From Octopus sinensis (Eukaryota): a DNA stretch of 64,000 nt. The notes under the pieces are model-generated. The model searched no databases and was not told the origin of the DNA. It was given only the letters and a program-made list of their open reading frames with translations. Below, in pieces: positions 1 through 64,000 of this stretch (position 1 is the first letter of the stretch; the number at the start of each line of letters is the position of its first letter). The translations under genes were made by a program, and so were the position numbers. The stretch lies in the NCBI RefSeq assembly GCF_006345805.1, contig NW_021833255.1, positions 1 to 64,000 on the forward strand. The letters are read 5' to 3'.

Positions 1-53
1 AAAAAAATATTGTTTAAATATATTTGATTATTTATTTAACTATTATCATTAAC

Positions 54-141
54 CGGAAGATTGACTATAACCATAATTCGAATTATTAATGAATTTAAAT
101 TATTGTTATTCGAATTAGATTATGGGCATGAAACGATCGTA
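54..141 (+). ncRNA. Decayed hammerhead motif (U4 to G), same family as 30005-30078
   Basis: CGGAAGA 54-60 and GAAAC-GAUC-GUA 130-141; flanks match the reverse complement of 29880-30120. Confidence 0.5.
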
Positions 142-201
142 GGGGTTTTACTTTTTATCTTATATTAAACTTTTTATACTTTTTGGTAGTTATATATACT
201 T

Positions 202-243
<42 letters not shown>

Positions 244-1134
244 TATAATATAAATTAAACTTTTAAATTTTAACTTTAAATTTAAATTATTTAAATTTTG
301 AATTTTATATTTTATATAATTGTATTTTATATGAATTTATTTTATTTCTATGTTTTGGTTTATGTTATTCACTGTTTGATTTGCCTAAAAGTAAAATAGT
401 TTTATCTCTAATTTAATATATATAATATATATATATATAATATATATATATATAGTATAATATATATGTATGTAATACACAAATACACACACACACACAC
501 ACGCACACACGCACAAACACATATATATATAAATATGTATATTATATTATATATGTATGTGTGTGTGTATGTATGTATGTGTGTGAGTTTTTGTGTTACA
601 ATTTATATTTCTGATATGAACAGCTGTGGCAGTTGTCTGATTCGAATGAGCAGACGTTTGACCGCAGGCGTTCAATTATTGGTGATCGAACCATCTTTCA
701 TTCAATCATATCTAGGACTATATACCGTCTAACATGCATTTTGTTTTTGTAAAACGATAGAGAATAGTTTTTAGAGAAACTTTCTGCTTGCTGTTGTTTC
801 TGGCGTAACTTTGAGTCTCACGTGTTGGTCCATGTTTGATAAAATCTCTACAGATGTCGTACCATATCTTTTGTATGATTAAACTTGTTGATTCTATAAA
901 GCAAAGGTCACTATTTTGGTGTTTCACTGTCTTTTAACTATGCAACAACTTAATAATAGGGGTGAAAACGAGCTTAGTAAATAGGGACTTATTTGAATTA
1001 CTGATAAGACATGTATTTCTTTGAATATCTGATAAGAAATACTGATTACATATATTGAGATTGGTGGCTCAATAACTGTCGAGTGCTAAACAGAAATAGA
1101 AAGTACATTTAAAAAATGTTAAGATATTTGTTAA

Positions 1135-1262
1135 TTACAAAGACGAGCCATTACGCGAAGAGTCCTCTAAAGTGAAGGTCGCCAGCGCCCTTTTCACAGC
1201 CTCTCTCATCTTTTCCTTCAGCTTAGGGAACAACCAAAAGTCACAGGGAGCAAGGTATGAAC
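1135..1262 (-). mobile_element. Mariner transposase C-terminal fragment
   Basis: YLAPCDFWLFPKLK resembles the SPDLAPxDF third-aspartate motif. Confidence 0.7.
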
Positions 1263-1349
1263 TGTGTGTGTGTGACATAACACACACACACACACACAAA
1301 CATATATATACATACAGACATACACGTATATATATACATATATATGCAA

Positions 1350-1392
<43 letters not shown>

Positions 1393-1864
1393 TGTGTGTG
1401 CGTTTGTCCCCCAACATCGCTTGGCAACTGATGCTGTTGTGTTTACGTCCCCGTCACTTAGGGATTCGGCAAGAGAGACCGATAGAATAAGTCTTGGGGT
1501 CGATATGCTCGACTAAAGGCGGTGCTCCAGCATGGCCGCAGACAAATGACTGAAACAAATAAAAGAATAAAACAATATATACATACATACATGTATATAT
1601 ATGTATATATATATATATTTGGAGGGCAAGCCACTATGTGGTCGGCCGTATGCTAGAAGTAGATCACCTACGATCAAACTACGAAGAAAAGAATGTTCTC
1701 TAGAGGAAAATTCAGCGGAGACCAGAACGAAAATGGGGGCAAGACAGATGAAAATTAAATAACCTGATTTTCAGATCTTTGTAAGCTAGGCTACTGGTTT
1801 TAAATTGATGTTAATCAAATTAATATTCAATTTATCTCCCTCATTATTATATTACATATATATA

Positions 1865-1977
<113 letters not shown>

Positions 1978-1999
1978 TTGTGTATCTAATATATATTAT

Positions 2000-2033
<34 letters not shown>

Positions 2034-2063
2034 CATATATACATATATAATATATATATATAT

Positions 2064-2486
2064 ATACTAAGCAATAGGGTTTAGCAACGAGTTGCCTTAC
2101 CACATACCGAATTTAGAAATAGCAGTCAAAGGGTATAGCTATTTCTTCTACTAAAAATTCAATATATAATCATTTATGATTATAGTATTCTACGCTGAAG
2201 AGAAAAGAAGTTTCGGTAAGATAGAATTATTTATTAGTAATATTTAATATTTAATTCTTATGCTTTCCTTAAAACTTGATTTCGAAACGTACGTCCGTGG
2301 ATAACTAAAAAATGTATGATAGATTGCAGGTCAATTCATTCTCTCTTACCTTTTGTGTCTGCCTTCCAAATGCTGTTTTTACTGAGATCTCCCTTTTTAG
2401 TAGAAGAAATAGCTATAACCTTTGACTGCTATTCTAAATTCGGTATGTGGTAAGGCAACTCGTTGCTAAACCTTATTGCTTAGTAT
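2064..2486. repeat. ~93 bp inverted repeat (2064-2157 / 2394-2486) enclosing a hammerhead
   Basis: Arms match with about 2 mismatches; starts at the edge of a (TA)n tract. Confidence 0.92.
2189..2301 (+). ncRNA. Type I hammerhead ribozyme motif (intact core)
   Basis: Stem I UCUACG/CGUGGA; CUGAAGA 2195-2201; long stem II opening GAAA/UUUC then AAGUUU/AAACUU; GAAAC-GUAC-GUC 2284-2295. Confidence 0.85.
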
Positions 2487-2594
2487 TACTTAAATTTCCT
2501 CGAATGAGGCTTTTACATGCGAAGACACTTGGTGTAATTGATAATTTTTCCAAATTAATTAATTTCACCCCTTCATTATTACGGATAACTATAG

Positions 2595-2659
<65 letters not shown>

Positions 2660-2720
2660 TATATATATGTATATTATTATATATGATATATATTATATAT
2701 ATATATATACATATAACATT

Positions 2721-2802
<82 letters not shown>

Positions 2803-2950
2803 GACGGGCTTCTTTCAGTTCTGTGTACCAAATCCACTCGCTAGGCTTTGGATGGCCCGAGGCTACAGTGGAAGGCACTTGCCCAAGGTGCCACGAAGTG
2901 GGTTGAACCTGGGACCATGTGGTTGGGAAGCAAGCCTCTTATTACCACGC

Positions 2951-2987
<37 letters not shown>

Positions 2988-3382
2988 CGAAAGTATGTGC
3001 ATGCAGGCGCGTGTGTGTGTGTGTGTGTGTGCGCGTGCCTGCTTAAAAGCACCGATTTATTTATAGCACAGGGCAGCTCGTCTTACAAATGGCTCCTACG
3101 GCTGACGTTTATCTAAAACGAGGTCACTGGGTGACATACATTCCCTCCGTGCCATAATATTGACGTTGTCTGCTACGAGGCTGTCCGGGCGTGGGCGTGC
3201 TGCGCGCGCGAGCATTTGTGTGTGAGTGTAAACCATGGATGTTTGTATGAGTGTTGTGTGAGTGTGTGTCTATAATGATGTGTGTGGGTTAGTGTGTTTG
3301 CCTGCGTGAGCGTTTAAGTCGCGGTGTAGATGAATGGCGCGGTTGTAAATATGTCTGCTCCGTCATAAATATAAATATATAT

Positions 3383-3500
<118 letters not shown>

Positions 3501-3513
3501 ATATACAATATAA

Positions 3514-3558
<45 letters not shown>

Positions 3559-3636
3559 TATATATATATATATATATACACAAATATTAAATATAATATA
3601 AATATATATATATAAATATAAATATATATATAAATA

Positions 3637-3686
<50 letters not shown>

Positions 3687-4597
3687 GCACATATATATAT
3701 ATATGCACATACACACAAGTATATGATATGTACACACGTTTTACTTCGTCACGCCCTCCTCATTTTCCATGCAGTTTCCTGTGTTACTAGCATGTGACGT
3801 GTTACTCATGCAAGTTGCACTACTCAACATTCTTGTTTTACTGCAATTACTTATGAATAACTTTACAGCGCATAGCGACCCGGCAATGGCACCGAATGGT
3901 TCGTTATCCATTTACTGAAGTATTCTATCGTCCTAACCTTTATCCTTCGCTTTTTCTTACGCATTCCGATCTTTCTCTCTCTCACGCCCGTTCACTACTT
4001 TCATCTCTTCTTCTCTTACTTCAGTGTACCTCTGTCTGTCTGTCCGTTCTCTCTCTCTCTCTAGTATTAATGTTGTTGGTTGAGACACTCCTTTTGAACG
4101 TTTGTTAAAAAACGCTTGAAGTTATAACATTTATTGTGTTTTTAAAATCAGGGCGGCTTTAATCAAGCATAGCCCACGATCGAAAGCGTTCCACTCACGA
4201 CCACTTCGTCTTATATTTATCGATTTATCTATCTATTTCAAATATTATTAATTTAATAACAAACTGCGGCCAGACAGATACCTTCGTCAACGTAGGAGTG
4301 TGACCTCCGTAAAGGAAATAAAAAGAAATTGTTGACAGTATCACTAGGGTGGGGTTTTATGGTACAACGTAACCCAGGGTTATTAGAAAATCGTAATTCG
4401 GCTCTGGCAGTTTAAACGTAATCTATCGTACAAATGCCCCCGTTTTTGTTATGACAGTGAGATGGGGTTTTAAGGAGATTTGACGGTGTTTTCTCGGATG
4501 TTGAGCAAAAACGTAGTGTTTCCACTGTTTGCTCATATAACTTCTGTCGTATATATTCATATGTATGTATGCATATATGCATATACACACACGCACA

Positions 4598-4638
<41 letters not shown>

Positions 4639-4645
4639 TATATAG

Positions 4646-4680
<35 letters not shown>

Positions 4681-4764
4681 GATTATGTTATATATATATA
4701 TATGTAATATATATATTAATATACATATATATATATATACATGTATAAATACATACACAACACA

Positions 4765-4807
<43 letters not shown>

Positions 4808-5041
4808 ATATGTATGTGTGTTATTATGTTTATGTGTCTGTGCTTGTCCCCCCAACATCGCTTGACAACGGGTGCTGGTGTGCTTACATCCCCGTAACTT
4901 AGCGGTTTGGCGAAAGAGACCGAAGAATAAGTACTAGGATTACAAAGAATATTCTGTGGTCGATTTATTCGACTAAGAAGGTGCTCCAGCATGGCCGCAG
5001 TCAAATGACTGAAACAAGCAAAAGAATATATATTATATATT

Positions 5042-5099
<58 letters not shown>

Positions 5100-5534
5100 G
5101 TACATTTAAACACATAAGAAGTATCCGTCCATAGGATCCTGACACGCTAGAAGGAACAGCCAAAATCCAAACCACTATGGATTTGGCGCTTCCTTCTAGC
5201 TTGAAAATGGAAATATACTTAATATGATGTAGTCCTAGGTATTCGTAGGTTTCAAAACATAAAAAGGTAAAAGAAAAAAAAAGAGAACAAGACTCTACAT
5301 ACATCGAAACACACTCAAGGTTGTCCAAACAACTTCAGTGTTTTTGGATAATAGAATAAAAAATATATAAAAAAATTACATGTATGTATATATATATATA
5401 TGTATATATGTATATATATATGTATATATGTATATATATATATATGTATATATGTTATATATTATATTATATGTATATATATATATATGTATATATATAT
5501 GTGATATATATATTTTTATATATATATGTATGTA

Positions 5535-5579
<45 letters not shown>

Positions 5580-5644
5580 CACTATATATATATATATACA
5601 TATATATATATACACATATATATATATATACATATATTATATAC

Positions 5645-5690
<46 letters not shown>

Positions 5691-5860
5691 TTTTATATAT
5701 ATATATATATATATTTAATTATATATATATATATATACATACATACACTTTCACGCATAATGCATTATAATGCAAACATACTCACGCTTACATGCGTACA
5801 TATGCACACACGTATGTAGGTGTGCGCATGCGTACAAACATGTGTGTGTGGGAAAGCGAG

Positions 5861-5894
<34 letters not shown>

Positions 5895-6363
5895 GAGAAA
5901 GATGAATGGAGAATCTATCCACGTGTCTTTTTATTTAGTCGGGTAACTGCTGCCAGGGTAATTATTTAATTCAAGTCCAGTGGTGATCAAGCAGAGCTAT
6001 GGTCAAATCCATTCCAGCTGTAACCAATTAATCCAACATATTTATTGAAGATGCGAATTGTAAGATATTTAGTTGTTATTTCTAGCAAGTCGAACTCTCA
6101 CATAGCAGCTCTGTCGTAGGCGTTTTGTGTATAATTTCTGAGGCGTTTGTTACTCGCGGTGTTAACAAATGTTCTATTCAGTTTGCTGCGTGACTTCTCT
6201 CTGTTTCATGCCTGAATTACCGCCAGAGTCTTAGAATCTTTAGAACATCGTATAAAATACCTTTTATTGTTTCTTGTGGCTAAGGCGGTGATCTGGCAGA
6301 AATGTTAGCACGCCGGGCAAAATGCTTGGCGGTATTTCGTCTGCCGCTACGTTCTGAGCTCAA

Positions 6364-6768
6364 GTGGAGGCGCAATGGCCCAGTGGTTAGGGCAGCGGAC
6401 TCGCGGTCGTAGGATCGCGGTTTTCGATTCCCAGACCGGGCGTTGTGAGTGTTTATTGAGCGAAAACACGAGGCTCCGGCAGGGGATAGTGATGATCCCT
6501 GCTGTACTCTTTCACCACAACTTTCTCTCACTCTTACTTCCTGTTTCTGTTGTACCAGTATTTCAAAGGGCCGGCCTTGTCACTCTCTGTGTCACGCTGA
6601 ATATCCCCGAGAACTACGCTATGGGTACACGTGTCTGTGGAGTGCTCAGCCACTTACACGTCAATTTCACGAGCAGGCTGTTCCGTTGATCGGATCATCC
6701 GGAACCCTCGTCGTCATAACCGACGGAGTGCTTCCATCCATCCATCCATCCATCCATCCATCCATCCA
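6364..6768 (+). mobile_element. tRNA-derived SINE family C (Octopus OR-like) with (CCAT)n tail, nested in a family B SINE
   Basis: A/B-box head; near-identical copy at 7754-8120; flanked by TCTGAG(C/T)TCAA duplication. Confidence 0.85.
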
Positions 6769-7063
6769 TCTGAGTTCAAATTCCGCCCAGGTCGACTTTG
6801 CCTGTCATCCTTTCGGGGTCGATAAATTAAGTACCAGTTACGCACTGGGGTCGATGTAATCAACTTAGCTACCCTCCCACATATTCCAGGCCTTGTGCCT
6901 ATAGTAGAAAGGATTAATTCTTGTAGCTAAGGCGACGAGTTGGTAGAACCGCTATCACGCCGGACAAAATGCTTTGCGAGCGATATATCGTCCGTCTTAC
7001 GTTCTGAGCTCAAATTCTGCCGAGGTAGACTTTGGCCTTTCATCCTTTCGGGGAATGAAATAA

Positions 7064-7228
7064 GTATTGGTTTGGTGCATAATTATTGCGGCTCTTTTTC
7101 CAACAAATTTTAGTCAACAAAAACAATAACAACATGTAACAAAAACATCTTTAAATGATTATTCCGGAGCATATTCACCATCTACCTCAATTACTGCTTC
7201 CCATTTGCTTGGCATGCGGCCAGACCGT
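7064..7228 (-). mobile_element. Mariner 3' end with TIR
   Basis: TATTGGTTTGGTGCATAATTATTGCGG resembles a mariner TIR; the minus strand reads PSKWEAVIEVDGEY. Confidence 0.6.
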
Positions 7229-7753
7229 CATTTAAAGATATTTTTGTTAAATATTGTTTTTGTTGTATAAAATTTGCTGAAAATAAAAGCTGCAATAATA
7301 ATGCACCAACCAGTCGAGAACAGAGATCGATATAATCGATTTACCTCGACCTCCCCCCAACAAAATGACTGGTCTTGTATCAAAATTTGAAACACATATT
7401 TGGTTTGGATGTTCAAATTCCACCGAGTTCGTATTTGTCTCTCATCCTTTCGGGGTTGATGTAATTGACTTATCCCGACCCCTGAAATTACTGGCCTTGT
7501 GCGAAAATTAGAAATCATTATTTCTTCTGGCTAATCAAATCCTATCGAGATCGACTCTGCCTGACACCCTTTCGGGGTTGATAAATAAAGACCAGTTAAT
7601 CCCTGAGATTAATGTAATCAACAAACCCCTTCTCCAACAACTTGAGCCTTGTGCCTATAATAGAAAAGATTATTCCTTATTTCATAAGTTCCTGTAGCAT
7701 TTTTTCCCCAGTTTAACACGAGCCTTTATTGCATAGTGAGCTTTCTCATTACC

Positions 7754-8120
7754 TGGAGGCGCAATGGCCCAGTGGTTAGGGCAGCGGACTCGCGGTTTCG
7801 AGACCCAGACCGGGCGTTGTGAATGTTTATTCAGCGAAAACACCTAAAGCTCCACGAGTCTCCGGCAGGGGATGGTGGTGATCCCTGCTGTACCCTTTCA
7901 CCACAACTTTCTCTCACTCTTACTTCCTGTTTCTGTTGTACCTGTATTTCAAAGGGCCGGCCTTGTCACTCTCTGTGTCACGCTGAATATCCCCGAGAAC
8001 TACGTTAAGGGTACACGTATCTGTGGAGTGCTCAGCCACTTACACGTTAATTTCACGAGCAGGCTGTTCCGTTGATTCGGATCAACCGGAACCCTCGTCG
8101 TCGTAACCGACGGAGTGCTT
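7754..8120 (+). mobile_element. tRNA-derived SINE family C
   Basis: High identity to 6364-6735. Confidence 0.85.
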
Positions 8121-8567
8121 CTCTCTCATTACCTTCTCGTCCATAACAATTGGAACAATATTTTCCTCATGAATATCTCTGCCGAATATAACAATAAATG
8201 CCAACATTGCACGCCATGCCTTACAGAGAATATCACAATTTGCGTTGTTAAACTGAATCCCATGGAAATAGATGCAAAATGAATATTCACGTTTGAACAA
8301 TCAAACCATATATCGGTCAAACCAGTCTATGAAATTACGCATCGAAAACGGAGATTTTACATAGCATCCGATCAAAAAATCGATCAGAAAGCAGTCTCAC
8401 AGACCTTACAAAATACTATTGTTTCAATGAAATCACAGAGAGCAGACGACCATCGCTGGAAAATATTTGGTTGAAAGAAATCAAAAGCCATTATTTAAAA
8501 ATCACACGAATCGTATATTACACACGCAATCAAACACACACTCACGAACACACACGGACACACACAC

Positions 8568-8611
<44 letters not shown>

Positions 8612-8673
8612 CACACACACACACACACATAATAATATATGCACACACACACACTCATATATATATATATATG

Positions 8674-8717
<44 letters not shown>

Positions 8718-8795
8718 TACACACACACATATACACGTACATAAATACATATACGTACATGCATGTACATACACACATCTGAGCATAAATTTGAA

Positions 8796-10267
8796 ATGTC
8801 AAAAATTACCCGGTGCCTTAAAAAATACTCATCATGTCGTTGGAGGTTGTCCTATGCTTGTTTAGCAGCTGTTCTCCTGTTAACAGCATTACGAGTTGAC
8901 CTCGGTATCGCCTTTGCTTGTATGCTGAAAACATCCAACAGTTCACTTCAAGAACTTAATCATACCGGAATAAAGGAAGAATGTTTAGGGTCGGAGAATC
9001 ATTTACCGAATAAAACATTTGAAGGCGAGTTCGAATGGAGTAACTCTTTACAGTCCCACATGTTGGCTGGGTATTATTATGGGTATACCGTGACTAATGT
9101 ATTTGGTGGTATGTTAGCCGACAAGTATGGCGGTAAAAATGTTCTGGGATTTACCCTTATTTCGGTTTCTACTTTGACTCTTCTCTACCCAAGTTTGTCT
9201 CGAATAAGTGGGTACTTTACCCTTGTTTTAAGGATTTTAACGGGTTTGTTATCAGGGTCTATGTATCCATCAGTCCAGTCGTTGTGGGGACGTTGGGCAC
9301 CACCCGAAGAGAGAAGCTCACTAGTTGCGTTTTCGTTTTCTGGCCAAACCTTAGGGACCATTATATGCATGTCGATCTCAGGTTTCCTTTGTGAATATGG
9401 ATTTGACAACGGATGGGGTTCTATATTTTACTTATTCGGTGGAACAACGCTGCTGTTTAGCTGTGTGTGGTTTTATGTTGTTTACAATAATCCAGATGAC
9501 CACCCCAACATCAACGAAGAAGAACGAGTATATTTAAACAGAAACAGAAAAGATAAGAGTGAAGTAAAAAATGTACCTTGGAGGAAAATACTGTCTTCTT
9601 CCGCTATTTGGGCCATTGCTATCGTCCATATGATATCTAGCTGGACAAATACGGTCTTCCAGATGTTGTTACCATTATATATGAAAGAAGTATTAAACAT
9701 TGATCCTTCGGCGAATGGTTTAATGTCTTCAACTCCGTCGTTGGGACAATTCATATTCTTACCATTATCAGGAAAACTTGCAGATGTTCTACTTTCCAAG
9801 AATTATCTGTCAACTCGTTCAGTCCGAGTAATATTCCAGTCTATCTCCCTTGGTGGATCAGCATCTTTGCTTATTGTCATCGGATTTCTGGAATGTGATC
9901 AGACGATTTTAACAGGAATCCTTTTTTTCCTCTCTGGCTGTGCCATGGCATTTTATTCTGGTGCTTCCTAGTAAACCATATCGACGTTGCTCCCAGATAT
10001 GCTGGAGTTTTATACGGATTTACCAATACATTTGCATCAATATGTAGTATTTTATGCCCCTTAGCGGTTAAAGCTCTTACACCAAACGGTACTCAAACCG
10101 AATGGCGAACAGTGTTGATCTTGAGTGGCGCCTTCTCTTTCTGTGGTGCATTGATTTTCGCGATATTTGCGAAAGGAAGCGAACAAGAGTGGGCTGTTAC
10201 TAGAGACGATTCTTCGCGAATATCTACAAAACTTGAAGAACCTATGATGCTGAAAGAACGTTGTTAA
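8796..10267 (+). pseudogene. SLC17A5-like: SLC17 sialin-like MFS anion transporter, copy 1 (single exon, one -1 frameshift near 9967)
   Basis: ATG 8796; motifs LRVDL, GGMLADKYGGK, WGRWAPPEERS, LLPLYMKEVL. The ORF stops at 9971 but continues in a shifted frame from 9968 (LVNHIDVAPRYAG...EWAV) to TAA 10265-10267. The frameshift could be an assembly error. Confidence 0.88.
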
Positions 10268-10345
10268 AATTTGTTGTTTAATTCGTTAATATACAAAATA
10301 TATTATTCCCGGGTTAATTGATGATATTCGAGATATTTTCATGGG

Positions 10346-10378
<33 letters not shown>

Positions 10379-10406
10379 TGTATGTATGTATGTATGTATG
10401 TATATA

Positions 10407-10607
10407 TATAATCAAAATAAGCAACAAGGTCATGCAGTACGACCGTTTCATGCGACTCCATTTAATTGAACAATGCATATATTACATCAGTTTAATTGCA
10501 CTACATTTTAAATTGATGTAATATTTGCATTGTTCAATTAAATGGAGTCGCATGAAACGATCGTACTGCGTTACCTCTGGATATCCTTGTTGCTTATTTT
10601 GATTATA
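10407..10607. repeat. Fold-back inverted repeat with hammerhead remnants in both arms
   Basis: 10407-10495 vs 10508-10607; GAAACGATCGTA at 10554-10565. Confidence 0.85.
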
Positions 10608-10719
10608 ATCTCCCCATTTTGAATTATATGGATAATACCATACTAAATTCTGGTGCCTTAACTTAATCTATATTCAACTCAATCTATACGAATATATATA
10701 TATATATATATATAATATT

Positions 10720-10799
<80 letters not shown>

Positions 10800-11655
10800 A
10801 TACATACATATATACAAACATAAAAAGAAATAACACAAGCGGGTTGATGTTCACTTCAGCTGCCTGATATGTTATTTATTAATTGACGAATAAACCAATT
10901 ACATCGTGACAAGAAAAAAAAAACGCCTTTTCAAGCTGAATTAAAACTTAAAATCTAAAATTGGTTTCACAAAAAAATATGAAGGTATGGATTGCGTGTT
11001 GATCTTCTGAATTTGGAAACAAGTAAGAGTGAGAGTCTGTGCCGAAGCATAGGTGTATGCTTGTGTGTGTGTGTTTCTTTGTTAGTGTGCGTGTTTGATT
11101 GTTAGTGTGTGTGTATTGATGCGTGTGTGTGTGTTTATATGAATATATAAACAGAAATGACTCTCACGAAAGCAGCATTAATTTGTTTGGTCGTTGAATT
11201 TTTCTCAACGGATCAATAGACGGATTGAATAAACCCATCAGCAATGAACCTACAATGATTACTGGAAACAACTGTTAGTCAAATTTACTACAATAAAGAA
11301 AAAATATTTAACGACCATTATTTATAACTTGTATCATATATGTATATAAATATATTTTTATAACATTAAAATCCAATGCCTGTATTTTAGCGAAAGCTTT
11401 ACAATGTGGAGAAAAATACTTCTACCAAACAGGAGCTGTTAACTTCCACAATTCCCTGACATGGATTATCATCGAACATTCTCATTGGAAATTGCTAATT
11501 GGCATTATCTATAAGTGTATTATTTATTTGATCATGGAACAACCGAATGCAAACAAAATTTATTCTGATCCTTCACCAACTTTTTGATAAACTGGAATAT
11601 ACAAATATCGTCGACTGGTGAGATTCCCTCATTTTTACATTCCCCTCACTCCCAC

Positions 11656-11743
11656 CTCTCTGATGCCGGAATACTCAGCTTATGGAATACTTAATCAATA
11701 TGATGATCCACATTTTTGACTATTCTTGAAACAGCTGTAAGAG
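11656..11743 (+). ncRNA. Hammerhead ribozyme motif (A9 to C, slightly decayed)
   Basis: Stem I CUCU/AGAG; CUGAUGC 11660-11666; stem II GGAAUA/UAUUCU; GAAAC-AGCU-GUA 11728-11739. Confidence 0.65.
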
Positions 11744-12106
11744 ACTCTGCATGTTTATATTCTTTATATAAATTAAATGTCCTTTTCAAACCTTTTGCGT
11801 TTTCATTTCTTCTTTAATCTCTCTTGTATATATAATTTAATCTCTCTTATATATATAATTTAATCTCTCTTATATATATATTTATATATCTCTTGTTTTC
11901 GTAAATATTCGTTGCTTTCTTCCAAGGAATCTAATGCTCTTAGCTTAGTTTTTCCTTCAGAATGGCCAGATTGGAGCAAGTCTGGATGTTTGCGCTGAGC
12001 AGCTGATTATGTATGTATGTATGTATGTATGTATGTATGTATGTATGTATGTATGTATGTATGTATGTACGTATGTATGTATGTGTCTGTCTGCCAGTCT
12101 ACCTAC

Positions 12107-12196
<90 letters not shown>

Positions 12197-12208
12197 GTCT
12201 GTCTATCA

Positions 12209-12246
<38 letters not shown>

Positions 12247-12506
12247 GTCTATCTATATATCAATCTATCTATCTATCAATCTATCTATTTATCTATATAC
12301 TTACCTATCTGTCTGCCAGTCTGTCTGTTTGTCTCACCACCCACCCTATTGTCCTTATCTGCGTTTATATATCACGATAGAAACTTGTCAAAGAATGTAT
12401 CAAAAAGGATTCTTATACGCGGCCATGACGATGCATACCTATCATGGGAGCCCTAATTGAAAAGGAAGGCTTCAGGTAAGAAAAATTACATTCCATATAT
12501 ACATAC

Positions 12507-12639
<133 letters not shown>

Positions 12640-12657
12640 TAAGAATAATAATAATAC

Positions 12658-13075
12658 AGCGAAAGAGTTTGACAAGCTCAAAAAATATAAAGACCTACTC
12701 ATTGAAATTGAGAAAATGTGGCATCTCAAGGCGGTTACAATACCAGTGATCGTAGGAGCACTAGGAATGATCAAGAAGGGAACCGAAAATTATATGAGAA
12801 TGATCCCTGGTTTACCATCCCTGCAAGAAGTGCAAAAGATTGTCTTAACTGGCACATCACACGTATTGAGAAGAGCATTGTCGATGTGAGAACTGTTGCT
12901 GCTCATGTATTTTAATTTAACTTAAAAAAAAAAAAAATGAACGTACTATTGAGTTTGGCTTAATGGCCTACAATGAATACTATGAGTTTCTTTCCTTGCC
13001 CTAGGAGTCGGGAAGACACTCGGCAAGAAATGGAAGCAAATTTGAAAGAAGAAAAAAAAAAAGAATTAATAAAAT
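12658..13075 (+). mobile_element. 5'-truncated R4/Dong-like non-LTR tail embedded in (TAA)n (duplicate at ~20506-20820)
   Basis: Translates to KYKDLLIEIEKMWHLKAVTIPVIVGALGMIKKG..LQEVQKIVLTGTSHVLRRAL; (TAA)n on both sides. Clade assignment is from motif recall. Confidence 0.6.
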
Positions 13076-13089
13076 AATATATAATAATA

Positions 13090-13134
<45 letters not shown>

Positions 13135-13675
13135 TGTATACGAATCTCAATCTATGTATCCATGCATCACTTTGATTCCTTGATTCCACTTATTGCTACA
13201 AAGTTACCCCGAAGAATTAGTCCCTCGTCAAGACATCGGGTCTAAGTTCACTACAGAGTGTTTTCTATACCAACAATTTCTAGACATCATCTGTTGACTT
13301 ATGGGTGTAAACTTATTTACACATACATATGCGTGCATGTGTGTATGCGCTTATATGTGTATGTGTGTATGGGTGTGTATGAGGGTGGGCGTATACATAC
13401 TACTACACGCTAAAAATATATGAATAGTCGTTGTAGAAGAGGCCCCAACAGTTTAGTGGTTAGTACAACTTTCATATGAACACGTCCATCACACGGTATG
13501 TACATTACTTTTGATTAAGCGTAAAAATCTTTTGGTTATACAATTTTTCAATGAATATTTGTTTCAGGCGATTATATTGCTAGTTATATTCAAACCTAAA
13601 TACATACATATACATTCATAAATTTATATAAGCATACATATATATATATATATATATATTCATAAATTTATATAA

Positions 13676-13727
<52 letters not shown>

Positions 13728-14095
13728 AGATAGGGGTTATGAAAGTAACCCACTATGGGAATATCAGTTATCCAATATACTGCTGGTGAAGTACCCAAAT
13801 ACTAAATACATAAATGCTTATAATTGCAATGCAATGCAATTAATTCATTTATTTTATTGAATTGGTGAAGGTAAAAAAATTTTTACCGTAAATTCATAAT
13901 ACAAATAAGAAAATGGAGGAACAAATTCATTTCGATCATCAACTTACGGATATTACATTTCACATCATTTATTAATTATACAAATGGGAACACGAATTTC
14001 GAACAAAATAATATACATCAATGTAAAATAAAAATAAAAAAAAAATAATACAAATAAACTGCTCCTTACAGCTATATATTCATAAATTATATAAG

Positions 14096-14172
<77 letters not shown>

Positions 14173-14550
14173 CGTAAACTATAGGCTAGTGAGTTTTCTT
14201 TTCAGAATTTCACTACAGTCGCCTAGCAAGTTTAAAATGTCAATAGACAACATATCTCAATATAAAATAGTTTACATTTAAACACAGCAGGCAGTTTTTA
14301 CACGCTACAAGAAATAGTAGATGTATATATGCACATATATATATATATTTGCATATATTTACCCTCACGCAAGCAACCTGATGAGGTCGACGACCTGTAA
14401 AAATCCGAGGTAGATCGTACAATTGATCGTAGCTAAAAATTAACAACTTAACCTAATTTTAATGTGTTGAGTAATTCTTTCAAATGTGTTGAGTAATTTT
14501 TTCAAATGATTGCCTTTCGTTAGATTTGCATTCAATGCATATGCAGCGTA

Positions 14551-14636
<86 letters not shown>

Positions 14637-14637
14637 C

Positions 14638-14671
<34 letters not shown>

Positions 14672-14682
14672 CTGTCTCTGTC

Positions 14683-14719
<37 letters not shown>

Positions 14720-14881
14720 ATATATATATATATGTAGGCGCAGGAGTGGGTGTGTGGTAAGACGCTTGCTTCCCAACCACATGGTTCCGGGTTCAGTCTC
14801 ACTGCGGGCACCTTGGGCAAGTATTTTGTACCGACCAGAATCTTATAAGTGAATTTGGTAGACGCAAACTGAAAGAAACCT

Positions 14882-14922
<41 letters not shown>

Positions 14923-15039
14923 CATATAATATGAACAGGTGTATATAGCAAGAACAATTGTAAAAGACATTATTCTTTTTCCAATAATATCAATAATAGA
15001 TAAATGTCGAAAAGAGAGCTAATGATGATATCATTGATC

Positions 15040-15450
15040 TAATATTGATTTCTTACATTGATACAGGGTCACATATTTCTAGGAATTCGGAATCGATCGA
15101 GTCTTGTCTAAAACAAGGAATAGAGATAAAAATACTCTGCGAACTTTCTTTCCCAACGTTACCAATTCATTCCACCAACATTTGTTTCTGATGTAATTAT
15201 TCTTAAAACTGCATCTTCAGTTTCTGCCACATTTTGAATATAGGGAATCACTCAACGTGGAATAGAAAATAACATTCTAAGCAGCACCACAAATATATAC
15301 TGAGCGAATATGAAATATAATCAAACGTATCAAAGAATACGAACCGTTCTGCAAACACAGTTCTCTGGGAATTTACTACCATTCTCTATTTCCACCAAAC
15401 TGAACTTTTAGAAATCAAAGAACCAAATGGAATGGAACGCAGAAATTTCA
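15040..15450 (+). promoter_or_regulatory. Non-coding block conserved upstream of SLC17 paralogs (candidate promoter/5' UTR)
   Basis: Similar sequence at 22980-23390, 37860-38290 and, inverted, 49960-50135; always co-oriented with the gene. Confidence 0.4.
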
Positions 15451-16007
15451 GAAACCAGGAGAATCCCAAATAACGTTCAACGGCGTCTTATGTAAGAATA
15501 AGGCTTCATTTTTACAAACGACAGAGAAAGAATTGAAAGTGGTGCTATTAATTCTTGTATGTATAAAGAGTTCTTGGATCTGTTTTCTCCGCAATTTGCT
15601 GTTACGACCCAACACTTTCACAGTAACCTTCATTCTTGATTGCGTTCTTGCTTTGACGTAACGTTTTCTATTTGTAAATAAAGTACGGGCTAAACGTTTA
15701 TCGACACCTTTATAGGGATTGGTAAATGATGTCCATGTTTATCGATTATACATTGTAATAATACACTTAGAAATGTGACAGCACGAATGACATCTTCGTC
15801 CTAATTTCTGAAGACCCCATCACATTCAATTAAATATTTACTTTGTAAACAAAACAAACATCTTTTATAAAATGAACTCACGTTAAACAAACGAACAAAA
15901 CAATGAAATAAAAATTCTTTAACTGCAGCAGTTGTCCTTTAATCTGCGATAAAATATTTAACATTACATCACATATCAATATTATAAGAGTCAGTGGAAA
16001 GAACATA

Positions 16008-17005
16008 ATGATGTCTAAATTTCTCAGTAATATTAAGCGCTATTATTTGTGTCGATGGAGATTATGTTATGCGTGTACAGTTGCTTTTCTTCTGATGCAA
16101 ACATTAAGAGTTGATTTAAGCATGGCCTTTGTTTGCATGCTGAAAACACCTAATCGTATAAATGAGGAATTTAATTTTACCACAGACAACAAACAGTGTT
16201 CCGGTTTAGGCGATCATTCTGTAGACCGAAGTTACGAAGGAGAATTCGAGAATTCACTATTAGTGAAGAAGAATGTTCCTATTTAAAGAAAACTATAACA
16301 AGTGAAAAGTTAGTTAAAACAATACCTTGGAAAAAATGCTTTCCTCACCTGCAGTTTGGGCGATAATCGTCGGTTTCTTGCTTATTGTTGGACAGATTTA
16401 ACATTCCAGGTGTGTTACCACTCTATACGAAGGAAGCCTTAAACATTAAAATAACATCCAATGGTTTAATGTCGTCTGCCCCTGCCATTGGTCAAATCAT
16501 TGCTTTACCGTTGTGTGGAAGATTTGCAGATTTTATACTTTCAAAGAAATATCTCTCAACTCGTATCGTTCGAGTTTTATTCCAAAGCGTTTCTCTGATT
16601 GTTTCAGCATGTCTGTTGATTGCCATCGGATTCCTCAGATGTGACCAAACCATTCTAATAAGTATTCTTTTGATTCTAAGTGGTATAACTCTATCATTTA
16701 CCAGTGGCGGTGTTCTTGTCAACAACAGAGACATTGCTCCAAATTATGCTGGTATTATATTTGGAATTGGTAACACGTTTGCCGTATTGTTTGGAAGTTT
16801 TAGTTCCTTATCTACAAAAGCTTTAACCCCAAACGGTACACAACAAGAATGGCAGATCGTGTTCGCCTTATGTGCTGCTGTATGTGTAGCTGGTGCGATA
16901 TTATATGTGATATTGGCAAGAGGAGAAATCCAAGATTGGGCAATTTCAGAAGAATCCGGATCGTCTGTCAAACCAAGAGAGACAAAAATGAATGAAAAAA
17001 TTTAA
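16008..17005 (+). pseudogene. SLC17A5-like: SLC17 sialin-like copy 2 (about 470 bp internal deletion plus 1-nt deletions)
   Basis: Near-identical to copy 3 but jumps from GAATTCGAG (16250) to CACTATTAGT, missing copy-3 bases ~24214-24683; retains the C-terminal TMs and stop at 17005. Confidence 0.92.
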
Positions 17006-17534
17006 CCTTCAAGAAGAGTGAACGTAAATTTATATACAACAAATTTAAGAATTGTACTAACCATTTCAAAATATTATCTTCAGCAGTGAATAATTCAATG
17101 ATAAACGATATTTTGTAATCACCAATAATTTAATTTTATCAATATGTCAATATATGTGTTAATATGTAATTATTATTTTGGTAAATAAGGCCATTTGTAA
17201 ATATCACACTAGTGTCATGTCGTCGATCCTATATCGGTTTCTGTATCTCAGACCATACGTTTCTCAGTTCGGCACTTTTTCGGTTGTTGCTGCGCTTCTT
17301 CGACCTACTCCTGCAATTCATTCTCCTTCCGTCACTTGAGGGGTTTACAGATTGAGCAGACACAGATACATAAACAACACACAAACACACACACACAACA
17401 CACACACACAAACACACACACACACGCACACACACACACGCACACACACACACGCACACACACGCTTATATATTACAAATATTAGGTGTATACACACATA
17501 CATAAATTCCGCAAATTTATCATAAACTTTTCCT

Positions 17535-18060
17535 CGTTCTCGACACAATCAAAGGGATCTACTGCAACTGAAACCCGAGTGTCTTTTTGGTCAGCTAAAA
17601 GCAGTTTTTGAACAAACTTGGCAGACTCGCGTCTCATAGCTAAACCTTCACTGAACACCTGAGATGTTTTCTCAGTTCTGCTGGTTACGGTTCTCCCAGA
17701 ACGTTCGTCACCATTGACATCTTTTTCGACCATCTTGGAAACGTCTGAGCCACTCCTATATTTGTGTGCGGCTTATACACTCCTCTCCATATACTTTCTG
17801 CAACTTTGCGTTGGCCTCTGAGCAGGTATCACCATGACAACTTTCTCTGCCATGGTCAATACGACGATCACACGCTACACACCTTCCTTCCAAGCACTGC
17901 TGTAAACAGCAGAGACAAGCTAGAACATTAAAACTTAGTGCACATGCACAGCAAAGTTCACGGTCAACTTCTGCCAAGTGGCTTTACTCTGCGTGCTTTA
18001 GCGTCGTTACTATGGCAACATTCCTGATACTTATTGATCTTTATTTTAGATGACACCTTT
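17535..18060 (-). mobile_element. Mariner transposase N-terminal remnant
   Basis: KVYGEECISRTQI, DVNGDERSGRTVTSRTE, GLAMRRESAKFVQKLL are mariner HTH-region motifs; frameshifted. Confidence 0.8.
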
Positions 18061-18624
18061 AAAATCCAAGTTGTCTCAATTGCATTAATATATACATACA
18101 TACATATATATCCACACGCGCACACATATGCGCACACACATGCACACACAGACAATATTATTAAAATTAATTATAATACGTAGGAAAATTTATGTCAACA
18201 CAACATTTTCTAGATAATCCATATTGGTGAAATTTTAACTGAACATCTGAAAAAAATTTTAGCCGTTAAAAATAGTAACAAAAAGAAACGCGAAACCAAA
18301 TTTAAGTTTCGACGTCCATTCATTGAATCACGAGCAACGTTATTGAATAATTAATTTAGTTTATAAAAAAGAAGAAAAATACTATAGAAACCCCTAGGTT
18401 TTGGCAATTTGAAATCTACGTAAAAATAAAAATAAACAGCCTAACAGAGAAAGCGTGATGATTTTAAGTATACTTCACAATGTAAGGGCTGTATTAAGAG
18501 GTGCCCATTGCGAGCTAAATCGGAGGATAAGAGAAATTATAGAAGGAAAACAGCTAGGGAGTCAATACAAATTCCGAAACAAAGTTTAAAGCACACAACA
18601 AAATAAATAAATATACATATAAAT

Positions 18625-18965
18625 TGATATAAACTTAGATAAACTTAGATATGTTTCAACCAAAGATTGGTCCAGGCCATGTCTAACTTAATAGCACCAC
18701 CTGATTGGATTATCTGAATCCTGTTTAAGTCAAGTTTTGTTTATGGTCCATTCAAGTAGTGAGTTTTTGTTGGGTGAGTTGTATCCAGTTATGGGTGGCT
18801 TATCAGGTATTCCTTGAAGGAATCTATCTAGACTCCGTTTAAAGTTGATGGGATCCTTTTCCTCTTTGATCTCTGTATAAATAAGTGAATAAAGCTACAT
18901 GTAAAAGTTATGTTTCAAAACTATGCATCTTGTACGTTGGGTTCAGGTACCCCATGGAGAGGTGA
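18625..18965 (-). mobile_element. CR1 LINE 3' fragment
   Basis: Reverse complement matches the 37300-37521 tail (TTAAGTTAGACATGGCCTGG...CTAAGTTT). Confidence 0.8.
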
Positions 18966-19235
18966 TAAACATTGAGACAAAAATCCAAGGGTGTATGTTT
19001 TAAATTCTGCTTTGGAATTTATATTGATTGCCTTGATTGCCTTCTATAATTTCTCTTTTATATATATATTTCTTCCTCCGTCTTTCTTTCTCTTGGACTT
19101 TCCTCTATTTCTGAAGAAGAGCTTTTTTGTATCACACATCTGTCTGGATGTTTGCGTTGAGCAGCTGATTATGTATGTATGTATGTATGTATGTATGTAT
19201 GTATGTATGTATGTATGTATGTGTCTCTCTGCCTG

Positions 19236-19343
<108 letters not shown>

Positions 19344-19610
19344 CTTACCTATCTGTCTGCCAGTCTGTCTGTTTGTCTCACCACCCACCCTATTGTCCTT
19401 ATGTGGGTTTATATATCACGATAGAAACTTGTCAAAGAACGTATCAAAAAGGATTCTTATACACGGCCATGACGATGCATACCTATCATGGGAGGGAGCC
19501 CTAATTTAAAAGGAAGGCTTCAGGTAAGAAAAATTACATTCCCATATTTACATACATAATAATAATAATAATACTAGCTTATATATAATATATATATATA
19601 TATATATAAT

Positions 19611-19672
<62 letters not shown>

Positions 19673-19708
19673 GTACACACACGCACACACAACACACACA
19701 CCACACAC

Positions 19709-19754
<46 letters not shown>

Positions 19755-19756
<2 letters not shown>

Positions 19757-20322
19757 GCAGTGGCTCTCATGGCTTCTGATCTTAACTGACTGGAAGTGTT
19801 GATGTACATTGTTTTGTCTTGGTATAAAAGATGGGCTACAGCAAATATTCTGCTCAATACCACAGATTTGCTTGTCAGTTGTTTGACCGTAACCAGTTGA
19901 GCATGTCCCTTAGTGGCTGACGATATGTGCATCTCTGATCACGAGCAGAAGTAGTGGGGGAGCATCATAGCCATGTGTTGAGAAGGATTCGTTGGGGTTT
20001 GAATAATCACCTCTGGAAACATGGGTATTTCGTTCAACGTCCTTAAACAACCCTTATTCAGGGACCATTTGAGCAGGATGGGTTACTCGATCTGAAGAAA
20101 ATTCTAACTGCTCCACCTGCAAGGTCATGTGCTGTTTCTTGATATGAGATCACCATGCCGCGCACATATGGTTGTGATGCATGTGCCTGGTGTACCTTTA
20201 TCAGACGGGTAGTCATGATGGGTATACTGGGCTTCGTATATTTTCCCCAGTGTCACTTTGATGGCATGCTCTACTCGCTCACTCAACATAATAATAATAA
20301 TAATATAATAATAATAAATAAT

Positions 20323-20388
<66 letters not shown>

Positions 20389-20392
20389 AATA

Positions 20393-20471
<79 letters not shown>

Positions 20472-20500
20472 TAAAATATAATGATAATGATAATATAATA
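19755..20500 (+). mobile_element. Repeat insertion private to duplicate B, ending in an (AAT)n tail
   Basis: Absent from unit A; retroposon-like 3' end followed by long (AAT)n. Confidence 0.55.
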
Positions 20501-20818
20501 ATAATGGCGGTTACAATACCAGTGATCGTAGGAGCACTAGGAATGATCAAGAAGGGAACCGAAAATTATATGAGAATGATCCCTGGCTTACCATCCCTGC
20601 GAGAAGTGCAAAAGATTGTCTTAACTGGTACATCACACGTATTGAGAAGAGCATTGTCGATGTGAGACTGTTGCTGCTCATGTATTTTAATTAACTTAAA
20701 AAAAAAAAAAAATGAACGAACTATTGAGTTTGGTTTAATGGCCTACTATGAGTTCTTTTGCCTAGGAGTCGGAAGAGACTCGGCAAGAAATGGAAGCAAA
20801 TTTGAAAGAAGAAAAAAA

Positions 20819-20870
<52 letters not shown>

Positions 20871-21340
20871 TGTATACGAATCTCAATCTATGTATCCATG
20901 CATCACTTTGATTCCTTGATTCCACTTATTGCCACAAAGTTACCCCGAAGAATTAGTCCCTCGTCAAGACATCGGGTCTAAGTTCACTACAGAGTGTTTT
21001 CTATACCAACAATTTCTAGACATCATCTGTTGACTTATGGGTGTAAACTTATTTACACATACATATGCGTGCATGTGTGTATGTGCTTATATGTGTGTGT
21101 GTATATGGGTGTGTATGTGGGTGGGCGTATACATATTACTACACGCTAAAAATATATGAATAGTCGTTGTAGAAGAGGCCCCAACAGTTTAGTGGTTAGT
21201 ACAACTTTCATATGAACACGTCCATCACACGGTATGTACATTACTTTTGATTAAGCGTAAAAATCTTTTGGTTATACAATTTTTCAATGAATATTTGTTT
21301 CAGGCGATTATATTGCTACATACATTCAAACCTAAATACA

Positions 21341-21474
21341 TACATATATATTCATAAATTTATATAAGTATATATATATATATATATATTCATAAATTTA
21401 TATAAGTATATATATATATATTCATAAATTTATATAAGTATATATATATGTTCATAATTTATATAAGTATATAT

Positions 21475-21520
<46 letters not shown>

Positions 21521-21640
21521 TCATAAATTTATATAAGTATATATATATATATTCATAAATTTATATAAGTATATATACATGTTCATAAATTTATATAAGT
21601 ATATATATATATATTCATAAATTTATATAAGTATATATAT
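21341..21640. repeat. Minisatellite (TA)n-TTCATAAATTTATATAAG, about 8 copies
   Basis: Only 2 copies at the paralogous site 13610-13680. Confidence 0.85.
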
Positions 21641-22053
21641 ATATATATACATATAGTACAAAGTAAGATAGGGGTTATGAAAGTAACCCACTATGGGATA
21701 TCAGTTATCCAATATACTGCTGGTGAAGTACCCAAATACTAAATACATAAATGCTTATAATTGCAATGCAATTAATTCATTTATTTTATTGAATGGGTGA
21801 AGGTAAAAAATATTTTACCGTAAATTCATAATACAAATAAGAAAATGGAGGAACAAATTCATTTCGATCATCAACTTACGGATATTACGGATATTACAAT
21901 TTCACATCATTTATTAATTATACAAATGGGAACACGAATTTCGAACAAAATAATATACATCAATATGTAAAATAAAAATTTAAAAAAAAATAATGCAAAT
22001 AAACTGCTCCTTACAGCTATATATTCATAAATTTATATAAGTATAAATATATA

Positions 22054-22111
<58 letters not shown>

Positions 22112-22494
22112 TACGTAAAATATAGGCTAGTGTGTTTTCTTTTTAGAAATTTCACTACAGTCGCCTAGCAAGTTTAAAATGTCAATAGACAACATATTCT
22201 CAATATAAAATAGTTTACATTTAAACATAAGAGAAAACCACCGCCAGCAGACAGTTTTTACACGCTACAAGAAATAGTAGATGTATATATGCACATATAT
22301 ATATATATATTTGCATATATTTACCCTCAAGCCAGCAACCTGATGAGGTCGACGACCTGTAAAAATCCGAGGTAGATCGTACAATTGATCGTAGCTAAAA
22401 ATTAACAACTTAACCTATTTTTAATGTGTTGAGTACTTCTTCAATTTTAAATTGATTGCCTTTCGATAGATTTGCATTCAATGCATATGCAGCG

Positions 22495-22592
<98 letters not shown>

Positions 22593-22813
22593 CTCTATCT
22601 CTGTCTCTGTCTGTCTGTCTGTGTCTGTCTGTCTGTCTCTCTCTCTATATATATATGTAGGCGCAGGAGTGGGTGTGTGGTAAGACGCTTGCTTCCCAAC
22701 CACATGGTTCCGGGTTCAGTCTCACTGCGGGCACCTTGGGCAAGTATTTTGTACCGACCAGAATCTTATAAGTGAATTTGGTAGACGCAAACTGAAAGAA
22801 ACATTCACTATAT

Positions 22814-22861
<48 letters not shown>

Positions 22862-23970
22862 TTTCATATAAAATGAACAAGTTATATAGCAAGAACAATT
22901 GTAAAAGACATTATTCTTTTTCCAATAATATCAATAATAGATAAATGTCGAAAAGAGAGCTAATGATGATATCATTGATCTAATATTGATTTCTTACATT
23001 GATACAGGGTCACATATTTCTAGGAATTCGGAATCGATCGAGTCTTGTCTAAAACAAGGAATAGAGATAAAAATACTCTGCGAACTTTCTTTCCCAACGT
23101 TACCAATTCATTCCACCAACATTGTTTCTGATGTAATTATTCTTAAAACTGCATCTTCAGTTTCTGCCACATTTTGAATATAGGGAATCACTCAACGTGG
23201 AATAGAAAATAGCATTCTAAGCAGCACCACAAATATATACTGAGCGAATATGAAATATAATCAAACGTATCAAAGAATACGAACCGTTCTGCAAACACAG
23301 TTCTCTGGGAATTTACTACCATTCTCTATTTCCACCAAACTGAACTTTTAGAAATCAAAGAACCAATGGAATGGAACGCAGAAATTTCAGAAACCAGGAG
23401 AATCCCAATAACGTTCAACGGCGTCTTATGTAAGAATAAGGCTTCATTTTTACAAACGACAGAGAAAGAATTGAAAGTGGTGCTATTAATTCTTGTATGT
23501 ATAAAGAGTTCTTGGATCTGTTTTCTCCGCAATTTGCTGTTACGACCCAACACTTTCACAGTAACCTTCATTCTTGATTGCGTTCTTGCTTTGACGTAAC
23601 GTTTTCTATTTGTAAATAAAGTACGGGCTAAACATGTTACCAAATGATCATTACTGACGTTTATCGACACCTTTATAGTGATTGGTAAATGACGTCCATG
23701 TTTATCGATTATACATTGTAATAATACACTTAGAAATGTGACAGCACGAATGACATCTTCGTCCTAATTTCTGAAGACCCCATCACATTCAATTAAATAT
23801 TTACTTTGTAAACAAAACAAACATCTTTTATAAAATGAACTCACGTTAAACAGTTGAACAAAACAATGAAATAAAAATTCTTTAACTGCAGCAGTTGTCC
23901 TTTAATCTGCGATAAAATATTTAACATTACATCACATATCAATATTATAAGAGTCAGTGGAAATAACATA

Positions 23971-25170
23971 ATGATGTCTAAATTTCTCAGTAATATTAAG
24001 CGCTATTATTTGTGTCGATGGAGATTATGTTATGCGTGTACAGTTGCTTTTCTTCTGATGCAAACATTAAGAGTTGATTTAAGCATGGCCTTTGTTTGCA
24101 TGCTGAAAACACCTAATCGTATAAATGAGGAATTTAATTTTACCACAGACAACAAACAGTGTTCCGGTTTAGGCGATCATTCTGTAGACCGAAGTTACGA
24201 AGGAGAATTCGAGTGGAACGACTCCTTACAAGCCAACATGTTGGCAGGTTACTTCTATGGGTATATGGCAACAAATATTTTGGGTGGACTTTTAGCAGAC
24301 AAATATGGTGGAAAAAAAGTCCTAGGAATTTCGCTTTTATCAAAATCAATTTTAACCATTCTTCATCCAAGTTTATCTGGAGTTAGTGCTTATTTTACAC
24401 TTGCTCTAAGAATATTAACCGGTTTACTATCAGGGCCAGTGCCCCCTGCAATTCAATCATTATTTGAACGTTGGGGCCCTTCACAGGAGATAGGTTTATT
24501 GGTTGGTTCCGCATTTGCAGGTCAAATTCTAGGTAGTATTGTAGGTCTTTCATCTTCTGGTCTTCTTTGTGTTTATTGCTTTGATAATGGATGGGGTTCT
24601 ATATTCTATGTATTCGGTGGAATATCGTTGGTGTTTAGTTGTGTGTGGTTTTATGTGGTTTATGACAGCCCAGACGTCCATCCCACTATTAGTGAAGAAG
24701 AACGTTCCTATTTAAAGAAAACTATAACAAGTGAAAAGTTAGTTAAAACAATACCTTGGAAAGAAATGCTTTCCTCACCTGCAGTTTGGGCGATAATCGT
24801 CGGTTTCTTTGCTTATTGTTGGACAGATTTAACATTCCAGGTGTTGTTACCACTCTATACGAAGGAAGCCTTAAACATTAAAACAACATCCAATGGTTTA
24901 ATGTCGTCTGCCCCTGCCATTGGTCAAATCATTGCTTTACCGTTGTGTGGAAGATTTGCAGATTTTATACTTTCAAAGAAATATCTCTCAAATCGTATCG
25001 TTCGAGTTTTATTCCAAAGCGTTTCTCTGATTGTTTCAGCATGTCTGTTGATTGCCATCGGATTCCTCAGATGTGACCAAACCATTCTAATAAGTATTCT
25101 TTTGATTCTAAGTGGTATAACTCTATCATTTACCAGTGGTGGTGTTCTTGTCAACAACAGAGACATTGCT
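23971..25170 (+). pseudogene. SLC17A5-like: SLC17 sialin-like copy 3 (3'-truncated after NNRDIA; last two TMs missing)
   Basis: Open from 23971; identity with copy 2 ends at 25170; the frame reads into unrelated inserted sequence and stops at 25221. Confidence 0.88.
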
Positions 25171-26154
25171 GTTCTTATTTTAGTGCCGTTTGTCGGAAAT
25201 CTTTCGTCACATATCCTTTGATTTTTCAACGACTTTGCCATCCCAGGACAGAAGAAGACACGTAGGATGGACTGAACAGGACAGCAGGAGGATACGTGGG
25301 ATACAGAGTCGCTGAAGAGGTCACAAGGTTTGTGACGAAAGATTCAGAATAAGAGCAATAATAAATTTGAAATGAGGAACGAATATATAGTGCGTGTGTT
25401 TATATGGTTACATCCCGCCAATAAAAATGGCCGTCCTAAAATATAACAATGCCTATTTCAACACACGATTCCACATGTAAAATCATATATGTATTTATGT
25501 GTTTGCTAACTCCACAAAGTTTGCATCGGTTGTCACATTTTGCTGCTTTTCCTGCAATGCTGTCTCTTTTGTGCATCAGGTATTTGACTCTTAAAAGTGA
25601 GAGTTACTAACCTGTGGTTGGTACATGATAGATTGCTTTGATGAACGATGTTACTATTCTCTCGGAGCTTTCTTTTAACATATCCATGCATGCATATATG
25701 TATATATGTATGTATGTATGCATTGATAGCAATTTCGGAATGTGATGTCATTTTTGTTATGTTCGCCGCCATGGAAAAGTACATAAGACTGGCTGAATCT
25801 AGGTAATATGAGATATCAAAAATATTTGATATTTTCTGTATGTTTTGGGGCCTACTACTTTCAACAATCGTACTCTCGATGCATGACTGATTAACATATG
25901 ACTATTCTTTTCGTTGTCTGACTAATGTTCTTGAGTGTTATTTAGAGCATATAGAAAAGTCTGATGGAAATAATATAATCTGAGAAATTGTATCCTGAGT
26001 GACATTATATATAAATGTAAGAATGTGAAATAAAGTATCAGAATTTTTGACTCCGTTGTTTCATTTTTACTCTAACTTGAGAGTTAAACACATTTTGTAA
26101 CACTTAAAAATACAAGCAACTGATTTTAATGACTTCCAAATAACATGAGCACTT

Positions 26155-26466
26155 TTGTTTTTTTTTGTTTGTTCCTTCTCGAGCCATGCCTGGCTCATAA
26201 GGGCCGGTTTCCAGGTTTCCTTGGCGTATAGGTTCCCCACCTGGACGGGACGCCGGTCCGTCACAGGTGAGCTCCAAGATGCAGGAGGAAAGAGTGAGAG
26301 AAAGTTGTGGCGAAAGAGTCAGCAGAAGTTCGCCATACCTTCTGCCGGAGCCGCGTGGAGCTTTGGTGTTTCACTCATAAACACACACATCGTCCGGTCT
26401 GAGATTCGAACCCGCGATCCCTCGACCGCGAGTCCGCTGCTCTAACCACTAGGTCACGTGCCTCCA
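26155..26466 (-). mobile_element. tRNA-derived SINE sharing head and core with family C but a different 3' tail
   Basis: Shared GCAGCGGACTCGCGGTCG head and CCACAACTTTCTCTCACTC core. Confidence 0.8.
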
Positions 26467-26728
26467 CAATATGAACCTTTGATCATTGTTGATCATTGTT
26501 AACAGTTGAACATGTGTTCATCTGCAAGCGATTATTTATAAAAAAGGACAGCATCGCCGAATTCTTCCAGTCATATCAGTTGCAGAAATGTGGAGGTGTA
26601 TACTTTATGAAATAATATCACACGACGGGAAAATATTGCATTGTCACACAGTAAATTTATTTTGCTGTGTAATATGAGATACAAATTCTGTTTTATATAC
26701 ACAGAATTATATTTATTTCTTACCGCAT

Positions 26729-26789
26729 TTATCACTGACGAGGAGAAAATTCTTATGAATTAACTCTGAAATTGGGACCGATACGATAA
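26729..26789 (+). ncRNA. Hammerhead ribozyme motif (near intact)
   Basis: Stem I UUAUCA/CGAUAA with one mismatch; CUGACGA 26735-26741; stem II GGAG/CUCU plus AAUUC/GAAUU; GAAAUUGGGACCG-AUA. Confidence 0.7.
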
Positions 26790-27374
26790 TAACGGAATTT
26801 GTTTTAGAAATTTCTGTCGGCTTACTTCGAGACGCGTGCTTATAGTGATAAATTATATGGTTATTGTCGATTTGTCTATTTTCGGCAAATTTTGGCATTA
26901 GAATTTTTTTCTTTTCCCCTTGTTTATAAGTTATATATATATATATACGTGTGTACGTGTGTTTATATGTATAAAAATGTAAAAACAACGAATGACTATG
27001 GGATTGCACCCAGGAAGTTCCACTCTAGAAGACCAGCTGTCGCCCATGCATACCATGTTGCCTAAGGGAAAAGAAAAAGCCGATACAGCATGGTATCAAT
27101 GACGCCTAAACTCATTTTGTACAAGTAAGTCAATTTAAGCTACGTGGAATAAAGTATTTTGCTCAAGAACACACAGCCTAGTCCGGGAATCGAAATCATA
27201 ACCTCACAACTGGAAGCCGAATGCTCTAGCCACTAAGCCAAGCGACTTCATATTGCATGTATTTATATGTTTATGAATATAAATTCTTCCTAAAAAATGT
27301 CTGACTTTATCTCTTTGCTATATTTTCATTTCTTCTAAATCAACCCCCTTAATCTTAACATCTTACTCTTTCCC

Positions 27375-27715
27375 GCCTTCAGGAAAATGCTGGAAGGAAC
27401 TGTATCAAACTTTGTCATTGAAAGTTACACAGACACCAGAAGAGTGTGCATTGTGCCCAAAACCTCAACATTGTCATCAGGATGCAGGCCAGATACTACA
27501 ACAACTTGAAGAGCTCAGCACTTCAACATTCTCTCCCCAAAAGCCTGAGAGACGTACGTGAGGTGGATGTAGGTGACTTTAAAAGAGAACCGTATCTTTT
27601 TCCCTCAAGAGTTTCGGATAAATCTACCTCACGGCAGGAAACGCAGATGATGACAGCAACATCGAATTCCTTCATTCACTGAATACCACCTATCGGAGGA
27701 AATAAATTTCTCAGG
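27375..27715 (+). mobile_element. CR1-like LINE 3' fragment (different subfamily)
   Basis: Translates to LPKSLRDVREVDVGDFKRE...ATSNS, a CR1-type RT C-terminus. Confidence 0.6.
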
Positions 27716-28773
27716 CTCTCATGTTTTTTTTTGCATGAGAAATAGAATAACCAATAATTAAATTGTATGTATATAGAATAAAGAATGTATCGACTTTTCT
27801 TTTGCATAGTGACAGATTTTTTGTGTTTGACAGGTTTTCGTGTTGCAGAAATACTGCTCTTTCAAGTCGACGTGTGGAGCAGAGGGCCGGCCAGAGCCCG
27901 GAATAGATCATACAGAATTAAATGCATAAGATTAAAGAAAGAGAACGATCAGTGATAATTAGCGATAACATCACATAAACATACCCGTATAATCATATTC
28001 CAATGCATGAGCTATCGTAATAAAAGGTGGACAGCAACATTTACACTTTATCACGTGTATGAACAGGGTGTGAGTAGAATAAAAGTTTCGAATCAAATAA
28101 ATACTAAAGCTAACATTAGCAATAATAAAAATTAAGAGAGGGAAATATAGCCTTGAGATATATGTAATTAATTCATATACACATTCTCAGCCATATATCA
28201 ATGTAAAATACGTTGACGAAGCAAAGTTAAAGCTTGCTTGGAGATGTTAATGACGATTAACAATTGAATATTAGATATTTTGTTTTTACCTAAGCTGGAG
28301 AAGTGCATACGCTAAACGGATTCCAACAACGATGAGGATTAGAGAATAATACAAATTGTTCAGATCTGTCATAGTTTCGGCATTGCATATGAGGGGTCAG
28401 GAGCAACTTGAGAAAAATGACAAAGAAGAGGTAAGTCAAAAGAAGCATACACGCGAATACACACTGATATACGAAACATACGCTCACAAATACATACATA
28501 CAGACGTATGTTGTCGTAGTCGAAATTAGCTCGTATTCGAGTACTAAATCTGTAGCGAGTGATTGAGTCTCTTCATCCTGGTTGGTACGAAAGAATGTGT
28601 GTCTGTCTGTGTGAATCCCTAAAACTACACAACCAATTTCATTCAAATTTTACACATGCCATACTTAGGGTCCATGTAGTGTCATAGGCAAAAAAGTTTT
28701 AACTTTTTGCCTAGTGCGAGCCCACAGCAATATCATATCTTCTCCACTATTTCAGTATTACGTGTATTAGTGG

Positions 28774-28809
<36 letters not shown>

Positions 28810-28815
<6 letters not shown>

Positions 28816-28901
28816 AAAAGGTAATAAAATAAATTATTATTACCGGTGATCTAGTACTAGATCACCGGTAATAATAATTTATTTTATTACCTTTTTACTA
28901 T
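28810..28901. repeat. Perfect 92 bp palindrome without a loop
   Basis: Centre CTAGT|ACTAG at 28855/28856; follows (TA)n. Confidence 0.95.
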
Positions 28902-29050
28902 GTTCACATATCACTCGATAAATTTTTGATCGTAGACCCTCTCTGTTTGTCGGGTATGTTCTGCGTCTGCGCAATGGTTTGAAAAGTTAGAGAATGCAAG
29001 TCGGTAGAACCGCACATGCTTCTAACGATATGTACTTCTAGGATAACAAA

Positions 29051-29134
29051 GGCTGCTTACTGAAGAGTCTAGCCTTGGCAGATAAATTATATTTACTGCT
29101 AAAAAAAAGACGAAACTGCAGTATAAGATGAGCC
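29051..29134 (+). ncRNA. Type I hammerhead ribozyme motif (intact core)
   Basis: Stem I CUUA/UAAG extended by GGCU/AGCC; CUGAAGA 29060-29066; stem II GUCU/AGAC plus UUGGCAG/CUGCUAA; GAAAC-UGCA-GUA 29112-29123. Confidence 0.9.
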
Positions 29135-29238
29135 AAGTTTGTAAACGTTTTTGATTTTCATTTCATTGAATTTATCCATTTTTTGTGTATCTAGTACTTG
29201 CTTCTTCTTTTAGAGGCCTTTAATGTACTTATATATAT

Positions 29239-29344
<106 letters not shown>

Positions 29345-29460
29345 ATATGTGGGTATGTATATACTTGTATATATATATATATATATTATATATATATATA
29401 TATGTGTGTGTGTGTATATATATGTGGGTATGTATATACGTGTATATATATATATATATA

Positions 29461-29878
29461 TATACATAAACGGCAGTTTGTCTGTCTGTGTGTCTGTGTG
29501 TCTGTCAGGTTTGTACCCTCACCCTGACAACGGCTTTCAACCGATTCTGATGAAACTTAACACATACATAGCCCAATGTCATAATTCAAAACTAACGCAG
29601 CTAAAATTTTGAAAAGTTTCCCCAGTTCTGAAAAACATCGATAAATTCGACATGGGGTCGAGAATCTAAGCTTTTTATATGCAACACATTTTCTGTCTAG
29701 GGGACACAACTCGACCTTTTTATCGCCCAAAGGGACAGCTAGGAACATCGTATACACAGAAGTATTCGAGTGAAGAGAAGACATTGCAACCTATACATGC
29801 GCCTTCGTTCCCTAGAGGGAAAGGACTAGATTGGGATTAGTCGTTGCCTACTAGGGGCTCTTACATACCCGGGCAAAT
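29461..29878 (+). mobile_element. Non-autonomous Helitron/HINE-like element (related fragment ~28560-28770)
   Basis: 5' TATATACATAAA..GTCTGTCTG microsatellite head, CCGATTCTGATGAAACTT core, 3' CATACCCGGGCAA. Family call is from pattern recall. Confidence 0.45.
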
Positions 29879-30004
29879 AGAGATAAAACCACTATTAGGC
29901 AAATCAAACAATGAAAAACATAAGCCAATACGTAAAATTAATTAATTTATATTATTTTAAATATATATCAAAAGTATTAAAAGTTTAATAAAAGATAAAG
30001 AGTA

Positions 30005-30078
30005 AAACACTACGATCGTTTCATGGCTGTACAATTCGTAATAATTCGAGTTATAGTTACAGTCAATCTTCAGGTTAA
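30005..30078 (-). ncRNA. Hammerhead ribozyme motif (core intact, weak stem I)
   Basis: Minus strand CUGAAGA 30073-30067; stem II UGACUGUA/UACAGCCA; GAAAC-GAUC-GUA 30022-30011. Confidence 0.65.
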
Positions 30079-30639
30079 TTGAAATCTCTAAAATATAATC
30101 AGAAATATTTAAACAATATTTTTAAGATATGAAAAATATAATAATTTTACTTATAATAAACTCTATTATCAAACTAGAAACATAAAACTTAACAATTATG
30201 ATTAGATCAAAATCGACTATAATGTTAAATATTAATTTTAATTTATAAGGTAGGAAACCCACCAATAATCTAATATCGGTATTAATCTATATCTAATTAC
30301 ATAAATATTTAAAAATGACTATTATATATAAATTATCAATGAAAATATATAAATGTATATAAATATTATAATTAAGATCTAAAATAATCTCTATAAATAA
30401 ATATATATGCACCTATAATAAAAACCTAATAAATTAATTTTTCATATTTAAAGATGAAATAGCTAATTTCAAAATACAAATAAACAAACTTAAACGAATT
30501 TTCGGAAATTTATGTAAAATACTTATAGAAATAATCAATTCGTAGTAATATAGTATCGAATAAATACTATAAATACTATAAATATAATTATCAATGGGAA
30601 TAACTAGCGAATATCAATGTAAAAAAATAACTAAGTTAT

Positions 30640-30712
30640 GCTATTAAATTAGACATGGCCTGGACCAATCTTTAGTCGAAACATATCTAAGTTTATCTAA
30701 TTTAATTATAAA
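30640..30712 (+). mobile_element. Very short CR1 3' tail
   Basis: GCTATTAAATTAGACATGGCCTGGACCAATC...CTAAGTTTATCTAA, as at 37455-37521. Confidence 0.7.
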
Positions 30713-32167
30713 TTTAAAACTACAATTAATACTATTAAAACATGTATATACAAAAGCCTATCTTTATACACCTCGTATACTTGCTATCAAATAACAAATC
30801 TATCGCTAAGTAGTATCTTACGAATAAACTTAAATTTAATATCTAATAATATAGAAAATTACGATAATTAGATCATTACATAAATAACGATATTTACAAA
30901 AGGAAAATATTATTACACCAAAGACTTATACAATATTAAAATATACAATTTGAAGATCTTAAATATAAATAAATGCTTATCTTAGCGAGGTTTAGCAATG
31001 AACTAAAATTTTGAATCGGAAAACGTTTTTACAGCGTTTATAAGAATACTCGTGGAATTACGTTATTAGCAAAAAAAAGAATAAATTGTTGAAGAATTCA
31101 TTAAGCGTGAGGAACATACGCTTTATCAATGAGATTGTGAATGGGAAAATTAATGGTTTATCATTGTAAATAGAATGAAGTCACAAATAAAGAATAAAAT
31201 CTCTTTATACTATAATATTTATTAATAAAATAACTATGATAAATAATACTTAATACAAAATAAATTAAATGATTTAAATGATTAAAAACCACTAATTATT
31301 AAATATATTCTAAAAAACTTATATGATTAATAAATATATAAAAAAGTTTTTTTATATAGTAACCTCTCATCATACTATAAAGTCTTTCCCCTTGCTCTTA
31401 TAGTTATAAGCTAAAATTATTGATCATAACCAAATCTATAAATACTTATCAAAATTTGTAGCATAACTATACCTACGTATACATAAATATATAAAAAAAT
31501 ATATATACATATACATATATATACATATATATATACATATATATATACATACATATACATACACATATACACATACATACACACATACATACATATACAT
31601 ATATACACACATATATATACACACATACACATATGCACACACATACATACATATACATACATACAATACTCAATATATACACATACACCTATATACACAC
31701 ACACATAAATAAATGTATATACATATATATACACGCACATCAACATATACACATATATACATACACACACTACCTCATATATCGTATAATAAATACGTAT
31801 ATAAATGTCTATATTCATACTACAATACAAAATAGAGGTAAACATTAAGTTTAATCTAAATAATTAATCTACTAATCTATACTTCTATATTAAATAAAAT
31901 AGATTAAATAAACAACTAAATAAGTCTATTTCAAATATAAAGAGATTACATACAAATAGATTAATATAACAAAATTATAATTTAACGAAATTATAACTGA
32001 AATATAACAAAATATATAATATAAATAAAATTGTAACTTACCAGACTCTATATTCAATAAACCATTAAATATTTATTATATATATCTAATGTAGGATAAC
32101 ATTTTTTCGAAAAAAAATTTATCAATGGCCAGCATATTAAAAAATACCTTTAAAGGTTAAATTATAA

Positions 32168-32227
32168 ACAACTTATAAATAAGGGCAAACGAAAAAACTT
32201 TTTCGTTTGCCCTTATTTATAAGTTGT
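32168..32227. repeat. 60 bp palindrome (29 bp arms, 2-nt loop)
   Basis: ACAACTTATAAATAAGGGCAAACGAAAAA-AC-TTTTTCGTTTGCCCTTATTTATAAGTTGT. Confidence 0.93.
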
Positions 32228-32740
32228 ATATATACATACATACATTATGATTGCTCATAATCCACACTGATTGCTGAAGTATAAAGACGTGTCTTTACTC
32301 CTCTCCGCGCCGGTCAGCAGCAAGCTTCACAGCTACAAACGAAATTGACCATCACATATATTCTTGTATATTTGAAACCACGCGTCTTCCCAACTCGTGA
32401 GTAGACTTTTCTTTAACTACAAATTATGCTCATAAATTTCAAACGACCAAATAAACAAAACCACACACTTCTACGAGAGAGTATTTATTTATATATACAC
32501 TTCGTCAACACCTTCTGATAACTAAAGGATCAACCACACATTAAAAATTAGAAAAAGAGGGGAAAAAAAAGAAAAGAAAAGAAAGATAAAATAACTGCAA
32601 GCTCATAATTCAAATACAAATTTCTCAGTATTACATCAAACATTCTGTACAATCTATTCTACATACGTCTCCTTAAAAAAAATAAGATAAAATAAAATAA
32701 AAAATAAAAGTAAATAAAAATAATCAACAAAACAAACGAA

Positions 32741-33150
32741 CAGGAGTGGCTGTGTGGTAAGTAGGTTGCTAACCAACCACATGGTTCCGGGTTCAGTCCC
32801 ACTGCGTGGCATCTTGGGCAAGTGTCTTCTGCTATAGCCCCGGGCCGACCAATGCCTTGTGAGTGGATTTGGTAGACAGAAACTGAAAGAAGCCCGTCGT
32901 ATATATGTATATATATATATATATGTGTGTGTATGTGTGTGTGTTTGTGTGTGTGTTTGTCCCCCTAGCATTGCTTGACAACCGATGCTGGTGTGTTTAC
33001 GTCCCCGTCACTTAGCGGTTCGGCAAAAAGAGACCGATAGAATAAGTACTGGGCTTACAAAGAATAAGTCCCGGGGTCGATTTGCTCGACTAAAGGCGGT
33101 GCTCCAGCATGGCCGCAGTCAAATGACTGAAACAAGTAAAAGAGTAAAGA
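32741..33150 (+). mobile_element. SINE family A with internal microsatellite; other copies or halves at ~1398-1570, 2799-2945(-), 4833-5025, 14737-14885, 22659-22805, 41787-42205, 42556-43000, 53880-54490, 54940-55610, 57066-57330
   Basis: Recurrent GGAGTGGCTGTGTGGTAAG head, CTTGGGCAAGTGTCTTC core and CAGCATGGCCGCAGTCAAATGACTGAAAC tail. Confidence 0.9.
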
Positions 33151-33189
33151 GAGTAACAAAATAAAATTTAATAAAACATATCCACCAGA

Positions 33190-36100
33190 ATGGCTAGCCA
33201 CCAAAAATCCAACAAAAACTGGTCTGATAATGAAATCGACGTTTTATCAGCACATGGCGTGGCCTTACCCAAACTGAGAGAATAGGAGCTTCGTGTCTGA
33301 ACGAAATTGCTAAACGAACAGTTCACCATTTGCAAACTCGATCTGAACAGCAGATACAAAATAAGTTAAAACAAATCGAAGTTGCTTTTAAATTAATAAA
33401 TAAACACTTCGATAAACTGAGATGTGTTTTCTCTTCGAACGCATCTCCGGCACAACAACAACAACAACAACCTCAACAACAAACAGCGGCAACAACAAGA
33501 GTATGAACCACTCCTTGATTCTTCTACAATGGCCGATTTGCTAAACGAAACGATTGACCCCCCCAGTCATCAGGGTCACACAGCAGGAAGCACCACCCCT
33601 TCCTTTCACTGCCCCAGCAGCTCAATCATCATCATTGTCAACATCTTCTCCCCTGCTTACAACTACTAGTACTACACCCACTATCTATCCACAAACATCT
33701 TTGTCTACCGCTATATCATGGAATCCACCTCCTCAATCATCATCACTGTCATCATCTCTTCTGCCTACTACTACTACTACAACTACTACTACTAATGCTA
33801 TCTCAAGGAGTCTACCTCCTACAGGTCACAAAGGTCGCCAAAACCTCAACAAACTATCATCTACAACTCATACACGCACCTACACACCCACTCGAAACCC
33901 CATCATTTGCCGATATTCTCTTCGCCATAAATTATGCACTGATAGCGACTGCAAATTCACCCATTTACCGGGAACAAAACGCTATATCCCCACAAACTAC
34001 AACAGCTACCACCATAATGCATACTCTATTACAACACCACCACAACCACCAATAACTAAAAGAAGGAATCCTCAAATCTGCCGCTATTCCCAGCGAGACA
34101 GATTGTGTTTGCACAGAGATTACCCCTTTACCCATCTCCCGGGGACTCGTCGGACAATTGATTATAAAAGTAAAAATAAAAACAAAAAAACCTACGACTC
34201 ATATAACAATAACCACAACCACAGTCACATACAGTTCCCTACAATAACCATATAATAATAACCACAACCACAGTCACCTACAGTTCCCTAGACAGGAAAC
34301 TTCTTTCTCTTTTTTAGCTATAATTAATCTAGCAAAAGAACTGGAAAAAAAACATCCGAGCTATCACCCATCACCATTCACCACTATCACCCCACTGCAC
34401 ATGCCATTAAAAAAGCAATCAAATAAACAAAACACCAAAACAATTAAAAATATCCACTCTCGCCTCAACATTTTTGCTTAATGCCCAAGGCATCAGCCCT
34501 TCCACCAATACTCAAAAATGGAAGATAAAATTCCTGGAGGACTGGGTCGATACCCATCCAAACCACATCCCTTTCTTCGTCCTCACTGAAACCCATCTTA
34601 GTAACCTCCACTTGGAAGCCGAGGTGAAAGTTAAAAATTTCAAAGCCATTCGTGCTGATCGTGCTGGCAGAAGAAAGGGTGGGACTGCCATTTATGTTCA
34701 TGATTCTTTCTCAACAGAGGTTATGAACATATTTTCCAATGGATACTGCGAAGCAGTCGCTGTATTAAGTCAACCCAACAACTTAACAGTAGTTGGGCTC
34801 TACAGACCACCCCAAACGCCCCTACCATGCTTCAAGGAATGCCTCAATAACATAAAGTGTTTCATTCAGCAGTATCAATCTGACAACATCTTAATGATGG
34901 GGGACTTCAATCTCCCTGGAGTTGACTGGTCTATAAACAGTCTGCCGCTAGGTTCTTCTGCCTCAACCCCTGACAGGGAGGCAGTGGAATCGCTTCATGA
35001 TTTCATGGATGATTTTTTCCTGTCCCAACTGGTGCTCGAACCAACGGGATGTCACAAAAACGTCCTAGACTTAATTTTCAGCAATCACACTGACACTATC
35101 CATAATATTGTAGTGGAGAAAACCCTACTCTCCGACCATGACATGGTTCTCTGTGATCTGAGATTTCACCGGCCAAAATGCAAAACAAATGTCATCCCTC
35201 CTGTCCATCCATTTGACACTATGGATTTCCACAACGCAAACTGGGAAGCGATCAGTAATGATCTTGCACAAGTCGATTGGTCCTTCACGCACACATACAC
35301 ACCCACTAACATAAAAAAAAAACATCAATAAGTCCTGGCAGTCATTTGTAGACACCATTACGAACATATGTGCAAAACACACCCCATTAAGATCTGCAAA
35401 CAAATCTAAGTGCAGAATCCCCAGAAATAGAAAAAACTCTCATCAGGAAAATTAAAAGAATCAACAAAAAAATCAACAAGCTAAAATACTGCCAACAGCA
35501 ACACACCAACCTGACTGCCATCACGTCACTAGAGATTAAAAAAACATAACCTCTAAAACAACATGATGTCTATCATCAATAGTCAGAGAAGAGCTGAAGA
35601 GGCCTGGGCCATTGAGAAGATCAAACTTAATCCCAAAGTGTCCTTCTCATTTGCAAAACAACACAAAGTTACTGGCTCTACTGTTGGCCCTCTGATTGAT
35701 GAAAATCGTACTCTTCAAGACAATGCCAAAACCAGGGAGAGATGTTGCAAAAACAATACTGCTCTGTTTTCAGCAATCCTGATATGGCTGATCTGGGCTG
35801 TATCACTGATGTTACTCCCCAATACACTTTATCGGACATAACCTTTGGCGCTCCTGATGTCTTAGCAGCAATAAAGGAAATGAAGCATAATTCAGCAGTA
35901 GGTCCCGATAGGTTCCCTGCTTGTGTCTTGAAGATGTGTCAACACCAACTTGCACCTCCTCTAGCCAATCTGTGGCGGAACTCACTGGATGCTGGATATA
36001 TACCAGAAAACCTTCTATCCCAGTCTGTTGTCCCAGTTTTCAAAAAAGGAAACAAATCTCTTGCCGTGAATTACCGTCCAATCTCACTCACCTCTCATAT

Positions 36101-37521
36101 CATTAAGGTATTTGAGAGAGTGGTGAGATCGCGTATGACTCACTTCCTTGAGAGTCATAATATGCTGAACTCCAACCAGTATGGATTCCGTAATGGAAGG
36201 GATTGCCTGACACAGCTACTGCATCACTTCGATGACATTTTGAGAGCCTTGGGAGAGGGTTCCAACACTGATGTTATCTACCTTGATTTCAGCAAGGCCT
36301 TTGACAGGGTTGATCATAAGATCCTTTTGAGAAAGCTGTCCAATATTAGTGTCACTGGAAAGCTGCTGCAGTGGATCAAGTGCTTCCTGTCTAACAGAAC
36401 CCAACATGTTGTAGTCGAAGGAGTCAAATCCAGCCCAGCCAAAGTCAGCAGTGGTGTCCCACAAGGCACTGTGTTGGGCCCACTTCTCTTCATCATCTAC
36501 ATTAATGACATCACTGACATCATCAAACACAGTAACATCAGAATTTTTGCTGATGATTCCAAGCTCCAGAAGGTCATCAATGTCGTGGATGACCGGATAA
36601 ACCTTCAGTCAGACCTACTGGCTGTTGTCCAATGGGCGGAAAAGAACAACATGTTGCTAAACGAAGACAAATTCGAATTGATCCACTTTGGAAGGGAGGA
36701 CGCTCTGAAACTCCCATACTCCCTTCCTTCTGGTGAAACTCTCATGGCGTCTAACAACAGCAGAGACTTGGGAGTAACTGTGGACAACAACATAAGCTGG
36801 GCTACACATATAAGCAGCAAAGTTGACATGGCCCGCAGAATGTGTTCCTGGATTCTCAGAACCTTCCAGTCGAGAGATTCCCACACCATTATCCTTCTCT
36901 TCTCCACCTTTTCCCGACCTCACCTTGAATACTGCTGTCCACTGTGGTCTCCCTACACGAAACGGAATATTATGAAAGTTGAAGCTCCCCAAAGGTCAAT
37001 CACGAAAAAGATAGATGGCATGTCAGACCTTGACTACTGGGATCGACTGGAAAAGCTGAAACTGTATTCACTCCAACGACGCCGTGAACGCTACATTATC
37101 TGTATGACGTGGAAAATATTCCATCAGCACTGTCCAAATGATATTAGTATCACCTTCAAAATACATCCAAGACTTGGACCCCGTGCCATCCGTCCACAAC
37201 AAAAATCTCAATCGCATCTCATAACAACATTGTGGCACAATTATTTCACCGCAATTGGACCCGCCTTCTTCAACATTACACTAAGACACGTCAAAACAGA
37301 AACTGACCACACAAAATTCAAGAAGATTTTGGACAAATTCCTTCAAACAGTCCCGGACAAACTACCCACACCCGGATATGTCTCCGCAAACAATAACTCT
37401 CTGCTCGAATGGGCCTTGGTGCCCAAATCCTGAATTGAAAGACTTCACCAGGTGGCGCTATTAAGTTAGACATGGCCTGGGCCAATACTGGGCAAAACCT
37501 TTCTAAGTTATTCTAAGTTAT
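33190..37521 (+). mobile_element. Near full-length CR1-clade LINE (ORF1 with CCCH fingers; APE endonuclease + RT), frameshifted
   Basis: APE ORF 34474-35331 (LTETHL, MGDFN, SDHDMV); RT ORF 35742-37433 (YLDFSKAFD, GVPQGTVLGP, FADD, LYSLQRRRER); short tandem CTAAGTTAT 3' tail. The 5' UTR may extend to ~32240. Confidence 0.92.
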
Positions 37522-37642
37522 ATATATGACACTACATTTTTATTATTATTTTTTTTGTATATATTTATTATTATTTTTTTGCAAAAAACAATGTAATTTT
37601 CTTTTTTCCCCCTCCTCAAATTTAAAAAAAAATTTTATTTAC

Positions 37643-37684
37643 AATTCTTGAAAAGTCACATTGTGACGAAAACCGGTTTGAATT
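37643..37684 (+). ncRNA. Minimal hammerhead ribozyme motif, U3-A8 core variant
   Basis: AAUUC-UUGAAAA-GUCAC AUU GUGAC-GAAA-ACCGGU-UU-GAAUU: three stems in the correct order. Confidence 0.65.
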
Positions 37685-39148
37685 AATATATATATATTTT
37701 ATCAATTTTTCAAAATTTTCCATACACCCATTTTCATAAAAAATTTTCTTTCAATTTAGCATTCTGCCTTTTTATAATTTTTCCTTGCCTATATATATAT
37801 ATATATATATATATATCTTTCTGTGTGTGTGTGTGTGCATACATATGTGATCCCATCAGTTAATATTTAATTTCTTTATATTGATACAGGGCCTATACAA
37901 CGGATCCATTCTTGGCCTGAATTAAAATCATAAAGAGGCGTGAAGAATTACTCGAATATTCTTTCTCAGCGTCACCAATTCTATTCAACGATATTCGTCA
38001 TAGAACTAATATTTCCTGCTGCTGGATCTTCGGTTTCTGAACGTCTGGATTACATGGCATCACTCAACATGCAATAGAAACTACATCGTAAACCCGAAAC
38101 ATACAAGTTTTCTAAACTAATATTAATTATACTTAAACAAATCAAAGAATTTAGACCATATTGCAGACTGATCTCTCTTGGAGTTTACTACCACTATCTA
38201 TGACGTACGCACTGATATTTTACTATAAAATGTTATTATAAAAACCAAAGAACCAACTGGAATTGAAAACTCATTTTGTAATACTTAATTGGATCTCAAA
38301 TATCCTTCAGCTGTTTCTTATGCATTTGTAAAGTCTCAGATTTACAGTAGATACAGAAGGATTCGGGCATGATGGTGTTAATTCCTGTCTCAAATAGTCA
38401 AATCCTTGAACCTTTATTCTCTGCAGGTTTCTGTCACAGCCCTGTTTCTTTACTTATTTTATTGCATTTTCGCCTTAACTTGACATTTTCTATTCCGAAA
38501 TAAAAGAGAACCTCAGTTAACAAACTCCATAACTGATGAATATTGTTACTTGAATTTATAGTAATTGCAAAGTAAAGTACATGTTTCTCGATAAAAAAAG
38601 TGTACTAATTTACTGTGACCCTATAATTCTAACTGTACTGTACAAAAGACATTTTGTTCATAATTTTGGAAGAACACATTTTATTCTATGCAAAACACAC
38701 TTGAGAAAACAAAGATCTGTTATATAATAAGTAATTTCAGAGAAGGCAATAACGCAACCTAATCAAAGTTATTACTTATTGAACTGCTACAATTGTTTGT
38801 TAGTGTATGTTAAGATTCCTCATCGATTGGTATAATTTCAGATTCTAAACGTCAATCGAAATTGATTTTATACAAACCAAAGAACCAAATGGAAGTTAAC
38901 AAAGCAATTAATGTGTATATTTACTTGAGTTATGATTGATTCGAAAATAACGTATATGTTTATCGATAAAAAATGTACTAATTTACCGTGAACATTAACT
39001 CTACCCAAAATGTACTAGAGGTACGTTATTGAAGTGCTACAATTGTTTGTTAGTGTATGTTAGATTCCTCATCGATTGATATAATTTCAGATTCTAAGCG
39101 TCAATCGAAACTTTGTGAGAATCTGGAAAACCTGAAGTTCAAGAGAAA

Positions 39149-40623
39149 ATGTCGAGGTTTATCAGATGGGTGAAACATTACACTTCATGTCGATGGAGAT
39201 TATGTTATGCCTGTACTGTTGCTTTTCTTCTGATGCAAACATTAAGAGTTGATCTAAGCATGGCTTTTGTTTGTATGTTGAAACCACTCAATCGTACAAC
39301 TGAGAAGGTTAACATTACTGCAAACAACCGAGAGTGTTCTACTTCGGACAATATTCTATGAATCAAAACTATGAAGGAGAGTTCGAATGGAGCGATGCTC
39401 TACAATCGAATATGTTGGCAGGGTACTTCTATGGGTATATAGCAACTAATATTTTGGGTGGTGTATTGGCAGATAAATATGGTGGGAAAAGGGTTCTTGG
39501 AGGTTCACTTCTCATAGCATCAATTTTGACCATTCTTTACCCAAGTTTATCTCGAATTAGTGGTTACTTTACACTTTTTCTAAGGATATTAACTGGCATG
39601 GCATCGTCAGCGGTGCCCCCATCAATTCAGTCCTTATTTGGACGTTGGGGCCCTCCAAAAGAAATCAGTTCTTTGATTGGGTTTTCATTTGCTGGTCAGT
39701 TTATAGGTAGTATTGTAGGTCTTTCAATATCTGGTTTTCTTTGTGTTTATGGATTTGATAATGGATGGGGTTCCATATTTTATATATTTGGTGGAATATC
39801 GTTGGTATTTAGTTGTGTATGGTTTTACATTGTTTATGATAATCCAGACGTCCATCCCACAATCAGCGAAGAAGAACGTTCTTACTTAAAAAGGACTATA
39901 GTAAGTGAAAATGTAGTCAAGAATCTGCCTTGGCGACGACTGATTTTCTCACCTGCCGTATGGGCTATTAATTTCGGTATGTTTTCTTATGGCTGGACTG
40001 ATATATCTTTCCAAGTATTGCTCCCTCTGTATATGAAAGAAGCCTTAAACGTTAATACAACAGCGAACGGTTTAATGTCGTCTGTTCCTTCCATTGGACA
40101 AATCATTGCTCTACCGTTGTGTGGAAAATGTGCAGATATTTTACGTTCCAAGAAATATCTGTCAACTCGTTCCGTACGAGTTTTATTCCAAACATTTTCC
40201 ATGGTGGCTTCAGCATGTCTGCTGATTGCCATAGGATTCCTTAGATGTGACCAAACCATTCTAATAACACTGCTTTTGTTTCTCAGTGGTATAACAATAT
40301 CATTTACCAGTGGTGGTGCCCTCGTCAATAACAATGACATTGCTCCAAATTATGCTGGTGTTATATTTGGATTTGCCAACACATTTACTTCCATAGCAGG
40401 CTGCATTAGCGCCGTATCTACTAACGCTCTAACACCAAACGGTACACAAAAAGAATGGCAGATCACGTTCGCCGTGTACGCTGCTATTTGTGTATTTGGT
40501 GCAATATTTTTTGCAATATTAGCAAAAGGAGAGATCCAAGATTGGACAGGTCCAGAAGTACCCGGATCATCTGTGCATCCTAGCAACAGGAATACAAAAG
40601 GAAGAGATGAGAAAATTCTTTGA
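39149..40623 (+). pseudogene. SLC17A5-like: SLC17 sialin-like copy 4 (single exon, one -1 frameshift near 39351)
   Basis: ORFs 39149-39361 and 39334-40623 join into a full-length transporter if one T is restored in GAC AAT (T)AT TCT ATG. May be intact in vivo. Confidence 0.87.
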
Positions 40624-41952
40624 TCGTTTTGCCTAGCTAGAACATGGGAGACCAAGATACATTCAGTAGTTGCGAATAACTATCCTTCTCATTTGTTTAT
40701 TTTCTTTTAGTTTTGGTAATATTGGATGAAAATTTGAGTTAATTTCTAGTATTTGTTTTGTTTACTTTCTGAAAAAAATTTACGGTGACATATAATCTCT
40801 ACTTTTCTTATAGCGACCTCTTCGTTTTCATTGTTTTCAAAAAATAGAAATCGCTATGAAACCCCTTCCTTTCACTATCGTTTCTTTTTTCATTCTGTCT
40901 CTAGAATTATTTAGAATTATATATGCTTATGCAATGTCGAATTATGTAAAATTATTTAATATTTCTTTCGTCCATAAACAGTTCCAAAAATGAAAATAAA
41001 ATATTGTCATTTTTTTTATATCAATTCCTGTCGATTTGGCACAGGAATGAGCATCCGGTGTTTGAAAATTCACAAAATTAATTCGTAACATGAACATACA
41101 TTTAACATCTTGTTAGACAAGAAAGACAACAACAACGAAAAAGGCTGTATTCCATTTATTGTCACAAATGTCTTTTGACACAAACAAGGCAAATGTTACG
41201 CATAGGGATTGCAAGGGTTTCGGATGGACATTACAGAATTATATTAAATCAAGAATACTTTTCTCCATTTGGCTTTATATGACTTCGTTTTGCCTATACC
41301 CAGAAATATTTTAATGAAGTGGAGCTGTCAGAAATATTTTGTTCCGAATAATCCGCGAAAAATATAGGATCATTTCGGAGATGTTACACTATTAATGGAC
41401 GTGTTAAAAATACGATTCAAATTGAATACACCGTAAATGGGCAACTATATTAAATCACAGCATAATTAAAACATATATATTTACAAAAAAAGTGTACTAA
41501 ACAAATAGACCAACAAATCCACATATAGGTGACAGCGCAGCAGATCTTTAGGGCTGGAATATTTCACAAAATTAATCTCTTGCTACATCAATACACTTTT
41601 CTACTCTAGGCACAAGGCCTGAAATTTTTGGGGAAGGGGGCCAGTCAAAATCGGGTGCGGTGGGCATGGTACATCTCGGCCGATATATATTCAAAGAATA
41701 ACTGTTTTTGTATCAAAGTTCATGTGAAATTATATTGCTATATGTATTCTTAAGGTGAGTTTCACATTTGTATTTTATATAAACATAGGCACAGGAGTGG
41801 CTGTGTAGTAAGTAGCTTGCATACCAACCACATGGTTCCAGGTTCAGTCCCACTACGGGCACCTTTGGCAAGTAAGTGTTTTCTACTGTAGCCTCGGGCC
41901 AACCAAAGCCATCTGAGTGGATCTGGTAGACGAAAACTGAAGAAGACTGTCG

Positions 41953-41983
<31 letters not shown>

Positions 41984-42720
41984 ATGTGTGTGTGTGAGTG
42001 TTTGTGTGTCTATATTTGTTCCCCCATCATCACCTGGCAACCGATGCTGGTGTGTTTACGTCCCCGTAACTTAGCGGTTCAGCAAAAGAAACCCATAGAA
42101 TAAGTACTAGGCTTACAAAGAATAACTCCTGCGGTCCATTTGTTCGACTAAAGACGGTGCTCCAGCATGGCCGCAGTCAAATGGCTGAAACAAATAAAGG
42201 AGTAAAAAATTAAATAAGAGAAACGAGAAAGATGGAAGCACAGAAGGAAAAATAAGGACTCACATGCTACCCCGACCCTTTTGCATAGAAAAAGGTTTTA
42301 GTTTATACATTGTTGTAGATACTAAAAGTGGGTGTTTTTGAAATAGAGGCGGCACTATTCATTTTCGTCAACTGTGAGGACTGGAGCAACGTGAAATAAA
42401 GTACCTTGCTCAAGGACACAAACCCCGCCGGGGATCGAACTCACAACCTTAAGATCGTGAGCTGAATACCTCCCACCATTAAGACACGCGCCTTCACGTG
42501 GGTAAGGACGGGACGAGTTCGATTTCAGACCTCATCGATCAAGGATTACATAATAGGCGCGGGAGTGGCTGTGCGGTAAGTAACTTGCTTACCAACCACA
42601 TGGTTCCGGGTTCAGTCCAACTGCGTGGCATCTTGGGCAAGTGTCTTCTGCTATAGCCTCGGACCGACCAAAGCCTTGTGAGTGGATTTGGTAGACGGAA
42701 ATTGAAAGAAGCCCGTCGTA

Positions 42721-42779
<59 letters not shown>

Positions 42780-43197
42780 TTGTGTGTCTGTGTCTGTGTT
42801 TGTCCCCCTAGCATCGCTTGACAACCGATGCTGGTGTGTTTATGTCCCAGTAACTTAGCGGTTCGGCAAAAGAGACCGATAGAATAAGTACTGGGCTTAC
42901 AAAGAATAAGTCCCGGGGTCGAGTTGCTCGACTAAAGGCGGTGCTCCAGCATGGCCGCAGTCAAATGACTGAAACAAGTAAAAGAGTAAAAGAGTATTAA
43001 ACAACGACGACGACTATGATGACGGCGTCAACAATGTAAATACACAAGAAATAATTTACTCTTGTAGACATATTTACAGGCACGTAGAAGCAGAAAGTCA
43101 TACAGCAAGCCATACGCCAATACATATGCATGTTCATGTTTGTCTGTCTGTCTGTCTGTCTTTCTCCTCCCCCCCTCTCTCTCTTTCAATATATATA

Positions 43198-43240
<43 letters not shown>

Positions 43241-43388
43241 ATAGATTTATACTAGTATAAAATACAATTATAACTATAATTTATACTATTTTATGCTATT
43301 ATAAATCTATATAACTTTACCTAAATAGGTCGGTTTTATAGGTTGGCCACTGATAATAAGATATTCAACGATTTTATGTATATATATG

Positions 43389-43446
<58 letters not shown>

Positions 43447-43564
43447 GAAATTAAGTAACAAGATGGATTTGGTATTAAACCTAATCCTGTACCACGTTCG
43501 TTTCGACCGGTCCTACTCTCTCAACACAACTAACCGACTTATACATTTTAGTCCAAAATATTAA

Positions 43565-43861
43565 TTACACACACACACACACACACACATACGCACACAC
43601 ATACATACATACATACATACATACATACATACATACATACTTACATACATACGTACATACATACATACAAACATACATACATACATACATACATACATAC
43701 ATACATACGTACGTACATACATACATACGTACATACATACATACATACATACATACATACATACATACATACATACATACATACATACATACATACATAC
43801 ATACATACATACGTACATACATACATACATACATACATACATACATACATACGTACATACA

Positions 43862-43890
<29 letters not shown>
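43565..43890. repeat. (CA)n/(CATA)n microsatellite, representative of many (TA)n, (CA)n, (TATG)n, (CTAT)n and (TAA)n tracts
   Basis: Directly visible; such tracts explain most YIYI/MYVC/YLSI/IIII ORFs in the track. Confidence 0.98.
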
Positions 43891-43894
<4 letters not shown>

Positions 43895-44422
43895 TCACGT
43901 GTGTGTAGTGTGTATGTTTGTGCTCCATTTCCTGTATACTTACGCCGTCGTCGTTCTCTTCCCCAAGTTGATCCTCACCTGTAATGAGCTAATAACAAAA
44001 TATATACCTTTCAATTGTTAATCGTCTTTAATATACATCCTCATAGAGGGTAGCTTTACAGAATTTGTTTCATTAAAGTGTTTACACTTTATGTAAAACC
44101 ACAAAAATTTCATAGTGACCTTATCAACTTTCCTGGTTACGTGCACATGTATTAATTACATTAAATTCTATGAAAGCTCAGATGACAATTTTAATTTATG
44201 CACTTGCCTACCTCCTAATGCACTGGCCATGCTCTTTATTGCTATCAGAAATTTAATCTCATATGTAAGGTCATTCACTTTTGATCTAAAATTCTTTGCA
44301 CTTACCCTCTGTGCATATTGCACAATAAAGGTGACGGCTGCTGTTAGTTAACGTTGCTGTTTCGCGGGCAATGGTTGGCAAGTTTTTCTTCGTGAGAGAA
44401 GCCGGATGTATTTTGTTATATA

Positions 44423-44795
44423 CACTACCGTGAGAAATTAATTAGCACCCTTGATTTGCTCTTCACTCAAGTTCGCGTCACCTAGTGGCCATATCTCGAA
44501 CTATTGCTTTGTTGCGAGTTCACTGTTGCGCAGAACGATGACGTACTTTGTTTGCAGAGCAGTTTGAGAGTCTACAAGCCTTATGATGTTGACATAGCAG
44601 TGCAACAACTTGGAGTGCGGATGCAGACAAATCTTCCTTTGTTTAATAGATATAGGTAGCGCCTCGCAAGGACCGAATTCACACCATACTAAGTTTTCTC
44701 ATCGCGTAAGACGTTTTGAACAGCTCATAGGTTAATTGATTTAACCTATTTAATGTAGAAATTTGAGAAGTGCTAATTAATTTCTGACGCAAGTG
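44423..44795. mobile_element. Tc1/mariner-type MITE (373 bp)
   Basis: TIRs CACTACCGTGAGAAATTAATTAGCAC / reverse complement CACTTGCGTCAGAAATTAATTAGCAC, flanked by TA on both sides. Confidence 0.8.
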
Positions 44796-44829
44796 TATAT
44801 ATATTTTGGGTTGTCAGCGCCCAAAATTC

Positions 44830-44935
44830 TCGACGCCATCTTGGGGAATGCAGAGGGGCTAGTACGGGACCGCCAGCGATGGAGAGCAGTTGTAGACCTG
44901 GTCAGCTCTACGCATGATGACACCCCTGGGACCAC
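44830..44935 (+). mobile_element. RTE-like LINE 3' remnant
   Basis: Translates to LVRDRQRWRAVVDLV, typical of an RTE C-terminus. Confidence 0.45.
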
Positions 44936-45103
44936 TAACATGGAATTATCCCAACCAGATTATGAAGCACAGCCAGTCACTGCCAAACTTAACATAATTT
45001 ATTCGCCAAACTTAACATAATTTATTCGCAACAAATTAGTGTGTGGATTTGTTATTTGTTGTTGGTTATTTTTTTTCTGCTGAAGGTGGAATCAATATTT
45101 TCT

Positions 45104-45660
45104 GTGTTTATTTTTGTTTCTCGGAGATTCATCATTTTTTTCCGCGTGTGCCTTTTGCACCGCATTACGAATTTTCTTGTTTATTTTTGTTTCTCAGAAA
45201 TTCATCAAATTTTCCGCGTGTGCCTTTCGTACCGCGTTACGAATTTTTTTGTTTATTTTTTTCTGTTGTGCAATGTCTCTATTTTTGTTTCTCAGAAATT
45301 CATCAAATTTTCCGTGTGTGCTTTTTATACCGCTTTACAAATTTTCTTGTTTATTTTTGTTTCTCAGACATTCCTCAATTTTTCCGCGTGTGCCTTTTGC
45401 ACCGCGTTACGAATTTTTTGTTTATTTTTGTTTCTCAGAAATTCTTCAATTTTTCCGCGTGTGTCTTTTGTACCGCGTTACGAATTTTCTTGTTTATATT
45501 TGTTTCTCAGACATTCCTCAATTTTTCCGCGTGTGCCTTTTGCACCGCGTTACGAATTTTCTTGTCTATTTTTGTTTTCTCAGAAATTCATCAATTTTTC
45601 CGTGTGTGTCTTTTGTACCGCGTTACGAATTTTTTGTTTATTTTTTTCTGTTGTGCAATG
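45104..45660. repeat. Tandem minisatellite, ~71-72 bp unit, about 7-8 copies
   Basis: Unit TGTTTATTTTTGTTTCTCAGAAATTCATCAATTTTTCCGCGTGTGCCTTTTGCACCGCGTTACGAATTTTCT. Confidence 0.93.
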
Positions 45661-47227
45661 TCTCTAGCAAATACTTGACTGAGATATGTGTTTTATTTTT
45701 AAGGCTACGACTACTAATTCAAATCCGTCTTGCTACTGCCTAATAAAAGAAAGTGAATTCCTGAAATATGTTTAAAAGAATTAAACTGACCCCCATCCCT
45801 CACAAAATTGCAGAAATGTCTTTTTACACTTACAAAAATATCAAAAACGATTTTCTTATTTTGGTAATAATTCCGTGCAATATGGCACAGAAAGAAGCAT
45901 AACATTGGAAAATTCACAGACTGTAATCCAGAATATGAACACACACAAAAAAAACAACAAAAAATATCAAGAACTACAACAACAACAATAGTGAAACCAA
46001 CGCCTTCTTTTATTATTGTCATTTGGATTTTTTTTAAGCAAACATCGAAAACATTTGACATAGAGATTGTGTTGGAAAGTAGAACAAAAAAGATTTGTAT
46101 TGTTTCTAGAGTAGTAAAAAAAAATAGTAGTTTTTAGGACAGAGGATAATCGGTCCCATCAAAGTTATAACTAGTTGGGTACTTTATTTTATCGACCCCG
46201 AAAGGAAGAAAGGCAAATTTGAACTCAGATCATAAAATGTCGGAGAAAAGTTGACAAATAATTTTTATCGACGCTTGAATGATTCTGCGTTCGTCTCCTC
46301 GTTTTTATACGACATCGTCTTGACCATCTCTCAAATTGTGAGGTCAGTTTCAATTTAGAATCATAATACGCATCGGAAAGCAGAGAACTGTTCCGGATAT
46401 GTTGTACAATAAATAACTGAACATGAAGAAAATATGTGAACTACGCACACACTAAATCGATAATTATATAAAAGCAAAGCAAAACAATCGTTTCAAAAAT
46501 GTACTAAGCAAATTGGGAAACCCACACGCATGCGCGCGCGTAGGTAGTAAAGTCCCATATTGCTTTAGCCCAATACCATGGGTAAGTTGGGCATAAATGT
46601 TGTAAAGTCATTTTTAAACAAAATAAATATAAACAAAAAACCGATAAATCGTGGACACCGCTCCAAATAATACATAATATAAAATTCCTCGTCTTCAAAT
46701 ACAGAATTGTATAACGATGATAATATATGACAAAGATAATAATAATTATTGTTATTAACACAATTCTCGAGGCTAGTGTGCCGGACAAAATGCTTAACGG
46801 CATTTCGTCCGTCTCTACGTTCTGAGTTCAAATTTCGCCGAGTACTCAACTGGTTCTTATTTTATCGACCCTGATAGGATGAAAAGCAAAGTCAACCTCG
46901 GCAGAATTTGAACTCAGAACGCAAAGACGGACGCAGCATTGTGCTCGAGCGTGCTAACGATTCTGCCAGCTCACAGCATTTCTGTCTCTCAAAGATATTA
47001 AAAGAAAGTAAATAAGCAACATCTTCTGAGTTCATTTCGATTATAAGTAAAGTTTTGATTAAATGGCAAGATTTCAAACGAATTTTTTAAATGCCCTTGT
47101 TTGTGTTTAATATATTAGTTTTTCTAATATACTGACCTATACTGTGGAGCTTCCACGGGTGCCGCTAGTTTTGAAAGGATTTGTAAAATTATAGAAGATA
47201 TTAATGTATACATTCTTGTGTGCTATT

Positions 47228-47464
47228 GCTAAGGTATTCTGGCAGAATCGTTAGCATGCCGGGCGAAATGCTTAGCCGTATTTCGTCTACTGTTACGTTG
47301 TGAGTTCAAATTCCGCCGAGATCGACTTTGCCTTTCATCCTCTCGGGGTCGATTAACTAAGTACCAGTTACGCACTGGAGTCGATGTATTCGACTTAATA
47401 CCTATGTCTGTCCTTGTTTGTCCTCTCTGTGTTTAGCCCCTTGTGGGTAATAAAGAAATAGGTA
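47228..47464 (+). mobile_element. SINE family B (Meta-domain-like core); other copies at ~6279-6915, 6927-7065, 7400-7680, 46170-46290(-), 46765-46975(-), 54500-54735(-), 56498-57000, 61934-62105
   Basis: Recurrent CTGGCAGAATCGTTAGC head, GCCTTTCATCCTTTCGGGGTCGATAAATTAAGTACC core and GCCCCTTGTGGG..AAAGAAATAGGTA tail. Confidence 0.9.
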
Positions 47465-48920
47465 TTAAGTTAACATTCGCTGTTTTGGAATTTTCAAGCG
47501 ATTCAGTTCCCTCTATACGCGCCCAATCTTGGACTTCTCCTCTTGCTAATATCGCAAACAATATTGCACCAGCTACACATACAGCAGCAAACAAGGCTAA
47601 CACGATCTGCCATTCTTCTAGTGTACCATTTGGAGTGAGAGCTTTTGCAGACACCGTACTAATACTGCCGGCTGCTGTTCCAAAAGCGTTGGCAATTCCA
47701 AATACAACGCCTGCATAATTTGGGGCAATGTCAATATTGTTGACGGTAACACCACCACTGGAAAAGGATAGAGTTATACCACTAAGAAACAACAGGATAA
47801 TTATTAAAGTGTTTTTGCCACATCCGAGGAATCCTATCGCGATTAACAGACTTGCTGAACCTAACATAGAAAAAGTGTGGAATAAAACTCGAACAGAACG
47901 AGTTGACAGATATTTCTTTGAAAGTATAATATTTGCGCATTTTCCCCAAAACGGTAGAGCAATTATTTGCCCAACTGCAGTGACAGACGACATTAAACCG
48001 TTGGATGTTGTATTAACGTTTAAAGCTTCTTTCACATAAAGAGGTAACAACACCTGGAAAGCTAGAGTAGTCCAACAATAAGCAAACCAACCAAAAATGA
48101 TGGCCCAAACTGCAGGTGAAGAGAACAGCCGTTTCCAGGGTACATTTTTAACTACTTTTTCACTCACTATAGTTCTGCTTAAGTAAGAATATTCTTCTTC
48201 GCTGATAGTGGGATGGACGTCTGGATTATCGTAAACTACATAAAACCACACACAACTAAAAACCAAACATATTCCACCAAATATGTAAAATATAGAACCC
48301 CATCCATTATCAAACCCATACACACAAAGGTAACCTGATATCGAAAGACATAAAATACTACCTAAATACTGGGCGGCAAATATAATGGCAATCAATAAAC
48401 TAATTTCTTGTGAAGGAGCCCAGCGTCCAAATAAGGACTGAAGTGCAGGATAGATCGGCCCCGATACCACACCTGTTAATATCCGTAGGACAAGAGTAAA
48501 GTAGCCACTAACTCGTGATAAACTTGGGTGGAGAATGGTCAAAATTGATGATGAGAGAAATGAAGCCCCCAGAACTCTTTTCCCACCATATTTATCTGCC
48601 AATAAACCACCGACAATGTTAGTCCCTATATATCCATAAAAGTAACCAGCTAGCATGTTTGATTGTAATTTGTCACTCCATTCAAACTCTCCTTCATAAT
48701 TTCGATTTGATGAATAATTATGCAATGCAGAACAACGATGTTCGTTTGCAGTAAAGCTAACTTCCTCAGTCGTACGATTGAGTGGTTTCAACATACAAAC
48801 AAATGCCATGCTTAGATTAACTCTTAATGTTTGCATCAAAAGACTAGCAGCAGCACAGGCATAACATAGTCTCCAACGACAAGAAGAATAACGCTTTATC
48901 CAGAGCGTAAATTGAGACAT
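47433..48920 (-). CDS. SLC17A5-like: SLC17 sialin-like MFS organic anion transporter, copy 5 (intact, single exon, 495 aa)
   Basis: Uninterrupted ORF from ATG 48920 (MSQF...) with LRVNLS, GGLLADKYGGKR, FGRWAPSQE, NNIDIAPNYAG motifs and about 12 hydrophobic segments. Exact orthology is not established. Confidence 0.93.
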   Translation of the reverse strand: MSQFTLWIKRYSSCRWRLCYACAAASLLMQTLRVNLSMAFVCMLKPLNRTTEEVSFTANEHRCSALHNYSSNRNYEGEFEWSDKLQSNMLAGYFYGYIGTNIVGGLLADKYGGKRVLGASFLSSSILTILHPSLSRVSGYFTLVLRILTGVVSGPIYPALQSLFGRWAPSQEISLLIAIIFAAQYLGSILCLSISGYLCVYGFDNGWGSIFYIFGGICLVFSCVWFYVVYDNPDVHPTISEEEYSYLSRTIVSEKVVKNVPWKRLFSSPAVWAIIFGWFAYCWTTLAFQVLLPLYVKEALNVNTTSNGLMSSVTAVGQIIALPFWGKCANIILSKKYLSTRSVRVLFHTFSMLGSASLLIAIGFLGCGKNTLIIILLFLSGITLSFSSGGVTVNNIDIAPNYAGVVFGIANAFGTAAGSISTVSAKALTPNGTLEEWQIVLALFAAVCVAGAILFAILARGEVQDWARIEGTESLENSKTANVNLIPISLLPTRG

Positions 48921-49219
48921 TTTTGTTAACTTCAACTTCCAATTATTTTAAGAGATGTGTGATGTAATTTTTAAATATTGAATGAAACAGTAAAAGAGAG
49001 ACACCGAAAATGAGCAAACTATTACTTTCCTGTGCGCAGCTTCATTTCATAAAATTAATGATGGTTGTTTGGTCTCTAAAGTGCATATTTAACCAGATGA
49101 AATCTGATGTTCAAACCTTTTGATTAAGATATCTTAATGTCAATATATTTCAGAGTAGCTTGGTGCATTTCATTATCGATAAATATAGACATGTAAACCC
49201 GTAAGCTTAGTGTTAATAT

Positions 49220-49309
<90 letters not shown>

Positions 49310-50224
49310 ATTATTATTTGAGGGAATATAAATCCAAACTTATAGGGAAAATTTAGAAATACTAAATCAATTTACTTAATCATTGATATTTTATTGTTAT
49401 TTTAATTTTAATATTTCTATTATATGTAATTTTTTAGATGCTGTAATTTAATTGTTCATTTTGAATTGATGAAAGTTTTTTTAATTATATATATATATAT
49501 ATTAGTTATCACTGATTTAGTAAACTACTTCGTTTATCTTTTACTATCCTTTATTTAACATCACGTTAAGGCAAAAATACAAACAAGAAATACAACGAAT
49601 AAAAATGCAGAGTTTGACAGTAAATTATAGAGAACGCAAATTCAGGAATTCTGTTACAATCTGTAAAGTTTGGGTCTGGAATTAATACCGTCACTTCCAA
49701 ATCTTCTCTGTCTGCTGTAAATCTGAGACGTGACAGATACATAAGAAACAGTCGAAAAATATGTGGTAACCAACTAGTTTTTAAACGATATATGTTCAAT
49801 TCCACAATTCCACTTAGTTCTTCGATGCATTCAGTTATACTCTGTGTTGCTTCAGTATAAATCTGTGGGGACATTTACAATGCAGTTTCTATTTAAGGTT
49901 GAGTCATTCCAAGTTATTCATTCCTTGTATCAAAAATACGGCAGAAACTAAAGATCCAACTGTGGGAAACATTAGTTCAATGACAAATATCTTTGGGCAG
50001 AATTGGTTGGGTAATAAAGATTGTTGAGTATTCCTTTATGCATCTTTATGTTCTTACTTCTGGGAAGAATCAATTGATTGTGCATTCTCTGAAATGTGAG
50101 ATCGTGTATCAATGAAGGAAATCAATATTAGTTAATAGGTTTAAAGACATACGAGATTTGCTCAAAAGTTCCTGGCTTTTGGTAAAAGAAAACACAGGAG
50201 GAACAGTTATGATTTTATTCAACG

Positions 50225-51960
50225 AGATGTGATACCTCTAATAATTCTGATATTGCCATGAGTTCAAGTGACTCCGCCCAAGTTACAAATTTGGTTGGTG
50301 CATACCTCCTTAAGTGTCTTAGTAGTGATCTCCCTGAACTGCAGGGTGGTCTTTATAGAGATGAAGTATTATTTATTACACCTAGAAATAGTAAGACTGT
50401 CATAGAAAGAATGAGGAAGAAAACCGGAAAATTCTTCAAAAACCTAGGGCCCACTTTCGAATATGACATGAAGATAATTAACTTCTTAGATGCTACATTA
50501 GAACTTAAATCTGGTTTGTATTATCCCTATAGAAAACCAAATGAAGTTACTAAGTATGTGAACAGATCCTCTAATCATCCCCCAAATGTATTAAAATCAT
50601 TAGCAAAAGGAATTTCAAGGGGAATTACTTAATTATCGGCTAAAATTTATATTTAACTTATACTTCCACTACCATAACTCTGCTCTGTTTAAGGCGTGAT
50701 ACAATCAGGAGATCGCATTCCTTAATTCAGAGAGCTTGATATCAGCTAAACGCATTAAAGAAAATGAAAATGTGAAAAATCACACTAGTTCATTTAATAA
50801 AATAGAATCTAAGGACAGAAAAATGTCTAGCATGTATAATAAGAGCGAGGATAAGAATGGGAAGAATGGAACCAATTCTAATAATAAAATAAATTCCGAT
50901 AATGATAACGTAATTAATAACCGAGCTAGAGGTTTGAGAAGTAGTAGAAGGACTAATTTGATCCGTTTTCATAAGCATAAGAACACTAAGGATAATGATA
51001 AGGTCTGGTTTAACCTGCCTTTCAATTGCGCAATCTCTACTCATATATATAGTAAATTTATCGCGATTTTGGAGAAATATTTCCAGCTTCACATAAGTAT
51101 AGCAAACTATTCTTCAATAGGAGAATCAGAGTTTCATATTCCACCCTCCTAAATCTAGGTACGATTATAGTCCACTTGAACAGAAGGAATATAAACTTAG
51201 CCCGCGAAATTGATAATGATAATGGTAATAGTGGATTAACCCCTAATAATGATTCTAATAAATAGTAGATATGTAAGAATCAATAATACTATGGATAAAA
51301 CTGAGGACCCACTCTCAGCTATTAACAATGCAGTCAACATAGATAGCAGAACTAATAAACCGCAGATGAAGCACCAAGTATCCTATGGTGGCATAACATC
51401 TGATGATATAATCCAAGGCAGTAGGGCTAATATAAATGTAAGTAATAATACCTATTATAACTCGAAAAATGGTGACATAAAATTTGATAATACTTCTATG
51501 AATTTGAGAGGTACCGCGAATGACGACACTATAAATGTTAATGATAGGGTAAGTAATGCTAGTAATAATATCCGCAGTTGCAATTGTAGAGAAGAAACCC
51601 AATGCCCATTATTGGGCCAGTGTTTAACTGAAAATGTCATATATAAATGTACAGTAATGACAGACACTAATAACCTCATTTACATCGAATGCTCTGTAAA
51701 TATGAAAAAAAACTGTTGAATAACCATTTTTTGTTCTTTAGATTTAGCCATAAAGCCAGCAGTACCTCATTATCTACGAAAGACATTAATAATAAATTCA
51801 GCCTAAAATGGGATATAGTTCGTAGAGTTCAACCATACACAAATAACCGAAATGGTTGTGAACTATGTTGTAAGGAGATATATGAAATATTCAAATATAG
51901 AGATAAACAAAACCTAATTAATAATCAATTAGATCTTTGAGTATGATGCGTTCATAGGAT
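50225..51960 (+). mobile_element. Penelope-like element remnant (RT C-terminus, CNC-CPL-C linker, GIY-YIG endonuclease)
   Basis: YYPYRKPNE..YVNRSSNHPP, VWFNLPFN, CNCREETQCPLLGQCLTENVIY, LKWDIV..CELC; multiple stops and frameshifts. Confidence 0.85.
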
Positions 51961-52751
51961 TATCCGTACCTAGAGATACTATAGAGGTAGATAATAGTGA
52001 GTATATCATACTATCATTTGGTAGTATGAGTTGTCCAGGACATCATACAATTCATAACATACTCTCTATTATTTAGAAATCTATGTAGTACTTATTTCTA
52101 TTAACCCTTAACTCCTTTCAATAATTATATTATATATTTACCCCTTCAATACTCCCAGTACTCTCTTCCTTTATAGTTAGTATAACAATTGAATTTACAA
52201 TGGATTAATAAATCTTACACTTCCCCTAAGTATAGGATATAACCCATAAGAACTGATATTATTCTACTTAGGTCAGTGTCGTTGATATATTTTAGAAATA
52301 TTTTAGGAACCTATTTCCAAAGGTATCTTTATTTTTATTGTTTTCAATTAATAATTGATATATATATATATTTATTTTTACATGGTATCATAATAATATC
52401 ACAACTAAGAATTCCTTTCAATACACCAATATAATTTATAATTTATACCATAATTTATAAAATAATCCTTATTTTATTTCATTTATTGTTTTATTTATTC
52501 TTACTTTTATCTCTGTTATAACTTTCTTCATCATTCTGTAAGGAAATACCTTTTATATCATTCTAAGATTTTATAAAGTTTTATTAAAATTTTACATTTC
52601 TTATACATCATATTATTAAATTTTTATGTTGATTTATATAATATTTTTGTATGCTTTTGATGTTCTCATTTGTAAAATGAATAAATAACCCAGCATTATA
52701 ATATCCGAAAGTTGATGAAAAAACCAAATTTTCTCTCCATTTTCTTATTTG

Positions 52752-52810
<59 letters not shown>

Positions 52811-53126
52811 TAAATTAGAGATAAAACCACTATTAGGCAAATCAAACAGTGAAAAACATAAGCCAATACATAAAATTAATTTTAAAATATAAAAGTTAAA
52901 AATAAAAAATTATTTTAATCATTTAAACTTATAAATTTTACATATATATATACAAATATATATATATATATAATATATATATATATATATTATATATATA
53001 TATATTATATATTATTAATTAATTATTAATTAATTTAAAAAATTTTTTTATTAAAAAAAGTTTTTTAAATAAATATCAGAAGTATTAAAAGTTTAATAAC
53101 ATATATATAAGTATATATATATATAT

Positions 53127-53184
<58 letters not shown>

Positions 53185-54744
53185 TATATATATACACATA
53201 TATACCCCCTTATACATTTGTGTAGCTTATAAAGCTTATAGAGAGTTTATAATCTCTTTTCATAACACTCATCGTATAATGCAATATCATATTTTATACT
53301 TATAATTAAACGTTGTGTTATTAATTTTTTATATTTGATATTTTTATACATTTAAATATCCTTTTATATACTTTCCTAGCTGTTGTAACACATAAATCAT
53401 TTTTTGTAATGTCTTTTTATATAATTTACTGGATATGGAAATCCTTATTTTAGTATATTTTTAAATCATGCAACATTCATTAACTGTTTACCTGCCCAAA
53501 GCGGTTTAGTTATCCCTTCTACACTTAGTATGCCTCTAACTCAATTACCCTTTATATTGGATACCATATTTTACGATATCTTATACTTATCGTCCTGTAA
53601 TTAAGTAAATAGTTCTTGTTATTGATTTGATATATACTATGTATATACCAAATATACTGAATTTAATTCAGTTATACTTATAACAACTTTGGGAGCTGTT
53701 ATACGAGTTCTTTGTTATTTTGTATCGATATGTGTGTGGGTGCGTGTACGTGTGTGTAAGTATGTGTATGTATTTGGTGAGTTTTAAATAAATAAGTAAT
53801 TTTTATCCAAGTCCCGACTACCCTCTTTTTCTTAATATACATGCATGCATATATAATTATATATGCAGATGTGTATATATAGGTGTGGTTGTGTGGTAAG
53901 AAGCTTGCTTCCCAACCACTTGGTTCTGGGATCAGTCTCGCTGTGTAGCACTATGAGTATCTTCTGCTACAGCCTTGGGTCGACCAATGCCTTATGAATA
54001 GATTTCCATAGACGTAAACGGAAAGAAGTTCATCGAATACCTAGATGATATGTCTATGTGTGGTGTCATTACAGGTAGGTTTGTGTTTGTCCCCCTCCCC
54101 ACTGCTTGATGACCAGTGTTTGTGCGTTTACGTCTTCGTAACTTAGCGGTTCAGCAAAAGAAACTCATAAAATAAATAACAGGGTTAGGAAAAATAAGTA
54201 CTAGGATCCGGTCATTCCATTTCCAAAAAGATGTATACACATCGTCGTATATATGTATATATGTATGTATGTGTGTGTGTTTGTGTGTCTGTGTTTGTCC
54301 CCCTAGCATTGCTTGACAACCGATGCTGGTGTGTTTATGTCCCCGTTACTTAGCGGTTCGGCAAAAGAGACCGATAAAATAAGTACTGGGCTTACAAAAG
54401 AATAAGTCCCGGGGTCGAGTTGCTCGATTAAAGGCGGTGCTCCAGCATGGCCGCAGTCAAATGACTAAAACAAGTAAAAGAGGGAGAGTAAAAGAGTACA
54501 TATTTCTTTACTACCCACAAGGGGCTAAACATTGAGTGGACAAACAAGGACAGACAAAGGGATTAAGTCAGTTATATTGAACCCCAGTGCGTAACTGTTA
54601 CTAATTTAATCGACCCCGAAAAGATGAAAGGCAAAGTCGACCTCGGTGGAATTTGAACTCAGAACATAACAGTAGACGAAATACCGCTAGATATTTCGGC
54701 CGGCGTGCTAACGATTCTGCCAGCTCGCCGCCCTAAGATGTTAT

Positions 54745-54909
54745 ACACTTATCAGGAGGGGAAAAATCTGTATAAATATTTTTATTCCGTGTTATCGCAA
54801 TATATTCGGTGTGATCGCAATTTGATAAAGCACCGAAAGAGGTATCTGTATTTATAGGGGTATTTATACAAGTTGAATATTTATACAGATTTTTCCTTTC
54901 CTGAAGTGT
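54745..54909. mobile_element. Small MITE-like inverted repeat element
   Basis: About 35 bp imperfect TIRs (CAGGAGGGGAAAAATCTGTATAAATATT / AATATTTATACAGATTTTTCCTTTCCTG). Confidence 0.5.
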
Positions 54910-55098
54910 GTAGAAATTTTTTTGGGGTAGACCCTGTATACAGTGGCTGTGTGGTAAGAAGCTTGCTTACCAACCACATCGTTCCGGCTTCAGTCCCACT
55001 GCGTGGCACCTTGGGCAAGTGTCTTCTACTGTAGCCTCGGGCCGACCAAAGCCTTGTGAGTGGATTTGGTGGACGGAAACTGAAAGAAGCCCGTCGTG

Positions 55099-55293
<195 letters not shown>

Positions 55294-55310
55294 GTCTCTC
55301 TGTCTCTCTG

Positions 55311-55345
<35 letters not shown>

Positions 55346-58300
55346 CTATTTATATATATACATATATATATATACACACATATATATATATACATATGTA
55401 TGCATGCATATATATATGAATCTGTTTGTGTGTGTGTCTGTGTTTTGTTTGTTCCTCGCACTCGCTTGACAACCGATGCTGGTGTGTTTACGTCCCCGTA
55501 ACTTAGCGGTTCGCCAAAAGAGACCGACCGAATAAGTCCTTCGGTCGATTTGTTCGACTAAAGGCGGTGCTCCAGCATGGCCGCAGTCAAATGAACGAAA
55601 CCAGTAAAAGAATGCAAGGGTAATATATATCTATTTATGTGTTTGTTTGTGTGTGTGTGCGTTTGCGTAAGGTTTTACAGGGTTAAGTATGCGTTTCATT
55701 TATGTTTCAGTGAATGAATATGTCAGTGTACGTGTGAGACTGTATGTATATGAGTGTATAAAACTGTGTATATACAATACTACGTATACAAAATTTTGTG
55801 CCGGTGGTGAATAACAAAACGTACTTACAGCGTTACAATAGAATACTTGTCCCTGCGGAATGCCTGCGTTCCGTGATTCCATTGGATGAATTATACACAT
55901 CCACATTTGTACAAGTGTATACATTTAGTGATTAAGTTGTTTTTTTCTTAATACGTTATCTCCAGAGGATAATCCCATTTGTGCTGGCTACGAGATTTAA
56001 ATGATCAACGCTACTGGAGGTCATTCAGATCTTTCTCAAAATGGTCGTTCAGTTACTTCTCTCTCAAAATGTCGTAAGCGGTTGTTTTCTCGGTAGATTT
56101 GTTTAAATATAAAGTAAATGAATTATCAATTACTTTGTGTGAAAAAAGTGACATTTTATTTCACATTCTTAAACCTTTCTAAGTATCGTATTCTCGACAT
56201 TCATCTGGCGACTGGCCATCGGAATTGCGACTGTTAAATCTGCGTGCTCCAGATTCAGCTGTCTCTAACATTTCTCATATTACGAAGGGAAGATCTTTTC
56301 GTGTTATTTTATATTATTCACTTTTGAAGTTTCATTTGTTGTATTTTCGTTTGTTGTCTATTTTGTGACATTGTCTTTCATAAATAGAATATAAAGTGCT
56401 TTGTACTTTCGATGAGTCAATTACAATGGTTTTGTTGGTTACTCATAGGCCATCGTATTTATGTATGGTTCGCTTTTATTTTAATATCAGTGTGTACTAA
56501 GGCGGCGAGCTGGCAGACACGTTAGCACGTCAGCCGGAATGCTTAGCAGTATTTCGGCTGCCATTACGTTCTGAGTTCGAATTCCACCGAGGTTGACTTT
56601 GCTTTTCATCCTTTCGGGGTCGATAAATTAAGTACCAGTTACGCACTGGGGTCGATGTAATCGACTTAACCCGTTTGTCTGTCCTTGTTTGTTCCCTCTG
56701 TGTTTAGCTCCTTGTGGGCAGTAAAGAAATAGGTATTTCATCTGGCGTTACGTTCTGAGTTCAAATTCCGCCGACGAGTACCAGTTAGGCACTGGGGTCA
56801 ATGTAATCGACTTAATCCCTTTGTCTTTCCTTGTTTGTCTCCTCTATGTTTAGCCCCTTGTGGGCAATAAAGAAATAAGAAACGTTAGCACGCCAGGCGA
56901 AATGTTTAGCGCTATTTCGTCTGTCTCTACGTCCTGAGTTCAAATTCCATGGAGGTCGACTTTGCCTGTCATTCTTTCGGGGTCGATAAATTAAGTACCA
57001 TTTGCGTATTGTGGTCAATGTTGGAAACTCCACAAGCTGTAAAATTCAGAATAGGAATGACTTTTAGGCGCAGAAGTGGCTGTGGGCTAAGTAACTTGCT
57101 TATCAACCACATGGTTCCAGGTTCATTCCCACTGCGTGGCACCTTAGGCAAGTGTCTTCTACTATAGCCTCGGGCCGACAAAAAAACTTGTGAGTGGATT
57201 TGGTAGACGGAAACTGAAAGAAGCCCGTCGTATGTATGTATATGTGTATGTGTGTGTGTGTAGATGCTCGATTAAAGGCGGTGCTCCAGCATGGCCGCAG
57301 TCAAATGACTGAAACAAGTAAAAGAGTAAATGAGTAAAATAAATAACAACAACAATATCAAGAACAATAACAGTATTATGTAATGTTTCCTTTTATTATT
57401 ACAATTTGGATCTTTTCAAGCATGCAACAAAAATATTTGATATAATGGCGCTGGAAAGAGAAACAAAACAGACTTAAATTGTTGCTGATTCAGTAAAATA
57501 CCTATCATTTTGAAGAGAGAGGATAATGTGTACGATAGAATTTGGCACATTATTTGATCGATACCGAAAGGAAGCAAGGCAATTCTGAATTCAGAGCATA
57601 AATCGTAGTCAAAAATTACGCAGACAGATTTTAGCGAATCTTTAAAGGATTCTACGCCTTCTCCTCACTTTTATATATGAGACCCAATTTCCATTTATAA
57701 TTCTAATAAAACGCAAAAAAGCACAGGGCCATTCTGGAGTAGTTTTACCATGACTAACTGGAGATGGTAAAATTATTAATTAGATTAAACACGCTGTAAA
57801 TGATTAATTACACAATAAGGCAACATAATTAAAACATATACAATTATTTAAACTATTTACCATACAGATAGAGTAACATACGCACACAAACAAACATATA
57901 GGTGGGAACCTACCAGATCGTTTGGACCGGAATATTCCACAAATTTAATCCTCACGACGCCATAAAACTGTTACGTATGCTTACATGTTACCTTATGTTA
58001 CCGTATCTGCTCATCGACGTATATAACTCCACACACGAGCAGGAATTAGCATTCGCATCTTCGCACGCACAAAAGTTACAGCATTAACATCGCCTGACGC
58101 ATTCCAAATATATTTTACACAGAGACGCCATTACGAATAAATACAGAAAAGGTATACAAACATCCACAGCCATACATACACGCACACATATACCTAAGAG
58201 CACGCGACTACGCTAGATTTCAGTGCGTTGAAGGCGCGCTAAAATGCAGAACAATCACCTAGGGGTTCTGAGCTCAATCCGAGGCAAGTTACTAAGGTGA

Positions 58301-58637
58301 ATCACAAGGCAGCAAAAGTCTGGAGAATACAACAGTCGAAACATAGTGAAAGCAGCAACCAAGATGCGAACACCATTCCCAATTAGGCATAATATACAAA
58401 TTCCTCATCTCAGAAATATAGGAACCCCATGTACGAGGGGATCGGGAAAAGCTCCTGCCTTTAAGGGTATCACGAAAGGAGTGGTTCTAGGACCAAACTT
58501 CCAGGTTCTTTTAACAGGGTTTAGAAAAACTGAAGTACCGCTGCGATACTTGTGATTCAGTATATATATATGTATATGTACATACATACATACATACATA
58601 CATACATACATACATACATACATACATAATATATATA

Positions 58638-58747
<110 letters not shown>

Positions 58748-58800
58748 ATTGGTGAGTTGAAGAAATGGAGCTGAACGCAGATTGAACAGAAATCGTTTTA

Positions 58801-58890
58801 TTTCATTCTACACGTGTTTCGAAAGGCACAAATTACCAAAATCCGATTGAATAATGGGACCATATTGTGTCTTTCTCTTCAGGAAGAAAA
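58801..58890 (-). ncRNA. Hammerhead ribozyme motif, left arm of fold-back
   Basis: Minus strand CUGAAGA 58882-58876; stem II GAAAGACACAA/UUGUGCCUUUC; GAAAC-ACGU-GUA; stem I UUUUCUUC/GAAUGAAA. Confidence 0.82.
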
Positions 58891-59086
58891 AAGGAAATCC
58901 GTTGGAAAAACAAAAACAGAACAGAGGCAGAGGCAAAAAACAAATCGAACTGTGCTCCTAAGAGCCCATGGCGAAACTGTTTATCAGTTAAACAGATAAA
59001 CAGTTTCGCCATGGGCTCTTAGGAGCACAGTTCGATTGTTTTTTTGCTCTGCCTCTGTTCTGTTTTTGTTTTTCCAACGGATTTCC

Positions 59087-59177
59087 TTTTTTTCCCTGAA
59101 GAGAAAGACACAATATGGTCCATTATTCAATCGGATTTTTGGTAATTTGTGCCTTTCGAAACACGTGTAGAATGAAA
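59087..59177 (+). ncRNA. Hammerhead ribozyme motif, right arm of fold-back
   Basis: CUGAAGA 59096-59102; same stem II; GAAAC-ACGU-GUA 59158-59169; stem I weaker than in the left arm. Confidence 0.75.
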
Positions 59178-59387
59178 TAAAACGATTTCTGTTCAATCTG
59201 CGTTCAGCTCCATTTCTTCAACTCACCAATAATGTTTAATTTCAATTATCCGCACCAACGCACGGTTGCAACGCCAGATGGTTGTACCTCCAACCGTGCT
59301 GTTCACTGCTGTGATTTTTGCTACTAAGGTATCGGTTAAACTTTTGATTAATCTACTACAAGATTATTCATCTTTCTATTTCACATA

Positions 59388-59420
<33 letters not shown>

Positions 59421-59435
59421 ATATTATATAATATA

Positions 59436-59488
<53 letters not shown>

Positions 59489-59748
59489 TAGAAATATGTT
59501 ACGAAAAGGAAATATAAAATACACGTGGAAATGTAAGGGTAAAATATGAAAAATCAACGAAAATACACATTGCAAATAGAAAAAGGCTATTTATGACAGG
59601 TAACGACAAATATATATATTTAGATTGACTGAGATAGTAATACGAGTCATAAAAGTCATTATTATGAGATGATTATAAGATGATAATAAAGTAAGACAAC
59701 ATAACGGACCATGGTTAACGCAAAGCTATTCATCGTTTGAACAACAAC

Positions 59749-59799
<51 letters not shown>

Positions 59800-60009
59800 C
59801 TGCATATATGTGTACATATATATCTATATCTATCTATCTATCTATCTAGCTATCTGTCTATCAATCGCCACAACAAATTATTTTTTCTCCCCTTGTTTCT
59901 TTCTGTGTTCCTTTCTGTAGTAGAGCGTAGAGATTATAAAATTGAAGCAAAACCAGTCAATATATATATATACACATATATGTATGTGTGTGTGTGTAGC
60001 AAACAAATG

Positions 60010-61470
60010 CTAAGCAATTTTATTTGATTGTGTGTCGCTATGATTAACGGAAGGTCCAGACTCTTCTGACCTTGCCCAATCTTGTATTTCTCCTCTTGCA
60101 AATATTGTATACAAGATTGCACCAGATAAACATATGGCAGCCAACAATGCAAACACAATCTGCCATTCTTCTTTAGTGCCGTTTGGGGTCAAGGCTTTCG
60201 TAGATAAGGGACAAATGCTGCTGGCTATTGTTCCAAAAGTGTTTGCAATTCCATATACAATACCTGCATATTTTGGAGCAATATCTTTGTTGTTCACGTA
60301 AACACCACCACAGACAAAAGACATTGTTACACCACAGAGAAATAACAGAAAACTTATTAGAACGGTTTGATCACATCTGAGGAAAGTTACGGCAATTAAT
60401 AAACATCCAGGTAGAATCAGAGAAAAGTCTTGGAACAAAACACGGACACAACGAGTTGACGCATATTTCTTGGAAAGTACAAAATCTGCCAGATTCCCAC
60501 ATAATGGTAGAGCAATGACTTGTCCAATTGAATTGGCAGACGACATTAAACCGTTGGATGTGATTTCAATTTTTAGTGCTTCGTTCATATACAGAGGAAG
60601 CAATACCTGTAAAGATGTTTGCATCCACTTGTTAGCGAACTTAGCGAAGTTAATTGCCCAAACTGCAGGTGAAGAAAATAATTTTTTCCATGGTACATTC
60701 TTAATTGCCTTTTTGTTTGTTATAGATGTATTAAGATAAGAACGTTCTTCGTCGGTGATTGTCGGGTGGTGTCCGGATTATCATAAACAAAATAACACCA
60801 TACACAGCAAACGCCAGCGATAAACTACCAAATACATAAAATATGGAACCCCATCATTATCAAAGCCATAAACACAAAGGTAACCTGATACTGAATGGCC
60901 TACGAAGGTACCTAGAAATTGACCAGCAAATGAAAACCCAATCAGTGAACCAATTTCCTGTGGCGGTCCCCAACGTCTAAATATTGAATGAATTGCTGGG
61001 TATATAGGTCCAGATACCATACCTGTTAAAATTCTAAGAACAAGCGTAATGTAACCACTAATTCGAGATAAACTTGGGTGAAGAACAGACAGAATAGAGG
61101 CTAAGATTAGTGAACCCGCCACAACTCTTTTCCCCCCGTATTTATCAGCCAAGAAACCACCCACAATATTAGACATAATAAATCCATAAAAGTACCCGGC
61201 CAACATGTTCGATTGTAATGTGGCACTCCATTCGAATTCTCCTTCAAAATTTTGGTTTATTGAATAATTATCTGAACCGGAACAGTGTTGGTTGTTTACA
61301 GAAATGTTAACTTCCTCAGTTGTACTATTGGGCGTTTTCAACATACAAACAAAAGCCATACTTAGATCGACTTTGAATGTTTGTATGAGTATAGAAACAA
61401 TAAAACAAGCGTAACACACTCTCCACCGACAGGAACAATAACGCTTCGTATACTCGATAAACTTAGACAT
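60010..61470 (-). pseudogene. SLC17A5-like: SLC17 sialin-like copy 6 (about three 1-nt deletions between ~60770 and 60860)
   Basis: ATG 61470; ORFs 60781-61497 and 60010-60624 are the N- and C-terminal halves; single-base losses in GFDNG(W), the following TM and DNPD(x)HPT. Confidence 0.87.
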
Positions 61471-62163
61471 TTTTATGTTCCGACTTCTAGTTCTCACAAT
61501 GTATTACTTGGAATTGAATGTTTGTACATATATTAATCCACGATAGATGTAACATAAATATGTAAACAATCTCTAAAGAAAGACTTGTTTAAGAAAATAT
61601 TACTTTGAGTGGATCAACGTATTGGTCTGGTTTATCAGATTTGATGATGTAGATGTTTATAGGTCACAATACTTTGGTATACTTTAACGGTAAAAAACAA
61701 GGAAGTTGTTTATCAATCATTAGAACATTAATAACCTATATACACCAGCTATGATCAAATTAGTAGTTTATTTTAATTTTCCTTTACTTAAAAATTAAAA
61801 AAAAATCACCTCTTCCAAAGGCAAATGCAAAAGTGCAGAGATGTGACAATAAGTTACTCAGAACACAGATTCGGAAATTCTGTTATAATCTGCAATGTTT
61901 GAGGCAAGAATTAATACCAATATTTCCAGTTCCTAAGGCGACGATCTGGCAGAAAGGTTAGGACACCGGGCGAAATGCTTAGTGGTAATTCCTCTGTCTT
62001 TATGTCTTGAGTTCAAATTCCATCAAGGTCGACTTTGCATTTCATCTTTTCGGGATCGCTAAATTAAGTACCAGTTGCGTACTGGGGTCGATCTAATCGA
62101 CTGGGATTCGTGGAAATGTGTGACCTGTACGAATATAAAGAATCAATATTCATTTATTATATA

Positions 62164-62210
<47 letters not shown>

Positions 62211-62242
62211 ACACCACACACACACACACACACACACCACAT

Positions 62243-62293
<51 letters not shown>

Positions 62294-62355
62294 CATTATT
62301 GGTGAATTGAAGAAATGGAGCTGAACGCAGAGATTGAACAGAAGAAATCGTTTTA

Positions 62356-62443
62356 TTTCATTCTACACGTGTTTCGAAAGGCACAAATTACCAAAATCCG
62401 ATTGAATAATGGGACCATATTGTGTCTTTCTTCAGGAAGAAAA
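62356..62443 (-). ncRNA. Decayed hammerhead motif (2-nt loss at base of stem II)
   Basis: Third copy of the 58.8 kb arm, directly upstream of a PLE RT frame. Confidence 0.6.
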
Positions 62444-62643
62444 AAAGGAAATCCGTTGGAAAAACAAAAACAGAACAGAGGCGGAGCAAAAAACAAATCG
62501 AACTGTGCTCCTAAGAGCCCATGGCGAAACTGTTTATCAGTGTATGTTGAGAACCGATGGCTGAAGAATTCAACGGGTCAGGCATCGGTCAATCATGTGG
62601 GTGAGGGTGTATAGATGTTCTTTGTGTTAAACACCGAATTCAA

Positions 62644-64000
62644 ATGAGAACTCAGCCGCTTAGCCCCAAGCAACCCAGATTTATAGTGAAGGACCATAAA
62701 CCTAACTTCCACACCAACCCAGCGCTAAGACTCATATGCCCTGCTAGATCTGATATCGGGATAATCAGTAAGTACAGTTTAGATAAATATATCCCTAGTT
62801 TAGTAAACAAGCTGAAGCTCAGCCTCTGGGCCAACTCCTCGCAGGTAGTGAAGTGGTTCTCTTCCATCCCCAATAAGAACCGTACTAGGTTCATTCAGTT
62901 TGATATCGCCAGCTTCTACCCCTCGATTAACCCTAGTGTGCTAAATAAGGCCCTCTGGCTTGCTCACAACAAGGCTGGCCTCACCAGAGAAGAGATAGAT
63001 ATCATTTTAGTTGCCAGGAATCGTTTATTAAGTTTGATAATAAGTTGTGGATCCGTAAAGATACTCCCAATGAATTTGATGTGCCTATGGGTAGTTCGGA
63101 TAGTGCGCGATGCGAGTCGATTTGGTGATAATAATATATATCATATATTCTCGACGAATTGTCCGACCATTCCCGGAGATCGCGGGCAGCCTGTATCGTG
63201 ACGATTGTCTGTTTTACCTGCAAAACACCACGAACAGAATAGTGCAGAAAACTAAGAGCAGGTTAGCTAGGTTTTTAATAGAATGGGCATGAGTATAGTG
63301 TTTTTGATAATGAACTCACCAAGGCTAATTTCCTAGACGTTACACTTAACCTTAATAGCGACTCATACTGCCCTTACCATAAGCCTTCCACTAATTTGAA
63401 GTATGTCAGTGTCTTCTCAAATCATGCCAAAACCGTAACAGACAATTTGGTTAAAAACATCTCTCTAAGATTGTCTGGCTTGTCCGCCAGTGCCGATATT
63501 TTTATGCAGAAAGCGGAATTTTATAACGCCGCACTATCCAAGGCCGGTTATAGGCAGAAGGTAATTTATATTGATCCGGCCCTTCCGATGCCATCATTCG
63601 GTCATCAGGATAGGGCCGTATATATAACATTAACATTTTAAGTAAGGACGGGAGCGCGGCGGATGCCGGGGTAGTCGCTCCCGCATTTAATTTAGCGAAC
63701 AAGGATAATTATCGGTCCGGGAGGTCTTACACTAACCCAAGACCCGTTATTCATCCGAGAATCACCCACCCGAATGCGAGAGCTGGCGTCCCGACCCATC
63801 ACACTGATAGGAATAAGCATATATGGTTTGTAATCCCCTTTGGTAAGCAGATTAGAACTAACCTCCCCCTCATGTTTAGACAAGCCATCGCCAATACTTC
63901 CCCAGAAATTCCAAATATTACTCCATGGTTAACTCACATAAAGTTAGGATAGCTTTCTCCAACACAAAAACCTCGCCCAGATAATCGCCTCCCATAATAA
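62644..64000 (+). mobile_element. Penelope-like element remnant (RT), runs off window end
   Basis: KDHKPNF, RLICPARSDIG, FIQFDIASFYPSI, LYRDD, FLDVTL, YVSVFSNH, NTKNLAQIIASHN; frameshifted. Confidence 0.88.

What the first reader, a model, noticed from the sequence alone, without database searches (positions are those of the whole stretch)
25171..25356. SLC17 copy 3 is cut off exactly at an inverted, split hammerhead element
Seen: gene identity stops at 25170. The next bases (25171-25211) are an inverted copy of 25331-25356. The right part reads GUCG-CUGAAGA-G-GUCACAA GGU UUGUGAC-GAAAGAUUC. The left part, on the minus strand, supplies the missing GUGAC-GAAAGAU-UUC-CGAC, whose CGAC pairs with GUCG. 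The halves reconstruct one hammerhead. Inference: a ribozyme element with an inverted end created or marks the breakpoint that truncated the gene and ended the duplication, linking these elements to cluster remodelling.
Basis: partly seen in the sequence, partly recalled or inferred. Interest (0 to 1): 0.72.

Follow-up and report, generated by a model that had tools for sequence, protein, structure and literature searches.

The report
Deletion ending in decayed hammerhead palindrome
One copy of an octopus transporter gene lost its tail through an ordinary 728-base deletion whose far end lies inside an old, decayed palindromic remnant that looks like it came from a hammerhead-ribozyme mobile element. 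That element was already there and did not cut the gene.

Summary
The window is Octopus sinensis scaffold VCDQ01004784.1. The sequence facts hold:
- SLC17 copy 3 stops matching its paralogues at 25170.
- An inverted repeat follows.
- 25308-25345 carries hammerhead boxes around a perfect 7-bp helix II (expected 0.005 per window by chance).

The causal reading fails. In the sister species O. vulgaris the orthologous gene (P0066) is intact. The same hammerhead-like sequence sits about 460 bp beyond its stop codon.

O. sinensis simply lacks 728 bp lying between two ATTGCT hexamers, one in the gene and one in the element. This is a microhomology deletion, not an insertion.

The element is not one split ribozyme. 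It is the remnant of a 374-bp imperfect palindrome. Each arm holds its own degenerate hammerhead-like copy:
- The plus-strand copy has lost its cleavage site and the 3' strand of helix I.
- The minus-strand copy has a mutated core (UUGAAAA) and a broken helix II.

The arms differ more from each other (JC 0.23-0.31) than O. vulgaris differs from O. bimaculoides (0.095). The palindrome is therefore older than that species split.

The design matches published Penelope-like-element minimal hammerheads and their head-to-head insertion architecture. However, no Rfam hit, no Penelope-like reading frame and no second family copy were found.

Verdict: an ordinary deletion next to a probable retroelement relic. 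Interest is low.

The parts
23971..25170 (+). SLC17 (slc-17.2-like) copy 3, an intronless coding sequence. It retains 400 codons and has lost 88 codons plus the stop.
   Evidence: ORF. Paralogue alignments. 88% identical to the full-length O. bimaculoides P0003 (488 aa) and 100% identical to the NCBI model P0002/XP_029656179.1.
25165..25170 (.). ATTGCT, the single retained copy of the 6-nt microhomology at the 728-bp deletion junction.
   Evidence: O. vulgaris carries ATTGCT at L005 11108-11113 (in the gene) and at 11836-11841 (in the left palindrome arm). O. sinensis has one copy joining the two flanks.
25171..25448 (.). Remnant of the imperfect palindrome: left-arm remnant 25171-25237, centre ~25238-25303, right arm 25304-25448.
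   Evidence: The full palindrome in O. vulgaris is L005 11761-12134, with arms of 149 and 159 nt that are 75-82% complementary. Its DNA hairpin is -83 kcal/mol, z=-12.6. The window remnant gives z=-3.9.
25192..25233 (-). Minus-strand hammerhead-like copy. Helix I is intact (GUCG/CGAC), as are GAAA and the UC cleavage site. The core box is UUGAAAA (C3U and G8A) and helix II is degraded.
   Evidence: Alignment of both arms in both species and sequence reading.
25308..25345 (+). Plus-strand hammerhead-like copy. It keeps the 5' strand of helix I (GUCG), CUGAAGA, a bulged G, a perfect 7-bp helix II with a GGU loop, and GAAA. It has no usable cleavage site and no 3' strand of helix I.
   Evidence: In O. 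vulgaris the continuation is GATTC-AAGAC rather than GATTTC-CGAC.
25345..25346 (.). Site of a second, 14-bp deletion specific to O. sinensis (AAGACGATGGACAC is present in O. vulgaris, and O. bimaculoides has the near-identical AAGACAATGGACAC).
   Evidence: Alignments.
25346..25448 (+). Outer right arm. It is orthologous in all three octopus species.
   Evidence: Window 25345-25505 matches O. bimaculoides L001 14999-15158 at 93% and matches O. vulgaris L005.
25187..25188 (+). Cryptic splice donor (CC|GT) inside the left arm, used by NCBI model XP_029656179.1. Six element-derived codons (VLILVP) are annotated as coding, and the terminal exon is 27384-27509.
   Evidence: P0002 sequence, locus table and peptide mapping.
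16011..17005 (+). SLC17 copy 2, the tandem partner that still carries the 3' end missing from copy 3. It has its own 470-bp internal deletion.

Best explanation
**Origin of the palindrome (inferred).** Long before O. vulgaris/sinensis and O. bimaculoides diverged, a short, 5'-truncated insertion of a hammerhead-bearing retroelement landed downstream of this SLC17 gene. It was most likely a Penelope-like element or a non-autonomous passenger of one. It inserted in the head-to-head form expected when both DNA strands are cleaved and both prime reverse transcription. This gave a ~374-bp palindrome. Each arm carried a minimal type-I hammerhead about 115 nt from its outer (3') end.

**Decay (shown).** Both copies have since degraded. 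One lost its cleavage site and the 3' strand of helix I. The other has a mutated core and a broken helix II. Neither extant copy has every element of the motif, so neither is expected to self-cleave (expectation, not tested).

**Truncation (shown by comparison with two other species).** In the O. sinensis lineage or haplotype, a 728-bp deletion occurred between two ATTGCT hexamers. It removed the last 88 codons of the gene, its 3' flank, a microsatellite and the outer 75-81 nt of the left palindrome arm. This fused the truncated gene directly to the remaining palindrome.

**Possible role of the palindrome (inferred, plausible).** Hairpin formation may have promoted this deletion through slippage or end-joining at microhomology. 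The palindrome has also been hit by a 14-bp deletion in O. sinensis and by loss of the left arm plus the hammerhead in O. bimaculoides.
For: **Deletion.**
- Window 20395-25170 matches L005 6389-11113 and window 25165-34000 matches L005 11836-20720, both at 96%.
- The junction sequences show ATTGCT at both ends in O. vulgaris and once in O. sinensis.
- The gene is intact in O. vulgaris (P0066) and in O. bimaculoides (P0003).
- The deleted DNA is not relocated elsewhere in the window.

**Palindrome.**

**Two hammerhead-like copies.**

**Motif is non-random.** One hit against 0.005 expected.

**Match to published Penelope-like-element minimal hammerheads (PMC4209133).**
- A G10.1-C11.1 pair.
- A helix II of 7-8 bp and a helix I of 4-5 bp.
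- Almost no helix III, with a palindromic 15.2-16.2 stretch. Here AGAUUU can pair with itself.
- A natural U3-A8 core variant is reported in that paper.
- That paper also reports 'dual min-HHRs ~100-700 bp apart on opposite strands'. Here the two copies are ~75-115 bp apart.

**Insertion architecture.**
- Inverted 5'-truncated copies that form inverted repeats, hammerheads near the 3' ends, and a bias toward microsatellite or (TA)n targets are described in PMC8557442.
- A Penelope-like-element protein cleaves and extends both DNA strands in vitro (PMC11167929).
- Penelope-like elements are one of the six transposable-element orders annotated in O. vulgaris, with an old expansion (PMC13282606).

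**Age.** Arm-to-arm JC distance is 0.23-0.31, against 0.095 between O. vulgaris and O. bimaculoides. The left arm is equally distant from both species' right arms.
Against: - No Rfam hammerhead model scores either copy at E<=10.
- No single extant copy passes a complete minimal-hammerhead descriptor.
- No Penelope-like RT/GIY-YIG reading frame lies within 10 kb.
- No other copy of the element was seen in ~150 kb of octopus DNA (window, L001, L003-L005). Family membership is therefore unproven.
- O. bimaculoides has only the outer right arm, so a separate loss must be assumed there.
- The arms run ~115 nt past the cleavage site, which is longer than the 30-40-bp 'tails' described for Penelope-like elements.
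- The deletion is known from one assembly only, and no reads could be examined.
- The link between the palindrome and the deletion is circumstantial.
Confidence: 0.65

Rival explanations
1. A hammerhead-bearing element with an inverted end inserted into, or rearranged at, the gene. This cut off its 3' end and terminated the tandem duplication.
For: The gene homology ends exactly where element sequence begins. O. bimaculoides has ~3.8 kb between the two flanks that O. sinensis lacks.
Against: - O. vulgaris has the same element, base for base, downstream of an intact gene.
- The O. sinensis state is explained by a single deletion with 6-nt microhomology.
- The deletion also removed part of the element itself.
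- Homology between array units extends 447 bp beyond the breakpoint in O. vulgaris.
Confidence: 0.03
2. The hammerhead resemblance is fortuitous. The structure would be a local inverted duplication (fold-back repair or replication template switch) or a MITE/foldback DNA element unrelated to ribozymes. The deletion story is unchanged.
For: - No Rfam hit.
- No complete motif in one copy.
- No family copies and no Penelope-like reading frame.
- The whole 374 bp, centre included, is self-complementary, as expected for a fold-back.
- A possible 3-bp ATG repeat flanks the palindrome.
Against: - The half-motif is expected 0.005 times per window.
- It also shows features that were not part of the search: a bulged nucleotide, G10.1-C11.1, a 7-bp helix II, a self-pairing AGAUUU, and helix I present in the other arm.
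- The core differences between the arms are the C3U/G8A pair, which is a known natural covariation.
Confidence: 0.25
3. The junction at 25170 is an assembly artefact of the unplaced 77.7-kb O. sinensis contig, and the real genome resembles O. vulgaris.
For: - The evidence comes from a single assembly of an unplaced scaffold.
- The same scaffold shows two further deletions relative to O. vulgaris: 14 bp at 25345 and 470 bp in copy 2.
- Palindromes and tandem repeats are hard to assemble (PMC8557442).
Against: - The junction is clean, with microhomology typical of real deletions.
- Both flanks are collinear with O. vulgaris at 96% over many kb.
- NCBI built a gene model across it, although that does not prove read support.
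Confidence: 0.1
4. Both arms are decayed fragments of SLC17 3' coding sequence, one of them inverted, rather than a mobile element.
For: The reverse complement of the left arm aligns with the region encoding STKALTPNGTKEE. This includes a 14-nt exact match to copy 6 at 60172-60185.
Against: The shuffle test gives only p~0.03 over 12 targets for the left arm. The homologous right arm gives no signal at all (169 of 300 shuffles score as well).
Confidence: 0.04

Closest known systems
Minimal type-I hammerhead motifs of metazoan Penelope-like elements (Cervera & de la Pena 2014, PMC4209133)
   Same: It shares the CUGANGA and GAAA boxes, an unpaired nucleotide after position 9, G10.1-C11.1, a long (7-bp) helix II and a short (4-bp) helix I. 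It also has almost no helix III and a self-complementary 15.x/16.x stretch that would allow dimer formation. The published motifs also occur as pairs on opposite strands ~100 bp apart, and a U3-A8 core variant is reported.
   Different: No extant copy has all parts together. No flanking Penelope-like reading frame or pLTR was found, no family of copies was recovered, and activity is untested.
Penelope-like-element insertion architecture: an inverted 5'-truncated copy abutting a direct copy, with 'tails' (PMC8557442), and cleavage and extension of both strands by a Penelope-like-element protein (PMC11167929)
   Same: It is a head-to-head palindrome with the presumed 3' ends pointing outward and the hammerheads inward. 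It lies next to a (CA)n(TA)n tract.
   Different: Both copies are extremely short (~187 bp) and nearly symmetric. The sequence beyond the cleavage site is ~115 nt rather than 30-40 nt.
Microhomology-mediated deletion, and deletions stimulated by long inverted repeats (replication slippage or alternative end-joining; general knowledge, not read here)
   Same: The deletion is clean, lies between 6-nt direct repeats, and has one endpoint inside a palindrome arm. The same palindrome has been hit by independent deletions in other lineages.
   Different: There is no direct evidence that the hairpin caused the event. One deletion at one locus cannot show stimulation.
Animal non-LTR retrozymes (tandem hammerhead repeats; PMC7229834 and bioRxiv 10.64898/2026.07.22.740005, abstracts only)
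   Same: They involve a type-I hammerhead in a short non-coding unit that is thought to derive from Penelope-like-element pLTRs.
   Different: Retrozymes are direct tandem repeats. Here the two copies are inverted, and no tandem unit exists.

Membership tests
Hammerhead ribozyme as modelled in Rfam (Hammerhead_1, _3, _II, HH9, HH10) | Covariance-model score at or above the gathering threshold | tested here: not met
   No hammerhead match at gathering thresholds on the window. None at E<=10 on the whole window among the 150 rows listed out of 199. None on window 25100-25450 or on O. vulgaris L005 11740-12160.
PLE-type minimal hammerhead (min-HHR) | CUGANGA and GAAA boxes enclosing a helix II of 6-8 bp with G10.1-C11.1 | tested here: met
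   Plus-strand copy 25312-25340: 7 perfect pairs, a GGU loop and a G-C closing pair. The minus-strand copy fails this feature (UUGAAAA core, 4 bp plus a mismatch).
PLE-type minimal hammerhead (min-HHR) | [quoted passage not shown] | tested here: met
   G at 25319. The O. vulgaris left copy also has G. The feature is described in PMC4209133.
PLE-type minimal hammerhead (min-HHR) | U-H cleavage site followed by the 3' strand of a 4-5-bp helix I, in the same copy as the intact core | tested here: not met
   The strict descriptor finds no complete motif in the window, L001 or L002; only the in-silico chimera passes. The right copy reads GATTC then AGAAT (O. sinensis) or AAGAC (O. vulgaris). Only the core-mutated left copy has UC-CGAC.
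PLE-type minimal hammerhead (min-HHR) | Palindromic 15.2-16.2 stretch that allows a dimeric helix III | tested here: met
   By inspection, A-GAUU-U in the left copy pairs with itself (A-U, G-U, A-U, U-A, U-G, U-A).
PLE-type minimal hammerhead (min-HHR) | Belongs to a multi-copy genomic family with covarying helices, with some copies inside pLTRs flanking an RT-GIY-YIG reading frame | not testable with these tools
   No eukaryotic genome collection is searchable here. There were 0 further copies in ~150 kb of octopus DNA. Two metagenome scans gave only unrelated chance matches.
PLE-type minimal hammerhead (min-HHR) | Self-cleavage as a dimer or with protein help | not testable with these tools
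   This needs in vitro transcription assays.
PLE head-to-head (inverted 5'-truncated) insertion | Two copies in inverted orientation joined at their 5' ends, with the same 3' terminus at both outer ends | tested here: met
   O. vulgaris palindrome 11761-12134, collinear in three blocks (I3, I1, I2). Reverse-complement self-alignment gives E=4e-30.
PLE head-to-head (inverted 5'-truncated) insertion | Sequence identity to a PLE with an RT and GIY-YIG endonuclease | tested here: inconclusive
   No such reading frame lies near the locus. An RT-like ORF at 62644-63201 has no Pfam hit and only five short unnamed relatives.
Non-LTR retrozyme | Direct tandem repeats of a hammerhead-containing unit | tested here: not met
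   No direct repeat of the unit was found in the window. The two copies are inverted.
Microhomology-mediated deletion | The undeleted state is present in the sister species and outgroup. A short direct repeat lies at both ends and one copy is retained at the junction | tested here: met
   (ATTGCT, 728 bp). The gene is intact in O. vulgaris and O. bimaculoides.

The most novel reading that the evidence does not exclude
The palindromic pair of hammerhead relics acts as a recurrent fragile site that remodels the end of this SLC17 array. Three independent lesions map to it: the 728-bp and 14-bp deletions in O. sinensis, and the loss of the left arm plus the hammerhead in O. bimaculoides. The boundary of O. 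bimaculoides homology falls within 1 nt of the predicted ribozyme cleavage site. If this were general, head-to-head Penelope-like-element insertions would be a systematic source of gene-truncating deletions in cephalopod gene clusters.
Probability: 0.2. Interest if true: 0.4.

Novelty: new member of a known kind. Interest (0 to 1): 0.15.

Why it matters
It matters mainly as a correction. A breakpoint that abuts a mobile-element-like sequence looked like an insertion-driven truncation. One sister-species comparison shows the element was there first, and the gene was clipped by an ordinary deletion.

There are two practical consequences:
- The NCBI protein XP_029656179.1 is a truncated transporter. 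Its last 47 residues come from element sequence (6 codons) and a downstream exon (41), joined through a cryptic donor in the element. It should not be treated as a functional SLC17 paralogue.
- Both members of this subfamily on the O. sinensis scaffold carry disabling deletions that their O. vulgaris counterparts lack.

The hammerhead relic itself adds one probable cephalopod example to a well-described class.

Tried and rejected
- **Rfam.** I searched at gathering thresholds and at E<=10 on the window, on the 351-nt core and on the O. vulgaris palindrome. No hammerhead family was reported.
- **Other copies in the window.** Motif and mismatch searches found none. The weak hit at 26306 belongs to a tRNA-derived SINE.
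- **Exact look-ups of window reading frames.** Copy 3 and copy 5 are not on record.
- **Metagenome scans with hammerhead patterns.** The first gave 0 hits. The second gave 3 unrelated chance matches with no helix I.
- **Right copy ending at the ribozyme cleavage site.** I first read GAAAGATTC followed by flank as the end of a processed-RNA copy. I rejected this because O. vulgaris shows that junction is a 14-bp deletion specific to O. sinensis.
- **Arms as decayed SLC17 coding sequence.** Marginal for one arm and absent for the other.
- **Reaching an octopus Penelope-like element through the RT-like ORF at 62644-63201.** There was no Pfam hit, only five short unnamed relatives, and no structural relative.
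- **Supplementary hammerhead alignments of PMC4209133.** They are not held as text.

Full report
**Source and setting.** The window is bases 1-64000 of Octopus sinensis unplaced scaffold VCDQ01004784.1 (77,717 bp). Window and record coordinates coincide. It holds six intronless slc-17.2-like (SLC17) genes:
- copy 1, 8763-10165 (+)
- copy 2, 16011-17005 (+)
- copy 3, 23971-25170 (+)
- copy 4, 39146-40623 (+)
- copy 5, 47433-48935 (-)
- copy 6, 60010-61497 (-)

Copies 2 and 3 lie in a tandem duplication, 11980-16738 against 19142-25170, at 90-99% identity.

- Every paralogue aligns to copy 3 up to ...GACATTGCT at 25170 and not beyond.
- The following sequence contains an inverted repeat. Its arms are 25198-25221 / 25321-25344 (24 nt, 83%, with the exact 14-mer TGTGACGAAAGATT) and 25165-25179 / 25348-25362.
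- The right part reads GTCG CTGAAGA G GTCACAA GGT TTGTGAC GAAA GATTC.
- A descriptor for 'CUGANGA, optional bulge, perfect helix II, GAAA' hits once in the window. It hits 0.005 times per dinucleotide shuffle.
- Joining the right part to the reverse complement of the left part gives a sequence that passes a complete minimal-hammerhead descriptor. No natural sequence in the window or in the fetched loci passes it.
- Rfam's hammerhead models report nothing, even at E<=10 on short queries.

**The decisive evidence is comparative.** The protein cluster of the NCBI model for copy 3 (P0002) contains four consecutive O. vulgaris proteins. The last of these, P0066, has a complete C-terminus. Its locus, L005 (chromosome OX597837.1), is collinear with the window on both sides of the breakpoint. 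Window 20395-25170 matches L005 6389-11113, and window 25165-34000 matches L005 11836-20720, each at 96%.

O. vulgaris therefore carries 728 bp that O. sinensis lacks. This segment holds the last 88 codons and the stop, ~180 bp of 3' flank, an orphan 109-bp duplicate of the gene end, a (CA)n(TA)n tract, and ~75 nt of further sequence.

ATTGCT occurs at both ends of this segment in O. vulgaris (11108-11113 and 11836-11841). It occurs once at the O. sinensis junction. The 'hammerhead' sequence is present, almost base for base, in O. vulgaris about 460 bp beyond the intact stop codon. O. bimaculoides also has a single intact gene, P0003. The truncation is thus a derived microhomology deletion, and the element pre-dates it. 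The missing gene end is not relocated anywhere else in the window.

**What the element is.** In O. vulgaris the inverted repeat is far longer than in the window. Three collinear blocks make arms of 149 and 159 nt (11761-11909 and 11976-12134) at 75-82% complementarity. The whole 374 bp aligns to its own reverse complement (E=4e-30). As single-stranded DNA it folds into a hairpin of -83 kcal/mol, z=-12.6. The O. sinensis deletion removed the outer part of the left arm, and the remnant gives z=-3.9.

Aligning both arms in both species shows that each arm carries its own hammerhead-like copy.
- The plus-strand copy has an intact CUGAAGA box, a bulged G, a 7-bp helix II and GAAA. It continues GATTC-AAGAC, so it has no U-H site followed by CGAC. 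O. sinensis has additionally lost 14 bp at that point.
- The minus-strand copy has GUCG...GAAA-GAUUUC-CGAC, so helix I and the cleavage site are intact. Its box is UUGAAAA and its helix II is degraded.

The structure is therefore not one split ribozyme. It is two decayed copies on opposite strands. Neither has every element of the motif, so neither is expected to cleave.

**Age.** The arms differ by JC 0.23 over the hammerhead part and 0.31 over the outer part. The outer right arm differs by only 0.095 between O. vulgaris and O. bimaculoides. The left arm is equally distant from both species' right arms. The inverted duplication therefore pre-dates that species split.

O. bimaculoides now keeps only the outer right arm. 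Its homology begins at AAGAC, within 1 nt of the predicted cleavage position. It must have lost the rest. I cannot explain why that boundary sits where it does.

**Comparison with known systems.** The motif matches the published description of metazoan Penelope-like-element minimal hammerheads point by point (PMC4209133):
- a helix II of 7-8 bp and a helix I of 4-5 bp
- a G10.1-C11.1 pair
- virtually no helix III, with a self-pairing 15.2-16.2 stretch
- a reported natural U3-A8 core variant
- reported pairs of motifs ~100-700 bp apart on opposite strands

Penelope-like-element insertions typically carry an inverted 5'-truncated copy that forms inverted repeats. Their hammerheads lie near the 3' ends, and they favour microsatellite targets (PMC8557442). 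One Penelope-like-element protein cleaves and extends both DNA strands in vitro (PMC11167929), which would give exactly such head-to-head structures. These elements are an annotated repeat order in O. vulgaris with an old expansion (PMC13282606).

My best reading is an ancient, very short, double-primed insertion of a Penelope-like or Penelope-mobilised element. The limits are plain. There is no Rfam score, no complete copy, no Penelope-like reading frame nearby, and no second family member in ~150 kb of octopus DNA. No eukaryotic genome collection could be searched. I give the retroelement origin about 0.6 and the deletion about 0.9.

**Mechanism of the truncation.**
- Shown: a clean 728-bp loss between 6-nt direct repeats, with one endpoint inside a palindrome arm.
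- Inferred: slippage or microhomology-mediated end joining, possibly favoured by hairpin formation. The same palindrome has been hit three times in three lineages, which fits that idea but does not prove it.

The motif's identity and the exactness of the boundary stand. The causal claims do not. The element did not create the break. The apparent end of the duplication at 25170 is produced by the deletion, because homology between O. vulgaris units continues 447 bp further, to L005 ~11560.

**Other points.**
- NCBI model XP_029656179.1 reads six codons of element sequence, then splices from a GT at 25188 to a terminal exon at 27384-27509.
- Copy 2 has its own 470-bp deletion with an AATT filler. 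Its O. vulgaris counterpart lacks this deletion.
- A 14-nt identity between the left arm and the antisense strand of copy 6 is most likely chance.

Noticed in passing
L004 1797-21200 and L005 1646-11380 (O. vulgaris) versus window 11980-25170: O. vulgaris has four consecutive annotated genes of this subfamily (P0067, P0064, P0065, P0066). The O. sinensis scaffold has only two (copies 2 and 3). This is either a copy-number difference or a collapsed assembly.
   Followed up: partly
window 16250-16255 (copy 2): Copy 2 lacks ~470 bp of coding sequence that is present in copy 3 (24214-24683) and in the O. vulgaris counterpart (L005 1775-2245). The junction carries an AATT filler that duplicates the adjacent GAATTC. 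Both O. sinensis members of the subfamily are therefore disabled by separate deletions.
   Followed up: partly
L005 11562-11670: An orphan 109-bp duplicate of the gene's last codons and stop, followed by (CA)n(TA)n, lies between the last gene copy's 3' flank and the palindrome in O. vulgaris. This is the real distal junction of the tandem array. It was removed in O. sinensis by the 728-bp deletion.
   Followed up: partly
L001 14986-15101 (O. bimaculoides): Homology to the right palindrome arm starts at AAGAC, within 1 nt of the position equivalent to the hammerhead cleavage site. No trace of the hammerhead or the left arm lies upstream. Whether this boundary is coincidence is unexplained.
   Followed up: partly
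window 25179-25192 and 60172-60185: There is an exact 14-nt match between the left arm and the antisense strand of the copy 6 sequence encoding PNGTK. The extended alignment is only marginally better than shuffles (p~0.03), and the right arm shows nothing. It is probably chance.
   Followed up: yes
window 25187-25188 and 27384-27509: NCBI model XP_029656179.1 extends the truncated gene through six element-derived codons and a cryptic GT donor to a 41-residue terminal exon 2.2 kb downstream. Transcript support is unknown.
   Followed up: partly
window 1488-1571, 4947-5030, 33065-33148, 42123-42206, 42907-42990, 54403-54486, 55533-55616, 57247-57330: An eight-copy SINE-like family (...GGTGCTCCAGCATGGCCGCAGTCAAATGACTGAAAC...), usually preceded by a TGTCCCCCTAGCATTGCTTGACAACCGATGCTGG segment. 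It is not hammerhead-related by inspection.
   Followed up: no
window 26282-26467, 6364-6543, 7754-7929: These look like copies of a tRNA-derived SINE, judged by eye rather than by a tRNA scan. One contains TGTGGCGAAAGAGT, which mimics the hammerhead 14-mer at 2 mismatches.
   Followed up: yes
window 33554-37433: A LINE with endonuclease (Exo_endo_phos) and RVT_1 reading frames. It lies within the block (window 29306-42743) that is collinear with O. vulgaris L003 at 96.6%, so it was inserted before the two species diverged.
   Followed up: partly
window 28810-28901 and 10407-10607: A perfect 92-bp palindrome at 28810-28901, and a ~200-bp imperfect one at 10407-10607. The latter draws spurious miRNA-precursor Rfam hits below threshold.
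   Followed up: no
window 62644-63201: A 185-aa reading frame containing KDHK...RLI and FDIASFYPSI. From memory it resembles the N-terminal motifs of a reverse transcriptase. It has no Pfam hit and only five short unnamed relatives, so its identity is unresolved.
   Followed up: partly

What the first reader, a model, noticed from the sequence alone, without database searches (positions are those of the whole stretch)
47433..48920. Conserved TM4 acidic residues are lost in all readable copies; TM7 pocket positions are hypervariable
Seen: TM4 reads LRILTG-xx-S-(G/S) in copies 1, 3, 4, 5 and 6. Established, recalled alignment: human sialin LRALEGLGEG has R168, E171, E175 and H183, and E175 equals VGLUT2 E191, implicated in proton coupling. 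Here these map to R, T, S and Q (H only in copy 6). The TM1 arginine is kept (K in copy 6), the VGLUT TM7 arginine is absent, and the ERS motif survives only in copy 1. TM7 varies as WTNTVFQ, WTDLTFQ, WTDISFQ, WTTLAFQ, WMQTSLQ. Inference: a subfamily with altered or no H+ coupling and diversifying substrates.
Basis: partly seen in the sequence, partly recalled or inferred. Interest (0 to 1): 0.7.

Follow-up and report, generated by a model that had tools for sequence, protein, structure and literature searches.

The report
Octopus sialin-like transporter gene array
The region is one intact gene in an octopus-specific cluster of intronless sialin-like (SLC17) transporter genes; it does lack the two glutamates that human sialin uses for proton coupling, but so do most sialin-like proteins of molluscs and their relatives, so this feature is ordinary for the lineage.

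Summary
Copy 5 (47433-48920, minus strand) is an intact 495-aa SLC17 protein, closest to human sialin (E=1e-86; AlphaFold model TM-score 0.94 to sialin). Sialin R57/R168/E171/E175/H183/E194-R195-S196 map to R33/R146/T149/S153/Q161/E172-I173-S174.

The loss is neither recent nor special to this array. T..S occurs in all 32 cephalopod homologs examined, including the multi-exon coleoid parent gene. Among about 120 mostly lophotrochozoan sialin-like proteins, only 31% keep Glu at position 175 and 6% at 171, while S/T at 175 is the commonest state.

The TM7 pocket positions do evolve fast: omega about 0.8 against 0.32 for transmembrane codons (P=0.0006). They do not exceed neutrality, so positive selection is not shown.

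The genes are constrained (omega 0.22-0.32), intronless, and tandemly arrayed, which points to retrocopy origin. This octopus sialin expansion is already published.

One new detail: cephalopods alone carry Asp at sialin N59 and His at T153, beside the lost E171. This could be a relocated proton site, and copy 5 lacks the Asp.

Five of the six copies in the window are disrupted.

The parts
47433..48920 (-). Copy 5: intact intronless CDS (495 aa plus stop) of an SLC17A5-like ('slc-17.2-like') MFS transporter
   Evidence: ORF. Pfam MFS_1, E=5.5e-44. Sialin 8dwi, E=1.2e-86. AF2 pLDDT 90.4 and pTM 0.89. Foldseek to sialin 8u3f/9ayb, TM-score 0.94-0.95. omega 0.215 against the O. bimaculoides ortholog.
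48459..48488 (-). TM4 motif L145-R-I-L-T149-G-V-V-S153-G154. R146 = sialin R168, T149 = E171, S153 = E175.
   Evidence: T is invariant and S nearly invariant in 27 octopod paralogs. The four TM4 codons have omega 0.17-0.24.
48438..48440 (-). Q161 = sialin H183 (cytosolic constriction residue)
48399..48407 (-). E172-I173-S174 = sialin E194-R195-S196. The gate Arg is replaced by Ile.
48816..48824 (-). TM1 R33-V-N35. R33 = sialin R57 (substrate carboxylate binding). N35 = sialin N59, which is Asp in most cephalopod paralogs but Asn in copy 5.
48528..48530 (-). H131 = sialin T153 (TM3, lumen tunnel, contacts E171 in sialin). A cephalopod-specific His.
48054..48092 (-). TM7 G277-WFAYCWTTLAF-Q289. 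W278 = H298, Y281 = Y301, C282 = N302, T285 = F305, L286 = Y306, Q289 = L309. This is the fast-evolving C-domain half of the pocket.
8796..10231 (+). Copy 1: a homolog (59% id to copy 5) with a frame break at about 9965-9971. It keeps ERS and H298.
16011..16993 (+). Copy 2: a pseudogene that lacks aa 90-237 (so no TM4) and has a stop in TM7. It is part of a segmental duplicate of the copy 3 region.
23974..25170 (+). Copy 3: homology ends at aa 399, at the duplication breakpoint (25170). The O. bimaculoides ortholog is intact.
39149..40623 (+). Copy 4: a 1-bp deletion near 39330-39345 relative to the intact O. vulgaris ortholog P0013.
60010..61470 (-). Copy 6: three 1-bp indels and two stops between about 60770 and 60860. 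The O. vulgaris ortholog P0033 is intact there. K replaces the TM1 Arg, and H is present at position 183.

Best explanation
Identity. 47433-48920(-) is an intact, selectively constrained member of an octopod-specific family of SLC17A5-like MFS anion transporters. The family is intronless and tandemly arrayed. It most likely arose by retroposition of a multi-exon coleoid SLC17A5-like gene, followed by tandem duplication.

TM4 state. The parent gene already had Thr/Ser in place of sialin E171/E175. Non-acidic residues at these positions are the usual state in lophotrochozoan SLC17A5-like proteins. The 'loss' is therefore old and is maintained by selection, not a recent decay.

What the protein keeps and what has changed. 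It keeps the SLC17 fold and the two substrate-binding arginines (R33, R146). The N-domain half of the pocket is conserved within the family: R33, Y97 and N411 are retained from sialin, and Y54 is fixed as Gln. The following have been remodelled:
- the C-domain half of the pocket (TM7 positions 298/302/305/306, and TM10 position 411);
- the luminal lock (L309Q, Y335A);
- the cytosolic gate (H183Q, R195I);
- the N-terminal sorting tail.

Inferred mechanism, not shown. The protein carries organic anions bound at R33/R146. It does not use the sialin-type Glu-Glu proton relay. Instead it would be driven by membrane potential or work as a facilitative carrier, as described for SLC17A1-4 (a whale NPT1 reads Q/Q at these two sites). 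Paralogs would differ in substrate range through the C-domain pocket.
For: Fold and family:
- Sequence matches, the AF2 model and the Foldseek result.
- The arginines are kept and the glutamates replaced.

Age of the TM4 state:
- T/S is present in all cephalopod homologs, including the multi-exon Octopus gene P0042 and a Sepia homolog.
- A neighbour-joining tree gives 100% bootstrap for the octopod clade, and 100% for the octopod clade plus the coleoid parent.

Gene structure:
- P0042 has 11 coding exons spread over about 34 kb.
- Every array gene examined in O. bimaculoides (CM046624.1, 2.44-2.64 Mb) and O. sinensis (CM016882.1, 27.72-27.84 Mb) is a single ORF.

Commonness of non-acidic TM4:
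- In 121 sequences, position 175 is S/T in 54, Q in 26 and E in 38. Position 171 is E in only 7.
- A whale NPT1 reads Q/Q.

Constraint:
- Pairwise omega is 0.22-0.32.
- Copy 5 against its ortholog gives dN 0.028, dS 0.131, omega 0.215.
- The TM4 codons have omega 0.17-0.24.

Pocket asymmetry.

Role of the glutamates, and the pocket and gate residues in sialin: PMC9858498 and PMC11116495.

The N-terminal tail is shortened to 12-15 aa and has no dileucine motif.

The octopus sialin expansion is reported by Albertin 2015, as cited in PMC6110919 and PMC6062618.
Against: - No transport data exist for any protostome SLC17A5-like protein, so the coupling mode is pure inference.
- In HEK cells, sialin E171Q/E175Q lost more than 60% of its transport efficiency but retained residual activity (PMC11116495). 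The glutamates are therefore not an absolute requirement, even in sialin.
- Cephalopod-specific D59 and H153 in the proton tunnel may restore H+ sensing in most paralogs.
- The window's copy 5 carries species-specific changes at otherwise conserved TM8 gate residues: D350N, where Asp is found in 26 of 26 paralogs, and R353L. This hints at impaired or altered gating.
- Five of the six copies in this window are disrupted as assembled.
- Retrocopy hallmarks (poly-A remnant, target-site duplication) were not looked for.
- The tree is neighbour-joining only.
- Expression of this gene was not checked.
Confidence: 0.6

Rival explanations
1. Proton coupling or sensing is kept but relocated. In the cephalopod lineage, the titratable function of E171/E175 moved to a TM1 Asp (sialin N59) and a TM3 His (sialin T153). 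Both line the same lumen tunnel next to R168. Under this reading most paralogs (copies 1, 3, 4, 6) are still pH-dependent, and copy 5 (N35/H131) is a partly decoupled derivative.
For: - D59 plus H/Y153 occurs in 27 of 32 cephalopod sequences. Outside cephalopods, about 160 homologs include only 3 with D59 and none with H153.
- Hu 2023 describes the lumen tunnel as passing T153, N59 and R168 and ending at T150/E171, and describes E171 as contacting T153 and R168.
- L60 and T153 are listed among the residues that enclose the R168-E171 salt bridge (PMC13207226).
- DgoT uses a TM1 Asp (D46, equivalent to sialin L56), which lies one helical turn from position 59.
Against: - No model coordinates were available, so distances in the octopus protein were not measured.
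- The co-occurrence could be a single inherited event with no functional link.
- Copy 5 and its ortholog have Asn at position 59.
- There are no functional data.
Confidence: 0.2
2. The TM7 variation reflects positive, diversifying selection for new substrates.
For: - Pocket sites 306, 411, 305 and 302 (plus L415, a cytosolic-constriction residue) rank 7, 13, 18, 27 and 23 of 448 by nonsynonymous rate.
- The TM7 pocket mean omega is 0.80 against 0.32 for transmembrane codons, P=0.0006.
- The same positions are nearly invariant in other molluscs.
- The pocket is fully conserved between copy 5 and its O. bimaculoides ortholog while differing between paralogs.
Against: - Pooled omega is 0.58-0.79, which is below 1. 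The binomial test shows no excess of N over S (P=0.98).
- The highest pocket-site omega is 1.12, from only 12 N and 2 S changes.
- Parsimony counting with saturated dS tends to inflate omega.
- Gene conversion was not modelled.
- Relaxed constraint on half of the pocket gives the same pattern.
Confidence: 0.3
3. The array is decaying. The copies are processed pseudogenes or are becoming non-functional, and both the TM4 and the TM7 changes are neutral drift.
For: - Five of the six copies in the window carry frameshifts, deletions or truncation.
- Copy 5 has lost the invariant D350.
- The genes are intronless.
Against: - Copy 5 is intact and has omega 0.215 against an intact ortholog.
- Paralog pairs give omega 0.22-0.32 over dS 0.18-0.8.
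- T149 and S153 are invariant across paralogs.
- Orthologs of copies 3, 4 and 6 are intact in O. bimaculoides and O. vulgaris.
- The breaks in copies 4 and 6 are 1-bp indels, which could be long-read assembly errors.
Confidence: 0.1

Closest known systems
Human sialin (SLC17A5), lysosomal H+/sialic acid symporter (PDB 8dwi, 8u3d-h, 9ayb)
   Same: - Best sequence match (E=1e-86, about 35% id) and best structural match (TM-score 0.94-0.95).
- 12-TM MFS fold.
- R57, R168, Y119, Y301, N430, D416 and E194 are conserved.
   Different: - Proton-relay and gate residues: E171T, E175S, H183Q, R195I.
- Pocket: Y54Q, H298W, N302C, F305T, Y306L, S411T.
- Luminal lock: L309Q, Y335A.
- The N-terminal dileucine lysosomal motif is absent.
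- The gene is intronless, whereas the octopus parent gene P0042 has 11 coding exons.
Coleoid multi-exon SLC17A5-like gene (Octopus sinensis 'sialin' P0042; a Sepia pharaonis SLC17A5 in the same 90% cluster as P0045)
   Same: - Sister group of the array, with 100% bootstrap.
- Already has T171/S175, D59 and H153.
   Different: - The parent keeps H183, ERS/ERT, H298, N302, Y306, L309 and Y335.
- It has a 47-69 aa acidic N-terminus and 11 coding exons.
- It is 43-44% identical to copy 5.
Mammalian type I phosphate / organic anion transporters (SLC17A1-4, NPT1-4)
   Same: - SLC17 members that lack both TM4 glutamates: a whale NPT1 reads R..Q...Q.
- They are described as organic anion extruders of kidney and liver, and SLC17A1 as a Cl-dependent urate exporter.
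- They are the best functional analogy for an SLC17 protein without the Glu relay.
   Different: - They are phylogenetically distant. NPT1 branches outside the whole sialin-like group in the neighbour-joining tree.
- They have Q/Q rather than T/S, and different pocket residues.
Lophotrochozoan and nematode 'slc-17.2-like / sialin-like' proteins (e.g. Mytilus, Pinctada, Haliotis, C. elegans-group slc-17.2)
   Same: - Non-acidic residues at both TM4 positions (L/I/V/A + S/T/Q).
- Both arginines are conserved.
- None has been functionally characterised.
   Different: - They keep the conserved TM7 motif AHxCNNWTNYTLLT, N59 and a non-titratable residue at position 153.
- They were not seen as an intronless tandem array.
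E. coli DgoT (D-galactonate/H+ symporter, ACS family)
   Same: - Same fold (Foldseek E=1e-11).
- A TM1 Arg next to a TM1 Asp in DgoT (D46/R47) resembles the R57/D59 arrangement in most cephalopod paralogs.
   Different: - DgoT keeps the TM4 Glu (E133).
- Sequence identity is 18%.
- Copy 5 has no TM1 Asp.

Membership tests
SLC17 / anion:cation symporter (ACS) family of the Major Facilitator Superfamily | 12-TM MFS fold with two six-helix domains | tested here: met
   Pfam MFS_1, E=5.5e-44. The AF2 model has pLDDT 90.4 and 12 long helices. Foldseek gives TM-score 0.94-0.95 to sialin, 0.88-0.91 to VGLUT2 and 0.75-0.86 to DgoT.
SLC17 / anion:cation symporter (ACS) family of the Major Facilitator Superfamily | Conserved TM1 and TM4 arginines that bind the anionic substrate (sialin R57/R168; VGLUT2 R88/R184; DgoT R47/R126) | tested here: met
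   R33 and R146 in copy 5. R168 is invariant and R57 nearly invariant across all homologs.
SLC17 / anion:cation symporter (ACS) family of the Major Facilitator Superfamily | TM4 glutamate used for H+ coupling or sensing (sialin E175 = VGLUT2 E191 = DgoT E133) | tested here: not met
   S153 in copy 5. This residue is also absent from 69% of the lophotrochozoan-rich set and from NPT1, so it does not define the family as a whole.
Sialin proper (SLC17A5 orthologs, H+/sialic acid symporters) | E171 + E175 proton relay | tested here: not met
   T149 and S153. Roles of the glutamates are from PMC9858498.
Sialin proper (SLC17A5 orthologs, H+/sialic acid symporters) | Sialic-acid pocket Y54, R57, Y119, H298, Y301, N302, F305, Y306, S411, N430 | tested here: not met
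   Only R57, Y119, Y301 and N430 are kept (4 of 10). The other six are Q, W, C, T, L and T.
Sialin proper (SLC17A5 orthologs, H+/sialic acid symporters) | N-terminal dileucine lysosomal sorting motif | tested here: not met
   The tail before TM1 is 14 aa and has no [DE]xxxL[LI] motif. The gecko and carp sialins carry one. The role of the motif is from established knowledge (Morin et al. 2004).
Sialin proper (SLC17A5 orthologs, H+/sialic acid symporters) | pH-gradient-driven sialic acid transport | not testable with these tools
   Needs a transport assay.
Octopod 'sialin' gene-family expansion (Albertin et al. 2015) | Falls in the octopod-only clade of sialin-like genes | tested here: met
   100% bootstrap for a clade whose named members all come from Octopus spp. 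or Argonauta (two unnamed Logan assemblies are also in it). The closest named relatives are O. bimaculoides, O. sinensis and O. vulgaris 'slc-17.2-like/sialin' proteins. A >=90% identical ortholog is XP_014787309.1. The expansion is cited.
Octopod 'sialin' gene-family expansion (Albertin et al. 2015) | Tandem genomic arrangement | tested here: met
   Six copies lie within 53 kb of the window. Several genes sit within each 21-kb locus on O. bimaculoides CM046624.1 and O. sinensis CM016882.1.
Retrogene-derived gene family | Intronless copies descended from a multi-exon parent | tested here: met
   The parent P0042 has 11 coding exons. Array genes are single ORFs of 485-497 codons.
Retrogene-derived gene family | Poly-A remnant and target-site duplications flanking the founder copy | not tested
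   These are expected to be erased by later tandem duplication, and were not searched for.

The most novel reading that the evidence does not exclude
Cephalopods rewired the SLC17 proton sensor. After the TM4 Glu pair was lost in a lophotrochozoan ancestor, the coleoid lineage installed a new titratable pair next to R168 in the same lumen tunnel: Asp at sialin N59 on TM1 and His at sialin T153 on TM3. The octopod retrocopy array then diversified the C-domain half of the pocket, often adding an Asp at F305. The result would be a battery of transporters with different substrates and different pH or voltage dependence. Copy 5, which has lost both Asp residues, would be a naturally decoupled variant.
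Probability: 0.2. Interest if true: 0.6.

Novelty: new member of a known kind. Interest (0 to 1): 0.3.

Why it matters
- Structural papers on sialin call E171 and E175 'absolutely' or 'strictly' conserved in SLC17 (PMC9858498, PMC13207226). The comparison here shows that most protostome sialin-like proteins lack one or both. Conclusions about proton coupling therefore cannot be carried over from human sialin to these annotations, and 'sialin' is probably a misleading name for them.
- The octopod array offers natural variants. The anion-binding N-domain is held constant, the C-domain pocket and the gates vary, and candidate titratable residues (D59, H153, D305) are present or absent in different paralogs. 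This is useful material for dissecting coupling and specificity in SLC17 transporters.
- It gives a concrete hypothesis for one of the less studied octopus gene-family expansions.
- For the scan itself, the finding is a correct reading of an already annotated and already reported gene family.

Tried and rejected
1. Recent, array-specific loss of the glutamates. Rejected: the coleoid parent and other molluscs already lack them.
2. An acidic residue at the equivalent TM4 site after proper alignment. Rejected: the HMMER, MAFFT and structure-based matches all agree, and TM4 aligns without gaps.
3. The absent VGLUT TM7 Arg as a meaningful feature. Rejected: it aligns with sialin Y301 and is VGLUT-specific.
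4. Positive selection at the pocket. A home-made Nei-Gojobori and parsimony (SLAC-like) count found an elevated rate but not omega above 1. No PAML or HyPhy was available.
5. Pseudogene status of copy 5. Rejected by the intact ORF and omega 0.215.
6. Finding the original Albertin 2015 text. It is not held in the library, so only secondary citations were used.
7. Looking up the window's own contig via P0001. There is no record. The source is inferred to be a 77.7-kb unplaced Octopus sinensis scaffold, from P0032 and P0001 sharing that contig length.
8. tRNA scan for the SINE-like element. No tRNA was found.
9. Whether octopus has any E/E-type sialin. Not resolved: the only octopus protein among the 120 best hits to an E/E query is I/T (P0160).
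Full report
**What is at the coordinates.** The window is AT-rich, repeat-rich animal DNA. 47433-48920 on the minus strand is an uninterrupted ORF of 495 codons starting at the ATG at 48920. It matches Pfam MFS_1 (E=5.5e-44). Among solved structures it is closest to human sialin/SLC17A5 (8dwi, E=1.2e-86), followed by VGLUT2 and VGLUT3. An AlphaFold2 model built on a 70-sequence alignment is confident (pLDDT 90.4, pTM 0.89, 12 long helices). Its best structural matches are the lumen-open sialin structures 8u3f and 9ayb (TM-score 0.94-0.95), then VGLUT2, then DgoT. The nearest database proteins are Octopus bimaculoides, O. sinensis, O. vulgaris and Argonauta hians 'uncharacterized transporter slc-17.2-like / sialin-like' proteins. 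A >=90% identical O. bimaculoides ortholog is XP_014787309.1. The window is most likely a 77.7-kb unplaced O. sinensis scaffold. This is inferred from the contig length shared with the O. sinensis model P0032, which is the annotated form of copy 3.

**Checking the observation.** The HMMER alignment to full-length human sialin has no gaps through TM1, TM4 and TM7. It gives sialin R57 -> R33, R168 -> R146, E171 -> T149, E175 -> S153, H183 -> Q161 and E194-R195-S196 -> E172-I173-S174. tblastn with copy 5 finds six copies.
- The TM4 strings are LRILTGLLSG (c1, c3), LRILTGMASS (c4), LRILTGVVSG (c5) and LRILTGMVSG (c6).
- Position 183 is Q, except H in c6.
- The TM1 Arg is K in c6.
- ERS survives only in c1.
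- Copy 2 lacks residues 90-237, so it has no TM4.
- The equivalence E175 = VGLUT2 E191 = DgoT E133 is stated in PMC9858498. In my alignments, VGLUT-type sequences have Q/E in these two columns.
- The VGLUT TM7 arginine aligns with sialin Y301. It is missing from sialin too, so its absence says nothing.

**How special the TM4 state is.** It is not special. T..S is present in every cephalopod homolog recovered: 27 full-length octopod paralogs, the more distant Octopus sinensis 'sialin' P0042 (43-44% identity), and P0045, whose 90% cluster contains Sepia pharaonis SLC17A5. Other states seen:
- Other molluscs have L/I at 171 and T/Q/A/S at 175.
- Caenorhabditis slc-17.2-type proteins have I/Q.
- Rotifers have I/H.
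- A whale NPT1 has Q/Q.
- E/E appears only in vertebrate, hemichordate, cnidarian and some arthropod sialin-type sequences.

I then searched with an E/E-type query (Saccoglossus sialin-like), which should favour E/E relatives. Of 121 aligned sequences (117 of the 120 best hits, plus human sialin, the query and two cephalopod references; mostly lophotrochozoan), only 7 are E/E. Position 175 is S or T in 54, Q in 26 and E in 38. The one other Octopus protein in that list (P0160, 'sialin') is I/T. The statement in the structural literature that these glutamates are absolutely conserved in SLC17 therefore does not hold outside the few assayed proteins. Coupling has not been measured in any of these proteins. 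Within the octopod family, T149 is invariant and S153 nearly so. The TM4 codons have omega 0.17-0.24, so this state is maintained by selection, not drift.

**Origin of the array.** In a neighbour-joining tree of 70 homologs, the octopod paralogs form a clade with 100% bootstrap. Together with the coleoid genes P0042, P0045 and P0047 they form a second 100% clade, which lies next to other molluscan slc-17.2-like proteins. P0042 is encoded by 11 coding exons spread over about 34 kb. In contrast, every array member examined is a single ORF of 485-497 codons, and several sit within each 21-kb locus. These loci are on O. bimaculoides chromosome CM046624.1 at 2.44-2.64 Mb and on O. sinensis CM016882.1 at 27.72-27.84 Mb. 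The array proteins also lack the parent's 47-69-residue N-terminal tail. The simplest reading is one retroposition of the coleoid gene followed by tandem duplication. That is an inference: poly-A and target-site remnants were not sought. An expansion of 'sialins' in octopus was reported with the O. bimaculoides genome, as cited in PMC6110919 and PMC6062618. The original paper is not in the library.

**State of the six copies.** Only copy 5 is intact in the window.
- Copy 1 has a frame break at about 9965-9971.
- Copy 2 has a 470-bp internal deletion and a stop.
- Copies 2 and 3 belong to a segmental duplication (14055-16738 and 22000-25170, 94-98.6% identical). Its breakpoint truncates copy 3 at residue 399.
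- Copy 4 has a 1-bp deletion relative to the intact O. vulgaris ortholog P0013.
- Copy 6 has three 1-bp indels within about 100 bp, where the O. vulgaris ortholog P0033 is intact.

The single-base indels could be long-read assembly errors. I could not test that.

**Selection.** Nei-Gojobori estimates on 18 CDS give omega 0.22-0.32 over dS 0.18-0.8. The 18 are 13 intact genes from other loci, copy 5, and the in-frame pieces of copies 1, 3, 4 and 6. Copy 5 against its O. bimaculoides ortholog gives dN 0.028, dS 0.131 and omega 0.215. TM4 and the TM7 pocket residues are identical between the two. The gene is therefore under purifying selection.

A parsimony-based count of synonymous and nonsynonymous changes on a neighbour-joining tree gives a global omega of 0.34. 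The five TM7 positions that line the sialin pocket are H298, Y301, N302, F305 and Y306 (PMC9858498). Pooled, they have omega 0.58-0.79 and show no excess of nonsynonymous change over neutrality (P=0.98). Sites 306, 411, 305, 415 and 302 rank 7th, 13th, 18th, 23rd and 27th of 448. Against transmembrane codons only, the TM7 pocket mean is 0.80 versus 0.32 (permutation P=0.0006). Sites 302, 305, 306 and 411 are in the top 6%. The N-domain pocket residues (54, 57, 119) and N430 are below the median. In other molluscs the same TM7 positions are almost invariant. So the C-domain half of the pocket has been released from its ancestral constraint and differs between paralogs, but this crude test does not demonstrate positive selection. 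Saturation, gene conversion and the small sample are caveats.

**Other remodelled elements.** Relative to sialin and to the coleoid parent, the array has several fixed or frequent changes:
- Y54 -> Q.
- L309 -> Q, and its partner Y335 -> S/A. These form the luminal lock in PMC11116495.
- H183 -> mostly Q, and R195 -> mostly I. These form the cytosolic constriction and gate.

The window's copy 5 additionally has D350 -> N, where Asp is found in 26 of 26 other paralogs and in all outgroups, and R353 -> L. In sialin these two TM8 residues seal the cytosolic side. Its O. bimaculoides ortholog keeps D and R.

I listed charged residues in the predicted helices and then tabulated about 190 homologs. 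The cephalopod clade almost uniformly has Asp at sialin N59 (TM1, 'LRVDLS') and His or Tyr at sialin T153 (TM3): 27 of 32 sequences. Outside cephalopods, D59 occurs in 3 of about 160 sequences and H153 in none. PMC9858498 describes the lumen-accessible tunnel of sialin as passing T153, N59 and R168 and ending at T150/E171, with E171 contacting T153 and R168. PMC13207226 lists L60 and T153 among the residues enclosing the R168-E171 salt bridge. A clade-specific titratable pair next to the vacated E171 site is therefore a plausible relocated proton sensor. Many paralogs also have Asp at pocket position 305, including copies 3 and 4. Copy 5 and its ortholog have Asn at 59 and Thr at 305, so they carry only the His. 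I had no access to model coordinates, so proximity in the octopus protein rests on the sialin literature.

**Most likely mechanism.**
- Shown: this is an SLC17-fold transporter with both anion-binding arginines. It lacks the sialin Glu relay and the sialin-type N-terminal dileucine motif, is under purifying selection, and has a variable C-domain pocket.
- Inferred: it carries organic anions without sialin-type H+ symport, driven by membrane potential or working as a facilitative carrier. The analogy is SLC17A1-4, which also lack the two glutamates and are described as organic-anion extruders, SLC17A1 being a Cl-dependent urate exporter. Paralogs would differ in substrate range.
- Rivals: relocated proton sensing through D59/H153 in most paralogs; genuine diversifying selection; decay. 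The first two are compatible with the main reading and remain open. Decay is largely excluded for copy 5.
- Caveat: sialin E171Q/E175Q keeps residual activity in HEK cells. Absence of the glutamates does not by itself prove absence of transport or of pH dependence.

**Verdict.** The TM4 state is the ordinary lophotrochozoan condition, inherited from a multi-exon parent gene. The gene family and its expansion are already annotated and published. Diversifying selection is not demonstrated. The modest new points are the quantified pocket asymmetry, the retrocopy origin of the array, and the cephalopod-specific D59/H153 pair.

Noticed in passing
window 48816-48824 and 48528-48530 (copy 5); the same columns in copies 1, 3, 4, 6 and in P0042/P0045: Cephalopod-specific Asp at sialin N59 and His/Tyr at sialin T153, in the lumen tunnel next to R168/E171. 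Present in 27 of 32 cephalopod sequences and essentially absent from about 160 other SLC17 homologs. Copy 5 has N/H.
   Followed up: partly
window 14055-16738 and 22000-25170: A segmental duplication (94-98.6% identity) carries copies 2 and 3. Its breakpoint at 25170 truncates copy 3 at residue 399, and copy 2 has a 470-bp internal deletion (equivalent to 24214-24683).
   Followed up: yes
window 39325-39350 (copy 4), 60770-60860 (copy 6), 9960-9975 (copy 1): The frame breaks are single-base indels. The O. vulgaris orthologs of copies 4 and 6 (P0013, P0033) read straight through the same places. These are either very recent pseudogenisation or long-read assembly errors.
   Followed up: partly
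window 33554-37433 (+): A non-LTR retrotransposon lies between copies 3 and 4. It has an apurinic-type endonuclease ORF (Exo_endo_phos_2, E=1.7e-12) and a reverse-transcriptase ORF (RVT_1, E=5.8e-31). They are preceded by a Pro/Thr/Ser-rich ORF with two Cys/His-rich stretches that look like CCCH zinc fingers by eye (no Pfam hit).
   Followed up: partly
window 47230-47430 and seven other sites (6770, 7004, 46822, 46897, 54642, 56571, 56755): A SINE-like repeat with a tRNA-like box (GAGTTCAAATTCCGCCGAG). There are 8 copies against 0 expected, and one abuts the 3' end of copy 5. ARAGORN calls no tRNA.
   Followed up: partly
window 45097-45649; 49216-49309; about 4423-5328; 18991-19509; 55019-55501: A 72-bp minisatellite (about 5-7 units) gives overlapping ORFs in three frames. 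There is also an (AT)47 microsatellite, and other simple repeats produce spurious long ORFs (runs of 'IYIY' and 'LSIY').
   Followed up: partly
window 47922-47933 (copy 5 codons 330-333): Copy 5 in this genome has N330 and L333, where all or most paralogs and its own O. bimaculoides ortholog have Asp and Arg. These correspond to sialin D350 and R353, the TM8 residues of the cytosolic seal.
   Followed up: partly
window 47433-47459 (3' end of copy 5): The ORF runs 8 codons past the point where the O. bimaculoides ortholog stops (...NVNLIP*). Two protein models exist for this gene, of 487 and 495 aa.
   Followed up: no
L002-L010 (O. bimaculoides CM046624.1 2.44-2.64 Mb; O. sinensis CM016882.1 27.72-27.84 Mb): The main arrays of the family lie on one chromosome in each species and mix intact genes with truncated models (279-403 aa). 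The window's 77.7-kb scaffold probably belongs to the O. sinensis array.
   Followed up: partly
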